NCBI GenBank assembly: GCA_031411095.1
Contig: JANOAK010000022.1
Span: forward strand, 39,866 to 103,865
Direction: 5' to 3'
DNA from: Flavobacteriales bacterium
Lineage (GTDB): Bacteria > Bacteroidota > Bacteroidia > Flavobacteriales_F > PHOS-HE28
DNA: 64,000 bases
Part shown: positions 1-64,000 of the stretch, one piece after another
Numbering within the stretch: position 1 is the stretch's first letter
Layout of the letters: each line of letters begins with the position of its first letter
Notes under the pieces: generated by a model
What the model was told of the DNA's origin: nothing
What the model saw: only the letters and a program-made list of their open reading frames with translations
The model's database searches: none
Translations under genes and position numbers: made by a program

Positions 1-221
1 GCGAGAAGTTGAACATGCAATTGGAATATTTCGAACGCATGCTGAACAGCGCGATCCGCGAGCGCAAGCGGCGCATGGTGGTGATCCACGGTGTGGGCGA
101 AGGCCGCCTGCGGGAGGAGGTGAGGAAGGTGCTCCAGTTCTATGAAGGATGCCGTTTCGACGATGCCGATCCGCGACGCTATGGTTCCGGCGCTACGGTG
201 ATCGACATCGTACACTATTGA
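1..221 (+). CDS. Smr-domain protein, C-terminal part (5' end lies outside window)
   Basis: ORF runs into the window edge. Translation ...MVVIHGVGEGRLREEVRKVLQ... matches the Smr small-MutS-related motif (IIHGKG-G-LR). Confidence 0.55.
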   Translation, partial: EKLNMQLEYFERMLNSAIRERKRRMVVIHGVGEGRLREEVRKVLQFYEGCRFDDADPRRYGSGATVIDIVHY

Positions 222-251
222 CCCTGCCCATGTGGACAGGGGTTCTTTGAC

Positions 252-695
252 ATCCTGCGCACTGCTCCATCGCTCTTCCTTTGCAGAAGGGAGGGAGGAA
301 AGTCCGGGCAGCATAGGGCACCGTGCTTCCTAACGGGAAGGGGTGGTACTGGCGACGGTACCATTAAGGAAAGTGCCACAGAGAGGGAAACTACCCCGGC
401 CGCAAGGCCGGGGAAAAGGTGAAAACGTGGAGCCCTCCTTCGCTGGAGGGCACAACTCGCTTCGGCGGGCCAAGTAAGAGCCCACGCTTGCCGGCAGTGA
501 TGTCGGCATTTCGGTAAACCCCACGGGCTGAAAGACCAAATAGGCCGGACCCCTGAGCCGCAAGGCGGAAGGGAAGGGTGGCCCGCTCCGTTCCGGCGGG
601 TAGGTCGATACAGGTGTCGCGCGAGCGGCATCGCAGATAAATGATGGAGGCTCGCCGCAAGGCGTTACAGAACCCGGCTTACAGGTGCGCAGGTA
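252..695 (+). ncRNA. rnpB: RNase P RNA (bacterial type A)
   Basis: Universal P4 elements GGAAAGUCCGGGC (~294) and ACAGAACCCGGCUUA (~668). Also AGGGCA, AAGUGCCACAGAGA and AAUAGG conserved blocks. P1 pairing CCUGCGCAC(254-262) with GUGCGCAGG(685-693). P3 hairpin CUCUUCC-uuugcag-GGAAGGG. Exact ends approximate. Confidence 0.85.
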
Positions 696-796
696 ATTAA
701 CGAGGGGTCTCGGCGTTATGGCCGGGGCCCTTCGCCATTTTTGGCATTCGGCCGTGGTACGGTCTTCGCCATGGCGGCATCTACTTTCGCGCACCC

Positions 797-1510
797 ATGA
801 GGAAACTCACCCTGACCGCCCTGCTGTTACTCGGCATGGCCGCCACCGCGCAGGAGACCGTTACCATCGGCGGTCAGGTGCTGGCCGGTGATGGAGAGCA
901 CGTCTTCTACGACCTGATGATCGTGAACCGCCGCACGCGAAGCGGGACCTTCGGGAACGTGGACGGTAGTTTCAGTGTGCAGGCCATGCGCAACGACACC
1001 CTGCTCATCGGTGCCGGTGGCTACGTCACGCGCACCGTGCCCCTGGCGGAATTCGATGAGAGTGAACTGCGTTCCCTGCGCATCACGTTGCGCCCGTGGG
1101 AGATCCAGCTGAAGCCCGTGGCCGTGCTACCAGAGCGCACGTTGAAGCAGATCCAGGCGGACATCGACAAGCTCGGTTACAGGGAGAGCGATTACCGCAC
1201 GGCCGGTGTGGACGCGTTCTCCAGCCCCATCACCTTCCTCTACCAGGAGTTCAGCCGCCGCGAACGCAGCAAGCGTGAGGTGGCCGAGCTGCGCAACGAG
1301 GACCGCAAGCGCGAGCTGCTGCGCGAACTGTTGCACAAGTATGCCGAGTACGACATCATCAACCTGGGCAACGAGAGCTTCGACGACTTCATCGACTTCT
1401 GCGCCGTGCCCGATGAAGTGATCAAGGGACTGTCGCAGTACGACTTCCTCATCTACATGAAGAAGAAGTACGAACTGTACACCAGCCTGGGGCCTACGCG
1501 CAGGCATTAA
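797..1510 (+). CDS. hypothetical secreted protein/lipoprotein (signal peptide MRKLTLTALLLLGMAATAQE)
   Basis: 237-aa ORF with typical codon usage and an N-terminal signal peptide. No recognisable family. Confidence 0.55.
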   Translation: MRKLTLTALLLLGMAATAQETVTIGGQVLAGDGEHVFYDLMIVNRRTRSGTFGNVDGSFSVQAMRNDTLLIGAGGYVTRTVPLAEFDESELRSLRITLRPWEIQLKPVAVLPERTLKQIQADIDKLGYRESDYRTAGVDAFSSPITFLYQEFSRRERSKREVAELRNEDRKRELLRELLHKYAEYDIINLGNESFDDFIDFCAVPDEVIKGLSQYDFLIYMKKKYELYTSLGPTRRH

Positions 1511-1785
1511 CGCGTTCGCGAAGCCGCCTCGGCTGAAGCGATCGTTGATCCCCCGTGTTCGCGAGGAGGCTTTTGCGACGAAGCGATCTTTGATCCCCCG
1601 ATCCGCGAAGCCGCCTCGGCTGAAGCGATCTTTGATCCCCCCCGTGTTCGCGAGCGGCGCCCTGGATCTGCGATCCACGTTGCCGCGAGGCGATCTTTGA
1701 TCCCCCGTGTTCGCGAGGAGGCTCTGCGACGAAGCGATCTTTGATCCCCCGTGTTCGCGAAGCCGCCTCGGCTGAAGCGATCTTT
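1501..1785. repeat. tandem array of six ~44-bp REP-like units (family A)
   Basis: Units all end in GATCTTTGATCCCCC. Two alternating variants: GTGTTCGCGAAGCCGCCTCGGCTGAAGCGATCTTTGATCCCCC and GTGTTCGCGAGGAGGCT(T/C)TGCGACGAAGCGATCTTTGATCCCCC. A seventh copy sits at 49531-49580. Confidence 0.8.
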
Positions 1786-1792
1786 GATCCCC

Positions 1793-2758
1793 ATGCCCCT
1801 GCTCCGCTCATTCCGTCGTTGGCTCCTGCCGATCGCTAACACCTTGTCGGTGTTCATGGCCAACGCCCAAACGGAGGAGGATACGATCATCAACGTCTAC
1901 CAGCTTGGGGAGGTCGTGGTGCATGGCCGCACACAAGGCCTCCAGCTGGAAGGTTTCATCACGCAGGTGATGGAGGACACCACGTTCTATCACGCCTTCC
2001 TCAATACCAAGTACCATCCGCACCACGTGAAGAGTGAGCTGGCGGTGCGCAACAAGCAGGACAAGGAAACGGCCTACCTGTACCGCGAAGGCCGGCTGGT
2101 GCGCAATGGTCCCATGGCCGAGCTGGTGCTGGACAGCGCGGGGGAGCTAGGAAGGCTGCGGAAGAGCAACGGGGAGATCCGCTTCCTGACGGCCGAGATG
2201 TACGATGATGTCTTCTTCCGCAAGGGGGCCTATCGCGCCAGCAACACCATCGCCTCACGCCAACAGGAGATCAGCCGTGAGAGCCGCCTGGACAAGTACA
2301 AGAGCGAACTGAAGAAGTTCATGTTCAACCCGGGGCAGGAGATCGCGAGCGTGCCCTTGATCGGCGACAAGCTGGCCTTGTTCAACCCCGAGATGGCACC
2401 GTTGTATCACTTCCAGGTGGAGGGCAGCTTCCGCGGTGGCCGCCCGTGCTGGCTGTTCAGCGCCTTAGCGCGCGACAGCGTGAACGGCAAAGCCGCCGAC
2501 GAGGACGATACGGTCATCAAGAAGATGAGCACCTGGTTCGACCAAAGCACCATGAACGTGATGGCGCGCGAATACCGCATCGCCCACAAAAGCATGTTAT
2601 TGGACTTCGACATCTCCATCCAAGTGGAGAACACGTTCAGTCCCGGAGACCTGGTCCCCACGCAAGTGCATTACGACGGGCAGTGGGACATCCCCTTCAA
2701 GCAGAAGGAGGTAGTGAAGTTCTACCTGAAGTACGAGGATTGGTCCCTCGCGCCCTGA
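1793..2758 (+). CDS. hypothetical secreted protein
   Basis: ORF 1751-2758 starts inside the repeat array. ATG at 1793 (MPLLRSFRRWLLPIANTLSVFMANAQ) gives a signal peptide. No family recognised. Confidence 0.5.
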   Translation: MPLLRSFRRWLLPIANTLSVFMANAQTEEDTIINVYQLGEVVVHGRTQGLQLEGFITQVMEDTTFYHAFLNTKYHPHHVKSELAVRNKQDKETAYLYREGRLVRNGPMAELVLDSAGELGRLRKSNGEIRFLTAEMYDDVFFRKGAYRASNTIASRQQEISRESRLDKYKSELKKFMFNPGQEIASVPLIGDKLALFNPEMAPLYHFQVEGSFRGGRPCWLFSALARDSVNGKAADEDDTVIKKMSTWFDQSTMNVMAREYRIAHKSMLLDFDISIQVENTFSPGDLVPTQVHYDGQWDIPFKQKEVVKFYLKYEDWSLAP

Positions 2759-3709
2759 TCAGTGCTTGCCCTGCGCCGCCAACCATCGCTCGGCATCCAG
2801 CGCGGCCATGCAACCCGTGCCAGCTGACGTGACCGCCTGGCGGTACACCTTGTCTGCCGCATCGCCGCTCACGAACACGCCGGGCACGTTGGTGTGCGTG
2901 CTGTCCGGCTTGTGCTTCAAGTAGCCCGTTTCGTCCATGTCCAGGATACCCTTGAACAGGTCGGTGGCCGGCTTGTGACCGATGGCAATGAACAGGCCCG
3001 TGATGTCCAGCTTCCGCTCCTCCTTGGTCACGTTGTTCACGGCGATGATCCCCTCCACCGCGTTGGCACCGAGCACATCCTTCACTTCGGTGTTGAAGAG
3101 CACTTCGATGTTGGGTGTGTTCTCCACACGATGCACCATGGCCTTGCTGGCGCGGAACTCGTCCTTGCGCACGAGCATGTACACCTTGGGGCAAAGCTTG
3201 GCGAGGTAGGTGGCCTCTTCGCACGCGGTATCGCCCGCACCCACGAGGGCCACGGTCTGACCCTTGAAGAAGAAGCCATCGCACACGGCACAGGCGGTAA
3301 CGCCACCACCGATATCGCGCAGGCGGATCTCGTTGGGCAGGCCCAGCCACTTCGCGCTGGCACCGGTGCTGATGATCACGGCGTCTGCGTGGATCTCGGT
3401 CTTTTCATCCACCCACACTTTGTGCACCGGGCCGTTGAAGTCCACCTTGGTCACCCAGCCGTTGCGCACGTCGGTATCGAAGCGGATGGCCTGGGCCTTC
3501 AGGTCCTCCATCATCTCGGGACCACTGCGGCCGTTGGGGTAGCCGGGGTAGTTGTCCACTTCGGTGGTCTGCGTGAGTTGTCCGCCGGGCAAGGGCCCTT
3601 CGATCATTACAGGCTTCAGGTCGGCGCGCGCAGCGTAGATAGCTGCAGAGTATCCTGCGGGACCCGATCCGATGATCAGGCATTTGACGTGTTCGGGAGT
3701 GGTGCTCAT
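2759..3709 (-). CDS. trxB: thioredoxin-disulfide reductase
   Basis: 316 aa. FAD motif IIGSGPAGYSAAIYAAR, redox-active CAVCDG, NADPH-binding GGGVTA. Confidence 0.95.
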   Translation of the reverse strand: MSTTPEHVKCLIIGSGPAGYSAAIYAARADLKPVMIEGPLPGGQLTQTTEVDNYPGYPNGRSGPEMMEDLKAQAIRFDTDVRNGWVTKVDFNGPVHKVWVDEKTEIHADAVIISTGASAKWLGLPNEIRLRDIGGGVTACAVCDGFFFKGQTVALVGAGDTACEEATYLAKLCPKVYMLVRKDEFRASKAMVHRVENTPNIEVLFNTEVKDVLGANAVEGIIAVNNVTKEERKLDITGLFIAIGHKPATDLFKGILDMDETGYLKHKPDSTHTNVPGVFVSGDAADKVYRQAVTSAGTGCMAALDAERWLAAQGKH

Positions 3710-3763
3710 GTGAAAAGGAGTGCGAAGGTATCGGAGTCGGCGGTTCGGGGTCGCGCACCGGGA

Positions 3764-4738
3764 TCACTCGCACACAAGCGTGTCGTAGTAGGCCGCCCAA
3801 CCCGCCCAGATCCCCAACCCGCCCGTGATGTTGCCTCGGGCATTGGCCGGGGTGCTGAAGAGATCGCCCGCACTGGCCACGTTGTTGTCGTAGGTGGTGT
3901 AAAAGTTCGCCTCCCGCTGGCCCATGCTCACCAGCTTCATGATCACGGAGTCGCCGCGCAGGAAGTACCCGGCCGTCTCATCATTGGAGTTATCCGTGAA
4001 CGGTGAACGACCGCGAACGGCAAAGAGGTCCACGGTGAGACCGTTGAGGTACTTGTCGTCGAAGGTGGTGCCCAGTGGCGAGATGAAGCGGGTGTCCTCG
4101 ATGAAGTCGGGATCGGCCGAGTAAATGCGACGTGCATAGTGGCGGTATCCGTTGCCCATGGTATCGGGATCGGAGAGCCGGCCCCAGATGTACCCACTAC
4201 TGTCATCGTCGGCATTCTGCTCGGCCAGTCGCCACCAGGTGGAATCCCAAGGGACCACGTTGGGGATCGTGGTCACGGCCGAGCATGATCTTCCATCCCC
4301 CTGGACATTCAGCGTGTACGTACGGCCACTCTCCCCGATCATGGAACCATCGAGGAGCGAATACACCGTGATGTTCTGGAGGAGCGCCGGGTCGATGCCG
4401 GTCAGTTCGGCGGCTTGGGCCAGTTGTTCCTGTGTAAGGCCGGTGAAGCCGATCTCCTGGAGCGTTACGGTGGATGTGCCGTCGTTCACGGTGATCTGCG
4501 CACCGTTCACGAAGATGCTGGCGATGGAGTTGAGGTCGGTGGGGGCGAAGTAGCTCTGCGTTCTGGTGAGGAGCACGATGGGAGGCAGGCCCTTCTCGAT
4601 GGTGCCCTCCACCACCAGTTTGGCCTCGGTCATGGGCAGGTCCACCACCACTTCCTTTTCACAGGAGATGAGCGTGATCGCGACGAGTGCGGAGAGGATG
4701 AGCTTGCGAAGAAGGCTCGTGGACGTGGGAGAGGGCAT
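3764..4738 (-). CDS. DUF4249-family lipoprotein (usual partner of TonB-dependent receptors)
   Basis: 324 aa with lipobox LISC. Located immediately downstream of a TonB-dependent receptor, as is typical for DUF4249. Confidence 0.65.
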   Translation of the reverse strand: MPSPTSTSLLRKLILSALVAITLISCEKEVVVDLPMTEAKLVVEGTIEKGLPPIVLLTRTQSYFAPTDLNSIASIFVNGAQITVNDGTSTVTLQEIGFTGLTQEQLAQAAELTGIDPALLQNITVYSLLDGSMIGESGRTYTLNVQGDGRSCSAVTTIPNVVPWDSTWWRLAEQNADDDSSGYIWGRLSDPDTMGNGYRHYARRIYSADPDFIEDTRFISPLGTTFDDKYLNGLTVDLFAVRGRSPFTDNSNDETAGYFLRGDSVIMKLVSMGQREANFYTTYDNNVASAGDLFSTPANARGNITGGLGIWAGWAAYYDTLVCE

Positions 4739-4743
4739 GGGGA

Positions 4744-7152
4744 TCAGAACTTGATGTTCCAGGTAATGGAGGGGAGGACGGAGAACAGCGACACCTGTTT
4801 GGCCACCACTTGCAGATCGCCCGTGGCCAGGTTGCCGGTGTTGTCGAAGTAGATGAAGTAGGGGTTGGCGCGGTTGTAGGCGTTGTAGATGCTGAAGGTC
4901 CAGCTGCTGCGGTACTTGCGTGGCACCTGGGTCACTTCGCCGGTGGTCTTGTTCACCACCTTCTTCATGTCCTTGTTGATCAGCGTGGCGGCCAGGTCCA
5001 GGCGGTGGTAAGGCGCCATGCGGTAGCCGTTGCGCTCGGTGAACTCGCTCACCAACCGCCCTTCGATCCAGTACCTGTTCACCGGTAGTGTAACGGCCTG
5101 CCCCGTCTGGTAGGTGAAGGTGGCGCCGAAGCTCCAGCGCTTGTTCAGCTCATAGGCGGCCACCACGCTCAGGTCGTGCCGGCGGTCCCAGCGGCTGGGG
5201 AATTCGCGGCCCTGGTTCAGGTCGGGGAACTTCCGCATGGTCTTGCTCCACGTGTAACCCACCCAGCCGTTCAAGCGACCTGTGCGCTTCTTCAGGAAAA
5301 GTTCGGCGCCATAGGAGTACCCATTGCCGAACACGAGGTTCGCGTCGTAGTTGGTGTTGCCGTTGTCCTGCGGCTGCGCGCCTTCCTTGTATTCGATGAG
5401 GTTCTGCATGTCCTTGTAGTACACCTCCACGCTGCCCTCGTAGGCGCGCTCCTTGAAATCGTGGAAATAACCCGCGGCGTATTGGATGCCGACCTGCGGC
5501 TTCACGTTCTTTCCGGTGGGCACCCACACATCCGTGGGCAGGGCGATGCTGCTGAAGCTCGCCAGGTGGACATATTGCAGATTGCGGTTCACGCTGGCCT
5601 TCAGGCTGCTCATTTCATCCAGCCGGTAGCGCATGGACAGGCGGGGTTCCAGGCCGGCATAGCTCTTCACGGCCTTGCCGCCGCCGTAGGTGATCAGTTC
5701 TCCGGTGGGTTCACCTTGGGCGTCCAGCACGTACTCCTTGAAGGGCCCCACCTGGGCGAACATCGTGAGGCGCAGGCCGCCGTTCAGCCGGATGCGATCG
5801 GAGACGTCGAATTCATCCAGGGCGTACACGGCCACCTCATGCGCCAGCAGCTTGCTGGGCTCGTCAATGTTGAACTGGGTGTCGCCGCTTTCCACCGATA
5901 CGGTGCTGGGCGTGTACTTGTGGAAGATGTACTGGCCGCCGTACTTCAAGCTGTGGCGCACACTGGGGTATTGGCTCAGGTCCACCTTCAGCCCGTAGTC
6001 TTTGATCCCGCTGAAGAGCTTGAAGGCGAAGTCGCTTTGCCCGCCGTTGAACTCGAATTGATAATCGCTGAAGGTGGCGGTGGTGTTCATGAAGAGCTTC
6101 GGCCCGAACACGTGGTTCCACCGGCCGGCCACGGTGGCATTGCCCCATGGGATGCGGAACTGGGGATCGCCAGGGTCGCTGGAGCCGAGGTCGAAGACGT
6201 CGCGTCCGAAGTAGCCGCTGAGGTACAGCCGGTCCTTGTCGCTGATCCTGTAATTGGCTTTGGCGTTCAGGTCGTAGAAGTAGTAGTTCGTTCCGCCGAA
6301 GTTCGCGTTGTTCTTCAGGAAGGGTTTGGTGATCACATCCACATAGGTGCGGCGGCCACTGACCACGAAGGAGCTGCGGTCCTTGATCAGCGGACCTTCG
6401 AGCGTGAGGCGCGAACTGATGAGGCCGATGCCGCCCTGCCCGTGCAGGCCCTGGTCGTTGCCCTCCTTCATGGTGATGTCCAGCACCGAGCTTGTCCGGC
6501 CACCGTAGTTCGCGGGCATGCCCCCCTTGATCAGCTCCAGGTTCTTCACGGCATCGGCGTTGAATACGCTGAAGAATCCAAAGAGGTGACTGGCGTTGTA
6601 CACGGTGGCCTCGTCCAGCAGGATCAGGTTCTGGTCGGGCCCGCCGCCGCGTACGTAGAAGCCGCTGTTGCCTTCGCCATTGCTCTTCACCCCCGGAAGG
6701 AACTGGATCACTTTCAGGATGTCCACCTCGCCCAGGAGCGCGGGCAGGGTGTTCAGCTTCTGTACATCCACATCGATCCGACCCATGTCGGTGCTCTCCG
6801 TGTTGCTTTTGCGTTTCTCCTTCACCACCTCCACGGCCTTGATCTGCACCACGGTGGGCTTCAGGTCCAGGTTCAACTTGGTGTCCGCCGTGAGTTGAAC
6901 CGTGCGCTCCGCGTCCTGGAAACCGATGTAGCGCGTCACGAACGTATACGTCCCACCCGGCAGGGTAACGGAGTAGAAGCCATACGTGTTGGTAGGGACG
7001 CCCTTGCCGATCTCGCGGATGAACACGCTGGCACCGATCAGGGCCTCGCCGCTGGACGAATCGGTGACATAGCCGCTGACCGTGAAGCGGTCCTGGGCGT
7101 AGGAGGTAGCGCCCAAGGTGATGGCGAAGAACACGATGAGGACGAAGCGCAT
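4744..7152 (-). CDS. TonB-dependent receptor with N-terminal carboxypeptidase-regulatory-like domain
   Basis: Signal peptide at MRFVLIVFFAITLGATSYAQ (ORF extends spuriously to 7278). CarbopepD_reg-like FTVSGYVTDSSSGEALIGASV. Plug and beta-barrel motifs. C-terminal ...WNIKF. Confidence 0.9.
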   Translation of the reverse strand: MRFVLIVFFAITLGATSYAQDRFTVSGYVTDSSSGEALIGASVFIREIGKGVPTNTYGFYSVTLPGGTYTFVTRYIGFQDAERTVQLTADTKLNLDLKPTVVQIKAVEVVKEKRKSNTESTDMGRIDVDVQKLNTLPALLGEVDILKVIQFLPGVKSNGEGNSGFYVRGGGPDQNLILLDEATVYNASHLFGFFSVFNADAVKNLELIKGGMPANYGGRTSSVLDITMKEGNDQGLHGQGGIGLISSRLTLEGPLIKDRSSFVVSGRRTYVDVITKPFLKNNANFGGTNYYFYDLNAKANYRISDKDRLYLSGYFGRDVFDLGSSDPGDPQFRIPWGNATVAGRWNHVFGPKLFMNTTATFSDYQFEFNGGQSDFAFKLFSGIKDYGLKVDLSQYPSVRHSLKYGGQYIFHKYTPSTVSVESGDTQFNIDEPSKLLAHEVAVYALDEFDVSDRIRLNGGLRLTMFAQVGPFKEYVLDAQGEPTGELITYGGGKAVKSYAGLEPRLSMRYRLDEMSSLKASVNRNLQYVHLASFSSIALPTDVWVPTGKNVKPQVGIQYAAGYFHDFKERAYEGSVEVYYKDMQNLIEYKEGAQPQDNGNTNYDANLVFGNGYSYGAELFLKKRTGRLNGWVGYTWSKTMRKFPDLNQGREFPSRWDRRHDLSVVAAYELNKRWSFGATFTYQTGQAVTLPVNRYWIEGRLVSEFTERNGYRMAPYHRLDLAATLINKDMKKVVNKTTGEVTQVPRKYRSSWTFSIYNAYNRANPYFIYFDNTGNLATGDLQVVAKQVSLFSVLPSITWNIKF

Positions 7153-7278
7153 GGGATGACGTTGGACGATGGCCAGGGTTCGGGCCGCGAAAGTACCTGC
7201 GCTGTTGCCAGGCGTCCGACCGTTGGTCCTCGAACAACGCCGCTGCTCAAGATGTTCGGACGGCCCCCGCTCACTCAA

Positions 7279-7386
7279 GCGGAATGCCTGACCATTCCTA
7301 TAGCACGAAATATACCCATAGGTAGGTATTTTTTTCAGGGGGGGTGGCCATCACCTTTGCTTGTGCTCCTCCAAGAAGAACTCATC
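7279..7386. promoter_or_regulatory. AT-rich divergent intergenic region between TonB receptor and response regulator
   Basis: GC content drops locally (ATATACCCATAGGTAGGTATTTTTTTCAGG) in an otherwise GC-rich window. Partial Bacteroidota -7-like TAnnTTT elements. Divergent promoters likely. Confidence 0.3.
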
Positions 7387-8055
7387 ATGCAAGACCACAC
7401 GGACGCCATACGGATCCTCTTGGTGGATGATCAGAGCATCATTCTGGATGGCTTGGAGGCCTTGATCGCGCAGAACGACCGTTTCGCGGTGTGCGGAAGG
7501 GCGACCAATGGCATGGAGGCGGTGACCTTGGCCAGGCAGACCAAGCCGGATGTGATCCTGATGGACATCAGCATGCCCGAGATGGACGGGATCGAGGCCA
7601 CCCGCGAGGTGAAGAAGCACCTGAAGAAGACCCATGTGCTGATGCTCACGATGTACAACAACGCCGATTTCGTGCGGGAATTGATGGATGCGGGGGCCTC
7701 CGGGTACCTGTTGAAGAACACCGGTCGTGCGGAGCTGTGGGAGGCCATACTCACGGTGATGAACGGGGAGCGGTACCTGGCAAGGCCCGTGCGGGACATG
7801 TTGAACGCCCGGAACGCACAGCTCGCCGAACAGGGGGTTGAGCCGGATTTCCACGCCCTCACAAAGCGGGAGAAGGAGATCGCCAAACTGTTGGTCGAAG
7901 GCCGCACCACGCAGGACATCGCCACCAAGCTGTTCCTCAGCGCCAGCACCGTGGAAACGCACCGCAAGAACATCCATCACAAGCTCGGCGTGCATTCCAC
8001 GGCCGGTATCGTCCGCTATGCCATCGAGCGTGGCTGGACGCAGCATATCATGTGA
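7387..8055 (+). CDS. two-component response regulator, NarL/FixJ (LuxR) family
   Basis: REC domain (ILLVDDQ...DVILMDISMPEMDG...) plus C-terminal LuxR HTH (LTKREKEIAKLLVEGRTTQDIATKLFLSASTVETHRKNIHHKLG). In frame inside a long spurious ORF 5176-8055. Confidence 0.9.
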   Translation: MQDHTDAIRILLVDDQSIILDGLEALIAQNDRFAVCGRATNGMEAVTLARQTKPDVILMDISMPEMDGIEATREVKKHLKKTHVLMLTMYNNADFVRELMDAGASGYLLKNTGRAELWEAILTVMNGERYLARPVRDMLNARNAQLAEQGVEPDFHALTKREKEIAKLLVEGRTTQDIATKLFLSASTVETHRKNIHHKLGVHSTAGIVRYAIERGWTQHIM

Positions 8056-8112
8056 CCACTGGTCGAACGGGACCATTTTCGATCAACACCAAACAACACC
8101 AAATCCACCACC

Positions 8113-8394
8113 ATGCGTATCACTGTTATCGAGCCCGGCTTAGCGGGTCTGAACTACCTCGCCATCGTGGAGACCGATGGCTTCATTGAACCCTTGAGCG
8201 AGGTGGCCTTCACCAGCGATCGGAAGTTGTATGACCTTGATTATGAGACAGGGACCGACCCGCGCCCCCGACAGGATGTATGGGATCTGGGCATCGTTTT
8301 CACGGGAAAGGGTTCCCGCACGGTTGTCGTGAGCGTGAAGGAGGAGGGGAAGGAGGTGGGGCATGAAGAACCACCGGTCAGGGACGGTCTGTGA
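8113..8394 (+). CDS. hypothetical small protein (93 aa)
   Basis: ORF only. Plausible composition. No family recognised. Confidence 0.3.
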   Translation: MRITVIEPGLAGLNYLAIVETDGFIEPLSEVAFTSDRKLYDLDYETGTDPRPRQDVWDLGIVFTGKGSRTVVVSVKEEGKEVGHEEPPVRDGL

Positions 8395-8476
8395 GCATGA
8401 CCGCACCGAGCGCCATGCCGATCAGCCCTTACCCGGCGTGGAATGACACGCGCGGGACCCGATCCAACTGACCTCC

Positions 8477-10522
8477 ATGTTGCGCACCAGCGACGTTCTG
8501 CTTCGCATCGTGGCAGTGGCCGTGGTGGGGTCTGTTCATGCGGACAATGTTGTAGGGCAAACGGAAGCGGACCTTCCAACGGTGTTTGAGCAGATCTCAG
8601 GCATGCTCGACCACGATCAGGTGGCGGAAGCGGTCCTGCGGATCGATGACCTCGCGCAACGCAGCAACAATGACCCCGGCCTGGCACAACTGGTCGTGAT
8701 CATGCAAGCCCGGCTGCGTCGAATGAACGGCGACGTCCGCGGCGCATACCACCTGGTGGACTCCCTGAAAGTGAACGAGGAACGGCCCGATGGCCAGTTT
8801 CTGAGCTTCCTGGTCCTGGCCGAGAAGGCGCGCGATATGAAAAGCTTGAAGCTATATGACAAAGCCGAGTCGTTCGCGTTGCACGCCTTGAGCATATCCA
8901 CGGAACAGGGCCTGGTGCGGGAACAGATCGATATGCACATCCTGCTGGCCGAGATCGATCGGCGACAGTTCCAGCCCGATGGGGCGATCGCCAGGCTGAA
9001 CACGGCGGAGCGGATGTTGATGCGGGTTGAACACCCCAAGGGTCGATGCAATGCGCTGATCAATCGAGCGAACCTCTATTTCGATCAGGATGACATTCCC
9101 CGGGCGATCGAACAATACCACGAGGCGCTGTCCTGTGCCAATGCCGAAGGCTTTCCGGTGATCGCCGAGAATGCGATCTTCAACATAGCCAGCGCCACCT
9201 CCAAACTGCCGGAAGGCGACGAACCGGCGATCGCCTTCCTGGCCAGCCAGTTGAATACGCCAAAGGCACGATCCGATCTGTCCTTGCGTTCGGAGATCCT
9301 CTCGAGCATGGGACTGTTCAACAATGACCTGGGCCGGCCGAAAGAGGCGCGTATGCGGCTCGGCGAGTCACTCGAACTGGCCATTCAAGCGCACGACACG
9401 GCACAAATGGCGAGTGTGTACCTATACCTCTTCCGCACCTACACGACCTTTGGATATCCGGACAGTGCGCGTCAGGCGATCGAGCGTGCGGCCGAGCTCT
9501 TTAGGGATAGTGGCAACCTGCAGCGATTGATGGAAGTGGAAGAGCGTCAGGCTGAGATGTACAAGGACATGGGGGACTACAAGACAGCCATGGGCCATCT
9601 GTTAACGTTCAGCAAGTACAACGACACCCTGAACCAGCGGTTCTACAGCGATGAACTGGCCAACCTGAACGTGGCCTTTGATTCCGAGAAGAAGGACGCC
9701 AAGATCAAGTTGCAGGATGCGAACATCACACGGCAACGCATCGGCTTGATCGCCGGGGGCAGTGTGCTGTTGTTGTTGGGGGTGATCAGCCTGGTGCTGA
9801 TGATGAACCTGCGGCAGCGCAGGCAACTGGCCGAAAAGGAGCGGCGCCTCCACGAACAGCAGGTGAACGACCTGATGCAACAACAGGAGATCCGGGCGCT
9901 GGATGCCATGATGGAAGGGCAGGAAAAGGAGCGGCGACGCGTGGCCAAGGACCTGCACGACCGGCTGGGGAGCATGCTCAGCGCGATCAAGCTACAGTTC
10001 AGCGCGCTGGAAAGCAAGGTGGAACAGGTGCAGCGCGAACAACGCACGCAATACGAGCAGGTGTTCGGCATGCTGGACGACGCCGTGGCCGAAGTGCGCA
10101 GGGTCTCGCATGATATGGTGCGGGGGTCGCTCGCACAGTTCGGGTTGCGCGCAGCGCTGGAGGACCTGCGCATAGCGTTGAACGTGCCCGGCAAGCTGGA
10201 AGTGGAGATGAACCTGTTCGGGCTGGATGGCAGGCTAGATCAGAAAGTGGAGATCGGGGTGTACCGCATGGTGCAGGAATGTGTGAACAATGCGATCAAG
10301 CACTCACGCGCCGGCCACCTCGGCATCAGTGTAACACGCAGTGCGGCCACGTTGAACATCATGGTAGAGGATGACGGCGTGGGCTTCGACCCCGATACCA
10401 TCAAGGAGGGCATGGGTCTGGGCAATCTGCGACAGCGCGCAGCGGACCTGAACGGCCAGGTGCGTTTCGACTCCCGCCCGGGCCACGGCACCACAGTGAA
10501 CATCGACATCCCCCTGGCGTAG
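8477..10522 (+). CDS. TPR-repeat sensor histidine kinase (HisKA_3/HATPase_c)
   Basis: 681 aa. N-terminal signal peptide. TPR-like repeats. TM segment (IGLIAGGSVLLLLGVISLVLMM). Coiled coil. H-box HDRLGSMLSAIK. ATPase N/G boxes (NNAIKHS..., DDGVGF...GMGLGN). Confidence 0.85.
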   Translation: MLRTSDVLLRIVAVAVVGSVHADNVVGQTEADLPTVFEQISGMLDHDQVAEAVLRIDDLAQRSNNDPGLAQLVVIMQARLRRMNGDVRGAYHLVDSLKVNEERPDGQFLSFLVLAEKARDMKSLKLYDKAESFALHALSISTEQGLVREQIDMHILLAEIDRRQFQPDGAIARLNTAERMLMRVEHPKGRCNALINRANLYFDQDDIPRAIEQYHEALSCANAEGFPVIAENAIFNIASATSKLPEGDEPAIAFLASQLNTPKARSDLSLRSEILSSMGLFNNDLGRPKEARMRLGESLELAIQAHDTAQMASVYLYLFRTYTTFGYPDSARQAIERAAELFRDSGNLQRLMEVEERQAEMYKDMGDYKTAMGHLLTFSKYNDTLNQRFYSDELANLNVAFDSEKKDAKIKLQDANITRQRIGLIAGGSVLLLLGVISLVLMMNLRQRRQLAEKERRLHEQQVNDLMQQQEIRALDAMMEGQEKERRRVAKDLHDRLGSMLSAIKLQFSALESKVEQVQREQRTQYEQVFGMLDDAVAEVRRVSHDMVRGSLAQFGLRAALEDLRIALNVPGKLEVEMNLFGLDGRLDQKVEIGVYRMVQECVNNAIKHSRAGHLGISVTRSAATLNIMVEDDGVGFDPDTIKEGMGLGNLRQRAADLNGQVRFDSRPGHGTTVNIDIPLA

Positions 10523-10627
10523 GAGGCCCGCCTTCTCGAAGGCTGCGGAGGTACTCGCAGCGGCCTTCCCTAGGATATCCCCCCCACTGGGTATTGTTAT
10601 GGCCCGTCGTTCCGGGAGAGCTTTGGT

Positions 10628-11155
10628 ATGAAGTTCAACGCTGAATTCCTCCCCATGAAACCCATGACCTATTACCTAAGCGGCCTCCCGATCATCATCG
10701 GCTGCTGCGTTGGTCCATTCATCGCAGATAACGTCTCGGCCCAAGGTCAGGTGGTGATGACGGGGTATATCCTGTCCACAGCGAATTCGAGCGCCATGCC
10801 AACGGCCGAGATCGTGGCGATGGACGGTGAATCCATGCCGCTGGCGATCAAGAACAATGGCAAGTTCTGGGTGTGTGCGCCGGCCACGGAGACCTACATC
10901 CTGCGCTTCGCACAGGAAGGTGCCGCGCCGAAGGAGGTGGTGGTGGATCCTGCCAAAGGTTGCCCCAATGGCACTTGCAAGGACCGGTCGCTGAAGTTCG
11001 ATGTGCTGTTGGAGGAGGCCCGGGAGAAGAGCGGTTCTACCGCAGCGGGGCGGATCGACCTGAATTCAAGCAATGGAAAGGCCCATGTGCGCAAACACGA
11101 GGGGAAGGTGAAGTTCAGAAAACCATTGGCCTTGGGCGTAGTGGGCGACGAGTGA
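10628..11155 (+). CDS. hypothetical membrane-anchored protein (possible CarbopepD_reg-like fold)
   Basis: 175-aa ORF with an N-terminal hydrophobic segment. Followed by a nested hairpin at 11206-11240. Confidence 0.4.
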   Translation: MKFNAEFLPMKPMTYYLSGLPIIIGCCVGPFIADNVSAQGQVVMTGYILSTANSSAMPTAEIVAMDGESMPLAIKNNGKFWVCAPATETYILRFAQEGAAPKEVVVDPAKGCPNGTCKDRSLKFDVLLEEAREKSGSTAAGRIDLNSSNGKAHVRKHEGKVKFRKPLALGVVGDE

Positions 11156-11379
11156 TGGCATTGTGGCAGGGATGTCCGGCAAGGGGATAAATGACAACCC
11201 GCCGCGATCATCGGGGCTTGATCCAAGGATCAGGCCCCGATGGCTATTTCAAGGGGGAACCGGTGGAAATACACGGCTTGTTCCACTACTCCATCCGTTC
11301 TGTTACATTCGCGCCCTCATTCGGGTATAACGCAGCCCGGCAACGACCCGGTCGTCGCAAATTGCGGGACAGGACATTT

Positions 11380-11456
11380 CGGGGTGTAGCGCAGCCCGGT
11401 AGCGCACTTGCATGGGGTGCAAGGGGCCGCTGGTTCGAATCCAGTCACCCCGACCA
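11380..11456 (+). tRNA. tRNA-Pro (anticodon GGG)
   Basis: Hand-folded cloverleaf. Acceptor CGGGGUG/CACCCCG. D-arm GCGC-AGCCCGGUA-GCGC. Anticodon arm CUUGC-AUGGGGU-GCAAG (GGG). T-arm GCUGG-UUCGAAU-CCAGU. Discriminator A plus encoded CCA. Confidence 0.88.
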
Positions 11457-11464
11457 GTAACGAG

Positions 11465-11494
11465 GATCCCGCCGAGAGGCGGGATCTTTTGTTT
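11465..11494 (+). terminator. rho-independent terminator after tRNA-Pro
   Basis: GATCCCGCC-gaga-GGCGGGATC followed by TTTTGTTT. Confidence 0.7.
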
Positions 11495-11676
11495 CCGGGC
11501 CGCGCGAACTTGCTCGCGAAAGGACCGGGAACAAAAGATCCAGGCGCGCAGCGCCAGGGATCCTCGTGGATGAAGTTCCCCCCCATATGGAAAGCCCGTC
11601 CCTTGCTCAGCCAAAGCGGCTACGCGCTTGCGCGCCATAGCGCTTCAGCGCGCGGAGGCGCGAAGGCGCAGTCGGG

Positions 11677-11741
11677 CGATCCAGTCACTCCGACCAGTAA
11701 CGAGGATCCCGCCGGAAGGCGGGATCTTTTGTTTCCGGACC
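11677..11741 (+). repeat. direct repeat: duplicated 3' end of tRNA-Pro plus terminator (att-like scar)
   Basis: ATCCAGTCAC(T)CCGACCAGTAACGAGGATCCCGCCGGAAGGCGGGATCTTTTGTTTCCGG nearly identical to 11437-11497. Not a complete tRNA. Confidence 0.7.
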
Positions 11742-11833
11742 GAAGCGTTCATGTGAACCTGTTGTCCGATCATTTTCCGGCCATGATGAACGTTCTACCT
11801 ATTTGACGCACAAGGTTCCACGTCCACCTACTT

Positions 11834-13768
11834 TTGGCCCCCTTGCCCTGGATGATGCGTGTATTCACCTCACTACCCGCAGCTTTCGTGCTGCTGTCGT
11901 TGACCGGTTGTGGGGAGGCTCCTGCACCACGACCCGACACTCCACGAACCACCACTCCGCCGACGGCGCAAAATTCCACACCGATGGACCTCCATAGTTG
12001 TGCCCGGCCTGCTGAGGCCGTGATCACCCATCTGGACCTGGATCTTACTGTGGACATGGATGCCAAGCGGATCACCGGCACGGCCGCGTACGATCTACAG
12101 CGCAGCTCCGGCGATTCCGTCCACTTCGATACCGATGGCCTCACGATCACGAAGGTGACCCTGGCCGATGGCTCCGATGCGGCGTTCGAACTGGGCGACA
12201 GCACATACCTGGGGCGTGCGCTGAAGGTCCAACTTCCGCCAGGTGCGAAGCGCGTTGTCATCAACTACAGTACGGGTGCTCAGGCCCGGGCATTGCAGTG
12301 GCTTACCCCGGCGCAAACGGGTGACAAGCGGAAGCCCTTCCTGTTCACGCAGGGACAGGCCATCCTCACCCGTTCATGGATCCCGGTGCAGGACAGCCCG
12401 GGGATCCGGTTCACGTACACCGCCAAAGTGAAGGTGCCGAGCGACCTGATGGCGTTGATGAGCGCCACGAATCCCCAGGAGCGCCGTGCCGATGGCGTGT
12501 ATTCCTTCTCCATGGACAAGCCCGTGCCGGCCTACCTGGTGGCACTGGCCGTTGGCGACGTAGGGTACAAGGCGATCGACGCGCGTACGGGTGTGTATGC
12601 CGAACCAGGCCTGCTGGAGAAGGCCGCATGGGAATTCGCGGACATGGGGCGCATGGTCACCGCTGCGGAAGAACTCTATGGCCCATACCGCTGGGGCCGG
12701 TACGATGTGCTGGTGCTTCCCCCGAGCTTTCCGTTCGGCGGCATGGAGAACCCGATGCTCACCTTCGCCACCCCCACGATCATCGCCGGCGACCGGTCGC
12801 TCACGTCGCTCATCGCCCATGAGCTGGCGCACAGTTGGAGCGGCAACCTGGTGACCAATGCCACCTGGAACGACTTCTGGTTGAACGAAGGCTTCACGGT
12901 GTACTTCGAGCATCGTATCGACGAGAAGTTGTACGGCAAGGACTACAGCGACATGACGGCCCTGCTCGGCCATCAGGACCTGTTGGCCACGGTGAAGGAG
13001 ATCACGAACGGAAAACATCCGGAGGATACCCGGTTGAAGCTTGACCTCGACGGGCGCGATCCCGATGATGGCATGACGGACGTTGCCTACGAGAAAGGCT
13101 ACGGCCTGTTGCGCCTGATCGAAACACGGGTGGGTCGTCCCAAGTTCGATGCCTTCCTGCGGAACTATTTCGATCGCTTCGCCTTCCAGAGCATGACCAC
13201 CGAGCGTTTCGAGGAATACGTGAAGGACTCATTGCTCGTACCGAATGGGATCCAGCTGAACCTGGACCCGTGGATCCACCAGACCGGGATCCCGGAGAAC
13301 GACATTGTTCCGGTATCCAGGAAGTTCATCAACGTGGACGCCGAGATCGCACGATGGGTGTCGGGCACTCCCGCATCGGGGTTGCGTACCACCGGGTGGT
13401 CCACCTTCGAGTGGATCCACTTCCTGCGCCATCTGCCGGAAGGCCAGGGCGAGGGCAGGATGAAGGAGCTGGATACGGCCTTCGGGTTCACGGCCTCGGG
13501 CAACGCGGAGATCCTGGCGGCCTGGTTGGAACAATGCATCCGTAACGACTACCCTGCGAGCTACGAGCGCCTGGATCAATTCCTTACCACCGTGGGCCGT
13601 CGTAAGTTCCTGATCCCTTTGTACCAGCAATTGATCAGCACGGAGAAAGGGCGCGCCATGGCCATGAACATCTACAAGCAGGCACGGCCCAATTACCACA
13701 GCGTAAGCGTGCGCACCATCGACGACATGCTCGGTTGGAGCGCGGGCACGGGTTCGGTCACGCTGTGA
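11834..13768 (+). CDS. M1-family metallopeptidase (leukotriene-A4-hydrolase/cold-active aminopeptidase-like), lipoprotein
   Basis: Lipobox LLSLTGC. Zinc motif HELAHSWSGN...WLNEGFTVY (HEXXH-X18-E). Confidence 0.9.
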   Translation: MAPLPWMMRVFTSLPAAFVLLSLTGCGEAPAPRPDTPRTTTPPTAQNSTPMDLHSCARPAEAVITHLDLDLTVDMDAKRITGTAAYDLQRSSGDSVHFDTDGLTITKVTLADGSDAAFELGDSTYLGRALKVQLPPGAKRVVINYSTGAQARALQWLTPAQTGDKRKPFLFTQGQAILTRSWIPVQDSPGIRFTYTAKVKVPSDLMALMSATNPQERRADGVYSFSMDKPVPAYLVALAVGDVGYKAIDARTGVYAEPGLLEKAAWEFADMGRMVTAAEELYGPYRWGRYDVLVLPPSFPFGGMENPMLTFATPTIIAGDRSLTSLIAHELAHSWSGNLVTNATWNDFWLNEGFTVYFEHRIDEKLYGKDYSDMTALLGHQDLLATVKEITNGKHPEDTRLKLDLDGRDPDDGMTDVAYEKGYGLLRLIETRVGRPKFDAFLRNYFDRFAFQSMTTERFEEYVKDSLLVPNGIQLNLDPWIHQTGIPENDIVPVSRKFINVDAEIARWVSGTPASGLRTTGWSTFEWIHFLRHLPEGQGEGRMKELDTAFGFTASGNAEILAAWLEQCIRNDYPASYERLDQFLTTVGRRKFLIPLYQQLISTEKGRAMAMNIYKQARPNYHSVSVRTIDDMLGWSAGTGSVTL

Positions 13769-14387
13769 TCAGGCGCTGCAACAGCAGCTTGTCCAGCGCG
13801 TGACCTCCTGCATGGCGAATGCTCTGAAAGTTCACACCCGCTTCACGTAAGCGCGCTTCGGCCTGTGTCAATGTCGCTTCGGGCACAAGGCTGTCCTCTT
13901 CGCCGTAAATGAGCTTCACCGGAATGGTGCTCCAGCGCATGCGCAAGATTGATGCACTGATGTCCGGCGGCAAGCTTCCGGCCCAAAGGACCAGATCCTG
14001 GATGGATGTGCGCCCAAGGGAAGCCCATCGCGCCGCAGTGGCCACGCCCTGCGAAAAGCCCAGCACCGTATCGGGACGGCGCGCCCTACATGGTTCAACA
14101 GGTGCTCTGCGTGCATGTCCAGGTACATGTGCTGGTCAGTGATCTCCGCTCCGCGATCTTCCCGCGTCATCCAGGTGGCGCCCACGCGCACGTGCTCGGC
14201 ATCGGTGTAGTAGCGCGAAAGTCCTTCCGGCGCGGCGATGAGCACATCGTTCGCGAGGCCTTCGAAGTTCCGCAGGAAGTAGCGCGCCAGTTGGCCATAG
14301 CCATGCAACACGATCCAGATGGCCTGTGCCGTGCGTGCATCGCCCAGCGTGTGGTAGCGTGCCGTACGCGGAACAGTGATATGGTGC
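13758..14387 (-). pseudogene. phospholipase/carboxylesterase-family alpha/beta hydrolase with apparent frameshift
   Basis: Two overlapping minus-strand ORFs in different frames. N-terminal part (..IWIVLHGYGQLARYF...) in one frame. Nucleophile elbow and C-terminal part (RRPDTVLGFSQGVATA...HAGGHAL) in another. Frame switch near 14070-14090 in a GC-rich run. Confidence 0.5.
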
Positions 14388-14403
14388 TCTTCCACCGGCG
14401 TGA

Positions 14404-16503
14404 TCAGTATGCTAAAAGTTCGCCCAGTACCACGGATACTTTCTCCGCGCTGGGGATCATGGCCGCTTCCAACGTGCTGTTCAAGGGCACTGCCGGCATG
14501 TCCACCGAGCCGATGAAACGGACGGGTGCGTCGAGCTCGCGGAAGCACTGTTCGCTGATGCGACCGGCCACGGCCTGGGCGAAGGAGTTGGTCAGTTGTT
14601 CCTCGGTCACCACCAGGCAACGCCCGTGTGCCTTTGCTTGTGCCATCACCGTCTCCTCATCCATGGGCACGAGCGTGCGCAGGTCCACGATGGTCACGCG
14701 GCCGGGGAAGTCCTTCGCCGCGGCCTTGGCCCAGTACACACCCATGCCGTAGGTGATGATCACGGCCGCTTCGCCGCGTTCCACGGCCTTCGCATCAGCC
14801 TCTTGCACGATGCGGGCCTTGCCGAACGGAATGATGAAATCGGGTGAAGGCTCGATGCTCTTGGCGTCCTCGGTGCCTTTGATCTTGCTCCAGTAGAGGC
14901 CTTTGTGTTCCAGCATCACTACCGGATTCGGATCATGGTATGCTGCCTTCATCAAACCCTTGAGGTCGGCGCCCGTGCTGGGGTAGGCCACCTTGATGCC
15001 CTTGATGTTGCACAGCACGCTTTCCACGCTGCTGCTGTGGTAGGGGCCGCCGCTGCCATATGCGCCGATGGGCACGCGCACAATGCAGCTCACCGGATAC
15101 TTGCCGTTGCTCAGGTAACAGCTGCGCGCCACTTCGGTGAACAGCTGGTTCAATCCCGGCCAGATGTAATCGGCGAACTGCACTTCCACGATCGGCTTCA
15201 GTCCCGCAGCGCTCATGCCCACGGTGCTGCCGATGATGAAGGCCTCCTGGATCGGGGTGTTGAACACACGGTGATCGCCGAAGTCACGCGCCAGCGTGGC
15301 CGCCTCGCGGAACACGCCGCCCAGTCGCGCGCCCACATCCTGACCGTACAAAAGACAGCGCTTGTCCTCCTGCATCAGCTCGCGGATGGCGAAGAGGGCG
15401 CAGTCCACCATCACCGTGGCTTCACGGTCCGCGGGGGCACGTTCGCCTTGTTCCTCCGTGATGGGGGTGGGGGCAAAGGCGTGGGTAAAGAGGTCCTCGG
15501 GCCGCGGATCCTCGGCATTGCGTGCGAGCTCGAAGTCGGCCTTCACTGTGGCCATGGCCTGTTGTTCCAGCTTCTTCAGGCCGTCCAGCTGCACGCGCAT
15601 ATCGAGCAGCTGCTGCATGAAGCGCGGATGCGGATCGCGTTTGCGATGCTCGGCCAGGTCCGCTTCGCTGCGGTAGAAATCCATGCGCACGCCGCTGGTG
15701 TGGTGATTGAGCAGCGGCACCTTGGCGTGGACCAGGAACGGACGGCGTTCGCTGCGCACGGTGGCGATCACCTCGCGCAAGGTGTTGTAGCAGGTGATGA
15801 AGTCGGTGCCGTCGATGGTGCGGGTCTCCAGGCCGGGGAAGCCCTTGGCGTAGTCCGTGGCATCACCCTTGCGGAACTCGGACGAGTGTGCACTGATGTC
15901 CCACTCATTGTCCTGCACCAGGTAGATGATCGGCAGCTGCTTCAGCACGGCCATCTGGAAGGCCTCGGCCACTTCGCCCTCCGTGATGCTCGCGTCGCCG
16001 AAGGAGCACACCACCACCGGCTTATCGCTACCATGATCCTCGGCGAAGCCTGCGCGCTCGGTGTACTGGATGCCCAGCGCGATGCCCGTGGTGGGGATGG
16101 CCTGCATGCCCGTGGCGCTGCTCTGGTGCGGGATCTTCGGCATGTCGGGGCGCCGCAGGCTCGGGTGGCAGTAGTAGCTGCGGCCGCCGCTGAACGGATC
16201 ATCGCGCTTGGCCATCAATTGCAGCATCAGCTCATACGGGCTCAGCCCGATGCCGAGCAGAATGCTGTCATCCCGGTAGTAGGGCGAAACGAAGTCCTGC
16301 GGCTTCAGTTGCAGGCCTAGCGCCAGTTGAATGGCCTCATGCCCCCGGCTGGTGGCGTGCACGTATTTGCTGGTGAACTTGAAGTGCTCCTCGTAGATCT
16401 CCGTCATGGCCTTGGCCGTGCACATGAGCTCCCAGGCCTTCAGCAGGATGGACTGATCGATCGCTTCGCTCTTCTTCACGGATGCAGGCTGGGTGAAGGA
16501 CAT
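14404..16503 (-). CDS. fused alpha/beta E1 component of a 2-oxoacid (branched-chain/pyruvate-type) dehydrogenase
   Basis: ~700 aa. TPP-binding E1 alpha motifs in the N-terminal half. Transketolase-like E1 beta half. ATG MSFTQPASVKK chosen over upstream extension. Confidence 0.85.
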   Translation of the reverse strand: MSFTQPASVKKSEAIDQSILLKAWELMCTAKAMTEIYEEHFKFTSKYVHATSRGHEAIQLALGLQLKPQDFVSPYYRDDSILLGIGLSPYELMLQLMAKRDDPFSGGRSYYCHPSLRRPDMPKIPHQSSATGMQAIPTTGIALGIQYTERAGFAEDHGSDKPVVVCSFGDASITEGEVAEAFQMAVLKQLPIIYLVQDNEWDISAHSSEFRKGDATDYAKGFPGLETRTIDGTDFITCYNTLREVIATVRSERRPFLVHAKVPLLNHHTSGVRMDFYRSEADLAEHRKRDPHPRFMQQLLDMRVQLDGLKKLEQQAMATVKADFELARNAEDPRPEDLFTHAFAPTPITEEQGERAPADREATVMVDCALFAIRELMQEDKRCLLYGQDVGARLGGVFREAATLARDFGDHRVFNTPIQEAFIIGSTVGMSAAGLKPIVEVQFADYIWPGLNQLFTEVARSCYLSNGKYPVSCIVRVPIGAYGSGGPYHSSSVESVLCNIKGIKVAYPSTGADLKGLMKAAYHDPNPVVMLEHKGLYWSKIKGTEDAKSIEPSPDFIIPFGKARIVQEADAKAVERGEAAVIITYGMGVYWAKAAAKDFPGRVTIVDLRTLVPMDEETVMAQAKAHGRCLVVTEEQLTNSFAQAVAGRISEQCFRELDAPVRFIGSVDMPAVPLNSTLEAAMIPSAEKVSVVLGELLAY

Positions 16504-16670
16504 CGGGTAGGGGACCGGGGTGGGTGAGTGGCGAAAGTACACGATGGCCGGGGCACGGCCCAGATAGGGCGGCCATGTACGCAGGGGCCGGTGCATGGGC
16601 AGGATCCAATACCGGTGGACCAGGCGGAAGCCGGTATTGCGCGATGGACCACCGTGATCTTCCTGTGCTG

Positions 16671-16694
16671 GAAATACCCAACACTGGGTATTTC
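16671..16694. promoter_or_regulatory. perfect 10-4-10 palindrome GAAATACCCA-ACAC-TGGGTATTTC (candidate operator)
   Basis: Seen directly. Lies in the divergent intergenic region between the E1 gene start (16503) and the small LuxR-HTH ORF. Confidence 0.5.
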
Positions 16695-16724
16695 AGCAGG
16701 TGTACGTGGGTTCGATTTTCGCCC

Positions 16725-17019
16725 CGTGGAACCGGCCTCTCCACCAGCACCCGACCCTCGCCAGCGCCTCACTGCACGGGAGCGCCAATACGTGGTGCTC
16801 GTGTGCCGGCGCGAAGAACCGGGCCGGGCACAGATCGCCGAGCAGATGGGCGCCACCGAAAAGACCGTGGAAACGCACCGCGCCAACGTGTACCGGAAAT
16901 GGGGTGTACACACACGCCTCGAACTGCTGTACAAGGCCGTGGACCTGGGCGTGGTGGCCTGCCCGTGCAGTGGATATAAAGGTGCACAGGGCCCCGCCGA
17001 AGCGGCAAGTAGGACCTAA
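16725..17019 (+). CDS. small LuxR/GerE-type HTH protein (possible GTG start; may be a remnant)
   Basis: C-terminal 60 aa LTARERQYVVLVCRREEPGRAQIAEQMGATEKTVETHRANVYRKWGVHTRLELLYKAVDLG is a clean LuxR HTH. Upstream part of ORF 16528-17019 has no REC features. A degenerate copy of the same DNA recurs at 21705-21810. Confidence 0.4.
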
Positions 17020-17062
17020 CAACCCATTCCTCCCCTTCGGTCGGTGTTGGGGAGGGATGGTT

Positions 17063-19060
17063 CTAAGGCTGGGTGAGGTCCTTGCGTCGTGGCGTTCGCA
17101 GGAACTGTTTCAGCTGTGCGATATCCACCGGTTTCACCCAGTGCTCATCAATGCCCACTTCCGCTGATCGCTCATGATCCTCCGGCTGACCCCAACCGGT
17201 AAGGGCGACGATATACATGCTAGTGCCCCATGCCTTGGAACGGATCTGCCGGGCCACTTCATATCCATGGAGGTTGGGCAATCCGATATCCAACAGCAAC
17301 AGGTCCGGATCAAATGTTCCCGCGGCCACCATGGCCTCCAGCCCATCATACGCTACGCGTACCGTATGACCACCGTGCCGCAGGAGCGTGGCCAGGGATT
17401 CGGCGGCATCGCGGTTGTCATCAACCACCAGGATACGCTGCTGGATCATTGGGGTGTTGGGTTGTTCTGCGCCGCCGGACCGGGGCGCCATGTGTGATCG
17501 GTTGGCCAGGGGTAGTGTGATGGTGAAGGTGCTGCCGAGGCCGGGGCCTTCACTCGCCGCGGTGATCGTGCCCTTGTGCAGTTCCACAAGCCTCTTGGAC
17601 AGGGTAAGCCCAATGCCCAGTCCGGAAGTGGACCGCTCCAGGCGCACATCCGCCTGAACGAACAGGTCGAAGATGCGGTTGATCTCGTCAGGCGTCATAC
17701 CGATCCCGTCATCAGCAATGGTGATGGTGACCTGGTCGCTTACGCGTGCCATGGATAATTGCACGCGGCCTGCCGCAGCGGTGAATTTTGAGGCATTGTT
17801 CAGCAGGTTGCCGACCACCTGTGCTATGCGCGCACGGTCACCCTGAATGTACAAGGCTTCCGCTGGCAGGGATATGCTCAGCTTCTTATCGGAACCGACC
17901 ATGGCGGCCTGTACGCCTTCGGCCGCCTGGTGGATCACCTGGGCCAATTCCATCCGTTCCATGCGCAGCTCGATCTTGCCCAGGTTCACCCGGCTCACAT
18001 CCATCAGGTCGTCCACCAGACGGACCATTTGCTCCATCTGTCGTTTCATCATGGCCTGCACAGTGTACACATCCACCTGATCCCCGGACCCGTCCGCCCA
18101 CAGTTCCAAACCCGTGCGTAAGGGCGCCAAGGGATTGCGCAGCTCATGGGCCAAGGTGGCCAGGAACTCGCTCTTGCGTTGATCCGATGCGCGCAGCGCT
18201 TCCTCCACCCTATTGCGTTCAGTGATGTCCGTGAAGACCAGGATGAACTTATGATCCTGGGGATGCCCGGTGGGGGTGGCGAACACATTGAACACACGAC
18301 CCATCGCATTCGCGGGCTGTTCAAAACGGACCGATTCGCCGCGGATGGCCACTTTCCCGTAAATATCGATCCACGCCGGGTCCAATCGGGGTACAAGCTC
18401 ACGTAACGTTCGACCTACAACATCGCGTAATCCTGTCTGTACTTCGAATGCGGGGTTCACTTCCAGTAACCGGATGTCGTACGGTGCGCCTTGGGCATCC
18501 AACAGCAGTTGGCACACGCAGCAGCCTTCATCAATGCCCTCGAACAGGTTCCGATAACGGGCTTCACTCGCGGTCAAGGCCTGCTCTGCGCGCTTCAAAG
18601 CAGTAATGTCCTTGGCTGTCCCCAGGAGCCAACCCGGTGTGCCCTCGTTATTGTTGACCAAATTACCGGCGAACTCCACCCAGCGTACATCGCCATCCTT
18701 GCGAATGAATCGCCCTTGGAAGAAAAAGCGTTCGCCCGTTCGCATGAGCGCCAACACCGCCGCGTCGAAACGATCGGCATCCTCCGGGTGAACGAATTCC
18801 TTCCGGAACCGTGCCGCGTTCACCGGCCCCTCACTGGGGTCAATACCGAAGATCGTATATGGCCGATCATTCTCCCAGGTCACCCGGTCCTCATGGATGT
18901 GCCACATCCATATCCCCAGTTCGGCTGCTTCGGTCACCAACCGCAGGCGTTCTTCGCTTGCGCGCAACAATTCCTCCAAGTTTTCCATGGCCGCTCGGGT
19001 CCGCAAAAATAAGGCCGCATTGGACCCTTCCCACCGGGACATCTTTCCCCACAGATCCAA
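17063..19060 (-). CDS. hybrid sensor histidine kinase (PAS-PAS-HisKA-HATPase-REC)
   Basis: H-box LAHELRNPLAP. ATPase boxes NLLNNASKFT, DDGIGM, GLGIGLTLSKRLVELHKG. C-terminal receiver ILVVDDNRD...LLDIGLPNLHG...TGWGQ. Start may be at MENLEELL (18988). Confidence 0.85.
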   Translation of the reverse strand: MDLWGKMSRWEGSNAALFLRTRAAMENLEELLRASEERLRLVTEAAELGIWMWHIHEDRVTWENDRPYTIFGIDPSEGPVNAARFRKEFVHPEDADRFDAAVLALMRTGERFFFQGRFIRKDGDVRWVEFAGNLVNNNEGTPGWLLGTAKDITALKRAEQALTASEARYRNLFEGIDEGCCVCQLLLDAQGAPYDIRLLEVNPAFEVQTGLRDVVGRTLRELVPRLDPAWIDIYGKVAIRGESVRFEQPANAMGRVFNVFATPTGHPQDHKFILVFTDITERNRVEEALRASDQRKSEFLATLAHELRNPLAPLRTGLELWADGSGDQVDVYTVQAMMKRQMEQMVRLVDDLMDVSRVNLGKIELRMERMELAQVIHQAAEGVQAAMVGSDKKLSISLPAEALYIQGDRARIAQVVGNLLNNASKFTAAAGRVQLSMARVSDQVTITIADDGIGMTPDEINRIFDLFVQADVRLERSTSGLGIGLTLSKRLVELHKGTITAASEGPGLGSTFTITLPLANRSHMAPRSGGAEQPNTPMIQQRILVVDDNRDAAESLATLLRHGGHTVRVAYDGLEAMVAAGTFDPDLLLLDIGLPNLHGYEVARQIRSKAWGTSMYIVALTGWGQPEDHERSAEVGIDEHWVKPVDIAQLKQFLRTPRRKDLTQP

Positions 19061-19249
19061 CTGAACACACTACAGTCACCATCTTCGCCCCATGTCCTCC
19101 CCCGCCATCGACAAGTACAACCAGCGACCAGCAGATAAAGGACCGGGGCGGCAGCCATAAGGAGCCGGCTAAACTGCAGGCGTTCACCACGCTGCTGGAC
19201 CACTACGCGGAGAGCCATGGACGCGCATGCTGCATTGCGCAGGCACCGT

Positions 19250-21613
19250 TCATGGGCTCGGCCCAACCGACTCGAACACCTGCACACTTGCCAGTATCCG
19301 GTTGATATCCCCGAGTACCGGAGGCTTCACCAAATGGTGGTCGAAACCGGCTTCCTGCGACCGCCGCTTGTCCTCATCCTGGCCCCAGCCCGTAAGGGCG
19401 ATCAACACCATCCCCGGGCCCCATGCTTCGCTGCGCAGCCGCCGGGCCACTTCGTAACCGTTCATGTTGGGCATACCGATATCCAGCAATACGATCCCGG
19501 GCCTTACGGCGGCGGCCACCGCCAACGCCTGCGCACCATCGTGCGCTTCGTGGACCACATGACCTTGCGCTTTCATCAGCATGGCCAGCGATGTGGCGCC
19601 ATCCACATTGTCATCCACGATCAGCAGCGTGTGCTTCGGCACCTTCGCGAGGGGGCGCTGCGAGGGAAGGGTACGCTCCTCCGGCACTTCGCACAAGGGT
19701 ATCCGCAGGGTGAACGTGCAGCCCTTGTTGCGGCCTTCGCTCACCACGTCCACGGAACCACCATGCATTTCGGCGAGGTTCTTCGTAAGCGAGAGGCCGA
19801 TGCCCAAGCCGCTGGTGTTGCGCTCCAAGGACGTATCGGCCTGCCCGAACAATTCGAAGATCTTCCCCTTCTCATCGGGCTCCAGACCTATACCTGTATC
19901 ACGCACGTGGATGCACGCATGGCCTTCTTCCGCGCTTAAGGTCAATGCGATGCTGCCGTGCGAGGGCGTGAACTTGCTCGCGTTGTTCAAGAGGTTGCCG
20001 ATGGCCTGCACCAACCGTGTTCCGTCACCATGTACATGGAGCGGTGCGGACGGTAGTGAGATGTTGAACACCTGTTGCGCGCTCTCCATCTGCGGCCTTA
20101 TGCTCTCCGCGGCTTGATGGATCAACGGGGCAAGCTCCACGACCGCTTTGCGCAACACGATCTTTCCGTGGCTTATACGGCTCACATCCAACAGATCATC
20201 CACCAAGCGGATCAACTGTCGCATCTGCCGCTTCATCATCGCGTACACCGTGGCCTTTTCGGGGTCAGCGTCCTCGGCCAATAGCTCCAGCCCGTTGTTG
20301 ATGGGAGCGAGCGGGTTGCGCAGTTCGTGGGCCAGCGTGGCCAGGAATTCATCCTTTCGCCGATCGGTTTCGATAAGGGACCTTTCCACACGCTTCTGCT
20401 CGGTGATGTCCACCTGAGTGCCCCAGGCGCGCAGGAACAGGCCGTCCTCTACGATGCCCACCAGGTTGTTGCTGAAGTAGAGGGTGTTCCCCTGCTTGTC
20501 CCGCTCCTCGCTTTCCCCGGCCTGCAACGCGTAGCCACCCGCCATAAAGGCACGGAGGTAAGCTTCGTTCTCCGGGTTGCGGGGCACGAGATCGCCGAAC
20601 CGGGCACCCACCAACTCGCTGCCCTGCGTGAAGCCGTAGATGCCGGCCATGGCATCATTGCATTCCGCCATGTAGGCATGCGCGTACACCCAGTCCAATG
20701 CGGCGTTCTCCGGCAGGTCAATAGGCATGGGCTGTGCAAGTTCGCAGCGCCAGATGCCTTCAGAACTGTTCCGGATGAATGCTTGGTACCGCTGTTCGGA
20801 AGCGTGCACCGCCTGTTCGCTTTCCCGCCGCAGGCGTTCATGCTCCCGCACGGCCTGGGCCAGCCACCACAGCACCACGAGCAACAACACGATCTCGAAC
20901 ACGGTGCGCAACACCGCACCGAATCTGGGATCATAATAGCCGGCCATTTCCCCCAGCTCGCGAAGCATGCTGAACACGATCGGCAGCAGCACCAAGACCG
21001 GTAGTGCGCGCCGGACCATTGCACCGGTGGCGCTCATTTCCAACAGCGTGCGGATGGGATCCTCTTCGGGCAAGCCCGCCATGAGGCCCAAGCCCAGAAG
21101 CATGAAGCAGATGGACGTGTTGAGGGCGATGGTGGATATGGTCGGGAGGAGGTAGAAATGGTGCGCCTGGAACAAATAACCCAACACCGAAAGGGAGGAG
21201 ATCCCGATGCAGAGGCCGGCCCCCACCACCGCCGGTGTGCGCCACGCTCTCCCGAAGGTGGAAAGGATGAGCGCCGCATTGATGATCATGAACATGATGC
21301 TTGCAGGCGGACCCATGCGGCTGGGCGCGTTGGCACCCCGCTGCCCCCAATCAGCGGTCACGAACAACTCATCGATGCCCAGATCCACCTCGAACAGGTG
21401 CTCGCACGCGGTGGCGGCACCGATACAGCCGGCCACCGCAGCACAAAGACGTGCGCCGCTGATGTGCGGCCCGTTCCGCTGCCACAAGGCAGCACCGGAC
21501 AGCACCAGGCCCAGGCCCGTGTTGAAGAACATGGATACACCCACATTGGGCCAGTCGGTGAGCCATGGTATGCCCAGCAACCAGCCCGACATCGTACTGG
21601 CGCCCATGATCAT
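19250..21613 (-). CDS. hybrid sensor histidine kinase with N-terminal multi-TM sensor domain (TM-PAS-HisKA-HATPase-REC), paralog of 17063-19060
   Basis: Same H-box, ATPase and REC motifs. About 8 predicted TM helices N-terminally. The annotated GTG start at 21745 overlaps a degenerate LuxR-HTH remnant, so ATG at 21613 (MIMGAST...) is preferred. True start uncertain. Confidence 0.8.
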   Translation of the reverse strand: MIMGASTMSGWLLGIPWLTDWPNVGVSMFFNTGLGLVLSGAALWQRNGPHISGARLCAAVAGCIGAATACEHLFEVDLGIDELFVTADWGQRGANAPSRMGPPASIMFMIINAALILSTFGRAWRTPAVVGAGLCIGISSLSVLGYLFQAHHFYLLPTISTIALNTSICFMLLGLGLMAGLPEEDPIRTLLEMSATGAMVRRALPVLVLLPIVFSMLRELGEMAGYYDPRFGAVLRTVFEIVLLLVVLWWLAQAVREHERLRRESEQAVHASEQRYQAFIRNSSEGIWRCELAQPMPIDLPENAALDWVYAHAYMAECNDAMAGIYGFTQGSELVGARFGDLVPRNPENEAYLRAFMAGGYALQAGESEERDKQGNTLYFSNNLVGIVEDGLFLRAWGTQVDITEQKRVERSLIETDRRKDEFLATLAHELRNPLAPINNGLELLAEDADPEKATVYAMMKRQMRQLIRLVDDLLDVSRISHGKIVLRKAVVELAPLIHQAAESIRPQMESAQQVFNISLPSAPLHVHGDGTRLVQAIGNLLNNASKFTPSHGSIALTLSAEEGHACIHVRDTGIGLEPDEKGKIFELFGQADTSLERNTSGLGIGLSLTKNLAEMHGGSVDVVSEGRNKGCTFTLRIPLCEVPEERTLPSQRPLAKVPKHTLLIVDDNVDGATSLAMLMKAQGHVVHEAHDGAQALAVAAAVRPGIVLLDIGMPNMNGYEVARRLRSEAWGPGMVLIALTGWGQDEDKRRSQEAGFDHHLVKPPVLGDINRILASVQVFESVGPSP

Positions 21614-21704
21614 GACGATCAACGCGGCCGCACGGGGTATCCATTGGGCCAGGTGGGATGGCGAGATCAATCGACAGGGCGTCTTTTGGTCTAGCGAATA
21701 TAAT

Positions 21705-21810
21705 CGCGCGCACCGCGCGAACGTGTACCGGAAATGGGTGTGCACACCCGGCTCGAACTGCTATACAAGGCCGTGGAATTGGGCGTGGTGGCCTGCCAGT
21801 GTGGTGGACA
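21705..21810 (+). pseudogene. degenerate, frameshifted copy of LuxR-HTH coding fragment
   Basis: CGCGCGAACGTGTACCGGAAATGGGTGTGCACACCCGGCTCGAACTGCTATACAAGGCCGTGGAATTGGGCGTGGTGGCCTGCC is ~85% identical to 16868-16960. Missing one G, which breaks the frame. Confidence 0.45.
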
Positions 21811-21939
21811 CCGGGGTAGGGACGATCGGCAGCAGACAGGGGTACGACCGGAGTTGTGAAAACCCCGCCAGGGCCTGGGGCAACTACCTACCGTATTCGC
21901 GAGGCTCCGCGCTCTGGCGGAGCCGAAGCGATCGTTCAT

Positions 21940-22330
21940 TCACGGTGTCACTTAAGGACCAAGGCCAAAGCCGCGCCTGCGGCCACTTAAAAAGCTTCGA
22001 GGCTCAAAAGCTTAAAGGCCCTCAGCCAGCGCAGCCACTCTGTCACCTGAGCTCGAGGCTCGAGGCCAACGCAGTGCCACCGGCAACTGAAAAAGCTTCG
22101 AGGCTCAAAAGCCAAAAGGCATAAAGCCAGCGCAGCCACTGTGACACCTGAGCCTGAAGTCTGAGGCCAACGCCGAGCCAGCGGAAACTGAAAAAGCTCG
22201 TGGCCCAAAGGCTCAAAGGCCTTCAGCCAGCGCAGCCACTGTGTCACCTGTGCTCGAGGCTCGAAGCCATCGCAATCTTCGAGGCTCAGAGGCTCAAAAG
22301 GCCCAAGCCAGCGCAGCCACGGGTCACCTA
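21940..22330. repeat. block of degenerate ~100-bp tandem repeats (AAAAGCTTCGAGGCTCAAAAGC...CAGCCAGCGCAGCCACTGTG...)
   Basis: 3-4 imperfect units seen directly. No credible ORF. Shares short blocks (TTAAGTGGCCGCAGGC, AGGCATAAAG, CCAAAGGCC) with the repeat block at 29190-29470. Confidence 0.6.
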
Positions 22331-22500
22331 TATGTGTCGTCCTGAAAAAGGATGACCAGTTGTGTCAACCTTGGGCAAGATAAGACACCTACTTTAACAG
22401 TGAATTTTTGTTTTGCCGCAGGCTGAGTTGTTCCGGGAGGCCATGGGCAGGAGCCTGTTGGCTTGCACTAAGGATTTGGCCTTCCGGATCAACTCATTCA
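22331..22500 (+). promoter_or_regulatory. putative CRISPR leader (AT-rich)
   Basis: Locally AT-rich (…TTTAACAGTGAATTTTTGTTTTGCC…). Immediately 5' of the first repeat in the inferred direction of array transcription. Confidence 0.4.
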
Positions 22501-23325
22501 GCTGTGATCTGATACCGAGTCGCGTTCTTTGAGAGGGCCTCATGGGTTGTAGCGTTGCTTACAGTGCTGTGATCTGATACCGAGTCGCGTTCTTTGAGAG
22601 GAACGACGCCGACAAGGCCCAACGTCAGCAGGCTGTGATCTGATACCGAGTCGCGTTCTTTGAGAGGCTCGCGCCAGTCGTCGAGCTTCTTCTGGATGCT
22701 GTGATCTGATACCGAGTCGCGTTCTTTGAGAGGTCTACTTCGCTTGCGCCCTTGGCGGGCTTGGCTGTGATCTGATACCGAGTCGCGTTCTTTGAGAGGA
22801 TGCGTTGGTGGCTTGCCCCGTCAAGGCCGGCTGTGATCTGATACCGAGTCGCGTTCTTTGAGAGGCTGCGTGCGTTACGATGCTCACCTTGTTGTGCTGT
22901 GATCTGATACCGAGTCGCGTTCTTTGAGAGGCCTTGTGCCGTTTCAACACGCCGATCACAGCTGTGATCTGATACCGAGTCGCGTTCTTTGAGAGGGGAA
23001 CCGAAGACCGGCACCACCCGAGTAGGGCTGTGATCTGATACCGAGTCGCGTTCTTTGAGAGGCTCGTCCATCAGAATGCCGCTGATGCGGAGCTGTGATC
23101 TGATACCGAGTCGCGTTCTTTGAGAGGGCACCAGCGGAACGCTACAGCTGGCCAGCGGCTGTGATCTGATACCGAGTCGCGTTCTTTGAGAGGATTGCCC
23201 GTACCCTGAGTACGACCGCGACAGCTGTGATCTGATACCGAGTCGCGTTCTTTGAGAGGACCACACACACCGTGAACACAGGCTACCTAGCTGTGATCTG
23301 ATACCGAGTCGCGTTCTTTGAGAGG
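22501..23325 (+). CRISPR. CRISPR array, 13 identical 36-bp repeats GCTGTGATCTGATACCGAGTCGCGTTCTTTGAGAGG, 12 spacers of 29-30 bp
   Basis: Repeats counted by hand. Starts: 22501, 22566, 22632, 22698, 22764, 22830, 22896, 22961, 23027, 23092, 23158, 23224, 23290. Strand is the inferred transcription direction. Confidence 0.97.
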
Positions 23326-23387
23326 AGCACAGGAACGCACTTCTTGTGCTTCAGGCAGTTGTAATGGCACTCGGTGGGAAGAATATC

Positions 23388-23414
23388 GCTGTGGGACCCC
23401 TCGGGTCCCACAGC
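23388..23414. terminator. 12-bp-stem hairpin GCTGTGGGACCC-ctc-GGGTCCCACAGC between cas2 stop and array
   Basis: Seen directly. Likely terminator for the cas9-cas1-cas2 transcript (minus strand) and insulator from array read-through. Confidence 0.5.
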
Positions 23415-23434
23415 GGCTTCCCGAATTACCAGCC

Positions 23435-23794
23435 CTAGAAAAGCTCCAGCTGGCTCGGGGCAGGAGCGAGGGCTTCTCGTACCCGACCCAGTATGTTGAT
23501 CATCCCGCTGTATTGCTTGTCGGTGATCTGGAGGATTGTCACTTGACCTTCCTTGGGAACGAACTTCTGCACGCGTTTGATGTGGACCAGCATGCTTTCG
23601 CGACTGGCACAATGCCGGGTGTACACGCTGAACTGGAGCATGTTGAACCCATCGGCCATGATGTGCTTGCGGAAGTGCGTGTAAATGTGGCGGTATTCCC
23701 GTGTGCTCGTAGGCAGATCGAAGAAAACGAAGAGCCACATGATCCGATACGCGTTCAGGCAATAGTGCGTGTTGCGCCCTTTGTGTGTGCCCAT
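23435..23794 (-). CDS. cas2: CRISPR-associated endoribonuclease Cas2 (type II)
   Basis: 119 aa. Bacteroidota II-C Cas2 signature ...YRIMWLFVFFDLPT...FRKHIMADGFNMLQFSVYTRHCASRE... Confidence 0.9.
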   Translation of the reverse strand: MGTHKGRNTHYCLNAYRIMWLFVFFDLPTSTREYRHIYTHFRKHIMADGFNMLQFSVYTRHCASRESMLVHIKRVQKFVPKEGQVTILQITDKQYSGMINILGRVREALAPAPSQLELF

Positions 23795-23798
23795 GGGT

Positions 23799-24692
23799 TC
23801 ATCGGAGTACAGGATAGTTCAATTTGCGACCCTCCTTCTCGAAACAACCCACCAGGCTTTGCGCGGTGCGGTGCAGTGCTACCATCATGGGGCCTTTCTT
23901 TCCGTCCTGTTTTACGTCGGCCAGCACCGTGCCGATCAGTTGGGCTTTCGCACGTTTGTCCAACTCATCAATGCCAAGTTGTAGTAGTTCCACCACCTCA
24001 GCATCGATGTATGGTCGGTATGGCTCCATAAGGTCGTCCGCTAAGCAGAAAGCGTTGTATTTATTGCTATGGTGAATGCCCAATGTGGGCAACAATCCGG
24101 CGGCCACTATTGCCCGCGCAGTAGCGGCACGGAGTACCGAATACCCATAATTCAAAGCGGCATTTGGCCAGGCACCTTCGCGCTCGCGACGGAATTCGTG
24201 CAGGAACAATTGTCCCCAATAGGCTTTGGCCGCGCGCGCCTCGTGGTTCTCGCTATCACCACTTTTCACATCACTGGCCATTTGGCGCAGGGCTTGGCCG
24301 TCCTTGCCCAGCGTATCCAACATACCGGCCTGGTTCAGGATCTTGGCTTTTACGGTTTGCTGCCAGAGCTGTTTGGTCAAGGGCAGGCTGGCTTCGATCT
24401 GCTTCTTGAAGCGGTGGTGCTGAAGCACATTGCCACTAAGCGGAAGGAGCAGGCCAGCAGGGTGGTAATCAGCGCCACAGAACACGACGGCCACGTTGTG
24501 CGCCATCAGTTCCTGCATGGCGGCGTGGGTGTAGGTAAGCTGTGGGTGCTCCAGCATCAGCACCGCCGTGTCCTCAATGGGGCGGTTGATGATCTCGCCT
24601 GTGTCTTTGTTGGTGATGACCAACTGGCTCAGCCTTACCGAGAGGTGGTAAGGCTGGCTGAAATGGAGGATGCGTCCGACCATAGTTTGCAC
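23799..24692 (-). CDS. cas1: CRISPR-associated endonuclease Cas1 (type II)
   Basis: 297 aa. Cas1 fold motifs (NYGYSVLRA, LGIHHSNKYNAFCLADDLMEPYRP). Ends 4 bp before the cas2 start. Confidence 0.95.
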   Translation of the reverse strand: MQTMVGRILHFSQPYHLSVRLSQLVITNKDTGEIINRPIEDTAVLMLEHPQLTYTHAAMQELMAHNVAVVFCGADYHPAGLLLPLSGNVLQHHRFKKQIEASLPLTKQLWQQTVKAKILNQAGMLDTLGKDGQALRQMASDVKSGDSENHEARAAKAYWGQLFLHEFRREREGAWPNAALNYGYSVLRAATARAIVAAGLLPTLGIHHSNKYNAFCLADDLMEPYRPYIDAEVVELLQLGIDELDKRAKAQLIGTVLADVKQDGKKGPMMVALHRTAQSLVGCFEKEGRKLNYPVLR

Positions 24693-24743
24693 TTCTACGG
24701 AGAAGCGCTTGCCAAGGATCGGGCCAAGTGAGGTGGCTGCCTT

Positions 24744-27700
24744 CTACGCCATTAGGAAGGCCTTGCTGGGTAAGGGTTCCAGTTCAATGTCGATTCCATC
24801 AATAAGCATCTTTAGCGCATTGATGTTCATACGCAACCATCCCAAGGGAGCGTCGAGCCGCCACACTTCTATGAATTCGATCTCCGTGTCGCTACGGGAA
24901 TCGAGAACGTTCAAGAGATTGATGCGGCCATCACCCTCAAAGTAGCGGATGACAAACGTCCGCTTGTTCATTTCGACCGGATCGTCCCAATGGATCTCAT
25001 CAGATGACTCATTATATAGCACGACCAATTGCCCAGAGGTAAGAACGAGGCGCTTTCCATTGCGCTCCATCAACTTGAATGCAGTGCGTTTCGGATCAGG
25101 ATGGAGTAGCGGGATCGCACCGGCCATGGAGGATCTGCCACGTTTCCCGTGCATGGCCTGTACCACCTCGAACAAGCTGAAATTGTAGTGGGTTCGCTTG
25201 CCCTTGTCGGTTTCATAAAGCGCCATAACGGGGGCCTCTTCATTGGCTACCCATAGATGGTGTTTGTGCGGTGCATCTGGCCGCTGATCCCTGTGCTCCT
25301 TTATTGCCACAGGGTTCTTTACCCTGTCGAACACGCGGGCATGTTTCACGATACGAACGACCGGCTCACCATTGAATTTCCCCTTCCACTTCAGCCCACG
25401 GTCACTCTCAATAGCCACAGGATCTGCTTCAAGCAACGCTTCTCGCAATTTGGGGTCCACCACCTTGGCCATGTCCGCCTTGCTCATGCCCACTATCGGT
25501 TTCCGCAGCACCACATGTTCCTCGAATTCCTCAGTGCCAGGTTTATTCAGCTTGATCTTGCCATAGTACGTGTCCTTGTGCAGGGATCCGCGCACGCTGT
25601 CGCCTTGCGCCTTCACCTCCACCACACGCCCATCTTTCAGTTTCACCTTTCGATCATATACGCTCGTGCGCCCAATGCTCGGCTTGCGCACATGGTACAC
25701 TAGAGCCGAATCGCGCAGGTTGCGCATGTCCGTTCCAAAGGTCTTCCATGGGTGTTCGAAGCTCGCGGTCACATCCTTTTCGTCATGCTCTTCATAGTGG
25801 TGCGCTAGTGCATTGAACTCGGCCTTGTCCACGGCGGCGCAAACAGCAGCATCCACAGCGTGGTGCGTGTGCTTGCTCCGGTCTTTCGCATGCACGAAGC
25901 TCTCACCCATCCATTCTTTTCGGAAAGCGCTAAGTGCTTCTGGCTTCAGGCAGTCTACCCGGTTGAAGTAACTGTTCATGTACGCCCTTGCCAGCTTGGT
26001 GATCTGCCCGGTGGCTACCAATTGGCGGTTCATGAATCCCGGTTTGATCTCTTCGGCAGTCAAGTGTTCGTACTTGGTGCGCCAATAGTCGCGGAAGAAT
26101 TGGTTGAACCAACGGTCCTGAATCGCCTTATCCTTTGCCTCTTTCGTAGCCGCGCTCTTGCTGCTCATCTTGCAGGCATAGACGGTACGGTCGTACTTGT
26201 CATAGAGCTTCTTGATCACTTCGGCTGTTTCCTTGATGCCGGGCAACATCTTGCCTTGCACCATGACTTCTTTATCGTAGTTCGGCAGCCTGGCGGGCAT
26301 GTGTTCTTTCTTGATCGTCCGGTTGTAGGTCGTGTCGCACAGCATTTTATTGGCCATGCTGTTATCCACGGTCTTGCTGCGCGGCCAGGTGTGCTCGATC
26401 TCCACACTGCCATTGAACAGGTCCGCAACTCCGAACTCCTTACCGGTGTATATGCACATCACTCTTCCGAAGATCTCCCGTGTCTCCTCAAGCAGCCACA
26501 TACGTTCGATGTCCTCGTCGCTGGGGTTGGTGTGTTTGCCTACGGTGGCGAAGTACTCCTTCACTGCAGTTTCTGCGCTCACGTTCTTCTTGCGCATCAC
26601 CGTTTGGTAGCGTTCCCATGCCTTGCGCTTGTTCGCGCTGTCGAGGTCGCGCGCCATTTCGATGTTCACCTGTGTTTTCCGGTCGATCAATCCGGCCTTG
26701 ATCATCTTGTTGATCAACATACGCAGGCTGTGCAGCGAGCGGTACACCATCGGGTTCTTAAGGCCGGGCGTCTTCGGGTCGCCGAGCTTGTCGCCGTGGT
26801 CCTTGTAGATGTTGATGGCGCTATGGTGGTAAAGCTTGTCCACATCTTTGGGCAGCAGACCGAAGTTGTCCATCAACCATTGTTTCACGCGATCGTCACG
26901 CCTAAGCAGCGGTTCGAACTGTACCTTCTGATGGTTCTCGATATGATGGAGGAATAAGGCCTTTACCTTTTCCCTTAAGGCGCTAATCACAACAGTGCTC
27001 TTGCTTCGCTTCTGTTCCAGGGAAAGCGTTTCGTCGATCCCTTTTCGTAGTTGTTCATCCCATGCACTGTTCCAGAATCCCTTGCGCCCACCTTCTTCGC
27101 CAAGCGAATCGCGATAGTGGCGGATGAGCCCATTGAACAGGAGCATTTCGACATTGTAGTCGCGGTGGTCCGCAATGCGCTCACGAATACCATTGCGTAT
27201 GGCTTCGCGATCCGATGCGCTCATGGCTGCCCAGCGATCATCCACCTTGGGAAGGAGGTGGCCACTTGGTCCTTTGACCATCTCCGTGACGAACTTTCCA
27301 TCCTTTCCATCCACCTTATGTACCACCTTGAAAATGGAAGGTAGGTTTGCCAGCATCACCGCATCGTGGTAGCCCATTGGGAGCTGCCCATCGATTCCAT
27401 ACATGAGCGGAATGATTCGACCCAGCGCACGGGTGCTGAGGTTATGATAGCCTTGCTTAGTATCGAACTTCTCCAGCAGCTTCAACTGCTCTTCATCGAA
27501 GTTCCATTGGGTAATAGCGTATTCCTTCAAGTCCCGCTTGCCACCAGTATCCTGCCCCTTGGCTTTGCGTTCGCTCAGGTCTGCCCAATCAAAAGCGTTA
27601 TAGATCACGCTGTATCGGTCCACCCACAGCTTGCGCTCATGGGCCTTGTCGTCTTCCATGGCACCAAAGGCATCCACGAGGGTCATTACATCCACCTTCC

Positions 27701-28751
27701 ACAAATCGGCGAGGTGAGCAATAGTTCGCGCACCGGGTAGCTTGTCTTTCTTCCTGTAGTTGAAGCTCCCTTCGCTGTCCCTCATCTTTAAGGCCTTCAG
27801 CACATCCTCGAAATCGAAGGAGGGTTTGCTGCGGCGAAAGAACTGGGGGAGGATCCTTTGCCGTTCTTCCGCATTCAACGGGCGATCATCCAAACGGATG
27901 TTGTTCACGGTCTGCAACACGCCGAACAGCTCCGCTTCAATGCTGCTGATGGGCGCGCGCCGCTTGCCCGGCTCCAGTGTGCAACGACCTACATCGCTCT
28001 TCTTGCCTTTGAGCGGGCGCTGGAAAAAGAGGTCGCCGGTCTTGCCATCGCCGAGTTCTGCTCTCAGTGCGTCGGTGAGAATAGGGTGGTGGTTCTTCTG
28101 TACATCCCATAGCTGGTTGAACTCATCCACCAGATCGCTGCGCTTGAAGTAACGCTTGCGAATGGCAGTGTGCGTCTTGCTTAGTTCGTGTCCAGCCTTG
28201 CCAAGTGTGCCATGATCGTTGATGAGCTTGAGCGTAGCGTTGTAGCCCGCTATGCCCTTTTCCTCAAGTCCTTCATGGAACGACTCCTGTTCACCATCGC
28301 CGCCTTTGCGGTTGCTCTGGAAACCACGCCGTTGGGATAGATGGTAGAGTATGCGGCCCAACTCCATCGGTGTCAACTTCTCTTCAAGCCCTTTCGCGCG
28401 CAACTCGTATGGGTTCAACTTGAACCACGTGATAAAGCCATCCTCCAAGGGATAGCGGTCTTTCACTTTCCAATTCTTCAAACCTTCCTCGCTCAGCGGG
28501 CACATGCCGTTCTTGATCAGGTGCAACAGCAAGCGTTGCTTGCGCATTCTCCGACGCATGTATAGCCTGCGCGTGGCGCGGCTGCGCGTGCGTTGTGCAG
28601 TGGCAGGTGTCTCACTGCCCTTCACGCGCGCAACGCCTTCGGGGAAGATGACCGAACCCGCAGCCGCGAGCTTCTTCACGCCATCCTCCTGCTCAATGAT
28701 CGCCCAACCAATGCTGTTGGTGCCGAGGTCCAGACCCAATGTCTTTTTCAT
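24744..28751 (-). CDS. cas9: type II-C Cas9 (1335 aa)
   Basis: RuvC-I MKKTLGLDLGTNSIGWAI. Arg-rich bridge helix QRTRSRATRRLYMRRRMRKQR. HNH SVEIEHTWPRSKTVDNSMANKML. RuvC-III HTHHAVDAAV. No csn2 or cas4, so type II-C. Confidence 0.97.
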   Translation of the reverse strand: MKKTLGLDLGTNSIGWAIIEQEDGVKKLAAAGSVIFPEGVARVKGSETPATAQRTRSRATRRLYMRRRMRKQRLLLHLIKNGMCPLSEEGLKNWKVKDRYPLEDGFITWFKLNPYELRAKGLEEKLTPMELGRILYHLSQRRGFQSNRKGGDGEQESFHEGLEEKGIAGYNATLKLINDHGTLGKAGHELSKTHTAIRKRYFKRSDLVDEFNQLWDVQKNHHPILTDALRAELGDGKTGDLFFQRPLKGKKSDVGRCTLEPGKRRAPISSIEAELFGVLQTVNNIRLDDRPLNAEERQRILPQFFRRSKPSFDFEDVLKALKMRDSEGSFNYRKKDKLPGARTIAHLADLWKVDVMTLVDAFGAMEDDKAHERKLWVDRYSVIYNAFDWADLSERKAKGQDTGGKRDLKEYAITQWNFDEEQLKLLEKFDTKQGYHNLSTRALGRIIPLMYGIDGQLPMGYHDAVMLANLPSIFKVVHKVDGKDGKFVTEMVKGPSGHLLPKVDDRWAAMSASDREAIRNGIRERIADHRDYNVEMLLFNGLIRHYRDSLGEEGGRKGFWNSAWDEQLRKGIDETLSLEQKRSKSTVVISALREKVKALFLHHIENHQKVQFEPLLRRDDRVKQWLMDNFGLLPKDVDKLYHHSAINIYKDHGDKLGDPKTPGLKNPMVYRSLHSLRMLINKMIKAGLIDRKTQVNIEMARDLDSANKRKAWERYQTVMRKKNVSAETAVKEYFATVGKHTNPSDEDIERMWLLEETREIFGRVMCIYTGKEFGVADLFNGSVEIEHTWPRSKTVDNSMANKMLCDTTYNRTIKKEHMPARLPNYDKEVMVQGKMLPGIKETAEVIKKLYDKYDRTVYACKMSSKSAATKEAKDKAIQDRWFNQFFRDYWRTKYEHLTAEEIKPGFMNRQLVATGQITKLARAYMNSYFNRVDCLKPEALSAFRKEWMGESFVHAKDRSKHTHHAVDAAVCAAVDKAEFNALAHHYEEHDEKDVTASFEHPWKTFGTDMRNLRDSALVYHVRKPSIGRTSVYDRKVKLKDGRVVEVKAQGDSVRGSLHKDTYYGKIKLNKPGTEEFEEHVVLRKPIVGMSKADMAKVVDPKLREALLEADPVAIESDRGLKWKGKFNGEPVVRIVKHARVFDRVKNPVAIKEHRDQRPDAPHKHHLWVANEEAPVMALYETDKGKRTHYNFSLFEVVQAMHGKRGRSSMAGAIPLLHPDPKRTAFKLMERNGKRLVLTSGQLVVLYNESSDEIHWDDPVEMNKRTFVIRYFEGDGRINLLNVLDSRSDTEIEFIEVWRLDAPLGWLRMNINALKMLIDGIDIELEPLPSKAFLMA

Positions 28752-28796
28752 GTTGCGAGAATTTCCGTCGTTGTTGCGTTGGTAATGTAGAAACTC

Positions 28797-28878
28797 CTTT
28801 ACTTCGTGGTATCAGATCACAGTAAGGCTATAAGCCGAAGTGAAAACTTGGCCCCTGCTTCGGTGGGGGCCTTTTCAT
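28797..28878 (+). ncRNA. predicted tracrRNA (anti-repeat + nexus-like element + terminator hairpin)
   Basis: 28808-28822 GGTATCAGATCACAG is the exact reverse complement of repeat nt 2-16. Followed by TAAGGCTATAAGCC (compare SpCas9 nexus AAGGCUAGUCCG). Then GGCCCC-tgcttcggtg-GGGGCC plus TTTTCATTT (28851-28880). Ends approximate. Confidence 0.6.
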
Positions 28879-29189
28879 TTCCTGTGGCATCGTCTCCGCC
28901 ACGGGATCTTGCACCCTGGAACCATCATTTTCGCCAGTATTCAGCTCGCCCCGCAATGCAAGCGAAGCGCGAACTGGCGACCACAAAGGCACTCTGCCTC
29001 CGTTCACCGGCAAACAAACCACCCACACGCCCTGTCGCGAAGTACGGCTTGAGATGGACCTGGAACCGGCAGCCTCCAAGCACTGAATGCACCGAAAGTC
29101 TTTCCCCGAAGTGCGGCCGAAAGCGCGCATGCAGCCAGCACCCCCCCCACCACAGAGAAGTTCAACACCAACGGTTTCGCCGAATTCAG

Positions 29190-29470
29190 GTGAAGGTGTT
29201 CGCCTAGTGCCAGCCGTTACAGACTGCCAGCAGGCGCTGCCCGGCCAAAAGCCCCATGCCACCTCCGCTGCGCGGAACAAGAGCCATTAAGTGGCCGCAG
29301 GCCAGCCAGCCCAAAGGCCTTGGGGCCGAATTCAGCAGGGTTAGAACTGGAAGCTATCGGCAAGCGCTGCCCGACCAAAAGGCCAAGGGACCTTCCGCTT
29401 CGCGGCCTTCAGCTCAGAAGTGCCGCAGGCAAAGGCCACTGGCCAAGAGCCTCCAGGCATAAAGCGTTAA
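29190..29470. repeat. dispersed short repeat family B (two diverged units)
   Basis: 29375-29433 CCAAAAGGCCAAGGGACCTTCCGCTTCGCGGCCTTCAGCTCAGAAGTGCCGCAGGCAAA is near-identical to 36331-36389. An upstream diverged unit at ~29226-29290. Confidence 0.6.
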
Positions 29471-29609
29471 GTGCCGACCGCCTACGCCTCACCTTTTCTA
29501 CGCTACGGCGAGCGAGGCACGGCTTCGGCGGATAATACAGGCAACACCGTGGCACCGCCAGCTTTTTTGGCCTTCAGGCTTAGCGGCTCAGAAGTGCGCG
29601 TGGGGCCGA

Positions 29610-30070
29610 GGCCACACATGCATACAGGGTGCTGGGTCCACGTGCACTGGGAACGATCGCTATACATGGGCACCCATGCGGCTGGGATGTGGCAACACGC
29701 TGCAAGCGTGGTCGCACACGGTTCACATGTGGCCGCACGCACAACGCATGTGCAGGCACACTTCCCGAAAGCATCCGCACCTTTCACCAATGTGCTCGCA
29801 CGTACCGCGCATGTGGGCGAACACGCACAGAACGTTTCGGCACCTTCCTCAAACGTGCTCGCACACCGCTGAACAGCTGTGCCACATGTCGCTCCTGCGG
29901 GGGAACATTCGCCGAAGGTGGTCGTACCTACCTGAAAAGCGGTTCAACATCTTGCTGATGTGGGGGAGCGTTCGCCGAACGTGGTCGCACCTGCCTGAAA
30001 TGCGGTTCCACCTGTTGCTCATGCGGGGGAACATTCGCCGAAGGTGGTGGCACAATTCCATGCGGTGTAA
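29610..30070. repeat. 63-bp-period tandem minisatellite (~7 units, two sub-families)
   Basis: Example units: GCACGCACAACGCATGTGCAGGCACACTTCCCGAAAGCATCCGCACCTTTCACCAATGTGCTC and GCACCTGCCTGAAATGCGGTTCCACCTGTTGCTCATGCGGGGGAACATTCGCCGAAGGTGGTG. Units aligned by hand. Confidence 0.7.
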
Positions 30071-30258
30071 GGACCGGGAACGATAGCATAAGCCCTTGCT
30101 GTAAGCCAGCTATACCCGGCCTTTCGGTGGTTGTGTACCAACGATCAGGCGCCGCCCAGGAAGGGCCGTCTAGGGAGAATTCCCGATATCCTGGAGCAGC
30201 GGGCGTGGGTACAAAGGCCACAAACCAGGCGGTAACCCCGCCATAAAACAACAGCCAA

Positions 30259-30873
30259 ATGGCAACAGTGAAAATAGGCGCAGACCGCCTCTCGGCCACG
30301 GAGCTTGTGGCAAAAGCCCAGGGTATCCACGATAAAGTGGTGGGCAATGCAGCGTTCCCCGACCCCACTCCCAAGGCGGCGGACTTCCAAGTGCTCATCG
30401 ACAAGTTGGCGGCGGCCAACGCAGCGGTGAACGTGAACGGCGGCAAGGCCGAACACCTGGCGAAGCGCACGGCGAAAGTGGCCATGCTTGCGGCGCTGAA
30501 AGGCTGGGCCGGGTATGTGCAGGCGGCTTCGGGCAGCGATGAGGAGGTGATCCTCAGCAGCGGTTTCGACGTGGTGCAGCGCGGTGGCCCCATCGGCGAG
30601 CTGAACCCGCCGAAGAACCTGCAGTCCAAGTTCACCAGCATGCTGGGGCGTGCCACCTTCAAGTGGGACCGCGAGGCAGGCGCCGACATGCACCACGTGT
30701 ACATGAGCGCCACCAGTGCCCCCTTCAACTGGGAGCTCATCGGGGTCACCACCAAGAGCCGCTTCAATGCGGACAACCTGGAGCCCGCCCGCATGTACTG
30801 GTTCGCCGTATCGGCCATTGGCGCCGCTGGCGAAACCAGCAAGAGCGAGCCGCTGATGGCCCGCGCCGCGTAA
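30259..30873 (+). CDS. hypothetical protein with C-terminal fibronectin-III-like domain
   Basis: 204-aa ORF. Good codon usage. FN3-like pattern (...KWDREAGADMHHVYMS...YWFAVSAIGAAGETSKS...). Confidence 0.5.
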   Translation: MATVKIGADRLSATELVAKAQGIHDKVVGNAAFPDPTPKAADFQVLIDKLAAANAAVNVNGGKAEHLAKRTAKVAMLAALKGWAGYVQAASGSDEEVILSSGFDVVQRGGPIGELNPPKNLQSKFTSMLGRATFKWDREAGADMHHVYMSATSAPFNWELIGVTTKSRFNADNLEPARMYWFAVSAIGAAGETSKSEPLMARAA

Positions 30874-31117
30874 GTCCAGCATCCATACTACGTCCTGCTC
30901 ACCGCCCTCCGTGCCGCCGCATGGGGGGCGGTGGCGTTTTGGGGGGCGCTGTTGATGTGGCCACCCATGGTAAGACCGGATAGATCCGATCTGCTCCTGT
31001 TCGCGGATCGCGAACGCAACGCCGGTATCGCTTGAAGTACCGGTTGACCCGCGTGGCCACACCGGAGGTTGCCCATGAATAGGAAGCCCAGCGCCCCCAC
31101 CACTGCCAAGAAGTTCA

Positions 31118-31210
31118 ACACCTACCGCTCCGCCTCCGGCGGACAGGCCTGCCATCGGCAGGCAGGCCTGCCTACCTCTTGTAGGTTCGCGGACCACAAG
31201 GAGATGCTGA
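31118..31210. repeat. dispersed intergenic repeat family C copy (AACACCTACCGCTCCGCCTCCGGCGG...GGCAGGCCTGCC...GGTTCGCGGACCACAAGGAG)
   Basis: 5' block shared with 36270-36300. 3' 20-mer GGTTCGCGGACCACAAGGAG shared exactly with 34647-34666. Contains the 12-bp palindrome GGCAGGCCTGCC. Confidence 0.55.
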
Positions 31211-31288
31211 TAGGCCAGTTAGCGGGTGTCGACGGTGAGTTTGTCCGTGCACGTTTAACGGTCCACCCGGAGGCAGGGAGTCGTGCGA

Positions 31289-32605
31289 TCACAACCTCTT
31301 CTTTTCGCTCACATCACCATTGATCCAAAGCATCTTCAAGCTGAAGTAGGTACCTGAGGCATCCGGCTCGAACCGCACCTGCACGTTCTCGTCCAGAATG
31401 AACATGTCCGGTCCCATGGGTTTGAGTTCGGTGATGTAGCCGCCCCGTTCGGCGTTCCTGCACTGCAAGTGCCCGTTCTGCACGTAGAAGTCCAGTCCAC
31501 CTTCGTACACGCCGGCGAAGGCGTGCAGCGCGGCAGGAAGGGGCGGTGGCTCCAATTCCGCGCGGCAGGCGTTCAAGTGCCACTGTAGCCTGTTCCGGTC
31601 TTGTTCCTCCGTCGCTTGTTCAAGCAACCGGGTGAAGATGCTGCATCGTGCTTGGGCCAGGGCCTCTTCTGAGGCAATGGGGACATCAGGCCGAACGCCG
31701 ATGCCTTCCCAGTCCACATTTTCCGGATGGCGCGCCACGGGAATGATGGCCACGAAGCCCTGCCCGATGTTGAACGCACCCCTGGGGTGCGCACCACCAC
31801 CGGTGGTATCGCCGACAATGATGGCCCGCTGCGCATGCTGCAGGCCCATGATGAAGTCCTCGGCCGCGGAGAACGTATAGTTACTGGAGAGGATGTAGAC
31901 CGGCATATTCAGCTTGAAGTCCGTGCGCTTCGGATCCGTGTATCGCACTAGGGTGTCACGACCACCTTGGATGATGTCGTTCATGTGCGTCCGTTCGGCA
32001 AAGAAGTAGTCCTGCATATGGAGCACCATGTCCGGTGATCCCCCGCCGTTGTAGCGGAGGTCGATGATGAGGGCGTCCGTGTTGCCGGTGAATAGGAAAG
32101 CGGCCGCTACTGTAGGAGCGGCTTCTGCGACCTGTCCGGCGAATCCATCCCAGCGGATGTAGCCGATATTGCCCGGCAGCACCTCGGTCTTGACGAACGC
32201 GAAATTCCGTTGCCGGGCGGCCTGGATGTCCTGTTCACGGTCCTGGTGTATCTCCGTGTCCGTTCTCCGCAGATCCAGTTGCGCAACAAGACCCGGGTCG
32301 TAGGCCACGTTCAAGTGACCATCCGGGTGTACGTGCTGAAGATCATCGGCGAGCATACGGGCGAGTTCGCGCCTGTTCTGGGCTGTTGCATACTTCTTCT
32401 TGCGTTGTTGCATCCGCAGGTCGTCGGCCATGTGCCCGGCGTGGTCGGGAAAGATGTAGATACGCTGCAAGGCGGCACTGAGACTGTCGATCAGCAGCCC
32501 CACTTGCTGGGTGTTCAGCTTTTCTCCTGGGTCTTCGCCCATGCCGGACAGGTCGATCTGGGCATGGCAGGGAAGGAACGCGAACACGATCCCAGCGAGT
32601 GCCAT
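31289..32605 (-). CDS. S41-family C-terminal processing peptidase
   Basis: IIDLRYNGGGSPDMV motif. Signal peptide from MALAGIVFAFLPCHAQ. Upstream ORF extension to 32872 is considered spurious. Start uncertain. Confidence 0.75.
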   Translation of the reverse strand: MALAGIVFAFLPCHAQIDLSGMGEDPGEKLNTQQVGLLIDSLSAALQRIYIFPDHAGHMADDLRMQQRKKKYATAQNRRELARMLADDLQHVHPDGHLNVAYDPGLVAQLDLRRTDTEIHQDREQDIQAARQRNFAFVKTEVLPGNIGYIRWDGFAGQVAEAAPTVAAAFLFTGNTDALIIDLRYNGGGSPDMVLHMQDYFFAERTHMNDIIQGGRDTLVRYTDPKRTDFKLNMPVYILSSNYTFSAAEDFIMGLQHAQRAIIVGDTTGGGAHPRGAFNIGQGFVAIIPVARHPENVDWEGIGVRPDVPIASEEALAQARCSIFTRLLEQATEEQDRNRLQWHLNACRAELEPPPLPAALHAFAGVYEGGLDFYVQNGHLQCRNAERGGYITELKPMGPDMFILDENVQVRFEPDASGTYFSLKMLWINGDVSEKKRL

Positions 32606-32868
32606 CCAGCGATAGGGTCGGTACTGCACATCATTGAGTTCGCCTTCCATGGCGTCAAGGTAACGATGCCGATCGCAGGCACGTCCGTAAGAGAAGGGCT
32701 GGATCATTTCAGAACCAATGCTGGTTCCATCAACTCGAACGCGCATCCATCGCTCGTGCCTGACAATTGCCGGTTGAGGCAATGGCCACTTTGGCTGGGC
32801 GCGTTCCCGCATGTACAGGAGTGCGGCCCGCGGGTTGTTTTCGCGGTGTGAATATCGGCGTGGATCGT

Positions 32869-33246
32869 TCACAGCCTCACATAGCGATGCGCGAGTTGTT
32901 TGAGCGCGGCATGGGTGAAGGGCTTGGGCAGAAAGGCATCGGCGTGGCTGTTCCGTGCTTCCTTTTCCAGTTGGTCCGCGGCATGGCCGGAGATAAGCAC
33001 GATGGCCGGCCCTGTGCGGTTCATGTTCTCCTTAATGGCCTTGCAAATACTCGCGCCGTTGCGCGGCGGCATGTCCACATCCATGAAGATGAGGGCCGGA
33101 TCGATGGCCCCCAGTTCGATCCAATTGGGCGGGGTTGATCGCGCGTTGACCTTGAATCCGTCACGCTCCAGCATTGCTTTCATCATGAAAAGCAGCTCAG
33201 CATCATCGTCAACGACCATGATCGTGGGTGCTTTTTTCGCGGCCAT
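32869..33246 (-). CDS. single-domain response regulator (CheY-like receiver)
   Basis: 125 aa. IMVVDDDAELLFMMKAML...IFMDVDMPPRNG...VLISG...DAFLPKPF. Confidence 0.85.
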   Translation of the reverse strand: MAAKKAPTIMVVDDDAELLFMMKAMLERDGFKVNARSTPPNWIELGAIDPALIFMDVDMPPRNGASICKAIKENMNRTGPAIVLISGHAADQLEKEARNSHADAFLPKPFTHAALKQLAHRYVRL

Positions 33247-33581
33247 GCCTCCTCCACTACAGATCGGGTGCCAGTCGCTACCTTCCCACGGGGTGTTATG
33301 AACCGTTCGTAGTTCCTAATGTCCGCTGCTGCGGTCCGCCAATGGATCGCGCATGTGTTCTTCGCCTCACCAGGCGGCCCAGGACCCAACGACCGAGGCA
33401 CCGGAATGGGTGCAGGCCCCGTACCAGGAAGAGAGTTCCATTGTGCCCACGACGTTCGAGACCTCTCAACCGCTATCGCTTATCGCTTGCGTTCTTCGCT
33501 GGGTCCCGCTGCCCCATGGCTTCGTGTATCACCCAACCCCAGGACCGGACCTTCGTCTTCTTCACAGCCCACCTACCGGAC

Positions 33582-34586
33582 ATGCATATCCCCCAACGCT
33601 CCCTGGCCAGCCTTTTCATCTTCGTTCTCCTGCTGCCCTGCACCGCGCAGCCCACGCTCACCTCCGGCCAGATGGCCCGGCAGGTAGGTGATGTGTTCAA
33701 CTTCCTGGCGTGCGGCCCGGCGGGTTTCCCGGCTACCGGCGCGGGGCTCACGTGGTACTACACCAACCTGAGCGGCGCGGAGGGCGGCAGCGTACACATC
33801 GTGGACCCGGCGGGCACGGTGGGCGCTCCCTACTTCCCCACGGCCACGGCGGCGGACCAGCCACTAGGCTTTACCGATGCCATGTACTACAGCTCAACCC
33901 CGACGGAAGAGACCCGGCTGGGTTATTATTTCTCGGCGTTCGCCTCCTCCATTTGCGCCGACCCACAGACGGAGATCGTGTACCCCTTCACCTACGGCAG
34001 CACCTTCACGGACAGCATGGTGTGCGCGGAAAGCGGCGTCTACTTCCGCACGCGTTACGGCGAGAACACGGTGACCTGCGTGGGCTATGGAACGGTGGTG
34101 TTGCCCTACGGCACGTTCGCGGATTGCCTGTTGCTGCACCGGCACTGGACCTTCTTCGATGACTATGACCAGCTGCCGCCCGGGTACGTGGAGGGCGACG
34201 CGTACAGCTTCGTGAAACCGGGCATCCCGGTACCCCTCTACAGCGTGAGCTACAGCACCTATACCCAGGGCGACAGTACCATCGTGAACCAAGGAAGTTC
34301 CCTGCTCGATGCCTTGTCCACCGGCGTACTTGCCTTGCGGGAGGAGGCTCGTGGCAGCACGCTCTCACCCAACCCCGCGCACGATGCGGTGGTGTTACAC
34401 CGCACGAGCACCGGCCCGGCGGACGTGAGCCTGCTATCGGCGGACGGCCGGCTCCTGGCCAGTGCGCGACTTTCCACCGGCGCGGCCACGCACCGGTTCG
34501 CACTTGCGGGGCTCCCGGCGGGCATCTACCTGGTGCGTGTGATCGCCAAGGGCGGCAGCACGACGCTGCGCGTGGTGAAGGAGTGA
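33582..34586 (+). CDS. secreted protein with T9SS C-terminal sorting domain
   Basis: Signal peptide MHIPQRSLASLFIFVLLLPCTAQ. C-terminal CTD (...LSPNPAHDAVVLHR...GIYLVRVIAKGGSTTLRVVKE). The 5' part of ORF 33228-34586 overlaps the REC gene and is treated as non-coding. Confidence 0.7.
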   Translation: MHIPQRSLASLFIFVLLLPCTAQPTLTSGQMARQVGDVFNFLACGPAGFPATGAGLTWYYTNLSGAEGGSVHIVDPAGTVGAPYFPTATAADQPLGFTDAMYYSSTPTEETRLGYYFSAFASSICADPQTEIVYPFTYGSTFTDSMVCAESGVYFRTRYGENTVTCVGYGTVVLPYGTFADCLLLHRHWTFFDDYDQLPPGYVEGDAYSFVKPGIPVPLYSVSYSTYTQGDSTIVNQGSSLLDALSTGVLALREEARGSTLSPNPAHDAVVLHRTSTGPADVSLLSADGRLLASARLSTGAATHRFALAGLPAGIYLVRVIAKGGSTTLRVVKE

Positions 34587-34589
34587 CGC

Positions 34590-34675
34590 GTACGCTTCGG
34601 CTTCCGCGGGCCGCGCCCGCTGTTCTTTACCCTGCGCCGCTTTCACGGGTTCGCGGACCACAAGGAGTAGGTGAT
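34590..34675. repeat. dispersed intergenic repeat family C copy (diverged)
   Basis: GCGTACGCTTCGGCTTCCGCGGGCC... then ...GGTTCGCGGACCACAAGGAG. Compare 31118-31210. Confidence 0.5.
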
Positions 34676-35109
34676 CGACCTGTTGAGAAGGGTGGTGCCG
34701 GTGTGTGTATGGGACGTAGAAGGTGGCAGACGCAATGGCCAATACGGATCACCAACGCTTTGGAGAACGCTCACAACCTGGAAGCATCGGTCGTCGGCAA
34801 TTCCTTGGCGAACTCCTCACAACAGAGCCTGTTGCGGTCCACCATCACCGTGCCATTGGGGAGCGCCCTTACGCACAGCATCGCCGCAACCTCCGGGTGT
34901 TGGTTACAGCGCAGTGCCCCGTACGCGATGCGTAGTTGTTCTGCCTTGTTCAAGCCGGCCATGTTCACCAAGACCCTGTTGCAGCAAACGATCAGAGATG
35001 TGGTCCGGGCCTTCCCACGACCTGAGAATGGCGCGCGCGTTCACTGTCGTAATATTGCGGTCCGCGTAATGCTCCACGTGGGGAGGTCTGTTCTATAAAT
35101 AAGAGTTCG

Positions 35110-36231
35110 ATGAACGCACCAGCAGCCACGCCCGTACTGGGCACCCTCGCCCGATTGCTGCGCAGTGAAAGCACACCCCTGCTGGCGGAGTGGCGGCAGC
35201 AGGTCAGAAAGCTCCCATCGGCCAAGCATCTCGATGTGCCGACCTTGAACGACCATATTCCAGAACTCCTGGAAGAATTGGCTGAAGCGTTCGAGGGAAT
35301 GTCCGATAAGCGGATAGAGGTGGCGCTCGGAAAGGGTACACCCCGTGATCATGGCATCCAGCGAGTGGCGGACGGGTTCGACCTGGGCGAGGTGGTGGCC
35401 GAGTACAGTATACTACGTGGATGTGTGCATGACCTGGCCGATGCGAACGGGTTGACCCTGCAAGGCCAGGCCTTCCACGTCTTGAACAAAGTGTTCGATA
35501 CGGCGATAGGTCTGGCCGTAGAGACGCATGCCGCACAACGCGCGAAGGAGGTTCAACAACGACGTGAGGAATACCTGGCCTTCCTTGCGCACGATCTGCG
35601 CACGCCCCTGAACGCCATATCCCTGGCCGCAAGCGTTCTTGATGGGGCCGGTCCATCCCTTACGAACGATGGTACCGTTCCACGCATCATGCAATTGGTG
35701 AAACGCAATGCCAGCCAGTTGGGAGCCTTGGTGAACAAGGTGCTCGAAGAGACCAACGAACTGAGCACGGATGAGGGTGTGAAGCTGGTACGCCGCAAGT
35801 TCGACCTGTGGGCGTTGGTGGGGTCAGTGATCCACGACATCAGACCGATCGCCACGGAGGAAGGCACCCGGCTCGTGAATGAGGTCCCGTATGAGATGGT
35901 CCTGCACGCGGATGCGAATTTGATGCGCCGCGTTTTCCAGAACTTGATCTCCAACGCCATCCGCTATACTCCTTCAGGCGAAGTGCGTATCGGGGCGGCA
36001 GTGAAGGACGGGGACGCGGTGGAGTGCTGGGTGCAGGACAATGGGTCCGGGATCCCCGCCCATTTGGTCGACATGGTTTTCAACAAGGGCGTGGCAGAAG
36101 CGGACCGGGCGGACGGTTCTGGACTGGGTCTCGCCATCGTCAAGACGTTTGTGGAGGTGCATGGGGGAACCGTGCACGTTGCGAACGCTGAAGGCAACGG
36201 GTGTGTATTCCGCTTCGTACTGCCGAGCTAG
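35110..36231 (+). CDS. sensor histidine kinase (cytoplasmic; HisKA + HATPase_c)
   Basis: H-box LAFLAHDLRTPLNAIS. N/G boxes NLISNAIRYT, DNGSGIP, GSGLGLAIVKTFVEVHGG. Confidence 0.85.
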   Translation: MNAPAATPVLGTLARLLRSESTPLLAEWRQQVRKLPSAKHLDVPTLNDHIPELLEELAEAFEGMSDKRIEVALGKGTPRDHGIQRVADGFDLGEVVAEYSILRGCVHDLADANGLTLQGQAFHVLNKVFDTAIGLAVETHAAQRAKEVQQRREEYLAFLAHDLRTPLNAISLAASVLDGAGPSLTNDGTVPRIMQLVKRNASQLGALVNKVLEETNELSTDEGVKLVRRKFDLWALVGSVIHDIRPIATEEGTRLVNEVPYEMVLHADANLMRRVFQNLISNAIRYTPSGEVRIGAAVKDGDAVECWVQDNGSGIPAHLVDMVFNKGVAEADRADGSGLGLAIVKTFVEVHGGTVHVANAEGNGCVFRFVLPS

Positions 36232-36269
36232 AACCGACTGCTGGATGAGCCCCCGCACCCTCGCTGAGC

Positions 36270-36389
36270 TGTGAACACCTACCGCTCTACCTCCGGCAGT
36301 CTTGTCCTGACCGAGATTTACACAACCAGACCAAAAGGCCAAAGGACCTTCCGCTTCGCGGCCTTAAGCTCAGGAGTGCCGCAGGCAAA
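36270..36389. repeat. composite repeat: family C 5' block (36270-36300) followed by family B unit (36331-36389)
   Basis: AACACCTACCGCTCTACCTCCGGCAG. Then CCAAAAGGCCAAAGGACCTTCCGCTTCGCGGCCTTAAGCTCAGGAGTGCCGCAGGCAAA. Confidence 0.6.
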
Positions 36390-36793
36390 TCCTTGGTCTA
36401 GTAGGCCTTACGCCTGTTAATCTATCCGAGCCTCAGATCCGAGGAGACCGCAGGTGCCAATAAGTCTTCTAGGCCTTACGCCTGTTGCGCGAATGGTTCA
36501 CCCGCAGTCCCGCTCAGTCCTCTTAGGAAATGTCAGGACAAGTGTAGAGTTGCGCGTGCGAGGAAGCAGGGTTCGTTGGTCAGTGGAGTCTATTGGCTTC
36601 AACCATCGAGCTTCAAGAACGTGGATCACGGGGACCAGGTTCGTCATTGAACGAAGGGCGCCGTTGACCCGCGGCCCTTTGGAATTCGGGCGTGTCTTGG
36701 ACCATTGGCAAGTGGGTATGCCGTGCGGTTCCGCAACCCAGGCAATACCAGCAAGCAACCACCGTTGCTGCCAGGTACCCATACGTACCAGGC

Positions 36794-37387
36794 ATGTTAT
36801 CCAGAAGCAAGCTGCCCCTGTTGATCTTCTCCGTTGTTTGTCTGGAACTTGCCATAAACCTATGGGCGGTCGGAATGACCCGCCACGAATTCGTCTTTGA
36901 TAAGTGTGCGCGCAATTCAGGCAGGGTCTCAGCGATCATCAACCTTGGCCTGCTGCTCATGATCGGGTATCATGGGTTCGGGAGGATCCTGGGCGACGAA
37001 GTGAAGAAGGACGCCTTTCGCGTGTTGATCACGCTTTTCACCGTCAATCACGTTATCCACTTGTCCTTCGTTCTCCTGAATTTCGATCACCATGAATTGA
37101 CCCTGAGCTGGGTTGAGCATATGCATGGTGTGCTGACCTTCGCCTGCCTGCTTGCGGTGCCGGTCGTGTTGTGGTCTGTCAAGAGGCCAAGGCCATGGTG
37201 GAACGTTCTTCTGCTGATCCACCTTTTCAACGTGAGTTATTTCATCATGAAAACGTTCTACTCAAAGATCAAACCGGACCATCCGGCTTATCACAACCAA
37301 ATGGGCATCGTTATCACCAGCGCTGCACTTGTATATGTGCTTTTCCGGACCGTGCGCGCGTATGCGCCGATAAGGAACGTGGCCTGA
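36794..37387 (+). CDS. hypothetical integral membrane protein (~5 TM helices)
   Basis: Hydrophobic segments starting at MLSRSKLPLLIFSVVCLELAINLWAV. No family recognised. Confidence 0.5.
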   Translation: MLSRSKLPLLIFSVVCLELAINLWAVGMTRHEFVFDKCARNSGRVSAIINLGLLLMIGYHGFGRILGDEVKKDAFRVLITLFTVNHVIHLSFVLLNFDHHELTLSWVEHMHGVLTFACLLAVPVVLWSVKRPRPWWNVLLLIHLFNVSYFIMKTFYSKIKPDHPAYHNQMGIVITSAALVYVLFRTVRAYAPIRNVA

Positions 37388-37427
37388 GCAATAGGAGCCA
37401 CTGGCCGCCGGACTTGCACAAGCGGCC

Positions 37428-37973
37428 ATGAATGCGCTGATCCGGCTCACCCCGTGGTGTGATGAGTGGTCCTGTTGCGATGCCAGCGGAGGCGTACGGC
37501 CATCAGGCGGAGGCGATAGCTGCCGAGGCCGATTTTGGGATGTGCTACCAACACAGGATGGCGGCTTCATCATGAGCGGTTTCGCTAACGGGCCATTCAA
37601 TGGGCCTTACCCACCAGGCTATTCCCAAGATGCCTGGGTGGTGAAAGTGGACAGTATGGGTTGCGTGGTGCCGGGGTGCGATGGAGTAGGTGTAACGGAG
37701 ATCATCACCAATTTGAACGATGCGCTCACAGTGTATCCGAATCCTGCGCATGGGCAGGTGCAGGTGGGCATTCAACTACCTCAACACTTGCTGGGCACCG
37801 ACTTGCACCTGAGCATTGTGGCGGCGGACGGTCGCTTGGTGCGACGAGAGGAATGGCCGAAGAGCAAGACCACAGGCACATTGGACATCCACGCCCTGTC
37901 TCCCGGCCCGTATACGTTGCATGTCACCGATGGCAGCAGGTGGATCACGGGAACGAAACTCATGATCGAATGA
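37428..37973 (+). pseudogene. N-terminally truncated T9SS C-terminal-domain protein fragment
   Basis: Only a CTD-like tail is recognisable (…ALTVYPNPAHGQVQV…LSPGPYTLHVTDGSRWITGTKLMIE). The N-terminal 100 aa has no enzymatic or signal features. Stop codon lies inside the first hairpin repeat. Confidence 0.4.
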
Positions 37974-38072
37974 ACCACATTTCTCCCCTCCCAGCGGCGT
38001 GGCGAGGCTTTGCGAGCCATATCGCCGCGTAACTCAGGGAGGGGTTGGGGGAGGGTTCGATACTTCTTTGTG
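37968..38072. repeat. hairpin-forming ~100-bp repeat, copy 1 (variant 1)
   Basis: GAATGAACCACATTTCTCCCCTCCC...TTGCGAGCC...GGGAGGGGTTGGGGGAGGG. Terminal inverted C-rich/G-rich arms. Confidence 0.8.
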
Positions 38073-38088
38073 GAAGACCATAGGAGCC

Positions 38089-38448
38089 ATGGGCACTTTT
38101 CATGACAAGCCTGAATTGCGCGACGTGCGCCGGGCCTTGCGCCGCGACGGTACCCCAAGTGAAGCGCTCTTGTGGCTCCGTCTTAAGAACAGACAGGTGC
38201 ATGGCCGCCGGTTCAGACGGCAGCACGGCATCGGCCCATTCGTGGTCGACTTCTATTGCCCTTTGGAGCGGTTGGCCATTGAGCTTGATGGGAGTGTGCA
38301 CAACAACGCCATAGCCTCAGCGAATGACCAAGCTCGCCAGGCGTGGCTGTATGCGCAAGGCATCCGGGTGATACGGTTCGATAACCAGGCCATCCTTGAC
38401 GACATGGAAGGAGTGGTCGATGCGATCGCCAATGCATTCAGGAAATGA
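38089..38448 (+). CDS. DUF559 (Vsr/restriction-endonuclease-like fold) domain protein
   Basis: LRLKNRQVHGRRFRRQHGIGPFVVDFYCPLERLAIELDGSVHNN...RQAWLYAQGIRVIRFDNQAI is the DUF559 signature. Start taken at MGTFHDK. Flanked by hairpin repeats on both sides. Confidence 0.75.
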   Translation: MGTFHDKPELRDVRRALRRDGTPSEALLWLRLKNRQVHGRRFRRQHGIGPFVVDFYCPLERLAIELDGSVHNNAIASANDQARQAWLYAQGIRVIRFDNQAILDDMEGVVDAIANAFRK

Positions 38449-38455
38449 AGATGGA

Positions 38456-38742
38456 GAAGATGAACCCTCCCCCGGCCCCTCCCTGTGTATTGCGAGCCGC
38501 TGTGGCGGCATCGCGGGAGGGGAGAATTGCACGAAACTCACGGCAGAATGAACCACATTTCTCCCCCGGCCCCTCCCTGTGTTTTGCGAGCCGCTGTGGC
38601 GGCATCGCGGGAGGGGAGAACTGCACCAAACTCATGACCGAATGAACCCACATTTCTCCCCTCCCAGCGGCGTGGCGAGGCTTTGCGAGCCATATCGCCG
38701 CGTACCACAGGGAGGGGCTGGGGGAGGGTTCGATATTTCTGT
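38456..38742. repeat. three tandem hairpin-forming ~95-bp repeats (variants 2, 2, 1)
   Basis: Units at ~38456-38545 and 38546-38639 (…CCCTCCCCCGGCCCCTCCCTGTGT(A/T)TTGCGAGCCGCTGTGGCGGCATCGCGGGAGGGGAGAA…). Unit 38640-38742 is identical in type to copy 1. Confidence 0.8.
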
Positions 38743-38968
38743 GGATCAAGCGTCCTTCATTCACACAAGTTGACCACACCAAGAGCGCAAAGAAATGGCC
38801 GGAGGCCCGGTGCATCACCGCACGCGGGAAACACCCGGATCTGTCTGGCGCTAGGCAGGCACGGGCGTGATGGAGGCGTGATGAGTGGTCAAGCCGGAAC
38901 ACCAGCGGTCAACCGTCTTCGAGCGACGGCAATAGCTTTGCCCGCATCAATTGATCATCCCACCGCCC

Positions 38969-39769
38969 ATGGAACGCACATCGCACGAACTGGACCACCG
39001 CATTGTAGGCGACGACATGCAATGCGTGGAGATCACGCTGGACCCGCAGGAGACCGTGCTGGCCGAGGCCGGTGCGTTCATGATGATGGACGAAGGCATT
39101 GAGATGAAGACCATCTTCGGCGATGGCAACGGGCAGGAGCAGGGTTTCCTGAGCAAGCTGATGGGCGCGGGCAAGCGGGTGCTCACGGGGGAGAGCCTGT
39201 TCATGACCACCTACACCAACGTCACCAGCGAGCGACGCACGGTATGGTTCGCCGCGGCCTATCCGGGCAAGATCATTCCGCTGGACCTGCGCGACTACGG
39301 TCAGCGCCTGATCTGCCAGAAGGACTCGTTCCTGTGCGCGGCCAAGGGCGTGAGCATCGGTATCGCGTTCCAGAAGAAGCTGGGTGCGGGCCTCTTCGGT
39401 GGCGAAGGCTTCATCATGCAGAAGTTGGAAGGCGACGGCCAGGTATACGTGCATGCGGGGGGCACCACGGTACAGAAGGACCTGAAGCCGGGCGAGGTGC
39501 TGCGCGTGGATACCGGCTGCCTGGTGGCCATGACCAGCACGGTGGATTACGACATCCAGTTCGTGGGCGGCATCAAGAACACGCTGTTCGGTGGCGAAGG
39601 CCTCTTCTTCGTAACGCTACGCGGCCCGGGCCATGTGTGGTTGCAGTCGCTGCCCTTCAGCCGACTGGCGAACAACATCGTAGCTGCTGCCCCGCGCTCC
39701 GGAGGTGGCCGTCGCGAGGAAGGTTCGTTGCTCGGTGGCCTCGGCGGCTTGCTCGACGGCGACAATTGA
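38969..39769 (+). CDS. AIM24-family (TIGR00266/DUF124) protein
   Basis: N-terminal …HELDHRIVGDDMQCVEITLDPQETV… and glycine-rich beta-strand repeats (GGEGFIMQKLEGDGQVYVHAGG…FGGEGLFFVTLRGPGHVWLQS) typical of AIM24. Confidence 0.75.
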   Translation: MERTSHELDHRIVGDDMQCVEITLDPQETVLAEAGAFMMMDEGIEMKTIFGDGNGQEQGFLSKLMGAGKRVLTGESLFMTTYTNVTSERRTVWFAAAYPGKIIPLDLRDYGQRLICQKDSFLCAAKGVSIGIAFQKKLGAGLFGGEGFIMQKLEGDGQVYVHAGGTTVQKDLKPGEVLRVDTGCLVAMTSTVDYDIQFVGGIKNTLFGGEGLFFVTLRGPGHVWLQSLPFSRLANNIVAAAPRSGGGRREEGSLLGGLGGLLDGDN

Positions 39770-39775
39770 TTTCCG

Positions 39776-39846
39776 AAATCAGGAATCAGGGATCAGGAAT
39801 CCTAAATCAGGAATCAGGAATCAGGAATTCGCAATCAGGAATTCGC
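39776..39846. repeat. heptanucleotide microsatellite (AATCAGG)n, ~10 units with variants
   Basis: AAATCAGG AATCAGG GATCAGG AATCCTA AATCAGG AATCAGG AATCAGG AATTCGC AATCAGG AATTCGC. Overlaps the last 4 codons of the holin-like gene. Confidence 0.85.
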
Positions 39847-40197
39847 TGACTTCTCCCCACCATCCAGTGCCAGGAGGAAGCTCTGCACGACCCACTGCAC
39901 CACGCTGAAGGCGAGCGCCCACCAGAAGCTGGCCACGATGAACCCGGGGACCAAGCGGGCGGCGAGCATCACCATGCCGGCGTTGATCACCAGGATGAAG
40001 AGGCCCAGCGTTACGAGCGTGACCGGCAGTGTGAGCAGGATGATGAGCGGGCGGACAAATGTGTTCAGCAACCCGAGCACAATGGCCACGATCAAGCCGG
40101 TCTGCCATGTGTCCGCGCTTACGCCACGGAGCAACTGATCGGCCACCAGCACGGCAATGGTCGAGAGGATGAGGCGGATGATGATCTTCATGCGCAC
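39835..40197 (-). CDS. DUF360/phage-holin-4-like small membrane protein (YvlD-like)
   Basis: 120 aa, 4 TM helices. Motif LLTLPVTLVTLGLFILVINAGMVMLAARL. Confidence 0.65.
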   Translation of the reverse strand: MRMKIIIRLILSTIAVLVADQLLRGVSADTWQTGLIVAIVLGLLNTFVRPLIILLTLPVTLVTLGLFILVINAGMVMLAARLVPGFIVASFWWALAFSVVQWVVQSFLLALDGGEKSANS

Positions 40198-40224
40198 AAA
40201 GGAACGACGGCGCTCCCAATGACG

Positions 40225-40330
40225 GACCTGCGGCCTGCCTCCTGCCTATTGCCTCCCGACTTCGCCGGGACCTTCGGCCTGCCTACTGCCTACTGCGCCT
40301 GCCCCTGCCAACTGCCAACTGCCCCTGCGC
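40225..40330. repeat. C/T-rich heptamer-like microsatellite (CCTGCCT/ACTGCCT/CTGCCAA)n upstream of the holin-like gene
   Basis: CCTGCCTCCTGCCTATTGCCTCC...CCTGCCTACTGCCTACTGCGCCTGCCCCTGCCAACTGCCAACTGCCCCTGCGCC. Seen directly. Confidence 0.6.
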
Positions 40331-40339
40331 CTGATCCAC

Positions 40340-42028
40340 CTACTGCTTCACCATCTTCCTCGCCAGGGCCTTGCCGTTCTGGGTGATCACCAGGAAGTAG
40401 GTACCGCTTGCGCGTTCGCTCATGTCGAGCACACGCTCGTAGTTGCCCTTGAAGCCGGTGATCGTTTCGTGGTAGATGCGGTCGCCGTTGGTATCGTGCA
40501 CATCCACGTCCAGATCGCCGCGTTCGGGTACATGAAAGGCGATGTTGAACGAGCCACCGCTGGGGTTGGGGTAGAGGCGGATGCCGGAAAGGTCCAGGGC
40601 CTTGTTGAGGGCGGTAACGCCTTTGTTCTTCAGCAATTCGGTCTCTTCCTTGTTCAGTTGTACGTCCTCGATGGTCACGCGCATTTCCCGTGTTACCTCA
40701 CCGCGCAGATCGTCGCGCAGGCGGTTCATCTCCTCGCGCAGCTCGTCCAGTTCGCGGCGTTGCTGTGCGCGGTCACGGGCCTGTTCGGCCATTTCGCGCT
40801 CCCGTTCGGCCAGGTCGCGTTGGTATTCCTCCTTGTCCCGCTCATATTCCATGCGATCCTCAGGGCTCATGTCCTTGGTGTCCAACTCGGGCATGGGCGG
40901 CATCGGCGGCATCGGTGGCATCGGCGGCATGGGTGGCATCAACGGCATATCGGGCATGTCCGGCATGGGGGGCATGTTCGGCAGCAGACCGTTCCGCATG
41001 CGCGCACCGCCTGGCTGCCTGCCGAGTTTTCCGTTCAGTGTGGTCTCCTTTCCGTTCCGCTGGATCGTCACTTCCACTTCATCACCCGGATCCTGAGCGC
41101 GAACTTCGTCGGAAAGTGTTCCGAAGTCGGCGATCGGTGTGCCGTTCAATCGGCGGATCACATCACCTTCGGCAAGGCCCATCTTCTGTGCGGCGCTGTT
41201 CTCCACCACGTTGGTGATGCGAACACCCTGGCCATCCTCCAGATCCTCGCCATCCACGCCGAGGAAAGCGCGATCGGCATTGGCTTGGGCGAAGGCATCG
41301 GCCCAGGCCTCCATGGCCCGCTCGTATTCTGCACCCACCGCATGCCAGTCCATTTCATCGGGGCCGTTTTCCTCGTCCTCCCGTTCGCCGAGGGTCACGT
41401 CCACGGTGCGTTTGTCCTTGCCGCGGTAGTAGGTGATCTTCACCTGATCGCCGGGGGCGCGCGTATTGATGGCGTCCACCAGCGCATCGCCGCTGGTGAT
41501 CGGGGTGCCATCGAAGTCCACGATCACATCACCCGGTTGGAATCCTGCTTTCTCTGCCGGTGTGCCCTCATCAACCCCCGTGACCGCGGCACCCTCCTTC
41601 ACAGGCGGCTCTTTCTTGCGGGCCTGTTTGTCCGTGCTAGCGTTCCACGTGCCGTAGAACACACCGAGGTAAGGCCGGGGCTCATCGGGCGCATCCTGCC
41701 TATCGGCCATGCTGAGGGCCATGCTCATGTCGTTCAGCAGGCCGCCACTGCGCATGCGCTTCAGGTCGATGGTGAGGTTCTCGCCATCGCTGATGCGGTT
41801 CATCTCATCCAACACACCCAGCTCGCGCAAAGCATCCTGCAACTGCTGCGCATCGTTCAGGTCGAACTCGCGCGTCACCTGGCTCTGCTTTCCGTTCTCG
41901 TTACGGAGGACCTCGATGCGCACACGGCGCTGATCGGTCTCTTCAGCTTCCTGCTGAGCGGCGAGAGGCACGCCCATGGAAAGTGCGAGCAGGCTGGCGA
42001 TGCCGTGGAGGTGGAGGGGTGTTTTCAT
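40340..42028 (-). CDS. secreted tandem-PDZ protein with (PMP)n linker, coiled coil and T9SS C-terminal sorting domain
   Basis: Signal peptide. Two PDZ-like segments (GVFYGTW...GDVIVDFDG; ITNVVENSAAQKMGLAEGDVIRRLNG). PDMPDMPLMPPMPPMPPMPPMPPMP linker. CTD ...LYPNPSGGSFNIAF...GTYFLVITQNGKALARKMVKQ. Confidence 0.8.
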   Translation of the reverse strand: MKTPLHLHGIASLLALSMGVPLAAQQEAEETDQRRVRIEVLRNENGKQSQVTREFDLNDAQQLQDALRELGVLDEMNRISDGENLTIDLKRMRSGGLLNDMSMALSMADRQDAPDEPRPYLGVFYGTWNASTDKQARKKEPPVKEGAAVTGVDEGTPAEKAGFQPGDVIVDFDGTPITSGDALVDAINTRAPGDQVKITYYRGKDKRTVDVTLGEREDEENGPDEMDWHAVGAEYERAMEAWADAFAQANADRAFLGVDGEDLEDGQGVRITNVVENSAAQKMGLAEGDVIRRLNGTPIADFGTLSDEVRAQDPGDEVEVTIQRNGKETTLNGKLGRQPGGARMRNGLLPNMPPMPDMPDMPLMPPMPPMPPMPPMPPMPELDTKDMSPEDRMEYERDKEEYQRDLAEREREMAEQARDRAQQRRELDELREEMNRLRDDLRGEVTREMRVTIEDVQLNKEETELLKNKGVTALNKALDLSGIRLYPNPSGGSFNIAFHVPERGDLDVDVHDTNGDRIYHETITGFKGNYERVLDMSERASGTYFLVITQNGKALARKMVKQ

Positions 42029-42131
42029 GACCGGTGATCTGAAGGGCGGATGAACTCCCGGCCCTGCAGGAGCGAAACTAGCCCAGGTCCATGTGGGCGT
42101 GCTGTTAACGAAGGTTAGATCGCGTTAAGGT

Positions 42132-42518
42132 TCACTCCGGCCTGAACCGCTCGATATCCCGCCTATCCTTTTTCGAAGGCCGCCCGGTGCCCACCTCGCG
42201 ATCCTCGGAACGCACCTTGCGCGCGAGCTCCTGCTTTTCCAGATCCTCCCACGGCGTGCGATCGGCAATGAGGGTTTCCACCAGCTTCGCTCCCACGCGC
42301 GACGGCGGAATGGCGAGCACTTCGTACACGCGCCAGATCGGCGGCTGCCGCACGGAGAAGAGGTCGCCGGGTTTCACCGTGGCGCTCGCTTTCACCTCAT
42401 GGGCGCCCTGCGCGGAAGTGGGATCGCCGAGGCGCACGCGGCCCCTGGCGCATTCTTCGGTGGCCAGGCTGCGCGACCTGCACAGCCGCACGCACCAGAG
42501 GAATTTATCGATCCGCAT
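42132..42518 (-). CDS. S4-domain RNA-binding protein (ribosome-associated heat-shock protein Hsp15-like)
   Basis: MRIDKFLWCVRLCRSRSLATEECARGRVRLGD... matches the HslR/Hsp15 N-terminus. Confidence 0.75.
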   Translation of the reverse strand: MRIDKFLWCVRLCRSRSLATEECARGRVRLGDPTSAQGAHEVKASATVKPGDLFSVRQPPIWRVYEVLAIPPSRVGAKLVETLIADRTPWEDLEKQELARKVRSEDREVGTGRPSKKDRRDIERFRPE

Positions 42519-42564
42519 GAACGGCCGAACGGCGGCCTGTGGAAGGACGCCGTTCGTTGTTTAG

Positions 42565-42638
42565 TGAGCCCGGAGGGATTCGAACCCCCAACCAACAGAA
42601 CCGGAATCTGTCATTCTATCCAATTGAACTACGGGCCC
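42565..42638 (-). tRNA. tRNA-Arg (anticodon CCG)
   Basis: Reverse complement folds as acceptor GGGCCCG / CGGGCUC (one G-U), D-arm, anticodon arm ACAGA-UUCCGGU-UCUGU (CCG), T-arm with UUCGAAU loop. No encoded CCA. Confidence 0.85.
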
Positions 42639-42862
42639 GGAAGTGAAGAACGGGCGCGAAGATAGCCAGCTGACGCTGTAGGAGCGTTGGCGCCCGATGG
42701 CAAGGTCCACATCAGGCACCGGGCATCACCACGTGCGACCGTGTGCAACGGTGCGTGCTCCGAGAGAAGCGGATGCGGCGACCGGCCGGGTGGCCCGGTC
42801 GGTCCTTGCTTGGAATAGCATACCTTCGCGGACTTTTTCAAGGATAGCCTAAGGGACCCCCC

Positions 42863-44683
<1,821 letters not shown>

Positions 44684-44707
44684 GCTTCATCAACATGATG
44701 AATTGAA

Positions 44708-44739
44708 CAGGGCGCGGATTCCGCGCCCTGTTTGTTTTT
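44708..44739. terminator. rho-independent terminator CAGGGCGCGG-att-CCGCGCCCTG + TTTGTTTTT (bidirectional position)
   Basis: Seen directly between convergent typA and the ThuA-like gene. Confidence 0.7.
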
Positions 44740-44780
44740 AGCGGTACGTACACCTGCCCCGTTGGGTACCGGCAGGTATT

Positions 44781-45788
44781 TCAACGGTGCAACACCACGC
44801 GCACGTTCCCCAGGATCGTCCTGATCAGATAAAACCCGTTCGCACACCTGTGAACATCGAGGCGGGTAAGGGAGCTTTGCGCAACGCCCTGCCAGAGCAC
44901 CACGCCTTGCAGATCGTACAACTGCACCGGGGTGCCTGATAGCAGGCCCCCATGTTCGAGCAGCAACGCATCTCCGATCGGATCGACGTGTACGCGGAAG
45001 GGAGGGATGCTGGTGTCCTCCACCTCGGTGTCCAAATGGAGCGACCATAGGAGCGCATCACGCAGGTGCGTTCGGAAGAGCGTATCGCTCTCGTAATTGC
45101 TGCCGGCATGGCCCAACGCGGTGTAGAAGAGCCTTCCGCCTTCAGGCAGTTCGCGGTACCAGCTCATCGGCCGGGAGGCATCATAGCTGTTCACTTGTCC
45201 GTTCGGTCCCACCGTCGCTTCCACCTGCAGCACCGGCACATTGTCAGGACGGTAGTAGCCACCTTCCCAGTAGTAGTACTCATCGTTCTTGCTCCAGGGG
45301 TCGGGGAGATCGGCGGTGCTCGCATGTGTGCCGATGTGTGACATGTCGTAGAGCGGCGTACCGTCCACATGGTTCGGCGACTGTTGCACACTGGCCCCGA
45401 TCAGCTCCGCGTAAAAGTCCCAGGCGCCCGTGTTGATGCCGTTCGCCGAACTGTGGCGGTAGGTGTCGCTGGCGGCGTGTATGCCCAGCACGCTGCCGCC
45501 GCCTGCGATGTACGCTTCGAAGTTGGACCGTTGCGCGGCGTTGAGCAGTGCATCGCCGCTGGTGTTGCTGAACACGATCACCGCGTACTGCTGAAGTGTG
45601 GAGAGCGAACTGAAGGCTGACCCGTCGTTGTCATTCGTCACCGCTATGCCCGCCTCGGCAGCGATGGCCTGGAACATGGCGAGCGAAACATCGCGCGTGC
45701 CGTGGTCGTACCCGCTGGTCGCCGTGTAGTGCAGGATGTTCTGACCAAAGGCCGGGACACCCAACAACAGGAACAGGAGGCTCCGCAT
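44781..45788 (-). CDS. ThuA-like (trehalose-utilisation/GATase1-like) domain protein with T9SS C-terminal sorting domain
   Basis: Signal peptide MRSLLFLLLGVPAFGQ. ThuA-like core (…FYTALGH…). CTD-like tail. Confidence 0.6.
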   Translation of the reverse strand: MRSLLFLLLGVPAFGQNILHYTATSGYDHGTRDVSLAMFQAIAAEAGIAVTNDNDGSAFSSLSTLQQYAVIVFSNTSGDALLNAAQRSNFEAYIAGGGSVLGIHAASDTYRHSSANGINTGAWDFYAELIGASVQQSPNHVDGTPLYDMSHIGTHASTADLPDPWSKNDEYYYWEGGYYRPDNVPVLQVEATVGPNGQVNSYDASRPMSWYRELPEGGRLFYTALGHAGSNYESDTLFRTHLRDALLWSLHLDTEVEDTSIPPFRVHVDPIGDALLLEHGGLLSGTPVQLYDLQGVVLWQGVAQSSLTRLDVHRCANGFYLIRTILGNVRVVLHR

Positions 45789-45884
45789 GAACTGAAAGGT
45801 AGCACCGGATCGAACTTTTTATGAAGGCATGTGTACGGAAGGCCCGGATCGCATCATGCATCCGAACACCCAACACGAAAGACC

Positions 45885-47210
45885 ATGAAAAAGTCGTTCA
45901 TCATTGCCGGCACGGTGGCCCTGGCCAGTGCTGCCACACTTGTTCTCTTCTCCTTCAACACGGCCAGCACCAAGGCGTGCTGCATGAAGCCTGCGGAGCT
46001 CCGGCCCAAGGGCTGTGTGTTCAAAACGGTCTTTGAGGGCGAGGGGCTCGATCAGGAGTTCACGCTGAAGACCCCCGCAGAGGTGCTCTCCAGCCAGGGC
46101 AAGGCATTTGACTGGATGATCAAGGCGCAGAACAACGATGGCGGGTTCGCGGCCGGTACGCATGCAAGCCAGAACGTGATGGACCCGCATGCCTCGCCCA
46201 GTGATCCGGCCACCACGGCCATGGTGAGCATGGCGATGTTGCGCGCCGGCAGCACGCTCACCGAGGGCCGCTTCGCGAACGTGCTGGCCCGCACCACGGA
46301 GTTCCTGCTGAAGTCCGTGGAGAGCGCACCGCAGGACGCCCTGAACATCACCCCGCTCACGGGTACCCAGATCCAGGTAAAGCTGGGCCAGAACATTGAC
46401 GTGGCGCTCACGGCGCAATACCTGAGCAACCTGATGGGCCGCATGCCCTGCAACGATCCCAAGCACGACCGCTGGTTGCAGGCATTGAACAAATGCACGG
46501 CGAAGATCCAGAAGGCGCAGACGAGTAACGGCAGCGTGGCCGGCAACGGATGGGCGGGGGTCCTGCAGAGCAGCTTCGCTACCAACGCCTTGGAGAGCGC
46601 ACAGCACGTGGGCGCCGATGTGGATGACAAGGCGCTGGAGAAGGCCCGCGACTTCCAACAGGGCAACTTCGACGCGAACACGGGGACCGTGGCCACGGAG
46701 ACCGCGGCCGGCGTCACGCTCTACGCCGTGAGCAGCAGCACGCGCAACAGTGCCAAGCAGGCCCGCGAAGTGAAGGAGGTGATGGCGCGGGCGAAGAAGG
46801 ATGGCAAGGTGAAGGAGGAAGCACCGGTAACGGTGGAGAACCTGCTGGATGCGGGCATGAGCCGCGATGAGGCCGAGAAGGCGACCACCGCCTACAACGT
46901 GTACGAAGCAGCGAAGGTGCAGGCGCAATCGGACAATGTGGTGCGCGGCTTCGGCAACAACGGGGGCGAGGAGTTCCTGAGCTTCCTCCAGACGGGCGAA
47001 TCGCTGATCATCAACAAGGACAACAGCTGGAAGAACTGGTATGAGGGCACCACGGCACGCCTGCTGCAGATCCAGAACGAAGATGGCAGCTGGAACGGCC
47101 ATCACTGCATCACCAGCCCGGTGTTCTGCACCGCCACCTCCCTGCTGATCCTCAGCGTGAACAACGACATCGAGCAACTGGTGGCCCAGGGGGCCACGGT
47201 GAAACGCTAG
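45885..47210 (+). CDS. hypothetical secreted protein (possibly prenyltransferase/squalene-oxidase-like alpha/alpha-toroid repeats)
   Basis: Signal/TM segment MKKSFIIAGTVALASAATLVLF. Repeated DGGF/DGSW motifs (AQNNDGGFAAG, NEDGSWNGH). Functional call weak. Confidence 0.5.
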   Translation: MKKSFIIAGTVALASAATLVLFSFNTASTKACCMKPAELRPKGCVFKTVFEGEGLDQEFTLKTPAEVLSSQGKAFDWMIKAQNNDGGFAAGTHASQNVMDPHASPSDPATTAMVSMAMLRAGSTLTEGRFANVLARTTEFLLKSVESAPQDALNITPLTGTQIQVKLGQNIDVALTAQYLSNLMGRMPCNDPKHDRWLQALNKCTAKIQKAQTSNGSVAGNGWAGVLQSSFATNALESAQHVGADVDDKALEKARDFQQGNFDANTGTVATETAAGVTLYAVSSSTRNSAKQAREVKEVMARAKKDGKVKEEAPVTVENLLDAGMSRDEAEKATTAYNVYEAAKVQAQSDNVVRGFGNNGGEEFLSFLQTGESLIINKDNSWKNWYEGTTARLLQIQNEDGSWNGHHCITSPVFCTATSLLILSVNNDIEQLVAQGATVKR

Positions 47211-47523
47211 GTCATGTGGACATGCGGACATGTGCCCATGTGAACATGGTCGGTAGAAACAGTCGTCAGCGGGACCTTCCTCGCACGTGTTCACGGTGGA
47301 GCACGGCGGAGAAGGTTCCCGCCGCTGGCGTTCGATCACGGCCACTGCTGCACGCGTAGGTTGTTCGGCGTTGTGCTGCCCACGTTCATAAGGCTGGGAT
47401 CACGGTCGTTGCCGGTGCCCGTGTATTTCACCTCGCCATCCACGTCATTCCGGACCTATGACGAATGAGGGAATTGGCCAGGGGATCGATGAAGCGGCGT
47501 TGCTTTGCGACGGATCGATCCAC

Positions 47524-48654
47524 ATGAGCATTCTCCTCTGGTCCCTATTGTTGCTGATCGCCGGCCTGGTGCTTGCGTTGGTACTGTATTTCCGCCTGGC
47601 CCCGCGCATCGGGGGCAACCCCCACGCCGAGCGACTGGAACGCATTCGGGCCTTGCCCAATTATCGAAACGGCAAGCTGCACAACCTGGAGCTCACTGAC
47701 ATGAACATGCCCGCGAGCACCATGATGAAGGTGATGTGGACCATGCTGCGCGGAGCCGATGGGCGCGAACCGGCACGACCGATCCCCGTGGTCCCCTTCG
47801 ATCGCGATGCATGGGAGCGCGTTCCGGACAGCGAGGTGGCGCTCTCATGGCTGGGGCATTCCTGCCTGTTGATCAAGCTCAACGGCACGACCTTCCTCAC
47901 CGACCCTGTCTTCGGCAAGCGCGCCAGCACCTTCACCTTCGCCGGTCCGAAGCGGTTCTTGTACACGGAGCACATGCGCGTGGACATGCTTCCCACCGTG
48001 GATGTTGTCCTTCTCTCGCACGATCATTATGATCATCTCTGTTATGAGACCATACGCGAATTGATCACGAGCAGCGCACAGCGAAAGCTCCAGTTCATCA
48101 CAGCGCTCGGTGTTGGTGCGCATTTGGAACGGTGGGGCGTGGACCCGGCGCGCATCACCGAACTGGAATGGTGGCAGCAGGTCGATGTGGGGAAGGTGAA
48201 GCTCACGTTCACGCCCGCGCGCCATTTCACGGGTCGGAGCATGACGAACCGGTTCAGCACCTTGTGGGGTTCGTTCGTGATGCAGGGAACGAGCAAGCGG
48301 TTCTACTTCGGAGCGGACAGCGGGTATTCATCCACGTTCAAGGAGATCGGCGCGCGCTTCGGTCCATTCGACCTGGCGATGTTGGAATGCGGTGCGTACA
48401 GCGAATACTGGCCGCAGATCCACATGTTCCCGGAGGAAACGGCGCAGGCCGCGCGTGATCTGAAGGCCCGTGTGCTGATGCCGATCCACTGGGGCAAGTT
48501 CGCCCTGGGCCTGCATCCGTGGAAGGAGTCCATCGAACGGATCACGCAAGTAGCGGATGGACACCGGCCCCCGCTGCTGACACCGCGCATCGGCAGGGTC
48601 ATCACCTCGTTCGATCCCACACAGAGTGAGCGTTGGTGGGAACGGCTTGAGTGA
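47524..48654 (+). CDS. MBL-fold metallo-hydrolase (NAPE-PLD-like)
   Basis: N-terminal TM. Metallo-beta-lactamase motif LLSHDHYDHL and downstream His/Asp ligands. Confidence 0.8.
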   Translation: MSILLWSLLLLIAGLVLALVLYFRLAPRIGGNPHAERLERIRALPNYRNGKLHNLELTDMNMPASTMMKVMWTMLRGADGREPARPIPVVPFDRDAWERVPDSEVALSWLGHSCLLIKLNGTTFLTDPVFGKRASTFTFAGPKRFLYTEHMRVDMLPTVDVVLLSHDHYDHLCYETIRELITSSAQRKLQFITALGVGAHLERWGVDPARITELEWWQQVDVGKVKLTFTPARHFTGRSMTNRFSTLWGSFVMQGTSKRFYFGADSGYSSTFKEIGARFGPFDLAMLECGAYSEYWPQIHMFPEETAQAARDLKARVLMPIHWGKFALGLHPWKESIERITQVADGHRPPLLTPRIGRVITSFDPTQSERWWERLE

Positions 48655-48766
48655 ATGTGCACGCTCACGCGCTGCACGCCGATCAGCGCAGTGATGAACC
48701 GCATCAGTTCTCGCGTCCGCGGATCCCATCACACCGCTAGTGTGACCGGGCTGTGCGAAGACCTTG

Positions 48767-49369
48767 CTATCTCGGCGTGATCACCACCCGCTCCTGCAGG
48801 AGCATGGCGCCTTGGGCATTGCTCACCACCATCAGGTAGGTACCGGGGGCCAGACCGTCTATGTTCACCGTGGGCGTTACCACGGGTGCCACCTGAAGCG
48901 CTTTTTTTCCGCTCAGGTCGAAGAAGACCAGCGAACTACCGGGTACCGCCACCGACGCATCCAGGTTCACGAAGGTGCTGGCCGGATTCGGGAACGCGCG
49001 CTGCGAGCCGGTCGCCTCTGTGTCGTCCACGCTGTTCGGGCCCAACACGATGATCTGGCCTTTCATCCCCGATGATGCATGCGGGATGCAGACGTAGTAA
49101 TACGTGCCCGGAATGGAAAGTGAAAAGGTGTGGGTGCCGGCTGAAAAGTTGAAGCCTCCGTTCGGTGTGTTGCCATTGGCGTTCCACGTGGCCTGGGATA
49201 CTTGAGTGCAGGTGTGGGGTGATGAGAGCACCAGATGCACGCTGTCACCTGACTGGATAGTGAGGACGGACGGGTTGAAGGTGAGGCCCGCATTGGTGAG
49301 CTGGTGGGTGGTCTGTGCTTGGGTCGCACCGGCGAGGAGGATGATCGAAAGCAGGGTGGAAATTCTCAT
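48767..49369 (-). CDS. cupredoxin (plastocyanin/azurin-like blue-copper) protein with T9SS C-terminal domain
   Basis: Signal peptide MRISTLLSIILLAGATQAQ. Type-1 copper site YYYVCIPHASSGMKGQ. CTD-like tail. Confidence 0.65.
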   Translation of the reverse strand: MRISTLLSIILLAGATQAQTTHQLTNAGLTFNPSVLTIQSGDSVHLVLSSPHTCTQVSQATWNANGNTPNGGFNFSAGTHTFSLSIPGTYYYVCIPHASSGMKGQIIVLGPNSVDDTEATGSQRAFPNPASTFVNLDASVAVPGSSLVFFDLSGKKALQVAPVVTPTVNIDGLAPGTYLMVVSNAQGAMLLQERVVITPR

Positions 49370-49530
49370 GTGGGGCAGTGTATCAAATGATGCGTTGGGG
49401 GGTGAATTTAGGATCGTTCGCTGGATGGTATCGCGGAATGGGATGGCCTGTGGCGGGATATTCGTCGGTCCCTTATGGCGAGGCACGAAGATCGCTTAGT
49501 TTAATGACCGAGGATCGACACAAAAACCGT

Positions 49531-49580
49531 CGATCCCATCCCGTGTTCGCGAGGAGGCTTTGCGACGAAGCGATCTTTAA
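49531..49580. repeat. solitary family-A REP-like unit abutting the dinB start
   Basis: GATCCCATCCCGTGTTCGCGAGGAGGCTTTGCGACGAAGCGATCTTTAATTGAG is the variant-b unit of the 1501-1785 array. Confidence 0.7.
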
Positions 49581-49589
49581 TTGAGTTCC

Positions 49590-50807
49590 ATGGAACGCAC
49601 GATACTCCATCTCGACCTCGACACCTTCTTCGTGTCGTGCGAGCGCCTGATGGACGCCCGGCTGAACGGCAAGCCGGTGCTCATCGGCAGCGACAGCGAT
49701 CGCGGCGTGGTGGCCAGTTGCAGTTACGAGGCGCGGGCCTTCGGTGTGCGCAGCGCCATGCCCATGAAGATGGCCAAGCAGCTCTGCCCCGAGGCCATCA
49801 TCCTGCGCGGCGACAGCGGCCGCTACATCCGCATGAGCGATGATGTGACGCAGGTGATCCGCGAGAACGTACCGCTCTTCGAGAAGACCAGCGTGGACGA
49901 GTTCTTCGTGGACCTCACGGGCACCGACCGCTTCCACGGCAGCTGGAAACTGGCGGTGGACCTGCGGCAGCGCATCATCAAGCAGATCGGCCTGCCGAAC
50001 AGCTTCGGCATGAGCATCAACAAGACGGTGAGCAAGGTGGCCACGGGCGAGGGCAAGCAGCACGGGGGGCAGATCCTGGTGCCGCGCGGCACCGAGAAGC
50101 CCTTCCTCGCACCCATGCCCATCGAACGCATTCCGGGGGTGGGCGAGAAGACCGCGCACCTGCTGCGCAGCATGGGCGTGGCGAAGATCGCCACCATGCA
50201 GGAGCTGCCCGTGGACCTCATGCAACGCCTGCTGGGCGAGCACGGCCCCGTGCTGTGGCGCAAAGCGAACGGCATTGATGACAGTCCGGTCACCGCATGG
50301 CACGAACGCAAGAGCATCAGCACCGAACGCACCTTCGAGCGCGATACCATCGACGTCACCAAGCTGCACGGCCTGCTCACGGCCATGACGGAGAGCCTCG
50401 CGTTCCAACTGCGCAAGGGCGAGAAGCTCACCAGCTGCGTGGCCGTGAAGATCCGCTACGCCGACATGAACACGCACACGCGGCAACTGCGCATCGGTTA
50501 CACCGCCTGCGACCACCTGCTGCTGCCCATTGTGCACGACCTCTTCCGCACGCTCTACGATCGCCGCCAGCGCATCCGCCTCATCGGGGTGCGCTTCAGC
50601 AACCTCGTGGGTGGCGGTCACCAGATGGACGCCTTCACCGACACCGAGGAGGCGATGAGCCTCTACCAGGCCATGGACAAGGTGCGCAAACGCTTCGGCG
50701 ATCGTACCGTGATGCGCGCCAGCGGCATGGACGCCAAGAGCATCGGCCGCATGGACAACCCCTTCGACGGGCAGGCACCGGTGCTGCTGGCGAACCGGAG
50801 AACGTGA
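49590..50807 (+). CDS. dinB: DNA polymerase IV (Y-family)
   Basis: MERTILHLDLDTFFVSCE..., SIDEFFVD. Full-length Y-family polymerase. Alternative TTG start at 49581. Confidence 0.95.
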   Translation: MERTILHLDLDTFFVSCERLMDARLNGKPVLIGSDSDRGVVASCSYEARAFGVRSAMPMKMAKQLCPEAIILRGDSGRYIRMSDDVTQVIRENVPLFEKTSVDEFFVDLTGTDRFHGSWKLAVDLRQRIIKQIGLPNSFGMSINKTVSKVATGEGKQHGGQILVPRGTEKPFLAPMPIERIPGVGEKTAHLLRSMGVAKIATMQELPVDLMQRLLGEHGPVLWRKANGIDDSPVTAWHERKSISTERTFERDTIDVTKLHGLLTAMTESLAFQLRKGEKLTSCVAVKIRYADMNTHTRQLRIGYTACDHLLLPIVHDLFRTLYDRRQRIRLIGVRFSNLVGGGHQMDAFTDTEEAMSLYQAMDKVRKRFGDRTVMRASGMDAKSIGRMDNPFDGQAPVLLANRRT

Positions 50808-50809
50808 AA

Positions 50810-50845
50810 ATGTTCAATTCTCAATGATCATTGAGAATTGAACAT
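50810..50845. terminator. perfect 17/17 palindrome ATGTTCAATTCTCAATGATCATTGAGAATTGAACAT between convergent dinB and osmC
   Basis: Seen directly. Fills the 43-bp gap between the two stop codons. Likely bidirectional terminator hairpin. Confidence 0.55.
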
Positions 50846-50850
50846 GGAGA

Positions 50851-51291
50851 CTATGCCAACACCGCCGTCAGCGTGATCGGCAGGGCCTTCAGCGCCTGGC
50901 TGATGGGGCAGCCCACCTTGGCCTCTTCGGCGCATTTGGCGAACTCCTCCTGGCTGATGCCGGGCACGGTCGCCTTCAGGTCGAGGTGGATGCCCACGAT
51001 GCCATTGCCGCCGGGGATCGGGCCCATCTGGATGTTCGAGGTGCAGACCAGTTCATCGGGCGTGTGGCCGCCGTTGCCCAGAATGAAGCTCAACTTCATG
51101 GTGAAGCAGCTGGCATGTGCCGCGGCGATCAGCTCCTCGGGGTTGGTGCCGGCGGTGCCATCCTCGCTCACGAAGCGGGTATGGAATGAATGGGGGGTAT
51201 TGTTGAGCACACCGCTGGGAGTGGTCACGGTGCCGGATCCTTCCTTGCCGGTGCCTTTCCAGTTGGCGGTCGCTTTACGAATGAGAGCCAT
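50851..51291 (-). CDS. osmC: OsmC-family peroxiredoxin
   Basis: 146 aa from MALIRKATANWKGTGKEG... OsmC motifs (TNPEELIAAAHASCF, VGCPIS). Confidence 0.85.
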   Translation of the reverse strand: MALIRKATANWKGTGKEGSGTVTTPSGVLNNTPHSFHTRFVSEDGTAGTNPEELIAAAHASCFTMKLSFILGNGGHTPDELVCTSNIQMGPIPGGNGIVGIHLDLKATVPGISQEEFAKCAEEAKVGCPISQALKALPITLTAVLA

Positions 51292-51766
51292 GTAGTTCTT
51301 CGGTTTTTGGGAGCGCGAAGTTAGATGGAACCTGCCTACCGGACAGGCAGGCGCAGATGACGCTGATCGAGCTGATGAACGCTGATGAGCGCGAAATGAG
51401 ATGGAACGCTGATGACGCTGATGGAGCTGATGACCGTAGATAAAAAGGATGATCGCAGTTGATGCTGACCGAGCAGATGGAAACGGATGAATGCCAACAT
51501 GGTTTCCCCCTCCTCCTCGAGGAGGGGAAGTCGCCGGCAAGTCCGGCCGGCGACGGGGTGGTGACCTGCGGCCCTGGACCACCCCCGACGCATCGGGGCG
51601 AACCACCCCGCCCTACGGGCACCCCTCCTATCCGCCTCCTTCGTCGGCGGCAGGAGGGGGAAACGACCAGGTTGGGAGGGAGGGGGAAACGACCAGATCA
51701 CCGCCTGCCATGGCACACAGCGCGGATACCAGCGTGGATGCCGCGGGTCGTCATGATCAGCGCTGA

Positions 51767-52504
51767 TCAATGCAACGCCAGATAGAGCGCCGCTGCAATG
51801 GCCCCACCTGCAAGCGGGCCGATCACCGGGATCCACGCGTATGACCAGTCGCTGCTTCCGCCGATGGGCAGGAGCGCGTGCATGATACGTGGGCCCAGGT
51901 CGCGCGCCGGGTTGATCGCGTAGCCGGTGGGGCCTCCAAGCGAGAGACCGATGCCCCAGACAAGCAAGGCCACAGGCAATGCCCCCAGTGACCCCAGGCC
52001 GAGGAGGGCGGTGCTGTCCGCGGAAAGCGTGAGGGATGGTCCGGTGAGGAAGAGGATGGTGAAGATGAGCACGAAGGCACCGATGGCCTCACTGATCAGG
52101 TTGCTCGCCGGTCTGTGTATCGCAGGCGCTGTGCAGAAGCAGGCGAGCTTGGCGATGGGGTTGTGGGTAAGGGCGAAATGGTCGCGATGCATGATCCACA
52201 CAAGCGTCGATCCCAGCATGGCACCGAGGAACTGTGCTGCGATGTAGATGGGTACGTTGCTCCACGCGAAGTTGCCCACCAGCGCGAGCGAGATGCTCAC
52301 CACCGGATTCAGGTGCGCACCACTGAACGGGCCGGCCACCACCACGCCCACGTACACGGCCAATGCCCAAGCGGTGGTGATCACCAACCAGCCGGATCCG
52401 TGGCCTTTGGTGCCGTCGAGCAGCACGTTGGCAACAACCCCATTGCCCAGTAGGATCATGAGCAGGGTACCCAGCAATTCAGCAACAAAAGGTGTCATGT
52501 GCAT
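51767..52504 (-). CDS. glpF: MIP-family aquaglyceroporin (glycerol uptake facilitator)
   Basis: Two NPA-type boxes (SGAHLNPVVS and GYAINPARDLGPR). Immediately upstream of glpK. Confidence 0.9.
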   Translation of the reverse strand: MHMTPFVAELLGTLLMILLGNGVVANVLLDGTKGHGSGWLVITTAWALAVYVGVVVAGPFSGAHLNPVVSISLALVGNFAWSNVPIYIAAQFLGAMLGSTLVWIMHRDHFALTHNPIAKLACFCTAPAIHRPASNLISEAIGAFVLIFTILFLTGPSLTLSADSTALLGLGSLGALPVALLVWGIGLSLGGPTGYAINPARDLGPRIMHALLPIGGSSDWSYAWIPVIGPLAGGAIAAALYLALH

Positions 52505-52516
52505 GTATGGCGTTGA

Positions 52517-54013
52517 TCATTCTTCGGCCCACTTGCGGGCACAGTTCACGGCCTTGCGCCAGAAGTGCAACAGGTGGTACACATCCTCGCGCGGCATGGT
52601 GGGCTTGAATTCACGGTCGATGCCCCATTGCGCCTTGATCTCCTCCAGGCCGCTCCAATAACCTACGGCCAGTCCGGCGAGGTAGGCAGCGCCCAGGGCG
52701 GTGGTCTCCACGGTGCGCGGCCGGATGATGTGCGCCCCGAAGAGGTCGGCCTGGAACTGCAACAACAGGTCGCTGGCCGCGGCGCCACCGTCCACCCGCA
52801 GCTCGGTGCAGGGCGTTCCGGCATCCGCCTCCATGGCCTTCACGATATCGAACACCTGGAAGGCTATGCCTTCGAGCGTTGCACGCGCAATGTGCGCATC
52901 GGTACTGGCACGGGTGAGCCCCAGGATGGCGCCGCGCGCATACGGATCCCAGTGGGGCGCACCCAGCCCGGTGAGCGCGGGCACGAAGTACACGCCTCCG
53001 TTATCGGACACCGATGCCGCCAGGTCGTTCACCTGCTGCGACGTGGTGATCATGTGTGCACCATCGCGCAACCATTGCACGGCCGCGCCACCCACGAACA
53101 CGCTTCCTTCAAGTGCGTAGGAAGTGTGTTCCCCGATCTTCCACGCCACGGTGGTGAGCAGTTGGTTGGTTGAGTGCACGGCCACTTGGCCGGTGTTCAT
53201 CAGCAGGAAGCAACCGGTACCGTAGGTGTTCTTCACCATGCCCGGCTCGGTGCACAGCTGGCCGAACAAGGCCGCCTGTTGATCACCCGCGATGCCCGCT
53301 ATCGGAATGGGGGTGGAGAAGAAGCTGGGTGAGGTGTGCCCGTAGAGTTCACTGCTCGCGCGTACGTCGGGCAGCACGGAACGCGGGATGTTGAACAACG
53401 CGAGCAGTTCATCATCCCACGCGAGCGTATGGATGTTGAAGAGCATTGTACGACTGGCGTTGGACACGTCCGTAACGAACAACGCGCCTTGGGTGAGCTT
53501 CCAAACGAGCCAGGTGTCCACGGTGCCGAAGCAGATCCTTCCGTTCTCCGCGCGTTCCCGCGCACCTTCGACATGGTCGAGGATCCATTTCAATTTGGTG
53601 GCAGAGAAGTAGGAGTCCACCACAAGCCCGGTCCGCTCGCGGATCAAGGGGGCGTGCCCGGCCTCCTTGAGTTCATCGCAGAGGCGTGCGGTGCGCCGGT
53701 CCTGCCACACGATCGCCGGATACAGTGGTTCTCCTGTATCGCGGTCCCACACCAGGGTGGTCTCGCGTTGGTTGGTGATGCCGATGGCCGCGATGTCCTT
53801 CCCGGTCAAGCCGGCGCGCGCCATCACCTCGGCGGCAACCGACACTTGCGATGACCAGATCTCGTTCGGGTCGTGCTCCACCCATCCATCCTGTGGGAAG
53901 TACTGCGTGAAGGGCCGTTGTACGGAATCCACCATGCGACCCGCGTGATCGAACAGGATCGCACGGGAAGAGGTGGTGCCCTGGTCAAGGGCCAGGATCA
54001 GTTGCTGGTTCAT
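52517..54013 (-). CDS. glpK: glycerol kinase
   Basis: [22 protein letters not shown]..., 498 aa. FGGY kinase motifs throughout. Confidence 0.97.
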
Positions 54014-54283
54014 CCGGAAGGGGAAGATCGTGCTTCTTGTGCGAACTCAGGCAGGTAGCTATACCCCTACGAAGGAGCCCAAGCCTTCCGCGCTCCCTGG
54101 AGTGTGCGGCCTGTTGACATATATCACAGTGTGGGGCATGCCCTCAACACACATCGCCTCGTGGACCGCACAGAGCGCAGCATGAACAACCAGCGAATAC
54201 GTGTCTGGTAGCTGGAATAACGTCATAGAGCTCCTTGTACCGGCACGCTCATTGGTCAACTGGAGATATACATCCCCTTTAGC

Positions 54284-54691
54284 ATGCAAGAGATCCAACC
54301 GGAGGGTACCTCGCCACAGCCGCTACGTGTCCTGGTGGTGGACGACCGCGTAGATGTGGCGATGAGCCTGGCCTTGCTGCTGAAGCACCTTGGCTACACC
54401 GTCCAAGTCGCCAACCTGGCCGAGGAGGCGTTGGAGAAGGGGGAACGCCTTCGCCCCGATGTGGTCTTCCTGGATATCGGCCTACCGGACCACTCCGGCT
54501 ATGACGTATGCTTGGAGATGCGTCGCAATGATTGGGGCGCCAAGGCGTTCATTGTTGCGGTGACCGGGCGGGATGACGCAGCGGATGTTCTGCGTGCCGC
54601 CCACACGGGCTTTGATCGTCACGTGGGGAAGCCCATGGGCTTCAACACCCTCCGGGATATCCTGCGAGCAGCGGAGATGGGAACGGCCTGA
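54284..54691 (+). CDS. single-domain response regulator (receiver), paralogous to the REC domains of the hybrid kinases
   Basis: VLVVDDRVDVAMSLALLLKHLGY...VVFLDIGLPDHSGY...VAVTGRDD... Confidence 0.8.
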   Translation: MQEIQPEGTSPQPLRVLVVDDRVDVAMSLALLLKHLGYTVQVANLAEEALEKGERLRPDVVFLDIGLPDHSGYDVCLEMRRNDWGAKAFIVAVTGRDDAADVLRAAHTGFDRHVGKPMGFNTLRDILRAAEMGTA

Positions 54692-54717
54692 TCAGGGCGT
54701 CAGATGCACATGCAGCT

Positions 54718-56346
54718 TCAGGCCGAAGTGAATGTTCGTGTCTCCACAGCGACCGGCAGTTGGTAGGCACGGGCCAAGGCGTGGAATTCCTGTACCTGTG
54801 CGGCCACCCAACCTTCTTCATGTGCCGCCTCCGCAGCGATCACACGCGCCACCTTATCACTGCACGCGATGGCGGCCGCAGCATCAACAAAGAGGAGCCG
54901 CACCCTGCGGGCGAGGACATCCTCCACCGTGATGGCCATTTCATGCCGGACCGCATGGATCACCTCTCCCACGGTGTAGGGGTGATCGGGATGGATCCGT
55001 TCACGTGTCCGCGGATCGTCCAGATGCACCGCATGGATGACATCGGCCTCGATCCCGTATAAGCCCAAGCGGTCGCATGTGTGCACGTGCTCGGCGGCCA
55101 CGTTGCCATGGATGGGCAGCGTTGTGGTGATGCAGGGGCGGGCGGGGAGGTTGACCAGCGCAATGGCCCGATCCACCACGTCCTCGGCCATTTTTCGGTA
55201 GGTGGTCCATTTGCCGCCGATGATGGAGATGAGACCTGAAGGGGAGACAAGGAGCTTGTGGCTGCGCGAAACGTCCTTGGTGCTCCGTCGCCCGTGGCCT
55301 GGTGCCGCCAAGGGGCGCTGACCGGCATACATGCACAGCACATCAGCGCGTGTAGGCTTGCGGGTGAGGTAACCGGATGCCGTGTTCAGCACGAAGTCGA
55401 TCTCTTCCTCGAGTGGGCGGGGTTCGAGGCTGGGTTCGTCCACGGGAGTATCGGTGGTACCCACCACCACATGCTCGTGCCATGGAATGGCGAAGAGCAC
55501 CCGGCCATCGGACGTGCGGGGGATCATCAGGGCATCGTTACCGGGAAGGAAGGATCGGTGCAGCACCAGGTGTATGCCCTGGCTGGGTACGATGTGGTCC
55601 TTGGTATCCGGGCCGTCGAGTGCGAGGATCGTGTTGGTGAGCACGCCCGTGGCGTTCACCACCACCTTTCCCAACACTTCGTGGGAAGCACCCGTGATCG
55701 CATCTTCCACGTGCACCCCGGTGATCGTACCGCCGAGGTCCTTACGGAACGACTTCACCGACATGTGGTTCAACACGCAGGCCCCGTGGTCAACGGCTGT
55801 TCGCGCCAGGTCGATCGCTAGGCGGGCGTCATCGAATTGTCCATCGTGGTACAACACACCACCGCAAAGGCCATCCGCACGCACGTTCACCAACTGGGCC
55901 AGCGCTTCGGTGCGGTCCAAAAGGCGTGTTCCACCGAAGCTCAGGCGGCCGGCCATCAGATCATAGAGACCGAGCCCCACGCGGTAGTACCACATCTCCC
56001 ACCGATGATAGCAAGGGATGACGAAGCGCTGATCATGCACCAGGTGACGCGCGTTCTGCGCGAGGTACCCACGTTCGCGCAGGGCCTCGCGCACCAGACC
56101 GAGGTCGCCTTGCGCGAGGTAACGAACACCACCATGGACCAGTTTGGTGCTGCGGCTGGAGGTGCCCTTTGCGAAGTCATGCGCCTCGAACAGGACGGTG
56201 CTGAAGCCGCGGGAAGCGGCATCCACCGCGATGCCCAGTCCGCTGGCACCACCACCGATCACGATCACATCCCACACATGGTCCTGGTGGAGTAGTTGGT
56301 CGAGCGCTGCCTGCCTGTTCATGTCACCTGGTCCTGTCGCTTCCAC
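54718..56346 (-). CDS. glpD: FAD-dependent glycerol-3-phosphate dehydrogenase
   Basis: FAD motif DVIVIGGGASGLGIAVDAASRG. GlpD C-terminal domain. Start possibly at 56322 (MNRQAAL). Confidence 0.9.
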   Translation of the reverse strand: MEATGPGDMNRQAALDQLLHQDHVWDVIVIGGGASGLGIAVDAASRGFSTVLFEAHDFAKGTSSRSTKLVHGGVRYLAQGDLGLVREALRERGYLAQNARHLVHDQRFVIPCYHRWEMWYYRVGLGLYDLMAGRLSFGGTRLLDRTEALAQLVNVRADGLCGGVLYHDGQFDDARLAIDLARTAVDHGACVLNHMSVKSFRKDLGGTITGVHVEDAITGASHEVLGKVVVNATGVLTNTILALDGPDTKDHIVPSQGIHLVLHRSFLPGNDALMIPRTSDGRVLFAIPWHEHVVVGTTDTPVDEPSLEPRPLEEEIDFVLNTASGYLTRKPTRADVLCMYAGQRPLAAPGHGRRSTKDVSRSHKLLVSPSGLISIIGGKWTTYRKMAEDVVDRAIALVNLPARPCITTTLPIHGNVAAEHVHTCDRLGLYGIEADVIHAVHLDDPRTRERIHPDHPYTVGEVIHAVRHEMAITVEDVLARRVRLLFVDAAAAIACSDKVARVIAAEAAHEEGWVAAQVQEFHALARAYQLPVAVETRTFTSA

Positions 56347-56378
56347 GACCAGCAGGCAAGCTACCGATGAAGTTCAGA

Positions 56379-57107
56379 TCAGCGGCTGCGCAATAGCGAT
56401 ACGCCGTTCTCATCGGTGGTGAGCACTTCGCTCATGTGGTCGAAGAAGGGCCGGATGCTGCGGTATACCGCGTCCATGTGCGCGGGGAAGTCCGCGGAAA
56501 GCACTTCCCGGTCGGTGAACGGGTGGCGGAAGAGGAACTGGTTCCGGCGCAACAGGTCGATGCCGAGATGATCCTTGGAAAATCCTTTCGGCGCGGTCTT
56601 CAGGCCTTCCCCGATGATCTCCCCGAAGGTGTCGCGGAGCTTTTTCGCCTTCAGCAACTTCCGCCAGGTCAACAGGTCCTGGTCAATGTCCACGCGGATC
56701 CGCTTGAGGTCCGCAGGCTCTGGAGCGAAGAAGCCGCAGGCCACGAAGGAGCCGCCGGGCTTGAGGCGGAAGTTGTAGCCCCCGCGCAACGCAGGTTTCA
56801 CGCGACCAATGCTGCCCCCGAACCAGGTCTTGTATGGCGGCTTGTCCTTGTGGAAGCGGTTGTCGTTGTAGATCCGGTACATGCTCTCCTTTCCCGTATC
56901 GGTGGAAAGCCGGTCGTGCCTGCGCATGCGCTCGAGCAATGCATCGATCACGATGGCCACGTTGGCATGCGCGGACAGGTAGCGTTCCTTGTTCGCCTGG
57001 AACCAGTCGCGGTTGTTGTGGCGCTCGAGGTCCTTCAGGAAGTCCAGTGTGCTGGGGAGGACGCGCATGGTCATCGGCTGCTGCGGAGTGGTGCGCTTCA
57101 TGGTCAC
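56379..57107 (-). CDS. DUF2461 (TIGR02453) family protein
   Basis: [23 protein letters not shown]... conserved N-terminus of this family. Confidence 0.7.
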
Positions 57108-57517
57108 CGCAGCTTCCTATCACCTTCGCCGATCGCCAGGTCGTTGATGCTCGCGTAGCGCTTGCGCATGTAGCCGAGATCGTCGAACTCCCAGTTCTCA
57201 TTGCCAAAGCTGCGGAACCAGTTGCCGGCCTCGTCGTGCCACTCGTACTCGAAGCGCACGGCAATGCGGTTCGCGGTGTGCGCCCAGTACTCCTTCTTCA
57301 AACGGTAGTCCAGTTCCTTTGCCCATTTGCGCTTCAGGAAGGCGATGATCGCTTCACGCCCGTTGATGAACTCGTTGCGGTTGCGCCACTCGCTGTCCGG
57401 TGTGTAGGCTTTTGCCACGCGCTCGGCATCCCTGCTGTTCCATGCGTCCTCCGCCATCTGGATCTTCTGCCGGGCGGTCTCTTCGGTGAATGGGGGGAGG
57501 GGTGGTCGGGGTTCCAT
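57104..57517 (-). CDS. DUF1348 (NTF2-like) family protein
   Basis: 137 aa. ...[26 protein letters not shown]... Start overlaps upstream stop (ATGA). Confidence 0.65.
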
Positions 57518-57564
57518 AGGACAGGTAATGGAGGATGGTAGCGGGGTGCATTACGATGCGGTCC

Positions 57565-58209
57565 CTATTTCTTCAGCAGCTTGAACGCGTGGTTCCACTG
57601 GTTCCGTGCAAAGCCGGGAATGCACCACAGCATGCACAGCGGTTCGATCGCGCGTGCTCCTTCCACGCCCCCCATGTCCTCGCTCTCCCAACCGAACAGG
57701 TCGAGGATGGCGGTCACCTCCTTCTTGGCGCTCGCATCATTGCCACAAATGAACATGGTGGGCTTCACGCCGCCGAAGTCCGGGTTCACCATGAACGCAT
57801 TGCCCACGCTGTTGAAGGCCTTCACGAAGTTGGCCTTGGGGTTCACCTTCTGCAGGTGTTCCATCAAGCTTTCCTCAAGCGAGGTGAAGTAGTGCAGCAC
57901 ACCGTTGGTGGGCGGCGCGTCCGCGATGGGGTTGGTGGCATCGATCACGGTCTTGCCGGCGAGGTCCCCGCTGTCGCAGAGGCGGATCGCCGCCTCGGCT
58001 GCCGTGCCCTTGGTGACCAGCACGATGATGTCCGCCCATTTGGCCACCTCCTTGTGACTGCCCACGGCTCCCTCCGGGTTCTTGTCAAGCCAGTCGGCCA
58101 CCTTGTCCGGTGTGCGCGTGGCGATCATCACCGGATGGTCGTGCTTGAGGAATCCGCTGGCCAGCACCTGGCCCGCCATGCCGGTGCCAAGGATGCCGAT
58201 CTTCTTTTT
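57565..58209 (-). CDS. NADPH-dependent F420 reductase-like / NAD(P)-binding Rossmann oxidoreductase
   Basis: MKKKIGILGTGMAGQVLASGF... Rossmann motif. ORF extension to 58398 considered spurious. Confidence 0.65.
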   Translation of the reverse strand, partial: KKKIGILGTGMAGQVLASGFLKHDHPVMIATRTPDKVADWLDKNPEGAVGSHKEVAKWADIIVLVTKGTAAEAAIRLCDSGDLAGKTVIDATNPIADAPPTNGVLHYFTSLEESLMEHLQKVNPKANFVKAFNSVGNAFMVNPDFGGVKPTMFICGNDASAKKEVTAILDLFGWESEDMGGVEGARAIEPLCMLWCIPGFARNQWNHAFKLLKK

Positions 58210-58380
58210 CATGGTGGAATTGGTTCTGCGCTCCAAAGGTGGTGATGGGATCGATAAGCGTGATGGGCGCATTGATGACATTCGACAGGATTCCACCAGG
58301 CCCGCAATGCAACCGTTCATGTGATCCCAAGGCCCGTTCCACTGTCCTGCCCCATCTTGCCAGCGCAAACCCCTTCCCGT

Positions 58381-59271
58381 ATGGACCTGATCATCCAAGG
58401 CCTCAGCAAGACCTATGGCAACGGCGTGAAAGCGCTGGACAATGTGAGCCTCACCATTCCCACCGGCATGTTCGGCCTGCTTGGACCGAACGGCGCGGGC
58501 AAGAGCACGCTGATGCGGATCCTGGCCACGTTGCAGGAGGCCGACGCGGGCACCGTGAAGCTCGGCGAGATCGATGTGCTGAACGAGAAGGTCAAGGTGC
58601 GCCGGGTACTCAGTTACCTACCGCAGGAATTCGGTGTGTACCCCCGCGTGAGCGCCTACGAGATGCTGGACCATATTGCCCTCCTCAAAGGCGTTACCGC
58701 CAAAAGTGAGCGCAAGGCCTTGGTGGAGGCGCTCCTGCAGAAGGTGAACCTGTGGGACCAGCGCAAGCGTCGCCTCAGCGGCTTCAGCGGCGGCATGAAG
58801 CAGCGCTTCGGCATCGCGCAGTCGCTGATCGGTGAGCCCAAGCTCATCATCGTGGACGAGCCCACGGCCGGCCTCGATCCCGGCGAGCGTAACCGTTTCT
58901 ACAACCTGCTCACGGAGATCGGCGAGAACGTGGTGGTGATCCTGAGCACGCACATCGTGCAGGACGTGCAGGAGCTCTGCAACAACATGGCCATCATAAA
59001 CAAGGGAAAGCTGCTGTATGCCGGCGCCCCGAACGACGCGCTGAAAGGCCTCGCAGGAAAGGTGTGGGAGAAGAGCATCGCGAAGAGCGACCTGGAGCGC
59101 TTCATGGCCTCCGGCACATTGATCAGCAACAAGCTCGTGGCCGGCAAGCCCGTGATCCACGTGCTCGGTGCGCAGCGCCCCGAGGATGGCTTCATCACTG
59201 TGGAGCCCAGTCTGGAGGATGTGTTCTTCAGCCACATCCACGGTTCCACCAACGCACTGGTGAACGCATGA
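58381..59271 (+). CDS. ABC transporter ATP-binding protein
   Basis: Walker A GPNGAGKST, signature LSGGMKQR, Walker B LIIVDEPTAGLD. Confidence 0.9.
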   Translation: MDLIIQGLSKTYGNGVKALDNVSLTIPTGMFGLLGPNGAGKSTLMRILATLQEADAGTVKLGEIDVLNEKVKVRRVLSYLPQEFGVYPRVSAYEMLDHIALLKGVTAKSERKALVEALLQKVNLWDQRKRRLSGFSGGMKQRFGIAQSLIGEPKLIIVDEPTAGLDPGERNRFYNLLTEIGENVVVILSTHIVQDVQELCNNMAIINKGKLLYAGAPNDALKGLAGKVWEKSIAKSDLERFMASGTLISNKLVAGKPVIHVLGAQRPEDGFITVEPSLEDVFFSHIHGSTNALVNA

Positions 59272-62200
59272 TCGCGCGCTTCTTCCTCTTCGAGGTTCGC
59301 TATTGGCTCCGGCAGCCGATGGTGTACATCTTCCTGCTGATCAATGCGCTGCTCGTATTCGGCGCGGTGACCACGGAGAACGTGAACATCGGTGGGGGCA
59401 CCGGTAACGTCTTCAAGAACGCGCCGTTCGTGGCATATCAATTCTACGGGGTCATGTCCTTCATCGGCTTGTTGATGGTGACGGCCTTTGTGAACGGCAC
59501 CGCGATCCGCGATTTCAACAGCAACACGGCGCAGATCGTCTTCTCCACGCCCGTGTCCAAGGCCGGTTACCTGGTCGGCAAGTTCCTCGGGAGCACCTTC
59601 GTTGCGACCCTTCCGTTGCTCGGCGTAACGCTCGGTATGCTCGTGGGCAGCGTGATGCCCTGGCTCGATCCCATCCGCGTGGGGCCGAACATCCTGGGCG
59701 CGCACCTGCAGGCCTTCGTGGTCATCGCCCTGCCCAACGTGCTCTTCAGCGCCGCGATCATCTTCGCCGTGGCCGTGCTCGTGCGCACCACCATGGCCTC
59801 GTTCATCACGGCCATCGCGCTGATCGTCGGCTACTCCGTTGCAGGCAGCTTCATCACCGACATCGAGAACGAAACGCTCGGAGCCATGCTGGATCCCTTC
59901 GGCAGCGCCGCCTTGGACCTCGTGACCAAATACTGGACGGTGGAGGACAAGAACACCTTGCTGCTTCCCAGTGGAGGCCTGCTCCTATGGAACCGCCTGC
60001 TGTGGATCGGTGTTTCGGCGATGATCTTCCTGGTCGGCTATTTCCGCTTCTCCTTCACCGAACGGGTGCAGAAGGCGAAGGCCCCGAACGGCGACGCCGA
60101 TACGCCACCCGCCTTTGCATCGGTCGCCCTCCCGCACACCTCCCTCGACTTTTCGGCCCGGGCTGCACGCCGACAGTTCCGGACCCTATTCGCCAGTGAC
60201 ATCAAGGGCATCCTCCTGAGCACGCCCTTCATCATCATCATCACGCTCGGCCTGCTGCAGCTCTTCACGTCACTGGCATTCGTCACCAGCATGTACGGCA
60301 ATACCACCTATCCGGTCACCTACAGCGTGGTGGACCTGATGCGTGGTTCGCTCTTCATCTACCTCATGATCATCGTCACGTTCTACGGCGGCCAACTCGT
60401 GTGGAAGGAGCGTGATCCGGGCATAGATGGTATCACCAACGCGCTGCCGATGCCTACGCGCATCGGCCTGCTCGCGAAGCTGTCGGCGCTGATCTGCGTG
60501 GTGTTCGTGGTCCATCTCGTGGGTACGGGGGCGGGTATGATCACGCAGTTGATCCATGGCTACACACGGCTGCAGCCCTTGGTCTATCTCACCTATTTCA
60601 TCATTCCGGGCACGCTCACCTTCATCCTGTGGGCGGTGCTGGCCTTCCTTGTGCATATCCTGGTTAACAACAAGTACCTCGGCTTCTTCGTGTTCATCGT
60701 GGTGGTGGTGCTCAACATCTTCGCCTGGAGCGCGGTGGATGTGGAGTCGAACCTGGCCATCCTGAACAGCAGCTCAGGCCTGATGTATTCGGACATGAAC
60801 GGCTTCGGCCCGTATCTTAAGGGGTGGCTGTTCTTCAAAGCCTACTGGCTGGCGTTCGCAGCCGTGACGGTCTTCGTGGCCTACCTCTTCCTGTTGCGCG
60901 GCAACGACACCACCTTCCGTTGGCGCTGGCACGAGGCGAAGGAACGCCTGGCGGGATCGAAGGCGATGGCGTTCGGCCTGGTCGGGCTGTGGGTGTTGCT
61001 CGGTGCCTGGGGTGTGTACAACACCAAGTTCATGAACACCTACACCACCAGCGATGAGGCCGAGCAGCAGCGCGTGGACTATGAGAGGACCTACAAGCGC
61101 TACGAGCACATGGTGCAGCCGCATTACACGGCGGTGGACTTCATCATCGACCTGGTGCCGGAGGAACGTGCCATGACCTACACCGCGGAGATCACCCTGA
61201 AGAACAAGAGCACCGAGGCGATCGACACGCTCTACTTCAATGTGCCCGGTGACATGGACCCCGTGCTGGAGATCCCGAACGCAACGCTTGTGCTGAACGA
61301 CACTGTGCTGGACCAACGGATGTACCGCCTGTCGCCGGCCATGCAACCTGGCGCGGAGAGCGCCATCACCATCCGGGGCGGATGGAGGCAAAAAGGCTTC
61401 GCGAACGATGTGGAGTTCACGGGGCTGGTGAATAACGGCTCCTTCTTCAACAACATGGCGTTGTTGCCTTCGATCGGCTACAGTGCTGGTGGCGAGCTCA
61501 CCGACCGCGCCGACCGACGGAAATATGACCTGCCCCCCAACGACCGGATGCCCAAGCTTACGGCCGATCCCGTGCAGCGCATGCAGAACTACCTGATGGC
61601 GAACAGCGACTGGGTGAACGTGCGCACCACCATCAGCACCGCGCCGGAGCAGATCGCCATCGCGCCCGGAAGTCTTCGCAAAGAGTGGAGCGCCAATGGC
61701 CGCAGGTACTTCAGCTACGAACTGGATCATCCGTCATTGAACTTCTATTCCTTCATGAGCGCCCGCTATGAAGTGGCCCGCGAGAAATGGAACCCTTCGA
61801 CAGGCTCAGGCCAGTCCGTCGACCTGGAGGTCTATTACCAGAAGGAGCACGGTGTGAACGTGCCGCGCATGCTGAACTCCATGAAGAAGTCGCTCACCTA
61901 TTACAGCGAGCACTTCGGGCCCTACCGCCACAAGCAGGCGCGCATCATCGAGTTCCCGCGGTATGCCTCGTTCGCCCAGGCCTTCCCCGGCACCATGCCG
62001 TACAGCGAGAGCATCGGCTTCATCACGGACCTCACGGCGGAGGAGGACATCGACATGGTGTTCTATGTGGTGGCGCACGAGATGGGGCACCAATGGTGGG
62101 CGCACCAGGTGATGGGCGCCGAGATGCAGGGCAGCACCATGCTCAGCGAGAGCATGGCCCAGTTCAGCGCGCTGATGGTGATGGAGAAGGAGTACGGCAA

Positions 62201-62870
62201 GGCGCACATGCGCAAGTTCCTCAAGGACGAGGGCGACAAGTACCAGAACGCCCGTGGATCCGAGGCCATTGGCGAAACGCCATTGATGTACGTGGAGAAC
62301 CAGGGATACATCCACTACAACAAGGCGAGCGTGGTGCTCTATGGCATGCGCGACTTCCTCGGCGAGGACACGCTCAACAAGGCCTTCCGTGCGCTGGTGG
62401 ATTCCTTCGGCTATGCGGAACCGCCCTGGCCCACGGCGCTGGACATGGTCCGCGAGATCCGCAAAGTGACGCCCGACAGCCTCACCTACCTGCTGGAGGA
62501 CAACTTCAAGTACATCACGCTATATAACAACGCCATCACCAGCGCCACGGCGAAGATGAACGCGGACAGCAGCTGGACCGTGAACGTGGCCATCACGGCG
62601 GACAAGGTGCACGCCGACTCACTGGGCAAGGAGACCAAAGTCCCTGTGAACGACTGGATGGACATTGCGCTGGAACGCAAGCCGGCCTTTGGGAAGAACG
62701 CGAACAAGGAACTGAACGATGTGCCGCTGATGCAGCAACGTGTGAAGCTGCATACCGGAGAGAACACCTTCACCTTTACCATACCAGCGAAACCGATGGC
62801 CGTGGTGCTCGACCCCGATCACCTGTTCTTCGATCGACTTCCGGAGGATGAAAGGAAGAAGGTGGATTGA
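59268..62870 (+). CDS. ABC-2 type permease fused to M1-family aminopeptidase domain (~1200 aa)
   Basis: ATG overlaps the ATPase stop (ATGA). N-terminal ~560 aa with ≥10 TM segments. C-terminal M1 zinc motif VVAHEMGHQWWAH…LSESMAQF. Confidence 0.85.
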   Translation: MIARFFLFEVRYWLRQPMVYIFLLINALLVFGAVTTENVNIGGGTGNVFKNAPFVAYQFYGVMSFIGLLMVTAFVNGTAIRDFNSNTAQIVFSTPVSKAGYLVGKFLGSTFVATLPLLGVTLGMLVGSVMPWLDPIRVGPNILGAHLQAFVVIALPNVLFSAAIIFAVAVLVRTTMASFITAIALIVGYSVAGSFITDIENETLGAMLDPFGSAALDLVTKYWTVEDKNTLLLPSGGLLLWNRLLWIGVSAMIFLVGYFRFSFTERVQKAKAPNGDADTPPAFASVALPHTSLDFSARAARRQFRTLFASDIKGILLSTPFIIIITLGLLQLFTSLAFVTSMYGNTTYPVTYSVVDLMRGSLFIYLMIIVTFYGGQLVWKERDPGIDGITNALPMPTRIGLLAKLSALICVVFVVHLVGTGAGMITQLIHGYTRLQPLVYLTYFIIPGTLTFILWAVLAFLVHILVNNKYLGFFVFIVVVVLNIFAWSAVDVESNLAILNSSSGLMYSDMNGFGPYLKGWLFFKAYWLAFAAVTVFVAYLFLLRGNDTTFRWRWHEAKERLAGSKAMAFGLVGLWVLLGAWGVYNTKFMNTYTTSDEAEQQRVDYERTYKRYEHMVQPHYTAVDFIIDLVPEERAMTYTAEITLKNKSTEAIDTLYFNVPGDMDPVLEIPNATLVLNDTVLDQRMYRLSPAMQPGAESAITIRGGWRQKGFANDVEFTGLVNNGSFFNNMALLPSIGYSAGGELTDRADRRKYDLPPNDRMPKLTADPVQRMQNYLMANSDWVNVRTTISTAPEQIAIAPGSLRKEWSANGRRYFSYELDHPSLNFYSFMSARYEVAREKWNPSTGSGQSVDLEVYYQKEHGVNVPRMLNSMKKSLTYYSEHFGPYRHKQARIIEFPRYASFAQAFPGTMPYSESIGFITDLTAEEDIDMVFYVVAHEMGHQWWAHQVMGAEMQGSTMLSESMAQFSALMVMEKEYGKAHMRKFLKDEGDKYQNARGSEAIGETPLMYVENQGYIHYNKASVVLYGMRDFLGEDTLNKAFRALVDSFGYAEPPWPTALDMVREIRKVTPDSLTYLLEDNFKYITLYNNAITSATAKMNADSSWTVNVAITADKVHADSLGKETKVPVNDWMDIALERKPAFGKNANKELNDVPLMQQRVKLHTGENTFTFTIPAKPMAVVLDPDHLFFDRLPEDERKKVD

Positions 62871-62879
62871 GCGCGCCGA

Positions 62880-64000
62880 CTATTCGCGAACGAAGCGATC
62901 GGTCAGGGAACGCCCGTCAGCGAATAGGATCCGCACGGCCCACACTCCGGGCACGAGCGCCTGTGTGTTGAGGCTATTGGAGGAGAGCAGAGGCAGCACG
63001 GCCATCCGGCCGGTGGCATCAACGGCCTGTGCCTGAACGACGGCGCTCTCGGCATGAACGTAGAGGCGATCACCCCCCGGGTTGGGGTGGAATACGAATG
63101 AGGCAGCGGCCTGTTCCGCGGCTCCCACGTTCAGCACCACCAGCACGGTGTCCGACGTCCACGTACAGCCGTAGTTATCAGTGACCTCCGCGAAGTAGTT
63201 CCCAGTGAACGGCGCGATGGTGGAGGCACTGTCCACGCCACTGAGCGCCTGGCCATCGACGTACCACTGCCACGCCGTACCACCATCGATCCAGAGCGAG
63301 TCGTTGAGCACGTGAACGGCATATCCCGGATCCGTCGCTTCTCCGACGAATACCGTATCGACGATCACCTGGCCCAGGCTGTCCGACACCTCCACGATGT
63401 AGGGACCGACGCAGAGACCCTGCTGATCGGCCGTGGTGGAACCGGTGTTCCAGAGATAGGAGAAGGGCGCCCGGCCGTTCACGTAAGTGGTGATCGAACC
63501 ATCACAGGTACCGGGACAGGTGGGGGTCACAACAAGGCTCACATCGAAGGTGGTGTCAATGCCAAAGACCATCATCGCATCACCGTTACCCGTGTCATCG
63601 ATGGTATTTCCACCATAGGTGATGGGCCCGAAGTAGTAGCCGCCGAAGAAGAGCCGGTGCGGCGCCTCGGCCTGCCGATGGACGCACAAGGGAATGTCAC
63701 GTTGGTATCCGCTCGGTCGTGCGACCCAGGCGATATCGCCGTCGGCCTCCACCTTGGCGATCAATGCATCCTCGCCGCCGAGCGCCGTGAGCGGCGTTCC
63801 GAAGAAGTCGATGGTGTTGTTGAAATGGGCGGACATGTATGCATTCCCGATGCCATCGGTGGTCACGCTCCATGCCACGTCCCGTTGCGGGGAACCCGTG
63901 CTCTTTCCCCAACGGAACACGCCCTGGTGATCAAGCCCGAGCAGGACGATGTCGTCGTTGCCGCTTACCGAGGTGAGCGTATCGCCAGGAAGCTCCATCG
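62880..64000 (-). CDS. secreted protein with T9SS C-terminal sorting domain (N-terminus beyond window end)
   Basis: Minus-strand ORF reaches the window edge. C-terminal …FHPNPGGDRLYVHAES…GVWAVRILFADGRSLTDRFVRE is a CTD. Confidence 0.6.
   Translation of the reverse strand, partial: MELPGDTLTSVSGNDDIVLLGLDHQGVFRWGKSTGSPQRDVAWSVTTDGIGNAYMSAHFNNTIDFFGTPLTALGGEDALIAKVEADGDIAWVARPSGYQRDIPLCVHRQAEAPHRLFFGGYYFGPITYGGNTIDDTGNGDAMMVFGIDTTFDVSLVVTPTCPGTCDGSITTYVNGRAPFSYLWNTGSTTADQQGLCVGPYIVEVSDSLGQVIVDTVFVGEATDPGYAVHVLNDSLWIDGGTAWQWYVDGQALSGVDSASTIAPFTGNYFAEVTDNYGCTWTSDTVLVVLNVGAAEQAAASFVFHPNPGGDRLYVHAESAVVQAQAVDATGRMAVLPLLSSNSLNTQALVPGVWAVRILFADGRSLTDRFVRE

Follow-up and report, generated by a model that had tools for sequence, protein, structure and literature searches.

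The 64,000-nucleotide stretch of DNA analysed here (the window), from an uncultured Flavobacteriales bacterium of high GC content, contains a type II-C CRISPR-Cas9 locus that is intact but ordinary. This locus very probably confers functional II-C immunity, in which crRNA and tracrRNA would both be transcribed rightward and new spacers would be taken up at the cas2-proximal end of the array. Its Cas9 is an uncharacterised ortholog without a close characterised relative.

Structure and classification of the locus

The following features were located (window coordinates):

22331-22500, plus strand: cas2-distal array flank, upstream of the array in the crRNA sense, earlier termed "leader"
22501-23325, plus strand (crRNA sense): CRISPR array with 13 repeats of 36 nt, all identical, and 12 spacers (29-30 nt)
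22668-22697, plus strand: spacer 3, with a 30/30 match to the 52-kb viral contig IMGVR_UViG_3300049847_000386
23326-23386, plus strand: cas2-proximal array flank, 49% GC; putative spacer-uptake side, 3′ end in the crRNA sense
23387-23415: GC-rich hairpin between cas2 and the array, 13-pair stem
23435-23794, minus strand: cas2, 119 aa; PF09827 and TIGR01573
23799-24683, minus strand: cas1, 294 aa; ORF reaches a GTG at 24692
24744-28751, minus strand: cas9, 1335 aa; RuvC-I/II/III, bridge helix and HNH intact
28752-28807: spacer from the cas9 ATG to the anti-repeat, 56 nt; holds the box TTACTTCG at 28799-28806
28808-28881, plus strand: predicted tracrRNA, divergent from cas9
28808-28823, plus strand: anti-repeat, reading GGTATCAGATCACAGT, with one mismatch to the reverse complement of repeat positions 1-16
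28826-28836, plus strand: nexus-like hairpin of the tracrRNA (structure scan and alignment)
28838-28849, plus strand: GAAA-capped hairpin of the tracrRNA (structure scan and alignment)
28850-28871, plus strand: tracrRNA terminator, followed by a U-run (terminator scan)

The flavobacterial cas9, cas1 and cas2 genes all lie on the minus strand, with the array downstream of cas2 and the tracrRNA upstream of cas9 on the plus strand. The cas1 product matched the type II Cas1 profile TIGR03639 (E 2e-83) and PADLOC Cas1_II (E 2e-110), and was also called at 294 aa in the only other assembly of this genome (L083); the cas2 product matched TIGR01573 (E 2e-19) and PADLOC Cas2_II (E 4e-43). The locus is assigned to type II by the split RuvC-like domain, arginine-rich bridge helix and HNH domain of its Cas9, by the array and type II cas1-cas2 adaptation module adjoining cas9 and, at the sequence level, by an anti-repeat with a structured tail and a terminator (predicted tracrRNA). 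Neither csn2 (II-A) nor cas4 (II-B) was found at the locus, in which cas9, cas1, cas2 and the array are packed without room for a further gene, and this places it in subtype II-C. The array runs opposite to cas2, a usual but non-defining II-C trait, as is the 3′-end spacer uptake seen in relatives. Neighbouring ORFs comprise a hybrid histidine kinase, an fn3-like ORF, an S41 peptidase and others without an assigned family.

A first-pass annotation, made from the letters of the window, had proposed a complete cas9-cas1-cas2 II-C locus with array and tracrRNA, lacking csn2 and cas4, in a Bacteroidota host; profiles, motifs, array, the single anti-repeat and the unrelated families of the neighbouring genes bear this out, and the same Cas9 is present in a Flavobacteriales metagenome-assembled genome. 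The non-coding repeat blocks said to bracket the locus are real tandem repeats on both sides (101 nt, 3-4 copies, at 21955-22320; 63 nt, three copies, at 29845-30053). Their interpretation as the terminal repeats of an island was rejected, as the two blocks are unrelated to each other. An Rfam scan of positions 20000-32000 (E ≤ 1) matched nothing. The 204-aa ORFs near the window locus and near the L090 locus are unrelated, and nothing in the window corresponds to the 146-aa ORF that L084 carries upstream of cas9.

Cas9 and its relatives

The Cas9 protein matched TIGR01865 (E 1.5e-132) together with HNH_4, RuvC_III and Cas9_a. Residues D8, E698, H787, N810, H964 and D967 are present and are invariant or nearly so across 24 clade members, in which the bridge-helix motif is likewise conserved; ORF, profiles and motifs agree on the 1335-aa protein with intact RuvC-I/II/III and HNH that had been annotated. 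An identical protein is already held in a public collection (P0001). The surrounding clade comprises approximately 35 proteins with at least 37% identity to the window Cas9, all from metagenomes, and Flavobacterium-named Cas9 proteins were only about 30% identical in the protein search. Among solved structures, the best sequence match was of the NmeCas9 type (E 1e-33), covering the N-terminal ~325 aa only.

A model of the C-terminal 344 aa, a region expected to contain the PAM-interacting part, gave CbCas9 as the best fold match (Foldseek E 3e-9, probability 1.0). CbCas9 (PDB 8iyq and 8wmm, with and without its partner PcrIIC1) is filed as II-C and belongs to the same large size class (1442 aa versus 1335 aa), but identity in the aligned part is 16-17% with low TM-scores, and by sequence only residues 2-75 match. 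Within the locus, no additional ORF that could be a PcrIIC1 counterpart was found. The earlier suggestion that the ortholog may be new is upheld, as comparison with characterised orthologs gave none that was close.

CRISPR array and spacer targets

The array downstream of cas2 consists of 13 copies of the 36-nt repeat GCTGTGATCTGATACCGAGTCGCGTTCTTTGAGAGG, all perfectly identical as first described; shuffled sequences gave 0.31 and 0.00 chance-expected matches to the two repeat halves. Since the repeats are identical throughout, no degenerate terminal repeat marks the old end of the array.

Exact 20-24-mers of eight spacers were searched against IMG/VR, and a true target was found for one of the eight. 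The protospacer of spacer 3 lies at 3094-3123 on the plus strand of the viral contig (L103), which has a host-like GC content of 62%, inside a 185-aa ORF adjoining a tail-protein-like ORF; this perfect match indicates that the system targets phage. Spacers 12, 11, 10, 8 and 2 gave no match in this search; core matches of 20-21 nt for spacers 9 and 4 (6-7 mismatches in the remainder) and four further core matches of spacer 3 were rejected as chance. When the entire spacer region was compared by BLAST with 50,697 phage records and 72,556 plasmid records, all matches were at chance level (E ≥ 0.2), and the spacers match nothing else within the window. The protospacer is flanked by GATCCCGTCGTC on the 3′ side and CTATGCCCTC on the 5′ side, a single case from which no consensus can be formed; the spacer search proposed for deducing the PAM yielded a viral target, but too few protospacers for the PAM itself.

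Predicted tracrRNA and strand of the crRNAs

Only one anti-repeat occurs in the 64 kb window, on the plus strand upstream of cas9 and pairing with the 5′ end of the repeat, which confirms the first-pass annotation on this point. Repeat and anti-repeat are complementary over 16 bp, compared with 12-13 bp in relatives. In an alignment of eight tracrRNA sequences, 94% of cells were paired and four pairs showed compensatory changes, compared with 32-57% pairing in slid controls. The tracrRNA core is near-invariant in L081, L084, L086, L088 and L091-L093, the Cas9 proteins of which are 37-86% identical; L095, L097 and L002 show variation in it, accompanied by compensatory changes. Across the clade, covariation links the anti-repeat to positions 2-13 of the repeat, and compensated repeat/anti-repeat differences from the window number four in L097 and two in L095. 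A plus-strand terminator lies directly behind the anti-repeat and tail, so the tracrRNA strand, and with it the crRNA strand, is fixed. This anatomy, its conservation and the covariation with the repeat 5′ end argue for crRNAs read on the plus strand towards cas2, in support of the left-to-right direction proposed earlier, and we infer that they are made antisense to the cas operon.

Repeat:tracrRNA pairing beyond 16 bp, which RNAduplex placed discontinuously 25-45 nt upstream of the anti-repeat, was rejected as its register differs between loci; the sequence upstream of the anti-repeat is unrelated in L084, L091 and L093, which also counts against it.

The first-pass annotation had treated the antisense array as a striking feature. 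In most of the further type II-C loci retrieved, the array is on the strand opposite cas9, and published II-C arrays run opposite to cas2, with repeat-borne promoters and 3′-end spacer uptake (PMC7665894, PMC12638026); in Flavobacterium II-C arrays, transcription proceeds towards the variable end (PMC8092290, PMC10309648). The apparently backward array is the normal layout for II-C and is not new.

The hairpin separating cas2 from the array is present as annotated, although the scan gave its stem 13 pairs rather than 12. The structure scan labels it a terminator on the minus strand. Its stem is retained with differing sequence in L081, L086 and L088, and in L086 and L088 a plus-strand GGCTTC(C/T)C and then a T-rich run follow it. 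The hairpin is probably a two-way terminator.

Spacer uptake and array flanks

The polarity of spacer uptake was read from two pairs of relatives rather than from the window genome, in the only other assembly of which (L083) the array is collapsed to one repeat and carries no polarity information. L086 has one more spacer than L087 at the cas2-proximal end; L088 and L089 share a cas2-distal spacer block and differ at the cas2-proximal end, even with four errors allowed. Together with L081, the arrays of L086, L088 and L089 contain more than 150 spacers. The junction A[G/T]CA between the array and the cas2-proximal flank is conserved. By analogy with these relatives, the window array would gain spacers at its cas2-proximal end.

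The AT-rich stretch at 22331-22500 had been taken for a leader. Its GC content is 48% against 60% for the window, but the cas2-proximal flank is equally AT-rich (49%), and the stretch shows no sequence conservation with the equivalent flanks of L086 and L089. A role as spacer-uptake leader is doubtful because arrays of relatives gain their spacers at the other end, next to cas2, and this flank is not conserved.

Candidate promoter elements

All seven 36-nt repeats of the clade carry the motif G[A/T]TCTTTGA without variation and in the same position relative to the repeat end, with the motif ending 5 nt, and its TTTG 6 nt, before that end. The clade repeats vary at positions 17-22 and in the last 4-5 nt. 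The motif, a candidate promoter, occupies the position from which a −7 box would initiate transcription at the spacer. It matches the Bacteroidota −7 consensus TAnnTTTG at 4/6 positions in the window and 5/6 in L086, L093, L095 and L097, and the −33 position of the window repeat reads CTG, not TTG. The motif also occurs in the 47-nt repeat of L075. A similar sequence, GTTCTTTGA, is found at a different position in repeats of Pontiellaceae (L004, L005, L026). As these lie outside the Bacteroidota, the motif might act in connection with Cas1-Cas2 or have some other function. A search of the Pontiellaceae loci and of L075 revealed no clear anti-repeat with which TCTTTGA might pair. The 3′ end of the window repeat, TTTGAGAGG (ending GAGAGG), contains no Neisseria-type extended −10 box (TGnTAnAAT-like); among the II-C repeats retrieved from outside the Bacteroidota, most have TATAAT, TACAAT or TACACT-like sequences at this end.

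Upstream of the anti-repeat, a box T[AT][TA][AC][CT]T[TC]G stands at a constant distance in seven loci and agrees with TAnnTTTG at 4-5/6 positions. In the window, this box (TTACTTCG) sits where the Bacteroidota −7 element for the tracrRNA would, and may act as its promoter. Perfect TAnnTTTG sites number four in the 128 kb of both strands of the window, so the promoter consensus of this host is uncertain. A sigma-70 promoter scan found no more sites than in shuffled sequences, and none in the flanks of the array or the tracrRNA.

Proposed mechanism and alternatives

In the proposed mechanism, for which expression, promoter positions and the 5′ ends of both RNAs are predictions, cas9-cas1-cas2 would be transcribed leftward, ending at the 23387-23415 hairpin, and a tracrRNA of ~70-75 nt would be transcribed rightward, comprising a 13-16-nt anti-repeat, three hairpins and a U-run. 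The array would be transcribed rightward, towards cas2; read in this direction, each crRNA would consist of a spacer and the 5′ part of the next repeat (GCUGUGAUCUGAUACC...), pair with the anti-repeat and load into Cas9. Cas1-Cas2 would insert new spacers at the cas2-proximal end, 3′ in the crRNA sense, and spacer 12 would consequently be the newest and spacer 1 the oldest. Array transcription would most likely start inside the array at elements within each repeat, as in other II-C systems, with G[A/T]TCTTTGA as the candidate element, and a promoter in 22331-22500 may add to it.

A pre-crRNA promoter within 22331-22500 is possible. The fuller alternative, close to the first-pass annotation, that a single long pre-crRNA runs from such a promoter through all 13 repeats towards cas2, with this flank as the leader, is rather unlikely. 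The low GC content of this flank, two TAnnTTTG-like boxes with 5/6 matches (22403-22410 and 22408-22415, approximately 85-95 nt upstream of repeat 1), a direction that fits the tracrRNA, and the leader promoters that II-C systems may carry besides repeat promoters (PMC12638026) all speak for it. However, both boxes lack a TTG 17-21 nt upstream, the flank is unconserved, and in L089 the array almost directly follows a folate-enzyme gene; moreover, with uptake at the other end in relatives, the newest spacers would be farthest from the promoter, by up to 4.5 kb in the 60-70-repeat arrays of L088 and L089.

That the locus is a silent or decaying relic without current immune function is very unlikely. 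The array is short (13 repeats versus 46-70 in relatives), one spacer target only was found, and the GC content of the locus is 5-6 points below that of the genome, suggesting acquisition from elsewhere; against this stand three intact ORFs with all catalytic residues conserved, perfect repeats, tracrRNA complementarity exceeding that of relatives, and a spacer perfectly matching a viral contig of host-like GC. Co-transcription of the array with the cas operon on the minus strand, with the RNA upstream of cas9 likewise on the minus strand, is extremely unlikely: complementarity is symmetric and cannot tell the strands apart, and Chylinski et al. took co-directional arrays as the default for untested loci (PMC3737331), but such an RNA would have three hairpins before the anti-repeat and the cas9 5′ UTR after it, the reverse of every known tracrRNA, the terminator and U-run are on the plus strand, a strong hairpin separates cas2 from the array, and the plus-strand repeat begins GCTGTGA..., resembling the GTTGTG... 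5′ ends of other II-C repeats.

Implications and comparison with known systems

For basic biology, little is gained from a locus that follows the known II-C plan, although cas2-proximal uptake and the invariant repeat motif would extend the picture of repeat promoters with 3′-end uptake to GC-rich uncultured Flavobacteriales. Its practical value is one more uncharacterised Cas9 ortholog with a clade tracrRNA that is well defined and highly conserved, so a single-guide RNA could be designed directly from the data; a possible guide is a 20-24-nt spacer followed by GCUGUGAUCUGAUACC, GAAA and GGUAUCAGAUCACAGUAAGGCUAUAAGCCGAAGUGAAAACUUGGCCCCUGCUUCGGUGGGGGCCUUUU. A more speculative proposal, which we consider rather unlikely, is that the clade uses a distinct minimal guide system, in which the tracrRNA promoter abuts the anti-repeat, leaving a 12-16-nt anti-repeat without RNase III trimming, the G[A/T]TCTTTGA −7 element starts each crRNA at the first spacer base, and the PAM is new. 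If true, this would be the first sequence-level definition of a repeat-embedded promoter fitted to the Bacteroidota sigma factor, and would yield a compact scaffold of natural origin, ~70 nt long, for guiding a large Cas9.

The II-C systems of Neisseria meningitidis and Campylobacter jejuni likewise contain cas9-cas1-cas2 only, with the array downstream of cas2 and read towards it; 3′-end spacer uptake and crRNAs starting inside the array are described for them (Zhang et al. 2013 and Dugar et al. 2013, as cited in PMC7665894 and PMC12638026). In contrast to these systems, the window repeat lacks the terminal extended −10 box (TAnAAT-like) and starts with GCTGTGATC rather than GTTGTAGC or similar, the Cas9 is ~250 aa longer, and the tracrRNA is encoded divergently, upstream of cas9. 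The systems of F. columnare B185 and F. psychrophilum (Fp1Cas9/Fp2Cas9) are also II-C systems of Flavobacteriales with 36-nt repeats, for which repeat-encoded Bacteroidota-type promoter elements were proposed and, in F. columnare, the PAM NNNNNTAAA was reported (PMC8092290, PMC10309648). The window differs from them in its host GC content of ~60% and in the CTG of its repeat at the place of the proposed −33 TTG. Toxin-antitoxin genes are inserted in the locus in both groups, namely, ParDE in F. columnare and Xre-RES in the window relatives L090-L092.

Content and organisation of the locus

The sequence describes a complete and apparently active type II-C CRISPR-Cas9 locus, with the following genes, array and Cas9 motifs.

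cas9: 24744-28751, minus strand, 1335 aa
cas1: 23799-24683, minus strand
cas2: 23435-23794, minus strand
CRISPR array: 22501-23325, 13 identical copies of GCTGTGATCTGATACCGAGTCGCGTTCTTTGAGAGG, 12 spacers of 29-30 nt
RuvC-I motif: LGLDLGTNSIGWA, D8, read in translation
Bridge helix motif: RTRSRATRRLYMRRRMRK, read in translation
RuvC-II motif: NIEMARD, E698
HNH motif: EIEHTWPRS...YNR, H787 and N810
RuvC-III motif: HTHHAVDAAV, H964 and D967

Cas9 was assigned to TIGR01865 (E 1.5e-132; Pfam domains HNH_4, RuvC_III and Cas9_a), Cas1 to the type II family TIGR03639 (E 2e-83; Cas1_II in PADLOC) and Cas2 to TIGR01573 (Cas2_II in PADLOC). The Cas9 motif residues were invariant or nearly invariant in an alignment of 24 clade members (relatives by Cas9). 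Neither csn2 nor cas4 was present at the locus, which is neighboured by a hybrid histidine kinase, an fn3-like ORF and an S41 peptidase. The array lies downstream of cas2, past a GC-rich hairpin (13 pairs, 23387-23415). The only repeat match outside the array in 64 kb was the anti-repeat (28808-28823), located upstream of cas9 at a distance of 56 nt from its start codon; the repeat halves gave 0.31 and 0.00 chance matches in shuffled sequence. All sequence-readable details of the first-pass annotation were borne out.

The tracrRNA and the strand of the RNAs

On the plus strand, four elements come after the anti-repeat, GGTATCAGATCACAGT.

Tail element 1: plus strand, AAGGCTATAAGCC, nexus-like hairpin
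Tail element 2: plus strand, AAGTGAAAACTT, GAAA-capped hairpin
Tail element 3: plus strand, GGCCCCTGCTTCGGTGGGGGCC, terminator
Tail element 4: plus strand, TTTTCATTT

The standard order of a tracrRNA (anti-repeat, then tail and terminator) was found on the plus strand only. The locus layout was alike in all fetched relatives (loci L081, L084-L097 and L002; Cas9 identity 86% to 37%). The tracrRNA core ATCAGATCACAGTAAGGCTATAAGCCG.AGTGAAAACTTGGCCCCTGC.TCGGTGGGGGCCTT hardly changed among loci with Cas9 identity of about 50% or more, and in the distant loci L095, L097 and L002 the sequence had changed and the base pairs were kept. With the three-hairpin structure, 94% of the alignment cells were paired and 4 pairs were changed on both sides, versus 32-57% paired in a control with partners slid by 1-3 columns. 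The 5' end of the repeat also covaried with the anti-repeat.

Window (reference): repeat 5' end CTGTGATCTGAT, anti-repeat ATCAGATCACAG
L097: repeat 5' end CTGTGGATTGAC, anti-repeat GTCAATCCACAG, 4 compensated differences from the window
L095: repeat 5' end CCGTGAATTGAT, anti-repeat ATCAATTCACAG, 2 compensated differences from the window

Together, the plus-strand order, conservation and covariation indicate that the tracrRNA is real and plus-strand and that the crRNAs must be plus-strand too, read towards cas2, which upholds the orientation proposed at first pass. The repeat:anti-repeat duplex comprised 16 pairs in the window, with a terminal G-U counted, and 12-13 in relatives, because ACC or ATC stands there in place of the GGT of the window. 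This GGT (28808-28810) is the reverse complement of ACC (L081, L084, L088 and L091 carry ACC or ATC), and could reflect a 3-nt inversion or coincidence.

The antisense array, presented at first as a striking feature, is not unusual. Arrays were detected in 55 fetched loci, 5 of them from this clade, and in most of the other II-C loci among them the array was on the strand opposite cas9. Most of their non-Bacteroidota II-C repeats ended, in crRNA sense, with a -10-like TATAAT, TACAAT or TACACT. PMC7665894, with reference to Zhang 2013 and Dugar 2013, describes Neisseria and Campylobacter II-C arrays as opposite to cas2, with repeat-borne promoters; in F. columnare and F. psychrophilum, II-C array transcription runs towards the variable end, with putative repeat-encoded promoters (PMC8092290, PMC10309648). 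Every organisational feature, the antisense array included, is a known II-C pattern.

Candidate promoter elements

In the clade repeat, a conserved 5' module pairing with the tracrRNA gives way to a variable stretch in the middle, at positions 17-22; G[A/T]TCTTTGA at positions 23-31 is invariant, and the last 4-5 bases vary. No complement to the invariant motif was found in the tracrRNA. The motif matches the Bacteroidota -7 box TAnnTTTG at 4/6 positions in the window and 5/6 in L086, L093, L095 and L097; its G, 6 nt ahead of the spacer, stands approximately where transcription beginning on the first base of the spacer would require it. L075, a more distant Flavobacteriales locus, has the motif in its 47-nt repeat as well. 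Its invariance, position and occurrence in L075 fit a model in which crRNA transcription would proceed from the -7-like motif of each repeat and start at the first spacer base. Caution comes from the weak consensus match, from CTG rather than TTG at the -33 position, and from the rarity of TAnnTTTG in the GC-rich window. In Pontiellaceae (L004, L005, L026), which fall outside the Bacteroidota, the repeats carry a similar GTTCTTTGA at a different position; it is therefore equally possible that the motif serves integration instead.

Besides these candidate repeat promoters, the flank at 22331-22500 contains two 5/6 TAnnTTTG-like boxes, and a promoter there could fire too. Directly upstream of the anti-repeat, the conserved box T[AT][TA][AC][CT]T[TC]G (28799-28806) may serve as the tracrRNA -7 element, in which case the primary tracrRNA would begin approximately at the anti-repeat.

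Spacer uptake and targets

L086 and L087 carry the same Cas9 in two samples and have 45 spacers in common, in order, with one extra L086 spacer at the cas2-proximal end. L088 and L089 agree over 37 consecutive cas2-distal spacers and differ from there on: no fewer than 24 cas2-adjacent L088 spacers were absent from L089 with 4 errors allowed, and the converse was likewise true. These comparisons indicate that new spacers enter next to cas2 in related arrays, and by inference the uptake site in the window would be 23326-23386, at the 3' end in crRNA sense. The opposite flank, 22331-22500, had been called the leader; it is not conserved in relatives, and in L089 the array comes almost straight after a gene on the cas2-distal side. 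Given this and the uptake beside cas2 in relatives, that assignment is probably wrong for uptake; for transcription it is unproven. Both array flanks are equally AT-rich (48% GC in 22331-22500, 49% in the other). In the L088 array (66 spacers), the same spacer is present at crRNA-sense positions 30 and 46.

A BLAST search of cultured-phage and plasmid records with the spacers as queries returned chance-level matches only, and no self-targets were found within the window. A search of IMG/VR by exact words, covering 8 of the 12 spacers, yielded one true protospacer: spacer 3 was identical at 30/30 positions to the viral contig IMGVR_UViG_3300049847_000386. The site lies within a 185-aa ORF adjoining a 701-aa ORF that weakly matches tail proteins, and the viral DNA has a host-like GC content of 62%. 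The 3' flank of the site in crRNA sense is GATCCCGTCGTC; a single site is too little to define a PAM. Further core matches were discarded for 6-7 mismatches across the 9-10 bases outside the core.

Relatedness and provenance of Cas9

Approximately 35 proteins were at least 37% identical to the window Cas9; none of those looked up came from a cultured organism, and several were annotated as Flavobacteriales MAG proteins. Below 37%, identity falls to about 30% (Flavobacterium, Alistipes, Treponema and others). In a sequence search of solved structures, NmeCas9-type chains were matched by the N-terminal ~325 residues only (E 1e-33), and the match to CbCas9 was confined to residues 2-75. The model of the C-terminal 344 residues (mean pLDDT 70, good over ~60% of its length) had CbCas9 as best fold match (E 3e-9, 16-17% identity), followed by St1Cas9, a type II-D Cas9, Cas9d and Actinomyces naeslundii Cas9. 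The ortholog is clearly a Cas9 of known architecture without prior characterisation. The novelty is modest: the ortholog, its PAM and, for a small clade of uncultured bacteria, a compact tracrRNA with good support.

The public protein collection contains an identical Cas9. A sibling Flavobacteriales bacterium MAG has this protein annotated in three pieces, so the earlier guess of a Bacteroidota host was right, though the host is unusually GC-rich. The pieces, each a 'hypothetical protein' (MBK7383095, MBK7383096 and MBK7383098; 299, 828 and 139 aa), most likely reflect frameshift errors of long-read assembly and not a pseudogene. In a short-read assembly of another sample these 15 kb recur, with a single repeat remaining of the collapsed array. 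The CRISPR-Cas locus has a GC content of 54-56%, against 60% for the window, which is consistent with horizontal acquisition; compared with the 60-61% GC of the surrounding genome, 22001-29000 (54-56%) is lower by 5-6 points.

Features of related loci and flanking repeats

An Xre/ParS-like antitoxin and RES-toxin pair lies between cas9 and cas1 in L090 (4383-5306), L091 (4952-5875) and L092 (10107-11030), reminiscent of the ParDE pair that PMC8092290 reports for the II-C locus of F. columnare; the window lacks the Xre-RES pair. A divergent HIRAN-domain gene lies just upstream of cas9 and the tracrRNA in L091 (39-569), L092 (5235-5765) and L097 (5336-5863), adjoined in L092 by a condensin-like MksB-MksE-MksF gene set (516-5138); the window has neither.

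A 101-nt tandem repeat of 3-4 copies (65-87% identity), rich in AAAGGCY words, occupies 21955-22320; its units each end in AGCCAGCGCAGCCAC, a 15-mer absent elsewhere in the window, and ORFs across it had no Pfam match. Short-period GCCTAWWG repeats lie past the cas2-distal array end in L086 (11593-11742). Upstream of the tracrRNA, 28882-30258 (~1.4 kb) is without a family-matching ORF, unusually long for bacterial non-coding DNA, and holds three copies of a 63-nt tandem repeat (29845-30053) and a 46-nt pair (29230-29275 and 29360-29405). Two dispersed pairs, 21709-21808 with 16874-16974 (89% over 101 nt) and 29370-29433 with 36326-36389 (94% over 64 nt), may belong to a family of small intergenic elements; the former also matches L095 8055-8157, beside another clade Cas9 locus.

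Follow-up and report, generated by a model that had tools for sequence, protein, structure and literature searches.

A probable tracrRNA gene divergent from cas9 in a type II-C-like CRISPR-Cas9 locus of an uncultured Flavobacteriales lineage

Repeats, tracrRNAs and working sgRNAs for 79 Cas9 orthologs are available in the supplementary data of Gasiunas et al. (2020; PMC7606464). The systems closest to the locus described here are Rsp (Rikenellaceae sp., clade VIII), Jpa (Jejuia pallidilutea, clade VIII; ...CAAUUCACAACAAGGCUAUAAGCCGUAGAGAAAAUUCUAGCCCAUUGC...) and Ghe (from a hot-spring metagenome, clade IX; ...AUCACAAUAAGGCUAUAUGCCGAAGGAUGUAAAUCCU...), all three of which have sgRNAs that work in vitro (supplementary file 4 of PMC7606464). 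The sgRNAs of that study follow a single rule: 16 nt of repeat, GAAA, and the tracrRNA from the anti-repeat onward (PMC7606464). The nexus sequences tabulated for the St1, Sa and Sp tracrRNAs are GAUAAGGCUUCAUGCCGAAAUCA, ACAAGGCAAAAUGCCGUG and AAUAAGGCUAGUCCG, respectively (PMC8038530, Table 1). Chylinski et al. (2013; PMC3737331) document loci with the tracrRNA gene upstream of cas9 and arrays that run against the direction of the cas operon, as well as a Bacteroidetes subcluster whose repeats reach 48 nt. For the loci of Flavobacterium psychrophilum and F. columnare, TAnnTTTG and repeat-encoded promoters have been proposed, and tracrRNA transcription and maturation were left unsettled by the authors (PMC10309648).

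The window, by which we mean the whole 64-kb stretch of DNA that was analysed, carries a compact type II locus in the order tracrRNA (predicted), cas9, cas1, cas2, array. Its genes and array are as follows:

24744–28751, minus strand: cas9, 1335 aa (TIGR01865, E = 1.5e-132; HNH_4, Cas9_a and RuvC_III domains), divergent from the predicted tracrRNA gene
23799–24692, minus strand: cas1, type II, NMENI type (TIGR03639, E = 2e-83)
23435–23794, minus strand: cas2 (TIGR01573, E = 1.9e-19)
22501–23326, plus strand (crRNA sense): CRISPR array of 13 identical 36-nt repeats with 29–30-nt spacers
22330–22500, plus strand: putative leader at the array end distal to cas2 (GC 0.535 vs 0.60–0.63 in the flanking DNA)

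Cas9, Cas1 and Cas2 are intact and full length. Neither csn2 nor cas4 was found among the ORFs scanned with Pfam and NCBIfam, and the ORFs flanking the CRISPR locus are without Cas-related Pfam matches. The gene content, cas9, cas1 and cas2 only, is type II-C-like. Over the aligned parts, the window Cas9 is at most ~30% identical to characterised Cas9s, and the nearest solved structures are the Neisseria meningitidis Cas9s (E = 1e-33, mainly over the N-terminal 325 residues). Among the members of its sequence cluster are fragments annotated as coming from a Flavobacteriales MAG, and the closest genome-derived relatives are likewise Flavobacteriales MAGs. The host lineage is an uncultured, high-GC member of the Flavobacteriales.

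Read on the plus strand, the repeat is GCTGTGATCTGATACCGAGTCGCGTTCTTTGAGAGG. An earlier note on this DNA had pointed to an anti-repeat, a nexus-like motif and a terminator upstream of cas9, on the opposite strand. Our analysis recovers these three elements, together with a further hairpin that the note had overlooked (hairpin 2 below):

28808–28823, plus strand: anti-repeat, 15 Watson-Crick pairs with repeat nt 2–16, plus U28823 opposite G1 as a G-U pair
28824–28837, plus strand: nexus, AAGGCUAUAAGCCG, with GGCU (28826–28829), the loop AUA and AGCC (28833–28836)
28838–28849, plus strand: hairpin 2, AAGU-GAAA-ACUU
28850–28880, plus strand: intrinsic terminator, stem GGCCCCUGC (28850–28858), loop UUCG, GUGGGGGCC (28863–28871), then UUUUCAUUU (28872–28880)

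The sequence GGTATCAGATCACAG at 28808–28822 is, as the note had stated, the exact reverse complement of repeat nt 2–16, and it lies apart from the array, 57 nt from the cas9 start codon and on the opposite strand to cas9. It is the sole copy without mismatches outside the array in the 64-kb window, where no better anti-repeat was found. When up to three mismatches were allowed, the search returned the 13 array copies (minus strand), the site at 28808 (plus strand) and one site with three mismatches at 55952; the same search of shuffled sequence gave a mean of 1.3 matches and never reached 15. No complement of the 3' half of the repeat was found outside the array in the window. A whole-window RNAduplex scan with the repeat in both orientations was dropped because GC-rich DNA leaves it no discrimination of the true site, which random coding segments at −30 to −40 kcal/mol outrank.

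The elements 3' of the anti-repeat are those expected of a tracrRNA, and all of them lie on the strand that places the anti-repeat 5'. Immediately downstream, TAAGGCTATAAGCC (28823–28836) contains the AAGGC...GCCG motif. The resemblance to the SpCas9 nexus that had been claimed for it holds as far as this motif goes, but St1Cas9, SaCas9 and Jpa have nexuses more like that of the window. The predicted GC-rich hairpin is present as GGCCCC-N10-GGGGCC at 28850–28871, followed by the T-run TTTTCATTT. A terminator scan reports this site for the plus strand but not for the minus strand, and the two strands fold with z-scores of −3.3 and −1.0, respectively. Terminator U-G and G-U pairs are conserved in 12/12 and 11/12 close sequences, and on the minus strand these become C-A and A-C mismatches. 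The G-U pairs, z-scores and terminator scan thus agree with the note's reading that the order anti-repeat, nexus, terminator is correct on the plus strand only.

Structural predictions bear out these modules. Applied to 12 distinct sequences from close relatives, RNAalifold finds both the nexus stem and the terminator stem. It also proposes an alternative helix between UCAC of the anti-repeat and GUGA of hairpin 2, which is broken in two of these 12 and could not coexist with bound crRNA; it may represent at most a fold of the free RNA. The fused sgRNA suggested by the note (16 nt of repeat, a tetraloop, and the anti-repeat onward) equals the Gasiunas 2020 rule and folds as intended into the four expected modules, hairpin 2 included, at −52.8 kcal/mol (z = −10.6).

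We then compared the region across related loci. Relatives with Cas9s 37–81% identical to that of the window come mostly from metagenome assemblies, the contigs of which were fetched; exact-protein look-ups in Logan, JGI and NCBI assemblies supplied the close relatives, genome and metagenome scans having given few. In ~20 of these loci the module is retained at the corresponding site, before cas9 and in the opposite orientation, and it is present on the divergent strand in every fetched relative contig that includes DNA upstream of cas9. The clade consensus reads (A/G)TCA(G/A)(A/T)(T/C)CACAGTAAGGCT(T)ATA(A/T)GCCG(A/C/T)AG..., followed by a short hairpin, a GC-rich hairpin and a T-run, past which the DNA is unrelated between loci. 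Such sharp boundaries at the terminator point to a small RNA gene, since neither a protein-coding region nor a cas9 promoter would show them.

A covariance model (R1), built from the 12-sequence alignment of the window clade with its three-hairpin structure, finds the module in 40 loci at E ≤ 3e-4, ~30 of them more distant; three further close loci score 81–103 bits. The matches lie nearly always 50–200 nt upstream of cas9 on the opposite strand; taken together, an equivalent position next to cas9 is seen in ~50 loci. They include loci of Bacteroidales, Spirochaetes, Pontiellaceae and Verrucomicrobiota with Cas9s only ~30% identical to that of the window, and among the loci found by R1 are some with GUUGUGGUUUGAU repeats, which resemble the Rsp and Ghe repeats. 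The R1 alignment is fitted to the model and hence biased towards the structure; within it, 89% of cells are paired and 14/17 pairs show double changes, values reached by 0/500 shuffles, and slid partners are 37–52% paired.

The individual stems vary in the manner of RNA helices. The G-C pairs of the nexus are invariant in 40/40 family members, and its third pair shows four double changes. All nine pairs of the terminator stem (9/9) carry double changes across the family, with 94.5% of cells paired. Hairpin 2 and the terminator vary in a compensatory way in unfitted sequences as well: hairpin 2 is UAGC-GUAA-GCUG in L175 and AGUC-GAAAU-GACU in L004 and L177, and the terminator stem occurs as GGCCCC/GGGGCC, GAGCCC/GGGCUC and GCGCCC/GGGCGC. 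In the R1 alignment the closing pair of hairpin 2 is GC in 16 sequences, UA in 16, AU in four and CG in one.

The anti-repeat follows the repeat. Its clade-conserved core, 28811–28823 (AUCAGAUCACAGU), pairs with repeat nt 1–13, and wherever the repeat of a locus was found, the 12-nt anti-repeat core is the perfect complement of it. Four versions occur, with 0 mismatches (anti-repeat core, then repeat):

Window, L083, L084, L164, L166, L170, L171, L173 and L178: AUCAGAUCACAG, CUGUGAUCUGAU
L179: AUCAAUUCACAG, CUGUGAAUUGAU
L004: GUCAAUUCACAG, CUGUGAAUUGAC
L177: GUCAAUCCACAG, CUGUGGAUUGAC

Compensatory double changes fall at repeat nt 7, 8, 9 and 13. This covariation is the strongest single evidence that the two sequences pair as RNA. 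Together with the conservation in ~20 loci, it upholds the note's placement of a tracrRNA divergent from cas9. We conclude that the plus strand from ~28811 (or from as far up as ~28795) to ~28878 very probably encodes the tracrRNA of this type II-C-like CRISPR-Cas9 locus. Its identity, its strand and the direction of the array hold because conservation, anti-repeat/repeat covariation, compensatory changes in the stems and G-U pairs confined to the plus strand all agree. Transcription of the tracrRNA and its exact 5' and 3' ends we infer from sequence features.

The array would be read along the plus strand in the direction of cas2, so that it and the cas operon converge. The note had fixed this direction from the tracrRNA, and the validated relatives, whose repeats begin with GUUGUG, support it independently. 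A further reason for this orientation, besides the strand of the anti-repeat, is the 43-repeat array of L178, in which the repeats at the cas2-proximal end are decayed and irregular, as fits a leader at the distal end. When the putative leader was aligned with the array-distal flanks of L166 and L167, taken at poorly chosen coordinates, no conserved promoter emerged. Several related loci have arrays decayed to 1–3 repeats.

In the mechanism we propose, the 5' end of each repeat (GCUGUGAUCUGAU, plus ACC here if the complement is transcribed) would pair with the 5' anti-repeat of the tracrRNA, engaging the first 13–16 nt of the repeat. Cas9 would hold this duplex together with the nexus, the small GAAA hairpin and the terminator hairpin, and the resulting dual-RNA guide, in which the spacer precedes the repeat handle, would direct DNA cleavage. 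For cleavage by Cas9 with the window RNA the support is indirect, coming by analogy from the Rsp, Jpa and Ghe sgRNAs of like architecture.

How much of the anti-repeat is transcribed depends on where the RNA starts. Two candidate promoter elements lie in the spacer between cas9 and the anti-repeat:

28799–28806, plus strand: candidate −7 box for the tracrRNA, TTACTTCG, a 4/6 match to TAnnTTTG
28782–28789, minus strand: candidate −7 box for cas9, TACATTAC, TAnnTTG(Y) in relatives

The second of these blocks is conserved in the cas9–tracr spacer across loci and is plausibly the cas9 promoter, its motif having been read by eye against the consensus of PMC9723704. A sigma-70 promoter scan found no plus-strand promoter near the tracrRNA; this result was expected and set aside because the host belongs to the Bacteroidota. 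In that phylum the sigmaA −7 consensus is TAnnTTTG, which spans −12 to −5 in F. psychrophilum (PMC9723704). When this spacing is applied to the box at 28799–28806, the predicted start is A28811, where complementarity to the repeat begins in every relative.

The tracrRNA may therefore be real but start at ~A28811 from this box, in which case the anti-repeat would comprise 12 Watson-Crick pairs and one G-U pair, and GGU (28808–28810) and the sequence upstream would be promoter DNA. At the same offset, L175, L179 and L180 have a 6/6 box, TATATTTG, and six further loci (L163, L170, L172, L173, L084 and L177) have 5/6 matches (TATATTCG, TATACTTG, TACTTTCG or TTACTTTG). The gap between the box and the first paired base is 4 nt, except in L175 and L179, where it is 3 nt; this is in keeping with the Flavobacterium spacing, and in each of the nine loci the RNA would begin with a purine. 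Pairing points the same way. Only repeat nt 1–13 are paired in all members of the clade, the window stem reaching 16–17 bp at best. Positions 28808–28810 are GGU in the window, complementing the ACC of the repeat, but ACC, AUC, AGC or GGC in relatives in which the repeat is still ACC. For the 23 nt that precede the core, the pairing energy with repeat nt 14–36 is −5.6 kcal/mol in cognate vs −5.3 kcal/mol in non-cognate combinations, and repeat nt 17–23 are hypervariable between loci, even where the tracr flanks are identical, while the upstream box is conserved. From these energies and this variability it follows that pairing at nt 17–19 is not conserved and that the 16–17-bp stem is specific to this locus. 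The partial pairing that had been described at repeat nt 1 and 17–19 is thus seen in the window at nt 1 (G-U), nt 17 (G-U with U28807) and nt 19 (with C28805), but A18 is mismatched with G28806, and for nt 17–19 the relatives lend no support; as a conserved feature this extension was rejected, cognate pairs being no better than non-cognate ones.

Against a start at A28811, the box of the window itself matches at only 4/6 positions, and its GGU complements repeat nt 14–16 perfectly, although by chance this would happen at 1 locus in 64. Distant Bacteroidota relatives, moreover, clearly transcribe an anti-repeat of 20–24 nt, from a perfect TAnnTTTG that lies 25–48 nt upstream of the nexus, just outside the longer anti-repeats. 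On balance we give the A28811 start slightly less than half of our confidence; the remainder goes to a start upstream of 28811, as the earlier note had assumed. The particular position 28797 that it had chosen found no direct support, the −7-like box predicting ~28811.

The length of the duplex bears on crRNA maturation. In distant family members a 2x2 internal loop separates a lower segment of 8 bp from an upper stem of 9–14 bp that covaries with the repeat; the duplex there has 20–24 bp, vs the 13 bp conserved in the window clade. As a duplex of 13–17 bp is short, co-processing by RNase III is uncertain. We tentatively suggest, as a possibility that we hold to be somewhat doubtful, that the upper stem is lost in the window clade, that transcription from the −7 box begins at a minimal 13-nt anti-repeat, that the 13-bp duplex is a poor substrate for RNase III, and that crRNAs are made otherwise, possibly from a G(A/T)TCTTTG box in the repeat, with their 3' ends trimmed by other nucleases. 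The unpaired 3' part of every repeat does carry a conserved G[A/T]TCTTTGA that resembles a −7 box. Promoters embedded in the repeats are on record for N. meningitidis and have been suggested for F. columnare (cited in PMC10309648), and by analogy such a box might start transcription at the repeat-spacer junction, on the last repeat base; this is speculation.

Two readings in which the region is no tracrRNA gene at all fare far worse. The conserved block could be DNA-level regulation or the 5' UTR of the divergent cas9 gene, as it lies within ~130 nt of the cas9 start codon and the conserved boxes at 28782–28806 resemble promoter elements. However, conservation extends 70 nt past any plausible cas9 promoter and ends exactly at the T-run, the stems show double changes, with G-U pairs only on the strand opposite cas9, and the 5' segment covaries with the CRISPR repeat. 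In L011 and L012, furthermore, the module is co-directional with cas9. We regard this explanation as very improbable.

Hardly any weight, likewise, goes to the idea of a relic, a stray inverted repeat fragment beside a chance hairpin and without present function. TracrRNAs have been proposed to derive from degenerated repeats (Chylinski et al., 2013; PMC3737331), and the decay of related arrays noted above would suit such a view. A relic, however, would not retain the nexus, hairpin 2 and terminator with compensatory changes across Cas9s 30–81% identical, nor would it follow changes in the repeat, and the window has an undecayed array, its 13 repeats all identical, along with full-length cas genes. 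A coding reading was rejected, since the overlapping ORFs at 28806–29207 (plus strand) and 28828–29280 (minus strand) are without Pfam matches and conservation stops at the terminator.

With the tracrRNA, if correctly identified, an intact Cas9 system of an uncultured member of the Flavobacteriales is fully annotated, and a well-supported sgRNA scaffold becomes available for its uncharacterised 1335-aa Cas9. The ~50 loci with covarying repeats and tracrRNAs define which bases of that scaffold are constrained. The comparative set also points to a lineage with a naturally very short guide duplex, which bears both on crRNA maturation without a long RNase III substrate and on the trimming of guide scaffolds; a minimal 13-nt anti-repeat, if true, would be the natural equivalent of an engineered truncated guide scaffold.

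With respect to curated models, an Rfam scan of positions 20000–32000 gave no family match, the tracrRNA model included, even at E ≤ 10. The Rfam tracrRNA model is not known to extend beyond Streptococcus-like sequences. We read the negative result as a gap in the curated library and not as evidence against a tracrRNA; it lowers only the case for membership in that Streptococcus-like family.

Among the individual systems, the F. psychrophilum and F. columnare loci are from the same host order and share the type II-C arrangement of tracrRNA, cas9, cas1, cas2 and array (PMC10309648), but the repeats of the window are 36 nt long and its Cas9 belongs to a different clade. The N. meningitidis and Campylobacter jejuni II-C systems share the minimal cas9-cas1-cas2 set and an array running opposite to the cas operon (PMC3737331). 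Similarity to the N. meningitidis Cas9 is nevertheless weak (E = 1e-33), and the window Cas9 is 250–350 aa longer. The F. psychrophilum and F. columnare systems belong to the Bacteroidetes long-repeat group, and N. meningitidis has its tracrRNA gene elsewhere in its own locus. St1Cas9, SaCas9 and SpCas9 resemble the window in having AAGGC...GCCG directly after the anti-repeat. The window nexus is close to those of St1Cas9 (UAAGGCUUCAUGCCGAA; GAUAAGGCUUCAUGCCGAA) and SaCas9 (AAGGCAAAAUGCCG), the likeness to SpCas9 being the weakest of the three. These systems differ in that they are type II-A, with other downstream hairpins and Cas9s of other clades.

The best match is with Rsp, Jpa and Ghe. 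The repeats of all three start with G(U/C)UGUG in the plus-strand orientation of the window, and their tracrRNAs have the same order of modules, 5' anti-repeat, nexus (U/C)AAGGC-N-GCCG, short hairpin and terminator. Their nexuses are near-identical, that of Jpa being identical to the window's and that of Ghe reading AAGGCUAUAUGCCGAAG. The window accordingly shows the module of clades VIII and IX of Gasiunas 2020, with an anti-repeat ending in CACA(A/G), U/C-AAGGC-loop-GCCG, a short hairpin and a terminator. What sets it apart is the duplex. In Rsp, Jpa and Ghe an internal loop divides this into 8 bp and an upper stem of 10–14 bp, whereas the window clade has one continuous 13-bp stem; the internal loop and upper stem of the long clade VIII/IX duplex are absent from it, and no covarying upper stem was found there. 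The Cas9 of the window, too, is only ~30% identical to Rikenellaceae- and Alistipes-like Cas9s. By its modules, however, the window tracrRNA belongs to a class that is already described and validated in vitro, so that its existence is expected and comes as little surprise.

Between cas9 and cas1, several Cas9-bearing relatives carry a solitary 12-13-nt copy of the anti-repeat core, the 5' tracrRNA segment that pairs with repeat nt 1-13 across the clade of the window:
L169, 4321-4332, cas9 strand: lone core copy
L179, 9958-9969, cas9 strand: lone core copy
L004, 8178-8189, cas9 strand: lone core copy
Each lies immediately past cas9 and reads ATCAGATCACAGC or the variant belonging to the same locus; the opposite strand reads as an orphaned piece of the repeat's 5' part. 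A GC-rich hairpin stands ahead of the copy in L169 and L179. The product of such a copy could be a cr-like or regulatory RNA. The window lacks a solitary core copy of this kind. In other relatives toxin-antitoxin-like gene pairs are inserted into the interval between cas9 and cas1:
L171, 4383-5306: Xre/ParS-RES pair
L178, 9924-10454: HepT-like and nucleotidyltransferase pair

Directly past the tracrRNA terminator, on the tracr strand, a HIRAN-domain gene begins in several relatives:
L172, 39-569
L177, 5336-5863
L178, 5051-5560
L179, 5332-5859
L169 and L084 also have this gene start, ATGGACCGC..., after the terminator. The HIRAN-domain gene is absent from the window, where the 1.4 kb past the tracrRNA (28880-30250) contains no ORF with a Pfam hit; this unannotated stretch includes a tandem repeat:
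29869-30053: 63-nt unit, 2.9 copies, 80% matches
In two distant loci the tracrRNA is co-directional with cas9, not divergent from it:
L011, 832-921, cas9 strand: tracrRNA module upstream of cas9
L012, 603-692, cas9 strand: tracrRNA module upstream of cas9

The array of the window is flanked by two further elements:
21962-22274: 101-nt tandem repeat, 3.1 copies, AGGCY-rich, immediately outside the putative leader end
23387-23415: strong 13-bp hairpin, CGCTGTGGGACCCCTCGGGTCCCACAGCG, between array and cas2
AGGCT/AGGCC motifs are also abundant in the matching flank of the related contig L166 (about 11500-11720). The hairpin opens with GCTGTG, as does the repeat. A terminator scan called it for the minus strand, where it follows cas2; it could also end plus-strand transcription of the array.

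In L171, L173, L175/L176 and L177, only one to three repeats, some of them mutated, lie past cas2 before unrelated genes begin, even though cas9, cas1, cas2 and the tracrRNA are still intact. It seems that these arrays collapsed and the tracrRNA was retained.

The 3' part of the repeat is conserved where it has no pairing with the tracrRNA. Here G[A/T]TCTTTGA is kept clade-wide, in contrast to the hypervariable nt 17-23:
Window, 22501-23326, nt 24-32 of every repeat: conserved unpaired motif, also in L084, L166, L170, L171, L173 and L177-L179
It is possible that this motif serves Cas1-Cas2. Alternatively, each repeat may hold its own crRNA promoter: the motif resembles the Bacteroidetes sigmaA -7 box, TAnnTTTG (5/6 in most relatives, 4/6 in the window), and at the usual spacing the predicted transcription start would be the last base of the repeat.

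Follow-up and report, generated by a model that had tools for sequence, protein, structure and literature searches.

The stretch of DNA analysed here, called the window below, is 64 kb long and carries a DUF559 gene (38089-38448) with one hairpin unit of about 100 nt to its left and three to its right; the order of the units across the locus is A, B, B', A'. No hairpin-unit motif was found elsewhere in the 64-kb window. The following features were mapped:

37428..37973, + strand: T9SS C-terminal-domain gene fragment (Pfam Por_Secre_tail; alignment with 9 homologues)
37953..37988, + strand: direct-repeat copy 1, which joins the 21 nt at the 3' end of the T9SS gene to the first nt of unit A
37968..38070, + strand: unit A, BoxC/TM-type, G-rich strand on + (RNA fold, triplex-motif scan)
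37968..38524, + strand: conserved cassette A + DUF559 + B, 557 bp (alignment to L002, L107 and L003; ssDNA fold)
38089..38448, + strand: DUF559 endonuclease gene, 119 aa, intact (Pfam, PDB profiles, invariant residues, dN/dS)
38455..38530 (about), - strand: unit B, TM element, G-rich strand on - (triplex-motif scan, fold)
38546..38642, - strand: unit B', hybrid (repeat families, motif match with 2 mismatches)
38640..38743, + strand: unit A', second complete A-type TM element, without adjacent gene (95% identical to A)

The Pfam match of the gene and the finding of four units bear out the layout given in a preliminary description of this DNA. The order of variants that it proposed (1, 2, 2, 1) was also recovered, A and A' being 95% identical over 96 nt and B and B' 93% identical over 88 nt; Tandem Repeats Finder returned a period of 94. 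The base composition showed no anomaly across the cassette. Within the 64-kb window the cassette was seen only once, which counts against a mobile-cassette model.

A short ORF flanked by imperfect palindromes of 60-140 nt, several of them in a row, could suggest a gene cassette of the integron type, in which the hairpin repeats would serve as attC sites. This reading is effectively refuted: the units have no RYYYAAC/GTTRRRY core sites, no recombinase match was obtained among the ORFs examined (about 35-42 kb), there is no array of diverse cassettes, and the same repeats are present singly between housekeeping genes in many genomes.

Three-block architecture and predicted folds of the repeat units

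All units follow a three-block plan, in which a C-block (CCCCTCCC) is followed by a loop, a G-block (GGGAGGGG), 2 nt and a mirror G-block (GGGGGAGGG). In unit A the Y block CCCCTCCC occupies 37985-37992, the R1 block GGGAGGGG 38037-38044 and, after TT, the mirror block R2 GGGGGAGGG 38047-38055; the first loop of 44 nt has its own hairpin, with TTGCGAGCC at 38010-38018, and GAACC (37972-37976) pairs with GGTTC (38054-38058) in an outer stem. In unit B the third block (CCCTCCCCC, 38465-38473) is followed by GG, CCCCTCCC (38476-38483), a first loop of 31 nt containing TTGCGAGCC (38490-38498), and GGGAGGGG (38515-38522). Unit B' consists of the left end of A (GAATGAACCACATTTCTCCCC) joined to the loop and right arm of B, its third block being incomplete; it gives the impression of an 'empty' joint, with no gene, between A-left and B-right. 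The first loop measures 31-46 nt among the units and the second 2 nt; the second loop is TT or CT in A and A' and CC in B, an assignment that is reversed in the related locus L003.

The C-rich and G-rich arms able to pair (CCCCTCCC and GGGAGGGG) and the shared central block (TTGCGAGCC, at 38010, 38490, 38584 and 38683) were present in four out of four units, as had been described. The start attributed to every unit, GAATGAACC(C)ACATTTCT, was found in three of the four, whereas unit B starts with GAAGATGAACCCTCCCCC. The distinction of two variants holds, but it concerns more than sequence, since the third block follows the hairpin in one variant (GGGGGAGGGTTC, 3' of A) and precedes it in the other (GAACCCTCCCCC, 5' of B). 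The third blocks of A and B make an inverted repeat of 26-27 nt, with 89-96% complementarity, that encloses the gene.

The word GGGAGGGGNNGGGGGAGGG has four matches in the window compared with 0.01 expected, all at the DUF559 locus. A formal triplex scan of the whole 64-kb window (three blocks, k=8, at most 1 mismatch) called A (37984-38054, +), B (38466-38523, -) and A' (38657-38727, +) and nothing else; unit B', which matches the motif with 2 mismatches and has a degenerate third block, was not called. The convergent A/B pair, with TT versus CC second loops, is intergenic and belongs to the only cluster in 64 kb.

Knowledge of BoxC/PIT/TM repeats in E. coli goes back to 1992, and they are catalogued in hundreds of genomes. 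BoxC, PIT and TMECO repeats were reportedly studied by Bergler in 1992 and by Hoyne and Maher in 2000 and 2002. The block order common to these elements (C-block, loop, G-block, 2- to 3-nt loop, mirror G-block) is also that of the units described here. For TMECO/BoxC it has been described as a class II purine triplex layout (Holder et al., 2015; PMC4666352). On sequence grounds the units belong to this wider BoxC/PIT/TM intrastrand-triplex class and are not a private repeat; they are assigned to the wider TM class and not to strict TMECO because loops and words differ. Membership in the class (BoxC/PIT/triplex motifs; PMC4666352) had been missed by the preliminary description.

The structure energies computed cover hairpins only, triplex formation being predicted from the block layout; three forms are conceivable for each unit, namely hairpin, intrastrand purine triplex and G-quadruplex. 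Single-unit folds ranged from -33 to -52 kcal/mol. As RNA, unit A reached -48.9 kcal/mol (z=-4.1) and unit A' -51.7 kcal/mol (z=-4.0), the shuffle z values for these two units being about -4 to -5.5 on both strands, and unit B reached -44.8 kcal/mol on the minus strand (z=-3.0). The folds of B on the plus strand and of B' on both strands were not significant compared with shuffles (z -1.2 to -1.6). As single-stranded DNA, the cassette is predicted to form a four-way junction enclosing the gene (-135.7 kcal/mol, z=-5.5), in which 37978-37992 pairs with 38515-38529 and 38032-38058 with 38462-38488.

The hairpins might act as RNA, either as UTR structures that tune the stability or translation of the nuclease mRNA, or as repeat RNAs that would neutralise a toxic nuclease, in the manner of a type III toxin-antitoxin system. 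The strong RNA folding of the units, the tandem repeat arrays adjoining a potentially toxic nuclease gene and the SD- and anti-SD-like words (CCTCC/GGAGG) carried by many repeat variants would agree with this. We nevertheless regard it as very unlikely: the downstream units are inverted and fold better on the antisense strand, identical elements occur as solos distant from nuclease genes, and the arrays are of erratic length (1-3 units) and include duplicated gene ends. In addition, Rfam gave no match in the region at the gathering threshold, and a permissive search, in which E values as high as 10 were allowed, gave only chance matches to eukaryotic families, of 11-20 bits.

The DUF559 gene and its product

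The ORF at 38089-38448 (+) matched Pfam DUF559 (PF04480) with E=1.5e-30 (105.7 bits, cut-off 20.6). With the family profile, the PDB relatives were 3HRL (E=6e-32) and 3R3P, the homing endonuclease I-Bth0305I (E=1.7e-5). Residues W29, R43-R44-Q45 (FRRQ motif), D54, E65, D67 and H71 are invariant in 36 homologues; they are called catalytic by analogy only. The NCBIfam YcjD equivalog scored 71 bits; as this is under the cut-off of 218, the protein is a relative of YcjD and not an ortholog. The family is very large, the protein having matches in more than 22,000 clusters (50% identity), and our literature search found no biochemistry on small stand-alone members of the family.

DUF559 is the only ORF of the cassette, and no transposase match was obtained with Pfam, PHROG or PADLOC. 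We know of no DUF559 protein that is a transposase or recombinase, which counts against self-mobility. A defence-system reading was rejected, the PADLOC matches (DpdF, methyl-directed restriction enzyme) being marginal only.

The dN/dS values of the gene, 0.27 and 0.08, show purifying selection. Such selection is in favour of DUF559 being a nuclease of the host with a housekeeping or repair role (Vsr-like, acting on mismatches or linked to methylation), and of the TMs being ordinary structural repeats between genes, with an insulating, punctuating or regulatory effect on its expression; gene and repeats would then travel together via ordinary recombination, with no self-propagation. This alternative is also favoured by the Caulobacter DUF559 protein VsrA, which is SOS-induced, causes methylation-dependent DNA damage and has an apparent host function tied to cytosine methylation (PMC12907096). 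We consider it unlikely all the same. Neither T-tailed intrinsic terminators nor sigma-70 promoters were found at the locus, and PIT elements are without promoter or terminator activity according to Maher and colleagues, as summarised by Holder et al. (PMC4666352); both observations speak against it, as do results presented below.

The cassette in related genomes and its T9SS neighbour

The cassette (37968-38524) aligned with positions 9879-10434 of the related locus L002 with 91.4% nucleotide identity over 560 aligned columns, and similarly with L107. Its ends are sharp: the identity between the window and L002 stops at the repeat ends and the flanks are not homologous. The T9SS gene upstream in L002 is only 46% identical to that of the window, and the other neighbours differ on both sides. 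With L003 the identity was 77%, again with no flank homology. These alignments show that A, the gene and B make a discrete unit, which is found at a non-orthologous place in another Flavobacteriales genome. A cassette 91% identical, with sharp ends and at a non-orthologous site, argues against a host nuclease accompanied by ordinary repeats.

The only clear TMs in 20 kb of L002 and L003 are the cassette's own, with one weak motif at L002 8223, and the representative genome L107 has only two pattern matches, both flanking its DUF559 gene. Between the window and L003 the gene has a dS of 1.7 (saturated) and the repeat units are still 84-90% identical, which shows that the repeats have been conserved more strongly than the synonymous sites of the gene. 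Of the six copies of unit B, five agree at every position over 33 nt of loop and arm and the remaining one, L003 B3, has one substitution there, and 58 of the 91 columns of unit A are invariant. Metagenomic cassettes that seemed to lie in different contexts (L117-L171, 85-97% identical) turned out to represent a single locus next to rdgB, orthologous throughout the set, in which the repeat arrays vary; because these loci are orthologous, the set was not counted as evidence of mobility.

The T9SS fragment on the left of the cassette matched Por_Secre_tail with E=6e-11, covering profile positions 1-75 of 75. The source annotation gives it as 133 aa only (P0121). Its stop codon (37971-37973) lies within the first 6 nt of unit A, as had been described, so that the cassette follows directly on the T9SS fragment; an AIM24 gene is found on its other side. 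The gene had been called truncated, and it does lack about 100 N-terminal residues compared with its homologues, but its C-terminus ends where theirs do (KLMIE aligned with KFVVE; nine homologues, same last residue). Since nothing is missing from the C-terminal domain, down to the natural last residue, the proposed insertion into a pre-existing gene is unsupported.

A clean target-site duplication was not found at the locus; the only candidates are imperfect direct repeats of 36 nt, which combine the end of the gene with the start of a repeat and are in part element sequence. The direct repeat at 37953-37988, in which the words AAACTCA and GAATGA were mapped, has such copies at 38531-38566 (89%) and 38625-38660 (75%). 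L002 similarly has a diverged copy, of about 65 nt, of its own T9SS gene end. All three Flavobacteriales cassettes directly follow T9SS-CTD genes of one family, which counts against the cassette model; two loci of T9SS homologues have no cassette (L193, L194), and neither is an empty site orthologous to that of the window.

Duplicate ends of host genes were found next to TMs in the window, L002, L003, L129 and E. coli, and a duplication of the DUF559 3' end downstream of the gene is occasional (3 of 76 loci: L003, L189 and E. coli). Units B' and A' and the copies of neighbouring gene ends may be products of local duplication. Duplicated gene ends would also be in favour of TMs being autonomous hot spots of recombination and instability, as has been proposed for E. 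coli, where small genes that are often transferred, like DUF559, accumulate or get trapped, with no functional relation between the two. According to a published survey, E. coli strains show more rearrangement at TM loci (PMC4666352), and TM arrays were found even within a DUF1156 ORF. This explanation is nevertheless quite improbable in our view: the arrangement is oriented, with third blocks or outer arms symmetric about the gene, repeats and gene are co-conserved while synonymous sites saturate, and DUF559 was the sole protein family recurring beside the hairpins in a genome-wide pattern scan.

DUF559 genes and TM-type repeats in other bacteria

The association was surveyed in a sample of 80 metagenomic DUF559 loci with GC contents of 33-68%. 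TM density was 1.86/kb at 250 nt or less from a DUF559 gene, compared with 0.12/kb beyond 500 nt, an enrichment of about 16-fold. The words CCCCTCC and GGGGTGG were present in the flanks of 52 and 48 of the 80 loci, respectively (25-fold and 20-fold enriched), and their strand bias is opposite upstream versus downstream of the DUF559 genes. Flank-to-flank inverted repeats of at least 14 nt were found at 36 of 69 DUF559 loci versus 1 of 160 controls. The repeat words co-vary among DUF559 loci across the range of GC 33-68%, and a like layout was seen in Deinococcus, Azospirillum and cyanobacterial plasmids and also in Anaerolineae, Devosia and Rhodospirillales. An arrangement that recurs in phyla with unrelated regulation, across this range of GC and with co-varying words, is a further argument against ordinary repeats beside a host nuclease.

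The strict three-block motif was absent within 250 nt of the gene at 44 of the 80 loci; most of the 13 loci inspected by eye carry related hairpins, with or without the strict word. The pattern used on the genome collection gave 108 matches, which are a biased sample and uninformative on abundance because the pattern required GCGAGCC in the loop. In Hyphomicrobium, most TM elements are distant from any DUF559 gene, which counts against the cassette model, as do the loci without the strict motif.

In conclusion, these comparisons show that the association of DUF559 with TM elements is cross-phylum and orientation-biased, and that it includes ycjD and the original boxC locus of E. coli. Judged by these enrichments, it is far too strong for coincidence. 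A coincidental juxtaposition had been kept in mind from the start, and both of its expected signs are present, since repeats without DUF559 are abundant (22 of 23 in E. coli K-12) and some DUF559 genes have no repeats; the association is still strong.

The literature search found no paper linking DUF559 or ycjD to BoxC/PIT/TM repeats, and the 2015 survey reported no mobility function or associated nuclease gene near TM elements (PMC4666352). 'DUF559 domain-containing protein' is enriched, with an odds ratio of 14.3, among predicted targets of programmed inversion (PMC9881135). The search for inversion targets was built on inverted repeats, and gives an independent hint of a link between DUF559 and repeats (PMC9881135).

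TM elements and ycjD in E. coli

The annotated DUF559 gene ycjD adjoins the original boxC locus of E. coli: TMECO no. 9 (1,351,239-1,351,204) lies 168 bp downstream of ycjD and adjoins a duplicated ycjD 3' end. TM elements of E. coli also occur as solos and doublets, and the inverted TM pairs have the topology of the cassette minus the gene. In the sampled E. coli genomes, the median number of TM places was 17 in ycjD+ and 3 in ycjD- strains (Mann-Whitney p=9e-10, not corrected for phylogeny); ycjD-minus strains still hold 1-14 TMs, which counts against dependence on the gene. The ycjD-minus strain examined has a different upstream segment and not a clean empty site. Two features of E. coli are in favour of a host function of the nuclease, namely that ycjD is single-copy at one chromosomal site and that most TMs are not beside DUF559 genes, those of K-12 being distant from any such gene in all cases except one.

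A possible mode of propagation

On balance, we think it probable that the locus is a compact cassette, in which a functional DUF559 endonuclease gene lies between two convergent BoxC/PIT/TM elements and which may spread by means of its own nuclease. DUF559, as the nuclease of the element, would recognise the G-run/C-run words or the folded TM DNA and nick or cut there. If the lesion were then repaired by copying a second template that is flanked by TMs, which would provide the homology arms, the gene would spread together with the repeats, and the same copying would duplicate adjacent host sequence and leave solo units and gene-less inverted pairs. By analogy, DUF559 may be to TM elements what RAYT transposases are to REP/REPIN. 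Because the gene-plus-repeat package recurs across many phyla, ycjD included, DUF559 could be the missing partner protein of these repeats.

A wider proposal can be put forward only tentatively: small stand-alone DUF559 proteins, including YcjD, could be the cognate nucleases of BoxC/PIT/TM repeats, the two making an unrecognised cross-phylum minimal selfish element. Such an element would seed solo and paired repeats and drive local instability, in a function similar to that of RAYT/REPIN and by an unrelated mechanism.

For BoxC/PIT/TM repeats the known link is only to genome instability, and small DUF559 members lack an assigned role, ycjD still being a y-gene; their pairing offers a candidate partner to each and makes both puzzles testable in E. 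coli K-12. Should the link be functional, gene and repeats would make a minimal element, mobile or selfish, of a new kind, which would explain a class of recombination hot spots and might provide a structure- or G-run-specific nuclease. If it is not, the locus would still be a clear, well-bounded and horizontally moving gene-plus-repeat cassette.

Comparison with known elements

Besides the block order, the units share with BoxC/PIT/TMECO elements an intergenic location, convergent inverted pairs and a tie to local rearrangement, and their second-loop variants recall the TTA and CCG types of E. coli. They differ from TMECO in the first loop, which is 3-6 nt in TMECO (pattern N3-6, second loop N3) and 31-46 nt with a conserved hairpin here, and in the words, CCCTCNCCC/GGGNGAGGG in TMECO and CCCCTCCC/GGGAGGGG here; the first loop also exceeds the 1-6 nt of ITxF loops. 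In addition, the host here is a member of the Bacteroidota and the pair encloses a gene.

Recurrent repeats of Methanomicrobiaceae, which in vitro are in equilibrium between G4, hairpin and antiparallel triplex, have the same block layout (GGGGGGTGGGGG-N3-GGGGAGGGGG-loop-CCCCCTCCCC) and are also interspersed, but they are archaeal and no associated gene was reported (PMC8044849).

REP/REPIN-RAYT systems ('REPtrons') resemble the cassette in having one small nuclease-type gene flanked by inverted palindromic repeats, in the occurrence of the repeat as solos and inverted doublets (seen for TM in E. coli), and in a copy number that, for E. coli TMs, is apparently lower without the gene. The proteins differ, with a Vsr-like PD-(D/E)XK fold here and the HUH Y1 transposase in RAYT, and so do the repeats, which are G-run/C-run triplex motifs here and hairpins with a GTAG head in REP.

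Vsr-like EDxHD homing endonucleases (I-Bth0305I, 3R3P) have a homologous nuclease core and are likewise small selfish-looking genes moving with short flanking sequence. In contrast with them, the gene described here is outside any intron or intein, intergenic and flanked by structured repeats, and no long asymmetric target site is known for it.

MITEs and their parent insertion sequences share with the cassette terminal inverted repeats, short gene-less derivatives and a strongly folding single strand; the cassette differs from them by its triplex-motif ends, and has no DDE or other transposase and no defined target-site duplication. The small selfish cassette, MITE-like with cargo, that was originally proposed is partly supported: A, the gene and B behave as a discrete unit, but the insertion into a gene is unsupported and no clean target-site duplication was found. 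'MITE-like with cargo' is a fair analogy because the unit is discrete, at 557 bp, and its layout recurs across phyla. The gene-less inverted pairs of TM repeats in E. coli fit the MITE analogy.

A DUF559 gene among four structured repeat units

The DUF559 gene (Pfam DUF559, E=1.5e-30) lies among four related units of about 95-105 nt, in the following layout.

Layout of the DUF559 locus (window positions)
37428-37973: T9SS C-terminal-domain ORF, left neighbour of the cassette
37968-38070: unit A, upstream of the DUF559 gene
38089-38448: DUF559 ORF, 119 codons
about 38455-38530: unit B, downstream of the DUF559 gene
38546-38642: unit B', downstream, after B
38640-38743: unit A', downstream, after B'
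from about 38951: AIM24-family gene, right neighbour

All four units have CCCCTCCC, a central TTGCGAGCC and GGGAGGGG in common; A and A' are 95% identical, B and B' 93%, and the tandem period is 94 nt. The 19-nt motif GGGAGGGGNNGGGGGAGGG matches four times in the window versus 0.01 expected, always at the DUF559 locus, which confirms the earlier observation of a DUF559 gene embedded in four hairpin repeats. The common start then ascribed to every unit, 'CATTTCT', was found in A, B' and A' but not in B.

In unit A, the C-block CCCCTCCC and the G-block GGGAGGGG are separated by a 44-nt loop that contains a hairpin of its own; after TT comes another G-block, GGGGGAGGG, a mirror image of GGGAGGGG. 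The core hairpin of B runs in the same direction but its extra block, CCCTCCCCC, is on the 5' side, so that the minus strand of B has the C-G-G order of A. The extra blocks of A and B point toward the gene and form, with the adjacent arms, a 26-27-nt inverted repeat (89-96% complementary). A custom triplex scan (pyrimidine block, complementary purine block, mirror purine block) returned exactly A (+), B (-) and A' (+) in the whole window.

Compared with shuffled controls, RNA folding was strong for A and A' on either strand (-41 to -52 kcal/mol, about 4 to 5.5 SD below controls) and for B on the minus strand only (z=-3.0), but was not significant for B' on either strand. The single-stranded DNA of 37960-38540 folds into a four-way junction (-135.7 kcal/mol, z=-5.5), in which A-left pairs with B-right and A-right with B-left around the gene, and both loop hairpins are kept. 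B' consists of the left end of A joined to the loop and right arm of B, the joint expected upon removal of the gene and inner arms.

The cassette is a discrete, constrained unit

The closest homologues of the DUF559 protein (87% and 77% identity) are encoded in two other Bacteroidota assemblies, both with the A-gene-B layout: a Flavobacteriales MAG (L002, its contig also listed as L107) and L003. The window and L002 are 91.4% identical in nucleotides over 37968-38524, and this identity ends at the outer edges of A and B; the upstream T9SS genes have merely 46% protein identity, and the downstream genes are unrelated (AIM24 in the window, NRPS/PKS in L002). A, the DUF559 gene and B are thus a discrete unit. 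L003 has tandem arrays of three A and three B units, and the DUF559 3' end is duplicated in each B unit. Clear triplex motifs were confined to the cassette in 20 kb of L002 and L003, with one weak motif at L002 8223, and T9SS homologue loci without a cassette had no triplex motifs.

The DUF559 gene is under purifying selection (dN/dS of 0.27 versus L002 and 0.08 versus L003). Synonymous sites have reached saturation between the window and L003 (dS 1.7), yet the repeat units are still 84-90% identical, and all but one of the six B copies share an unaltered 33-nt stretch of loop and arm; therefore, the repeats themselves are constrained, loops included.

T9SS-CTD genes of one family precede all three Flavobacteriales cassettes. 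The preliminary description took the overlap of the left repeat with the stop codon of a truncated T9SS gene fragment in the window as a sign of insertion into a pre-existing gene. This T9SS gene encodes a sorting domain that is complete at the C-terminus (profile positions 1-75 of 75), and the protein ends at the same residue as nine aligned homologues (KLMIE versus KFVVE or KLIVE), so the cassette lies just after the natural stop codon and not within the gene; as about 100 N-terminal residues are missing compared with homologues, the ORF is nevertheless probably a gene fragment. Its last 21 nt, with the first nucleotides of A, recur after B (89% identity) and after B' (75%), and in L002, too, B is followed by a diverged copy, ~65 nt long, of the end of the local T9SS gene. 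The position of the cassettes after T9SS-CTD genes could be due to recombination via conserved gene ends. A further case of a host gene end duplicated with repeats was seen at L129, where a block of triplex-motif units and DUF559 lies between the copies of a ~100-nt direct repeat (1754-1856 and 2622-2725) that comprises one triplex-motif unit and the first eight codons of an rdgB-like gene located downstream.

In the window, a 34-nt direct repeat (37456-37489 and 38875-38908; 74% identity, 13-nt exact core GTGATGAGTGGTC) brackets the T9SS fragment, the cassette and the extra units; its copies may be the junctions of a larger insertion, or may have arisen by chance (about 0.06 expected for the exact core).

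Relationship to BoxC, PIT and TM elements

No Rfam family matches the repeat units. By their three-block layout they fit the BoxC/PIT/TM (triplex-motif) intrastrand-triplex class, not in the strict sense TMECO, the E. coli form, which follows the pattern CCCTCNCCC N3-6 GGGNGAGGG N3 GGGNGAGGG (PMC4666352): the first loop is 31-46 nt in the window units versus 3-6 nt in TMECO, and the words differ. PIT elements are a rediscovery of BoxC elements by Hoyne and Maher, later surveyed by Holder et al., who counted 23 TMECO copies in MG1655 and 3,610 in 262 proteobacterial genomes, with two second-loop types (TTA and CCG), five convergent pairs always combining both types, and triplex formation in vitro (PMC4666352). 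The survey also reports an excess of rearrangement at TM loci, and it contains neither the word 'endonuclease' nor 'ycjD' (PMC4666352). A Methanomicrobiaceae family with a motif similar to that of the window units switches between G4, hairpin and triplex (PMC8044849).

DUF559 genes and triplex motifs are associated across phyla

Among 185,579 species-representative genomes scanned by pattern, L107 alone had A and B in their exact forms, on either side of its DUF559 gene. About 100 related hairpins were found in many phyla, and DUF559 was the sole protein family recurring beside them (10 loci, including Rhodospirillales, Devosia, Anaerolineae, Myxococcales and Coatesbacteria).

In a metagenomic sample of 80 loci encoding DUF559 relatives (40-53% identity, GC 33-68%), 52 loci had CCCCTCC/GGAGGGG within the 150-nt flanks, a 25-fold enrichment relative to distant sequence, and 48 had GGGGTGG/CCACCCC (20-fold); on the sense strand, GGGGTGG predominates upstream and CCACCCC downstream. 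Formal triplex motifs within 250 nt were enriched 16-fold (1.86/kb versus 0.12/kb) with the same orientation bias. An inverted repeat of at least 14 nt linked the two flanks in 36/69 loci versus 1/160 position controls. Variant words in the same layout were seen in most of 13 loci inspected by eye, including loci without the strict word, and plasmid-borne DUF559 genes of Deinococcus, Azospirillum and Picosynechococcus have this layout too. Two topologies occur: the third blocks are gene-proximal in the window and gene-distal in three other loci (L147, L197, L198).

On a Synechocystis sp. B12 plasmid (CP101712.1; L197, 1400-1925), TM, DUF559 and TM lie inside a DUF1156 (DNA-methylase-like) gene, between ...DLYPGIEP and YLWTRTVKCP of the protein. 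At the same site of the gene, pAQ6 of Picosynechococcus PCC 7002 (L199, 2700-2985) carries a triplex-motif array of C5/G5 type, ~270 nt long, whose in-frame translation has no stops (PQPSPPAPMNGGE...); ORFs can thus accommodate such arrays.

The DUF559 family is very large, with matches to 22,548 clusters (50% identity level, E up to 1e-3). Some relatives (P0135-P0138, P0141) are predicted as proteins of 260-380 aa containing two or three DUF559 stretches, and many others have 40-70-aa N-terminal extensions; both are probably gene calls that extend across tandem cassettes or flanking repeats.

Both the DUF559 protein family and the class of repeat were already known. Three things are new: the Bacteroidota form of the repeat with its long loop, the cassette as a unit that carries a gene, and the general DUF559-BoxC/TM pairing; our literature search found no paper pairing DUF559 with BoxC/TM elements. 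A functional link between nuclease and repeat would have substantial upside.

The E. coli ycjD locus

BoxC was reportedly first noted beside envM (fabI) by Bergler et al. in 1992. In E. coli K-12, sapF and fabI flank ycjD (b1289), whose product carries a DUF559 annotation, and we take this to be the original boxC locus of the 1992 report. The 3' flank of ycjD holds a degenerate motif, a ~50-nt duplicated ycjD 3' end and TMECO no. 9, in this order (L192, 4180-4410), a gene-end duplication of the kind found in L003. TMECO no. 9 (Holder Table 1; 1,351,239-1,351,204) is 168 bp from ycjD; the chance of a motif within 200 bp of one given gene is about 0.002 (23 motifs, 4.6 Mb). Convergent E. coli TM pairs (e.g. 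hrpB-mrcB) have the cassette topology, with a 17-nt spacer replacing the gene.

The ycjD region is present in 3,375 of 5,426 complete E. coli genomes and missing from about 38%. In an evenly spaced genome sample, ycjD+ strains had 10-25 TM places (median 17, n=37) versus 1-14 (median 3, n=23) in ycjD- strains (Mann-Whitney p=9e-10); the difference is confounded by phylogroup and should be read as no more than suggestive. The one ycjD- strain examined had a different upstream segment and no clean empty site.

A possible break-and-copy mechanism

The DUF559 protein may act on TM DNA. If breaks there were repaired from other TM-flanked templates, not only the gene but also the repeats and pieces of neighbouring host DNA would be copied. 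Such a process would account for the inverted repeats that bracket the gene, for tandem arrays and duplicated gene ends, for solo units and pairs lacking a gene, and for the reported instability of TM loci. Several observations count against action on TM DNA: no clean target duplication was found at the cassette, a second copy of the cassette within one genome was not seen, many repeats are far from any DUF559 gene, and a Caulobacter DUF559 protein has an apparent host role in methylation-linked repair (PMC12907096). Two others fit it: solved relatives of the family include the homing endonuclease I-Bth0305I, and 'DUF559 domain-containing protein' is enriched (odds ratio 14.3) among programmed-inversion targets predicted by a search built on inverted repeats (PMC9881135).

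Other features of the window

Two intergenic heptamer tandem repeats lie near the locus, AATCAGG x9.4 (39777-39842, after the AIM24 gene) and CTGCCAA x6.7 (40279-40323). The latter precedes a 562-aa ORF (40340-42028, minus strand) in which a 9-nt periodic repeat (40890-40983) encodes an (MPP)n/PMPPMPPMP low-complexity tract; by eye its C-terminus presumably resembles a T9SS sorting tail, and PDZ domains are a guess. A bacterial RNase P class A RNA (254-697, 229.7 bits) and two tRNA genes (11380-11453 and 42565-42638) are ordinary.
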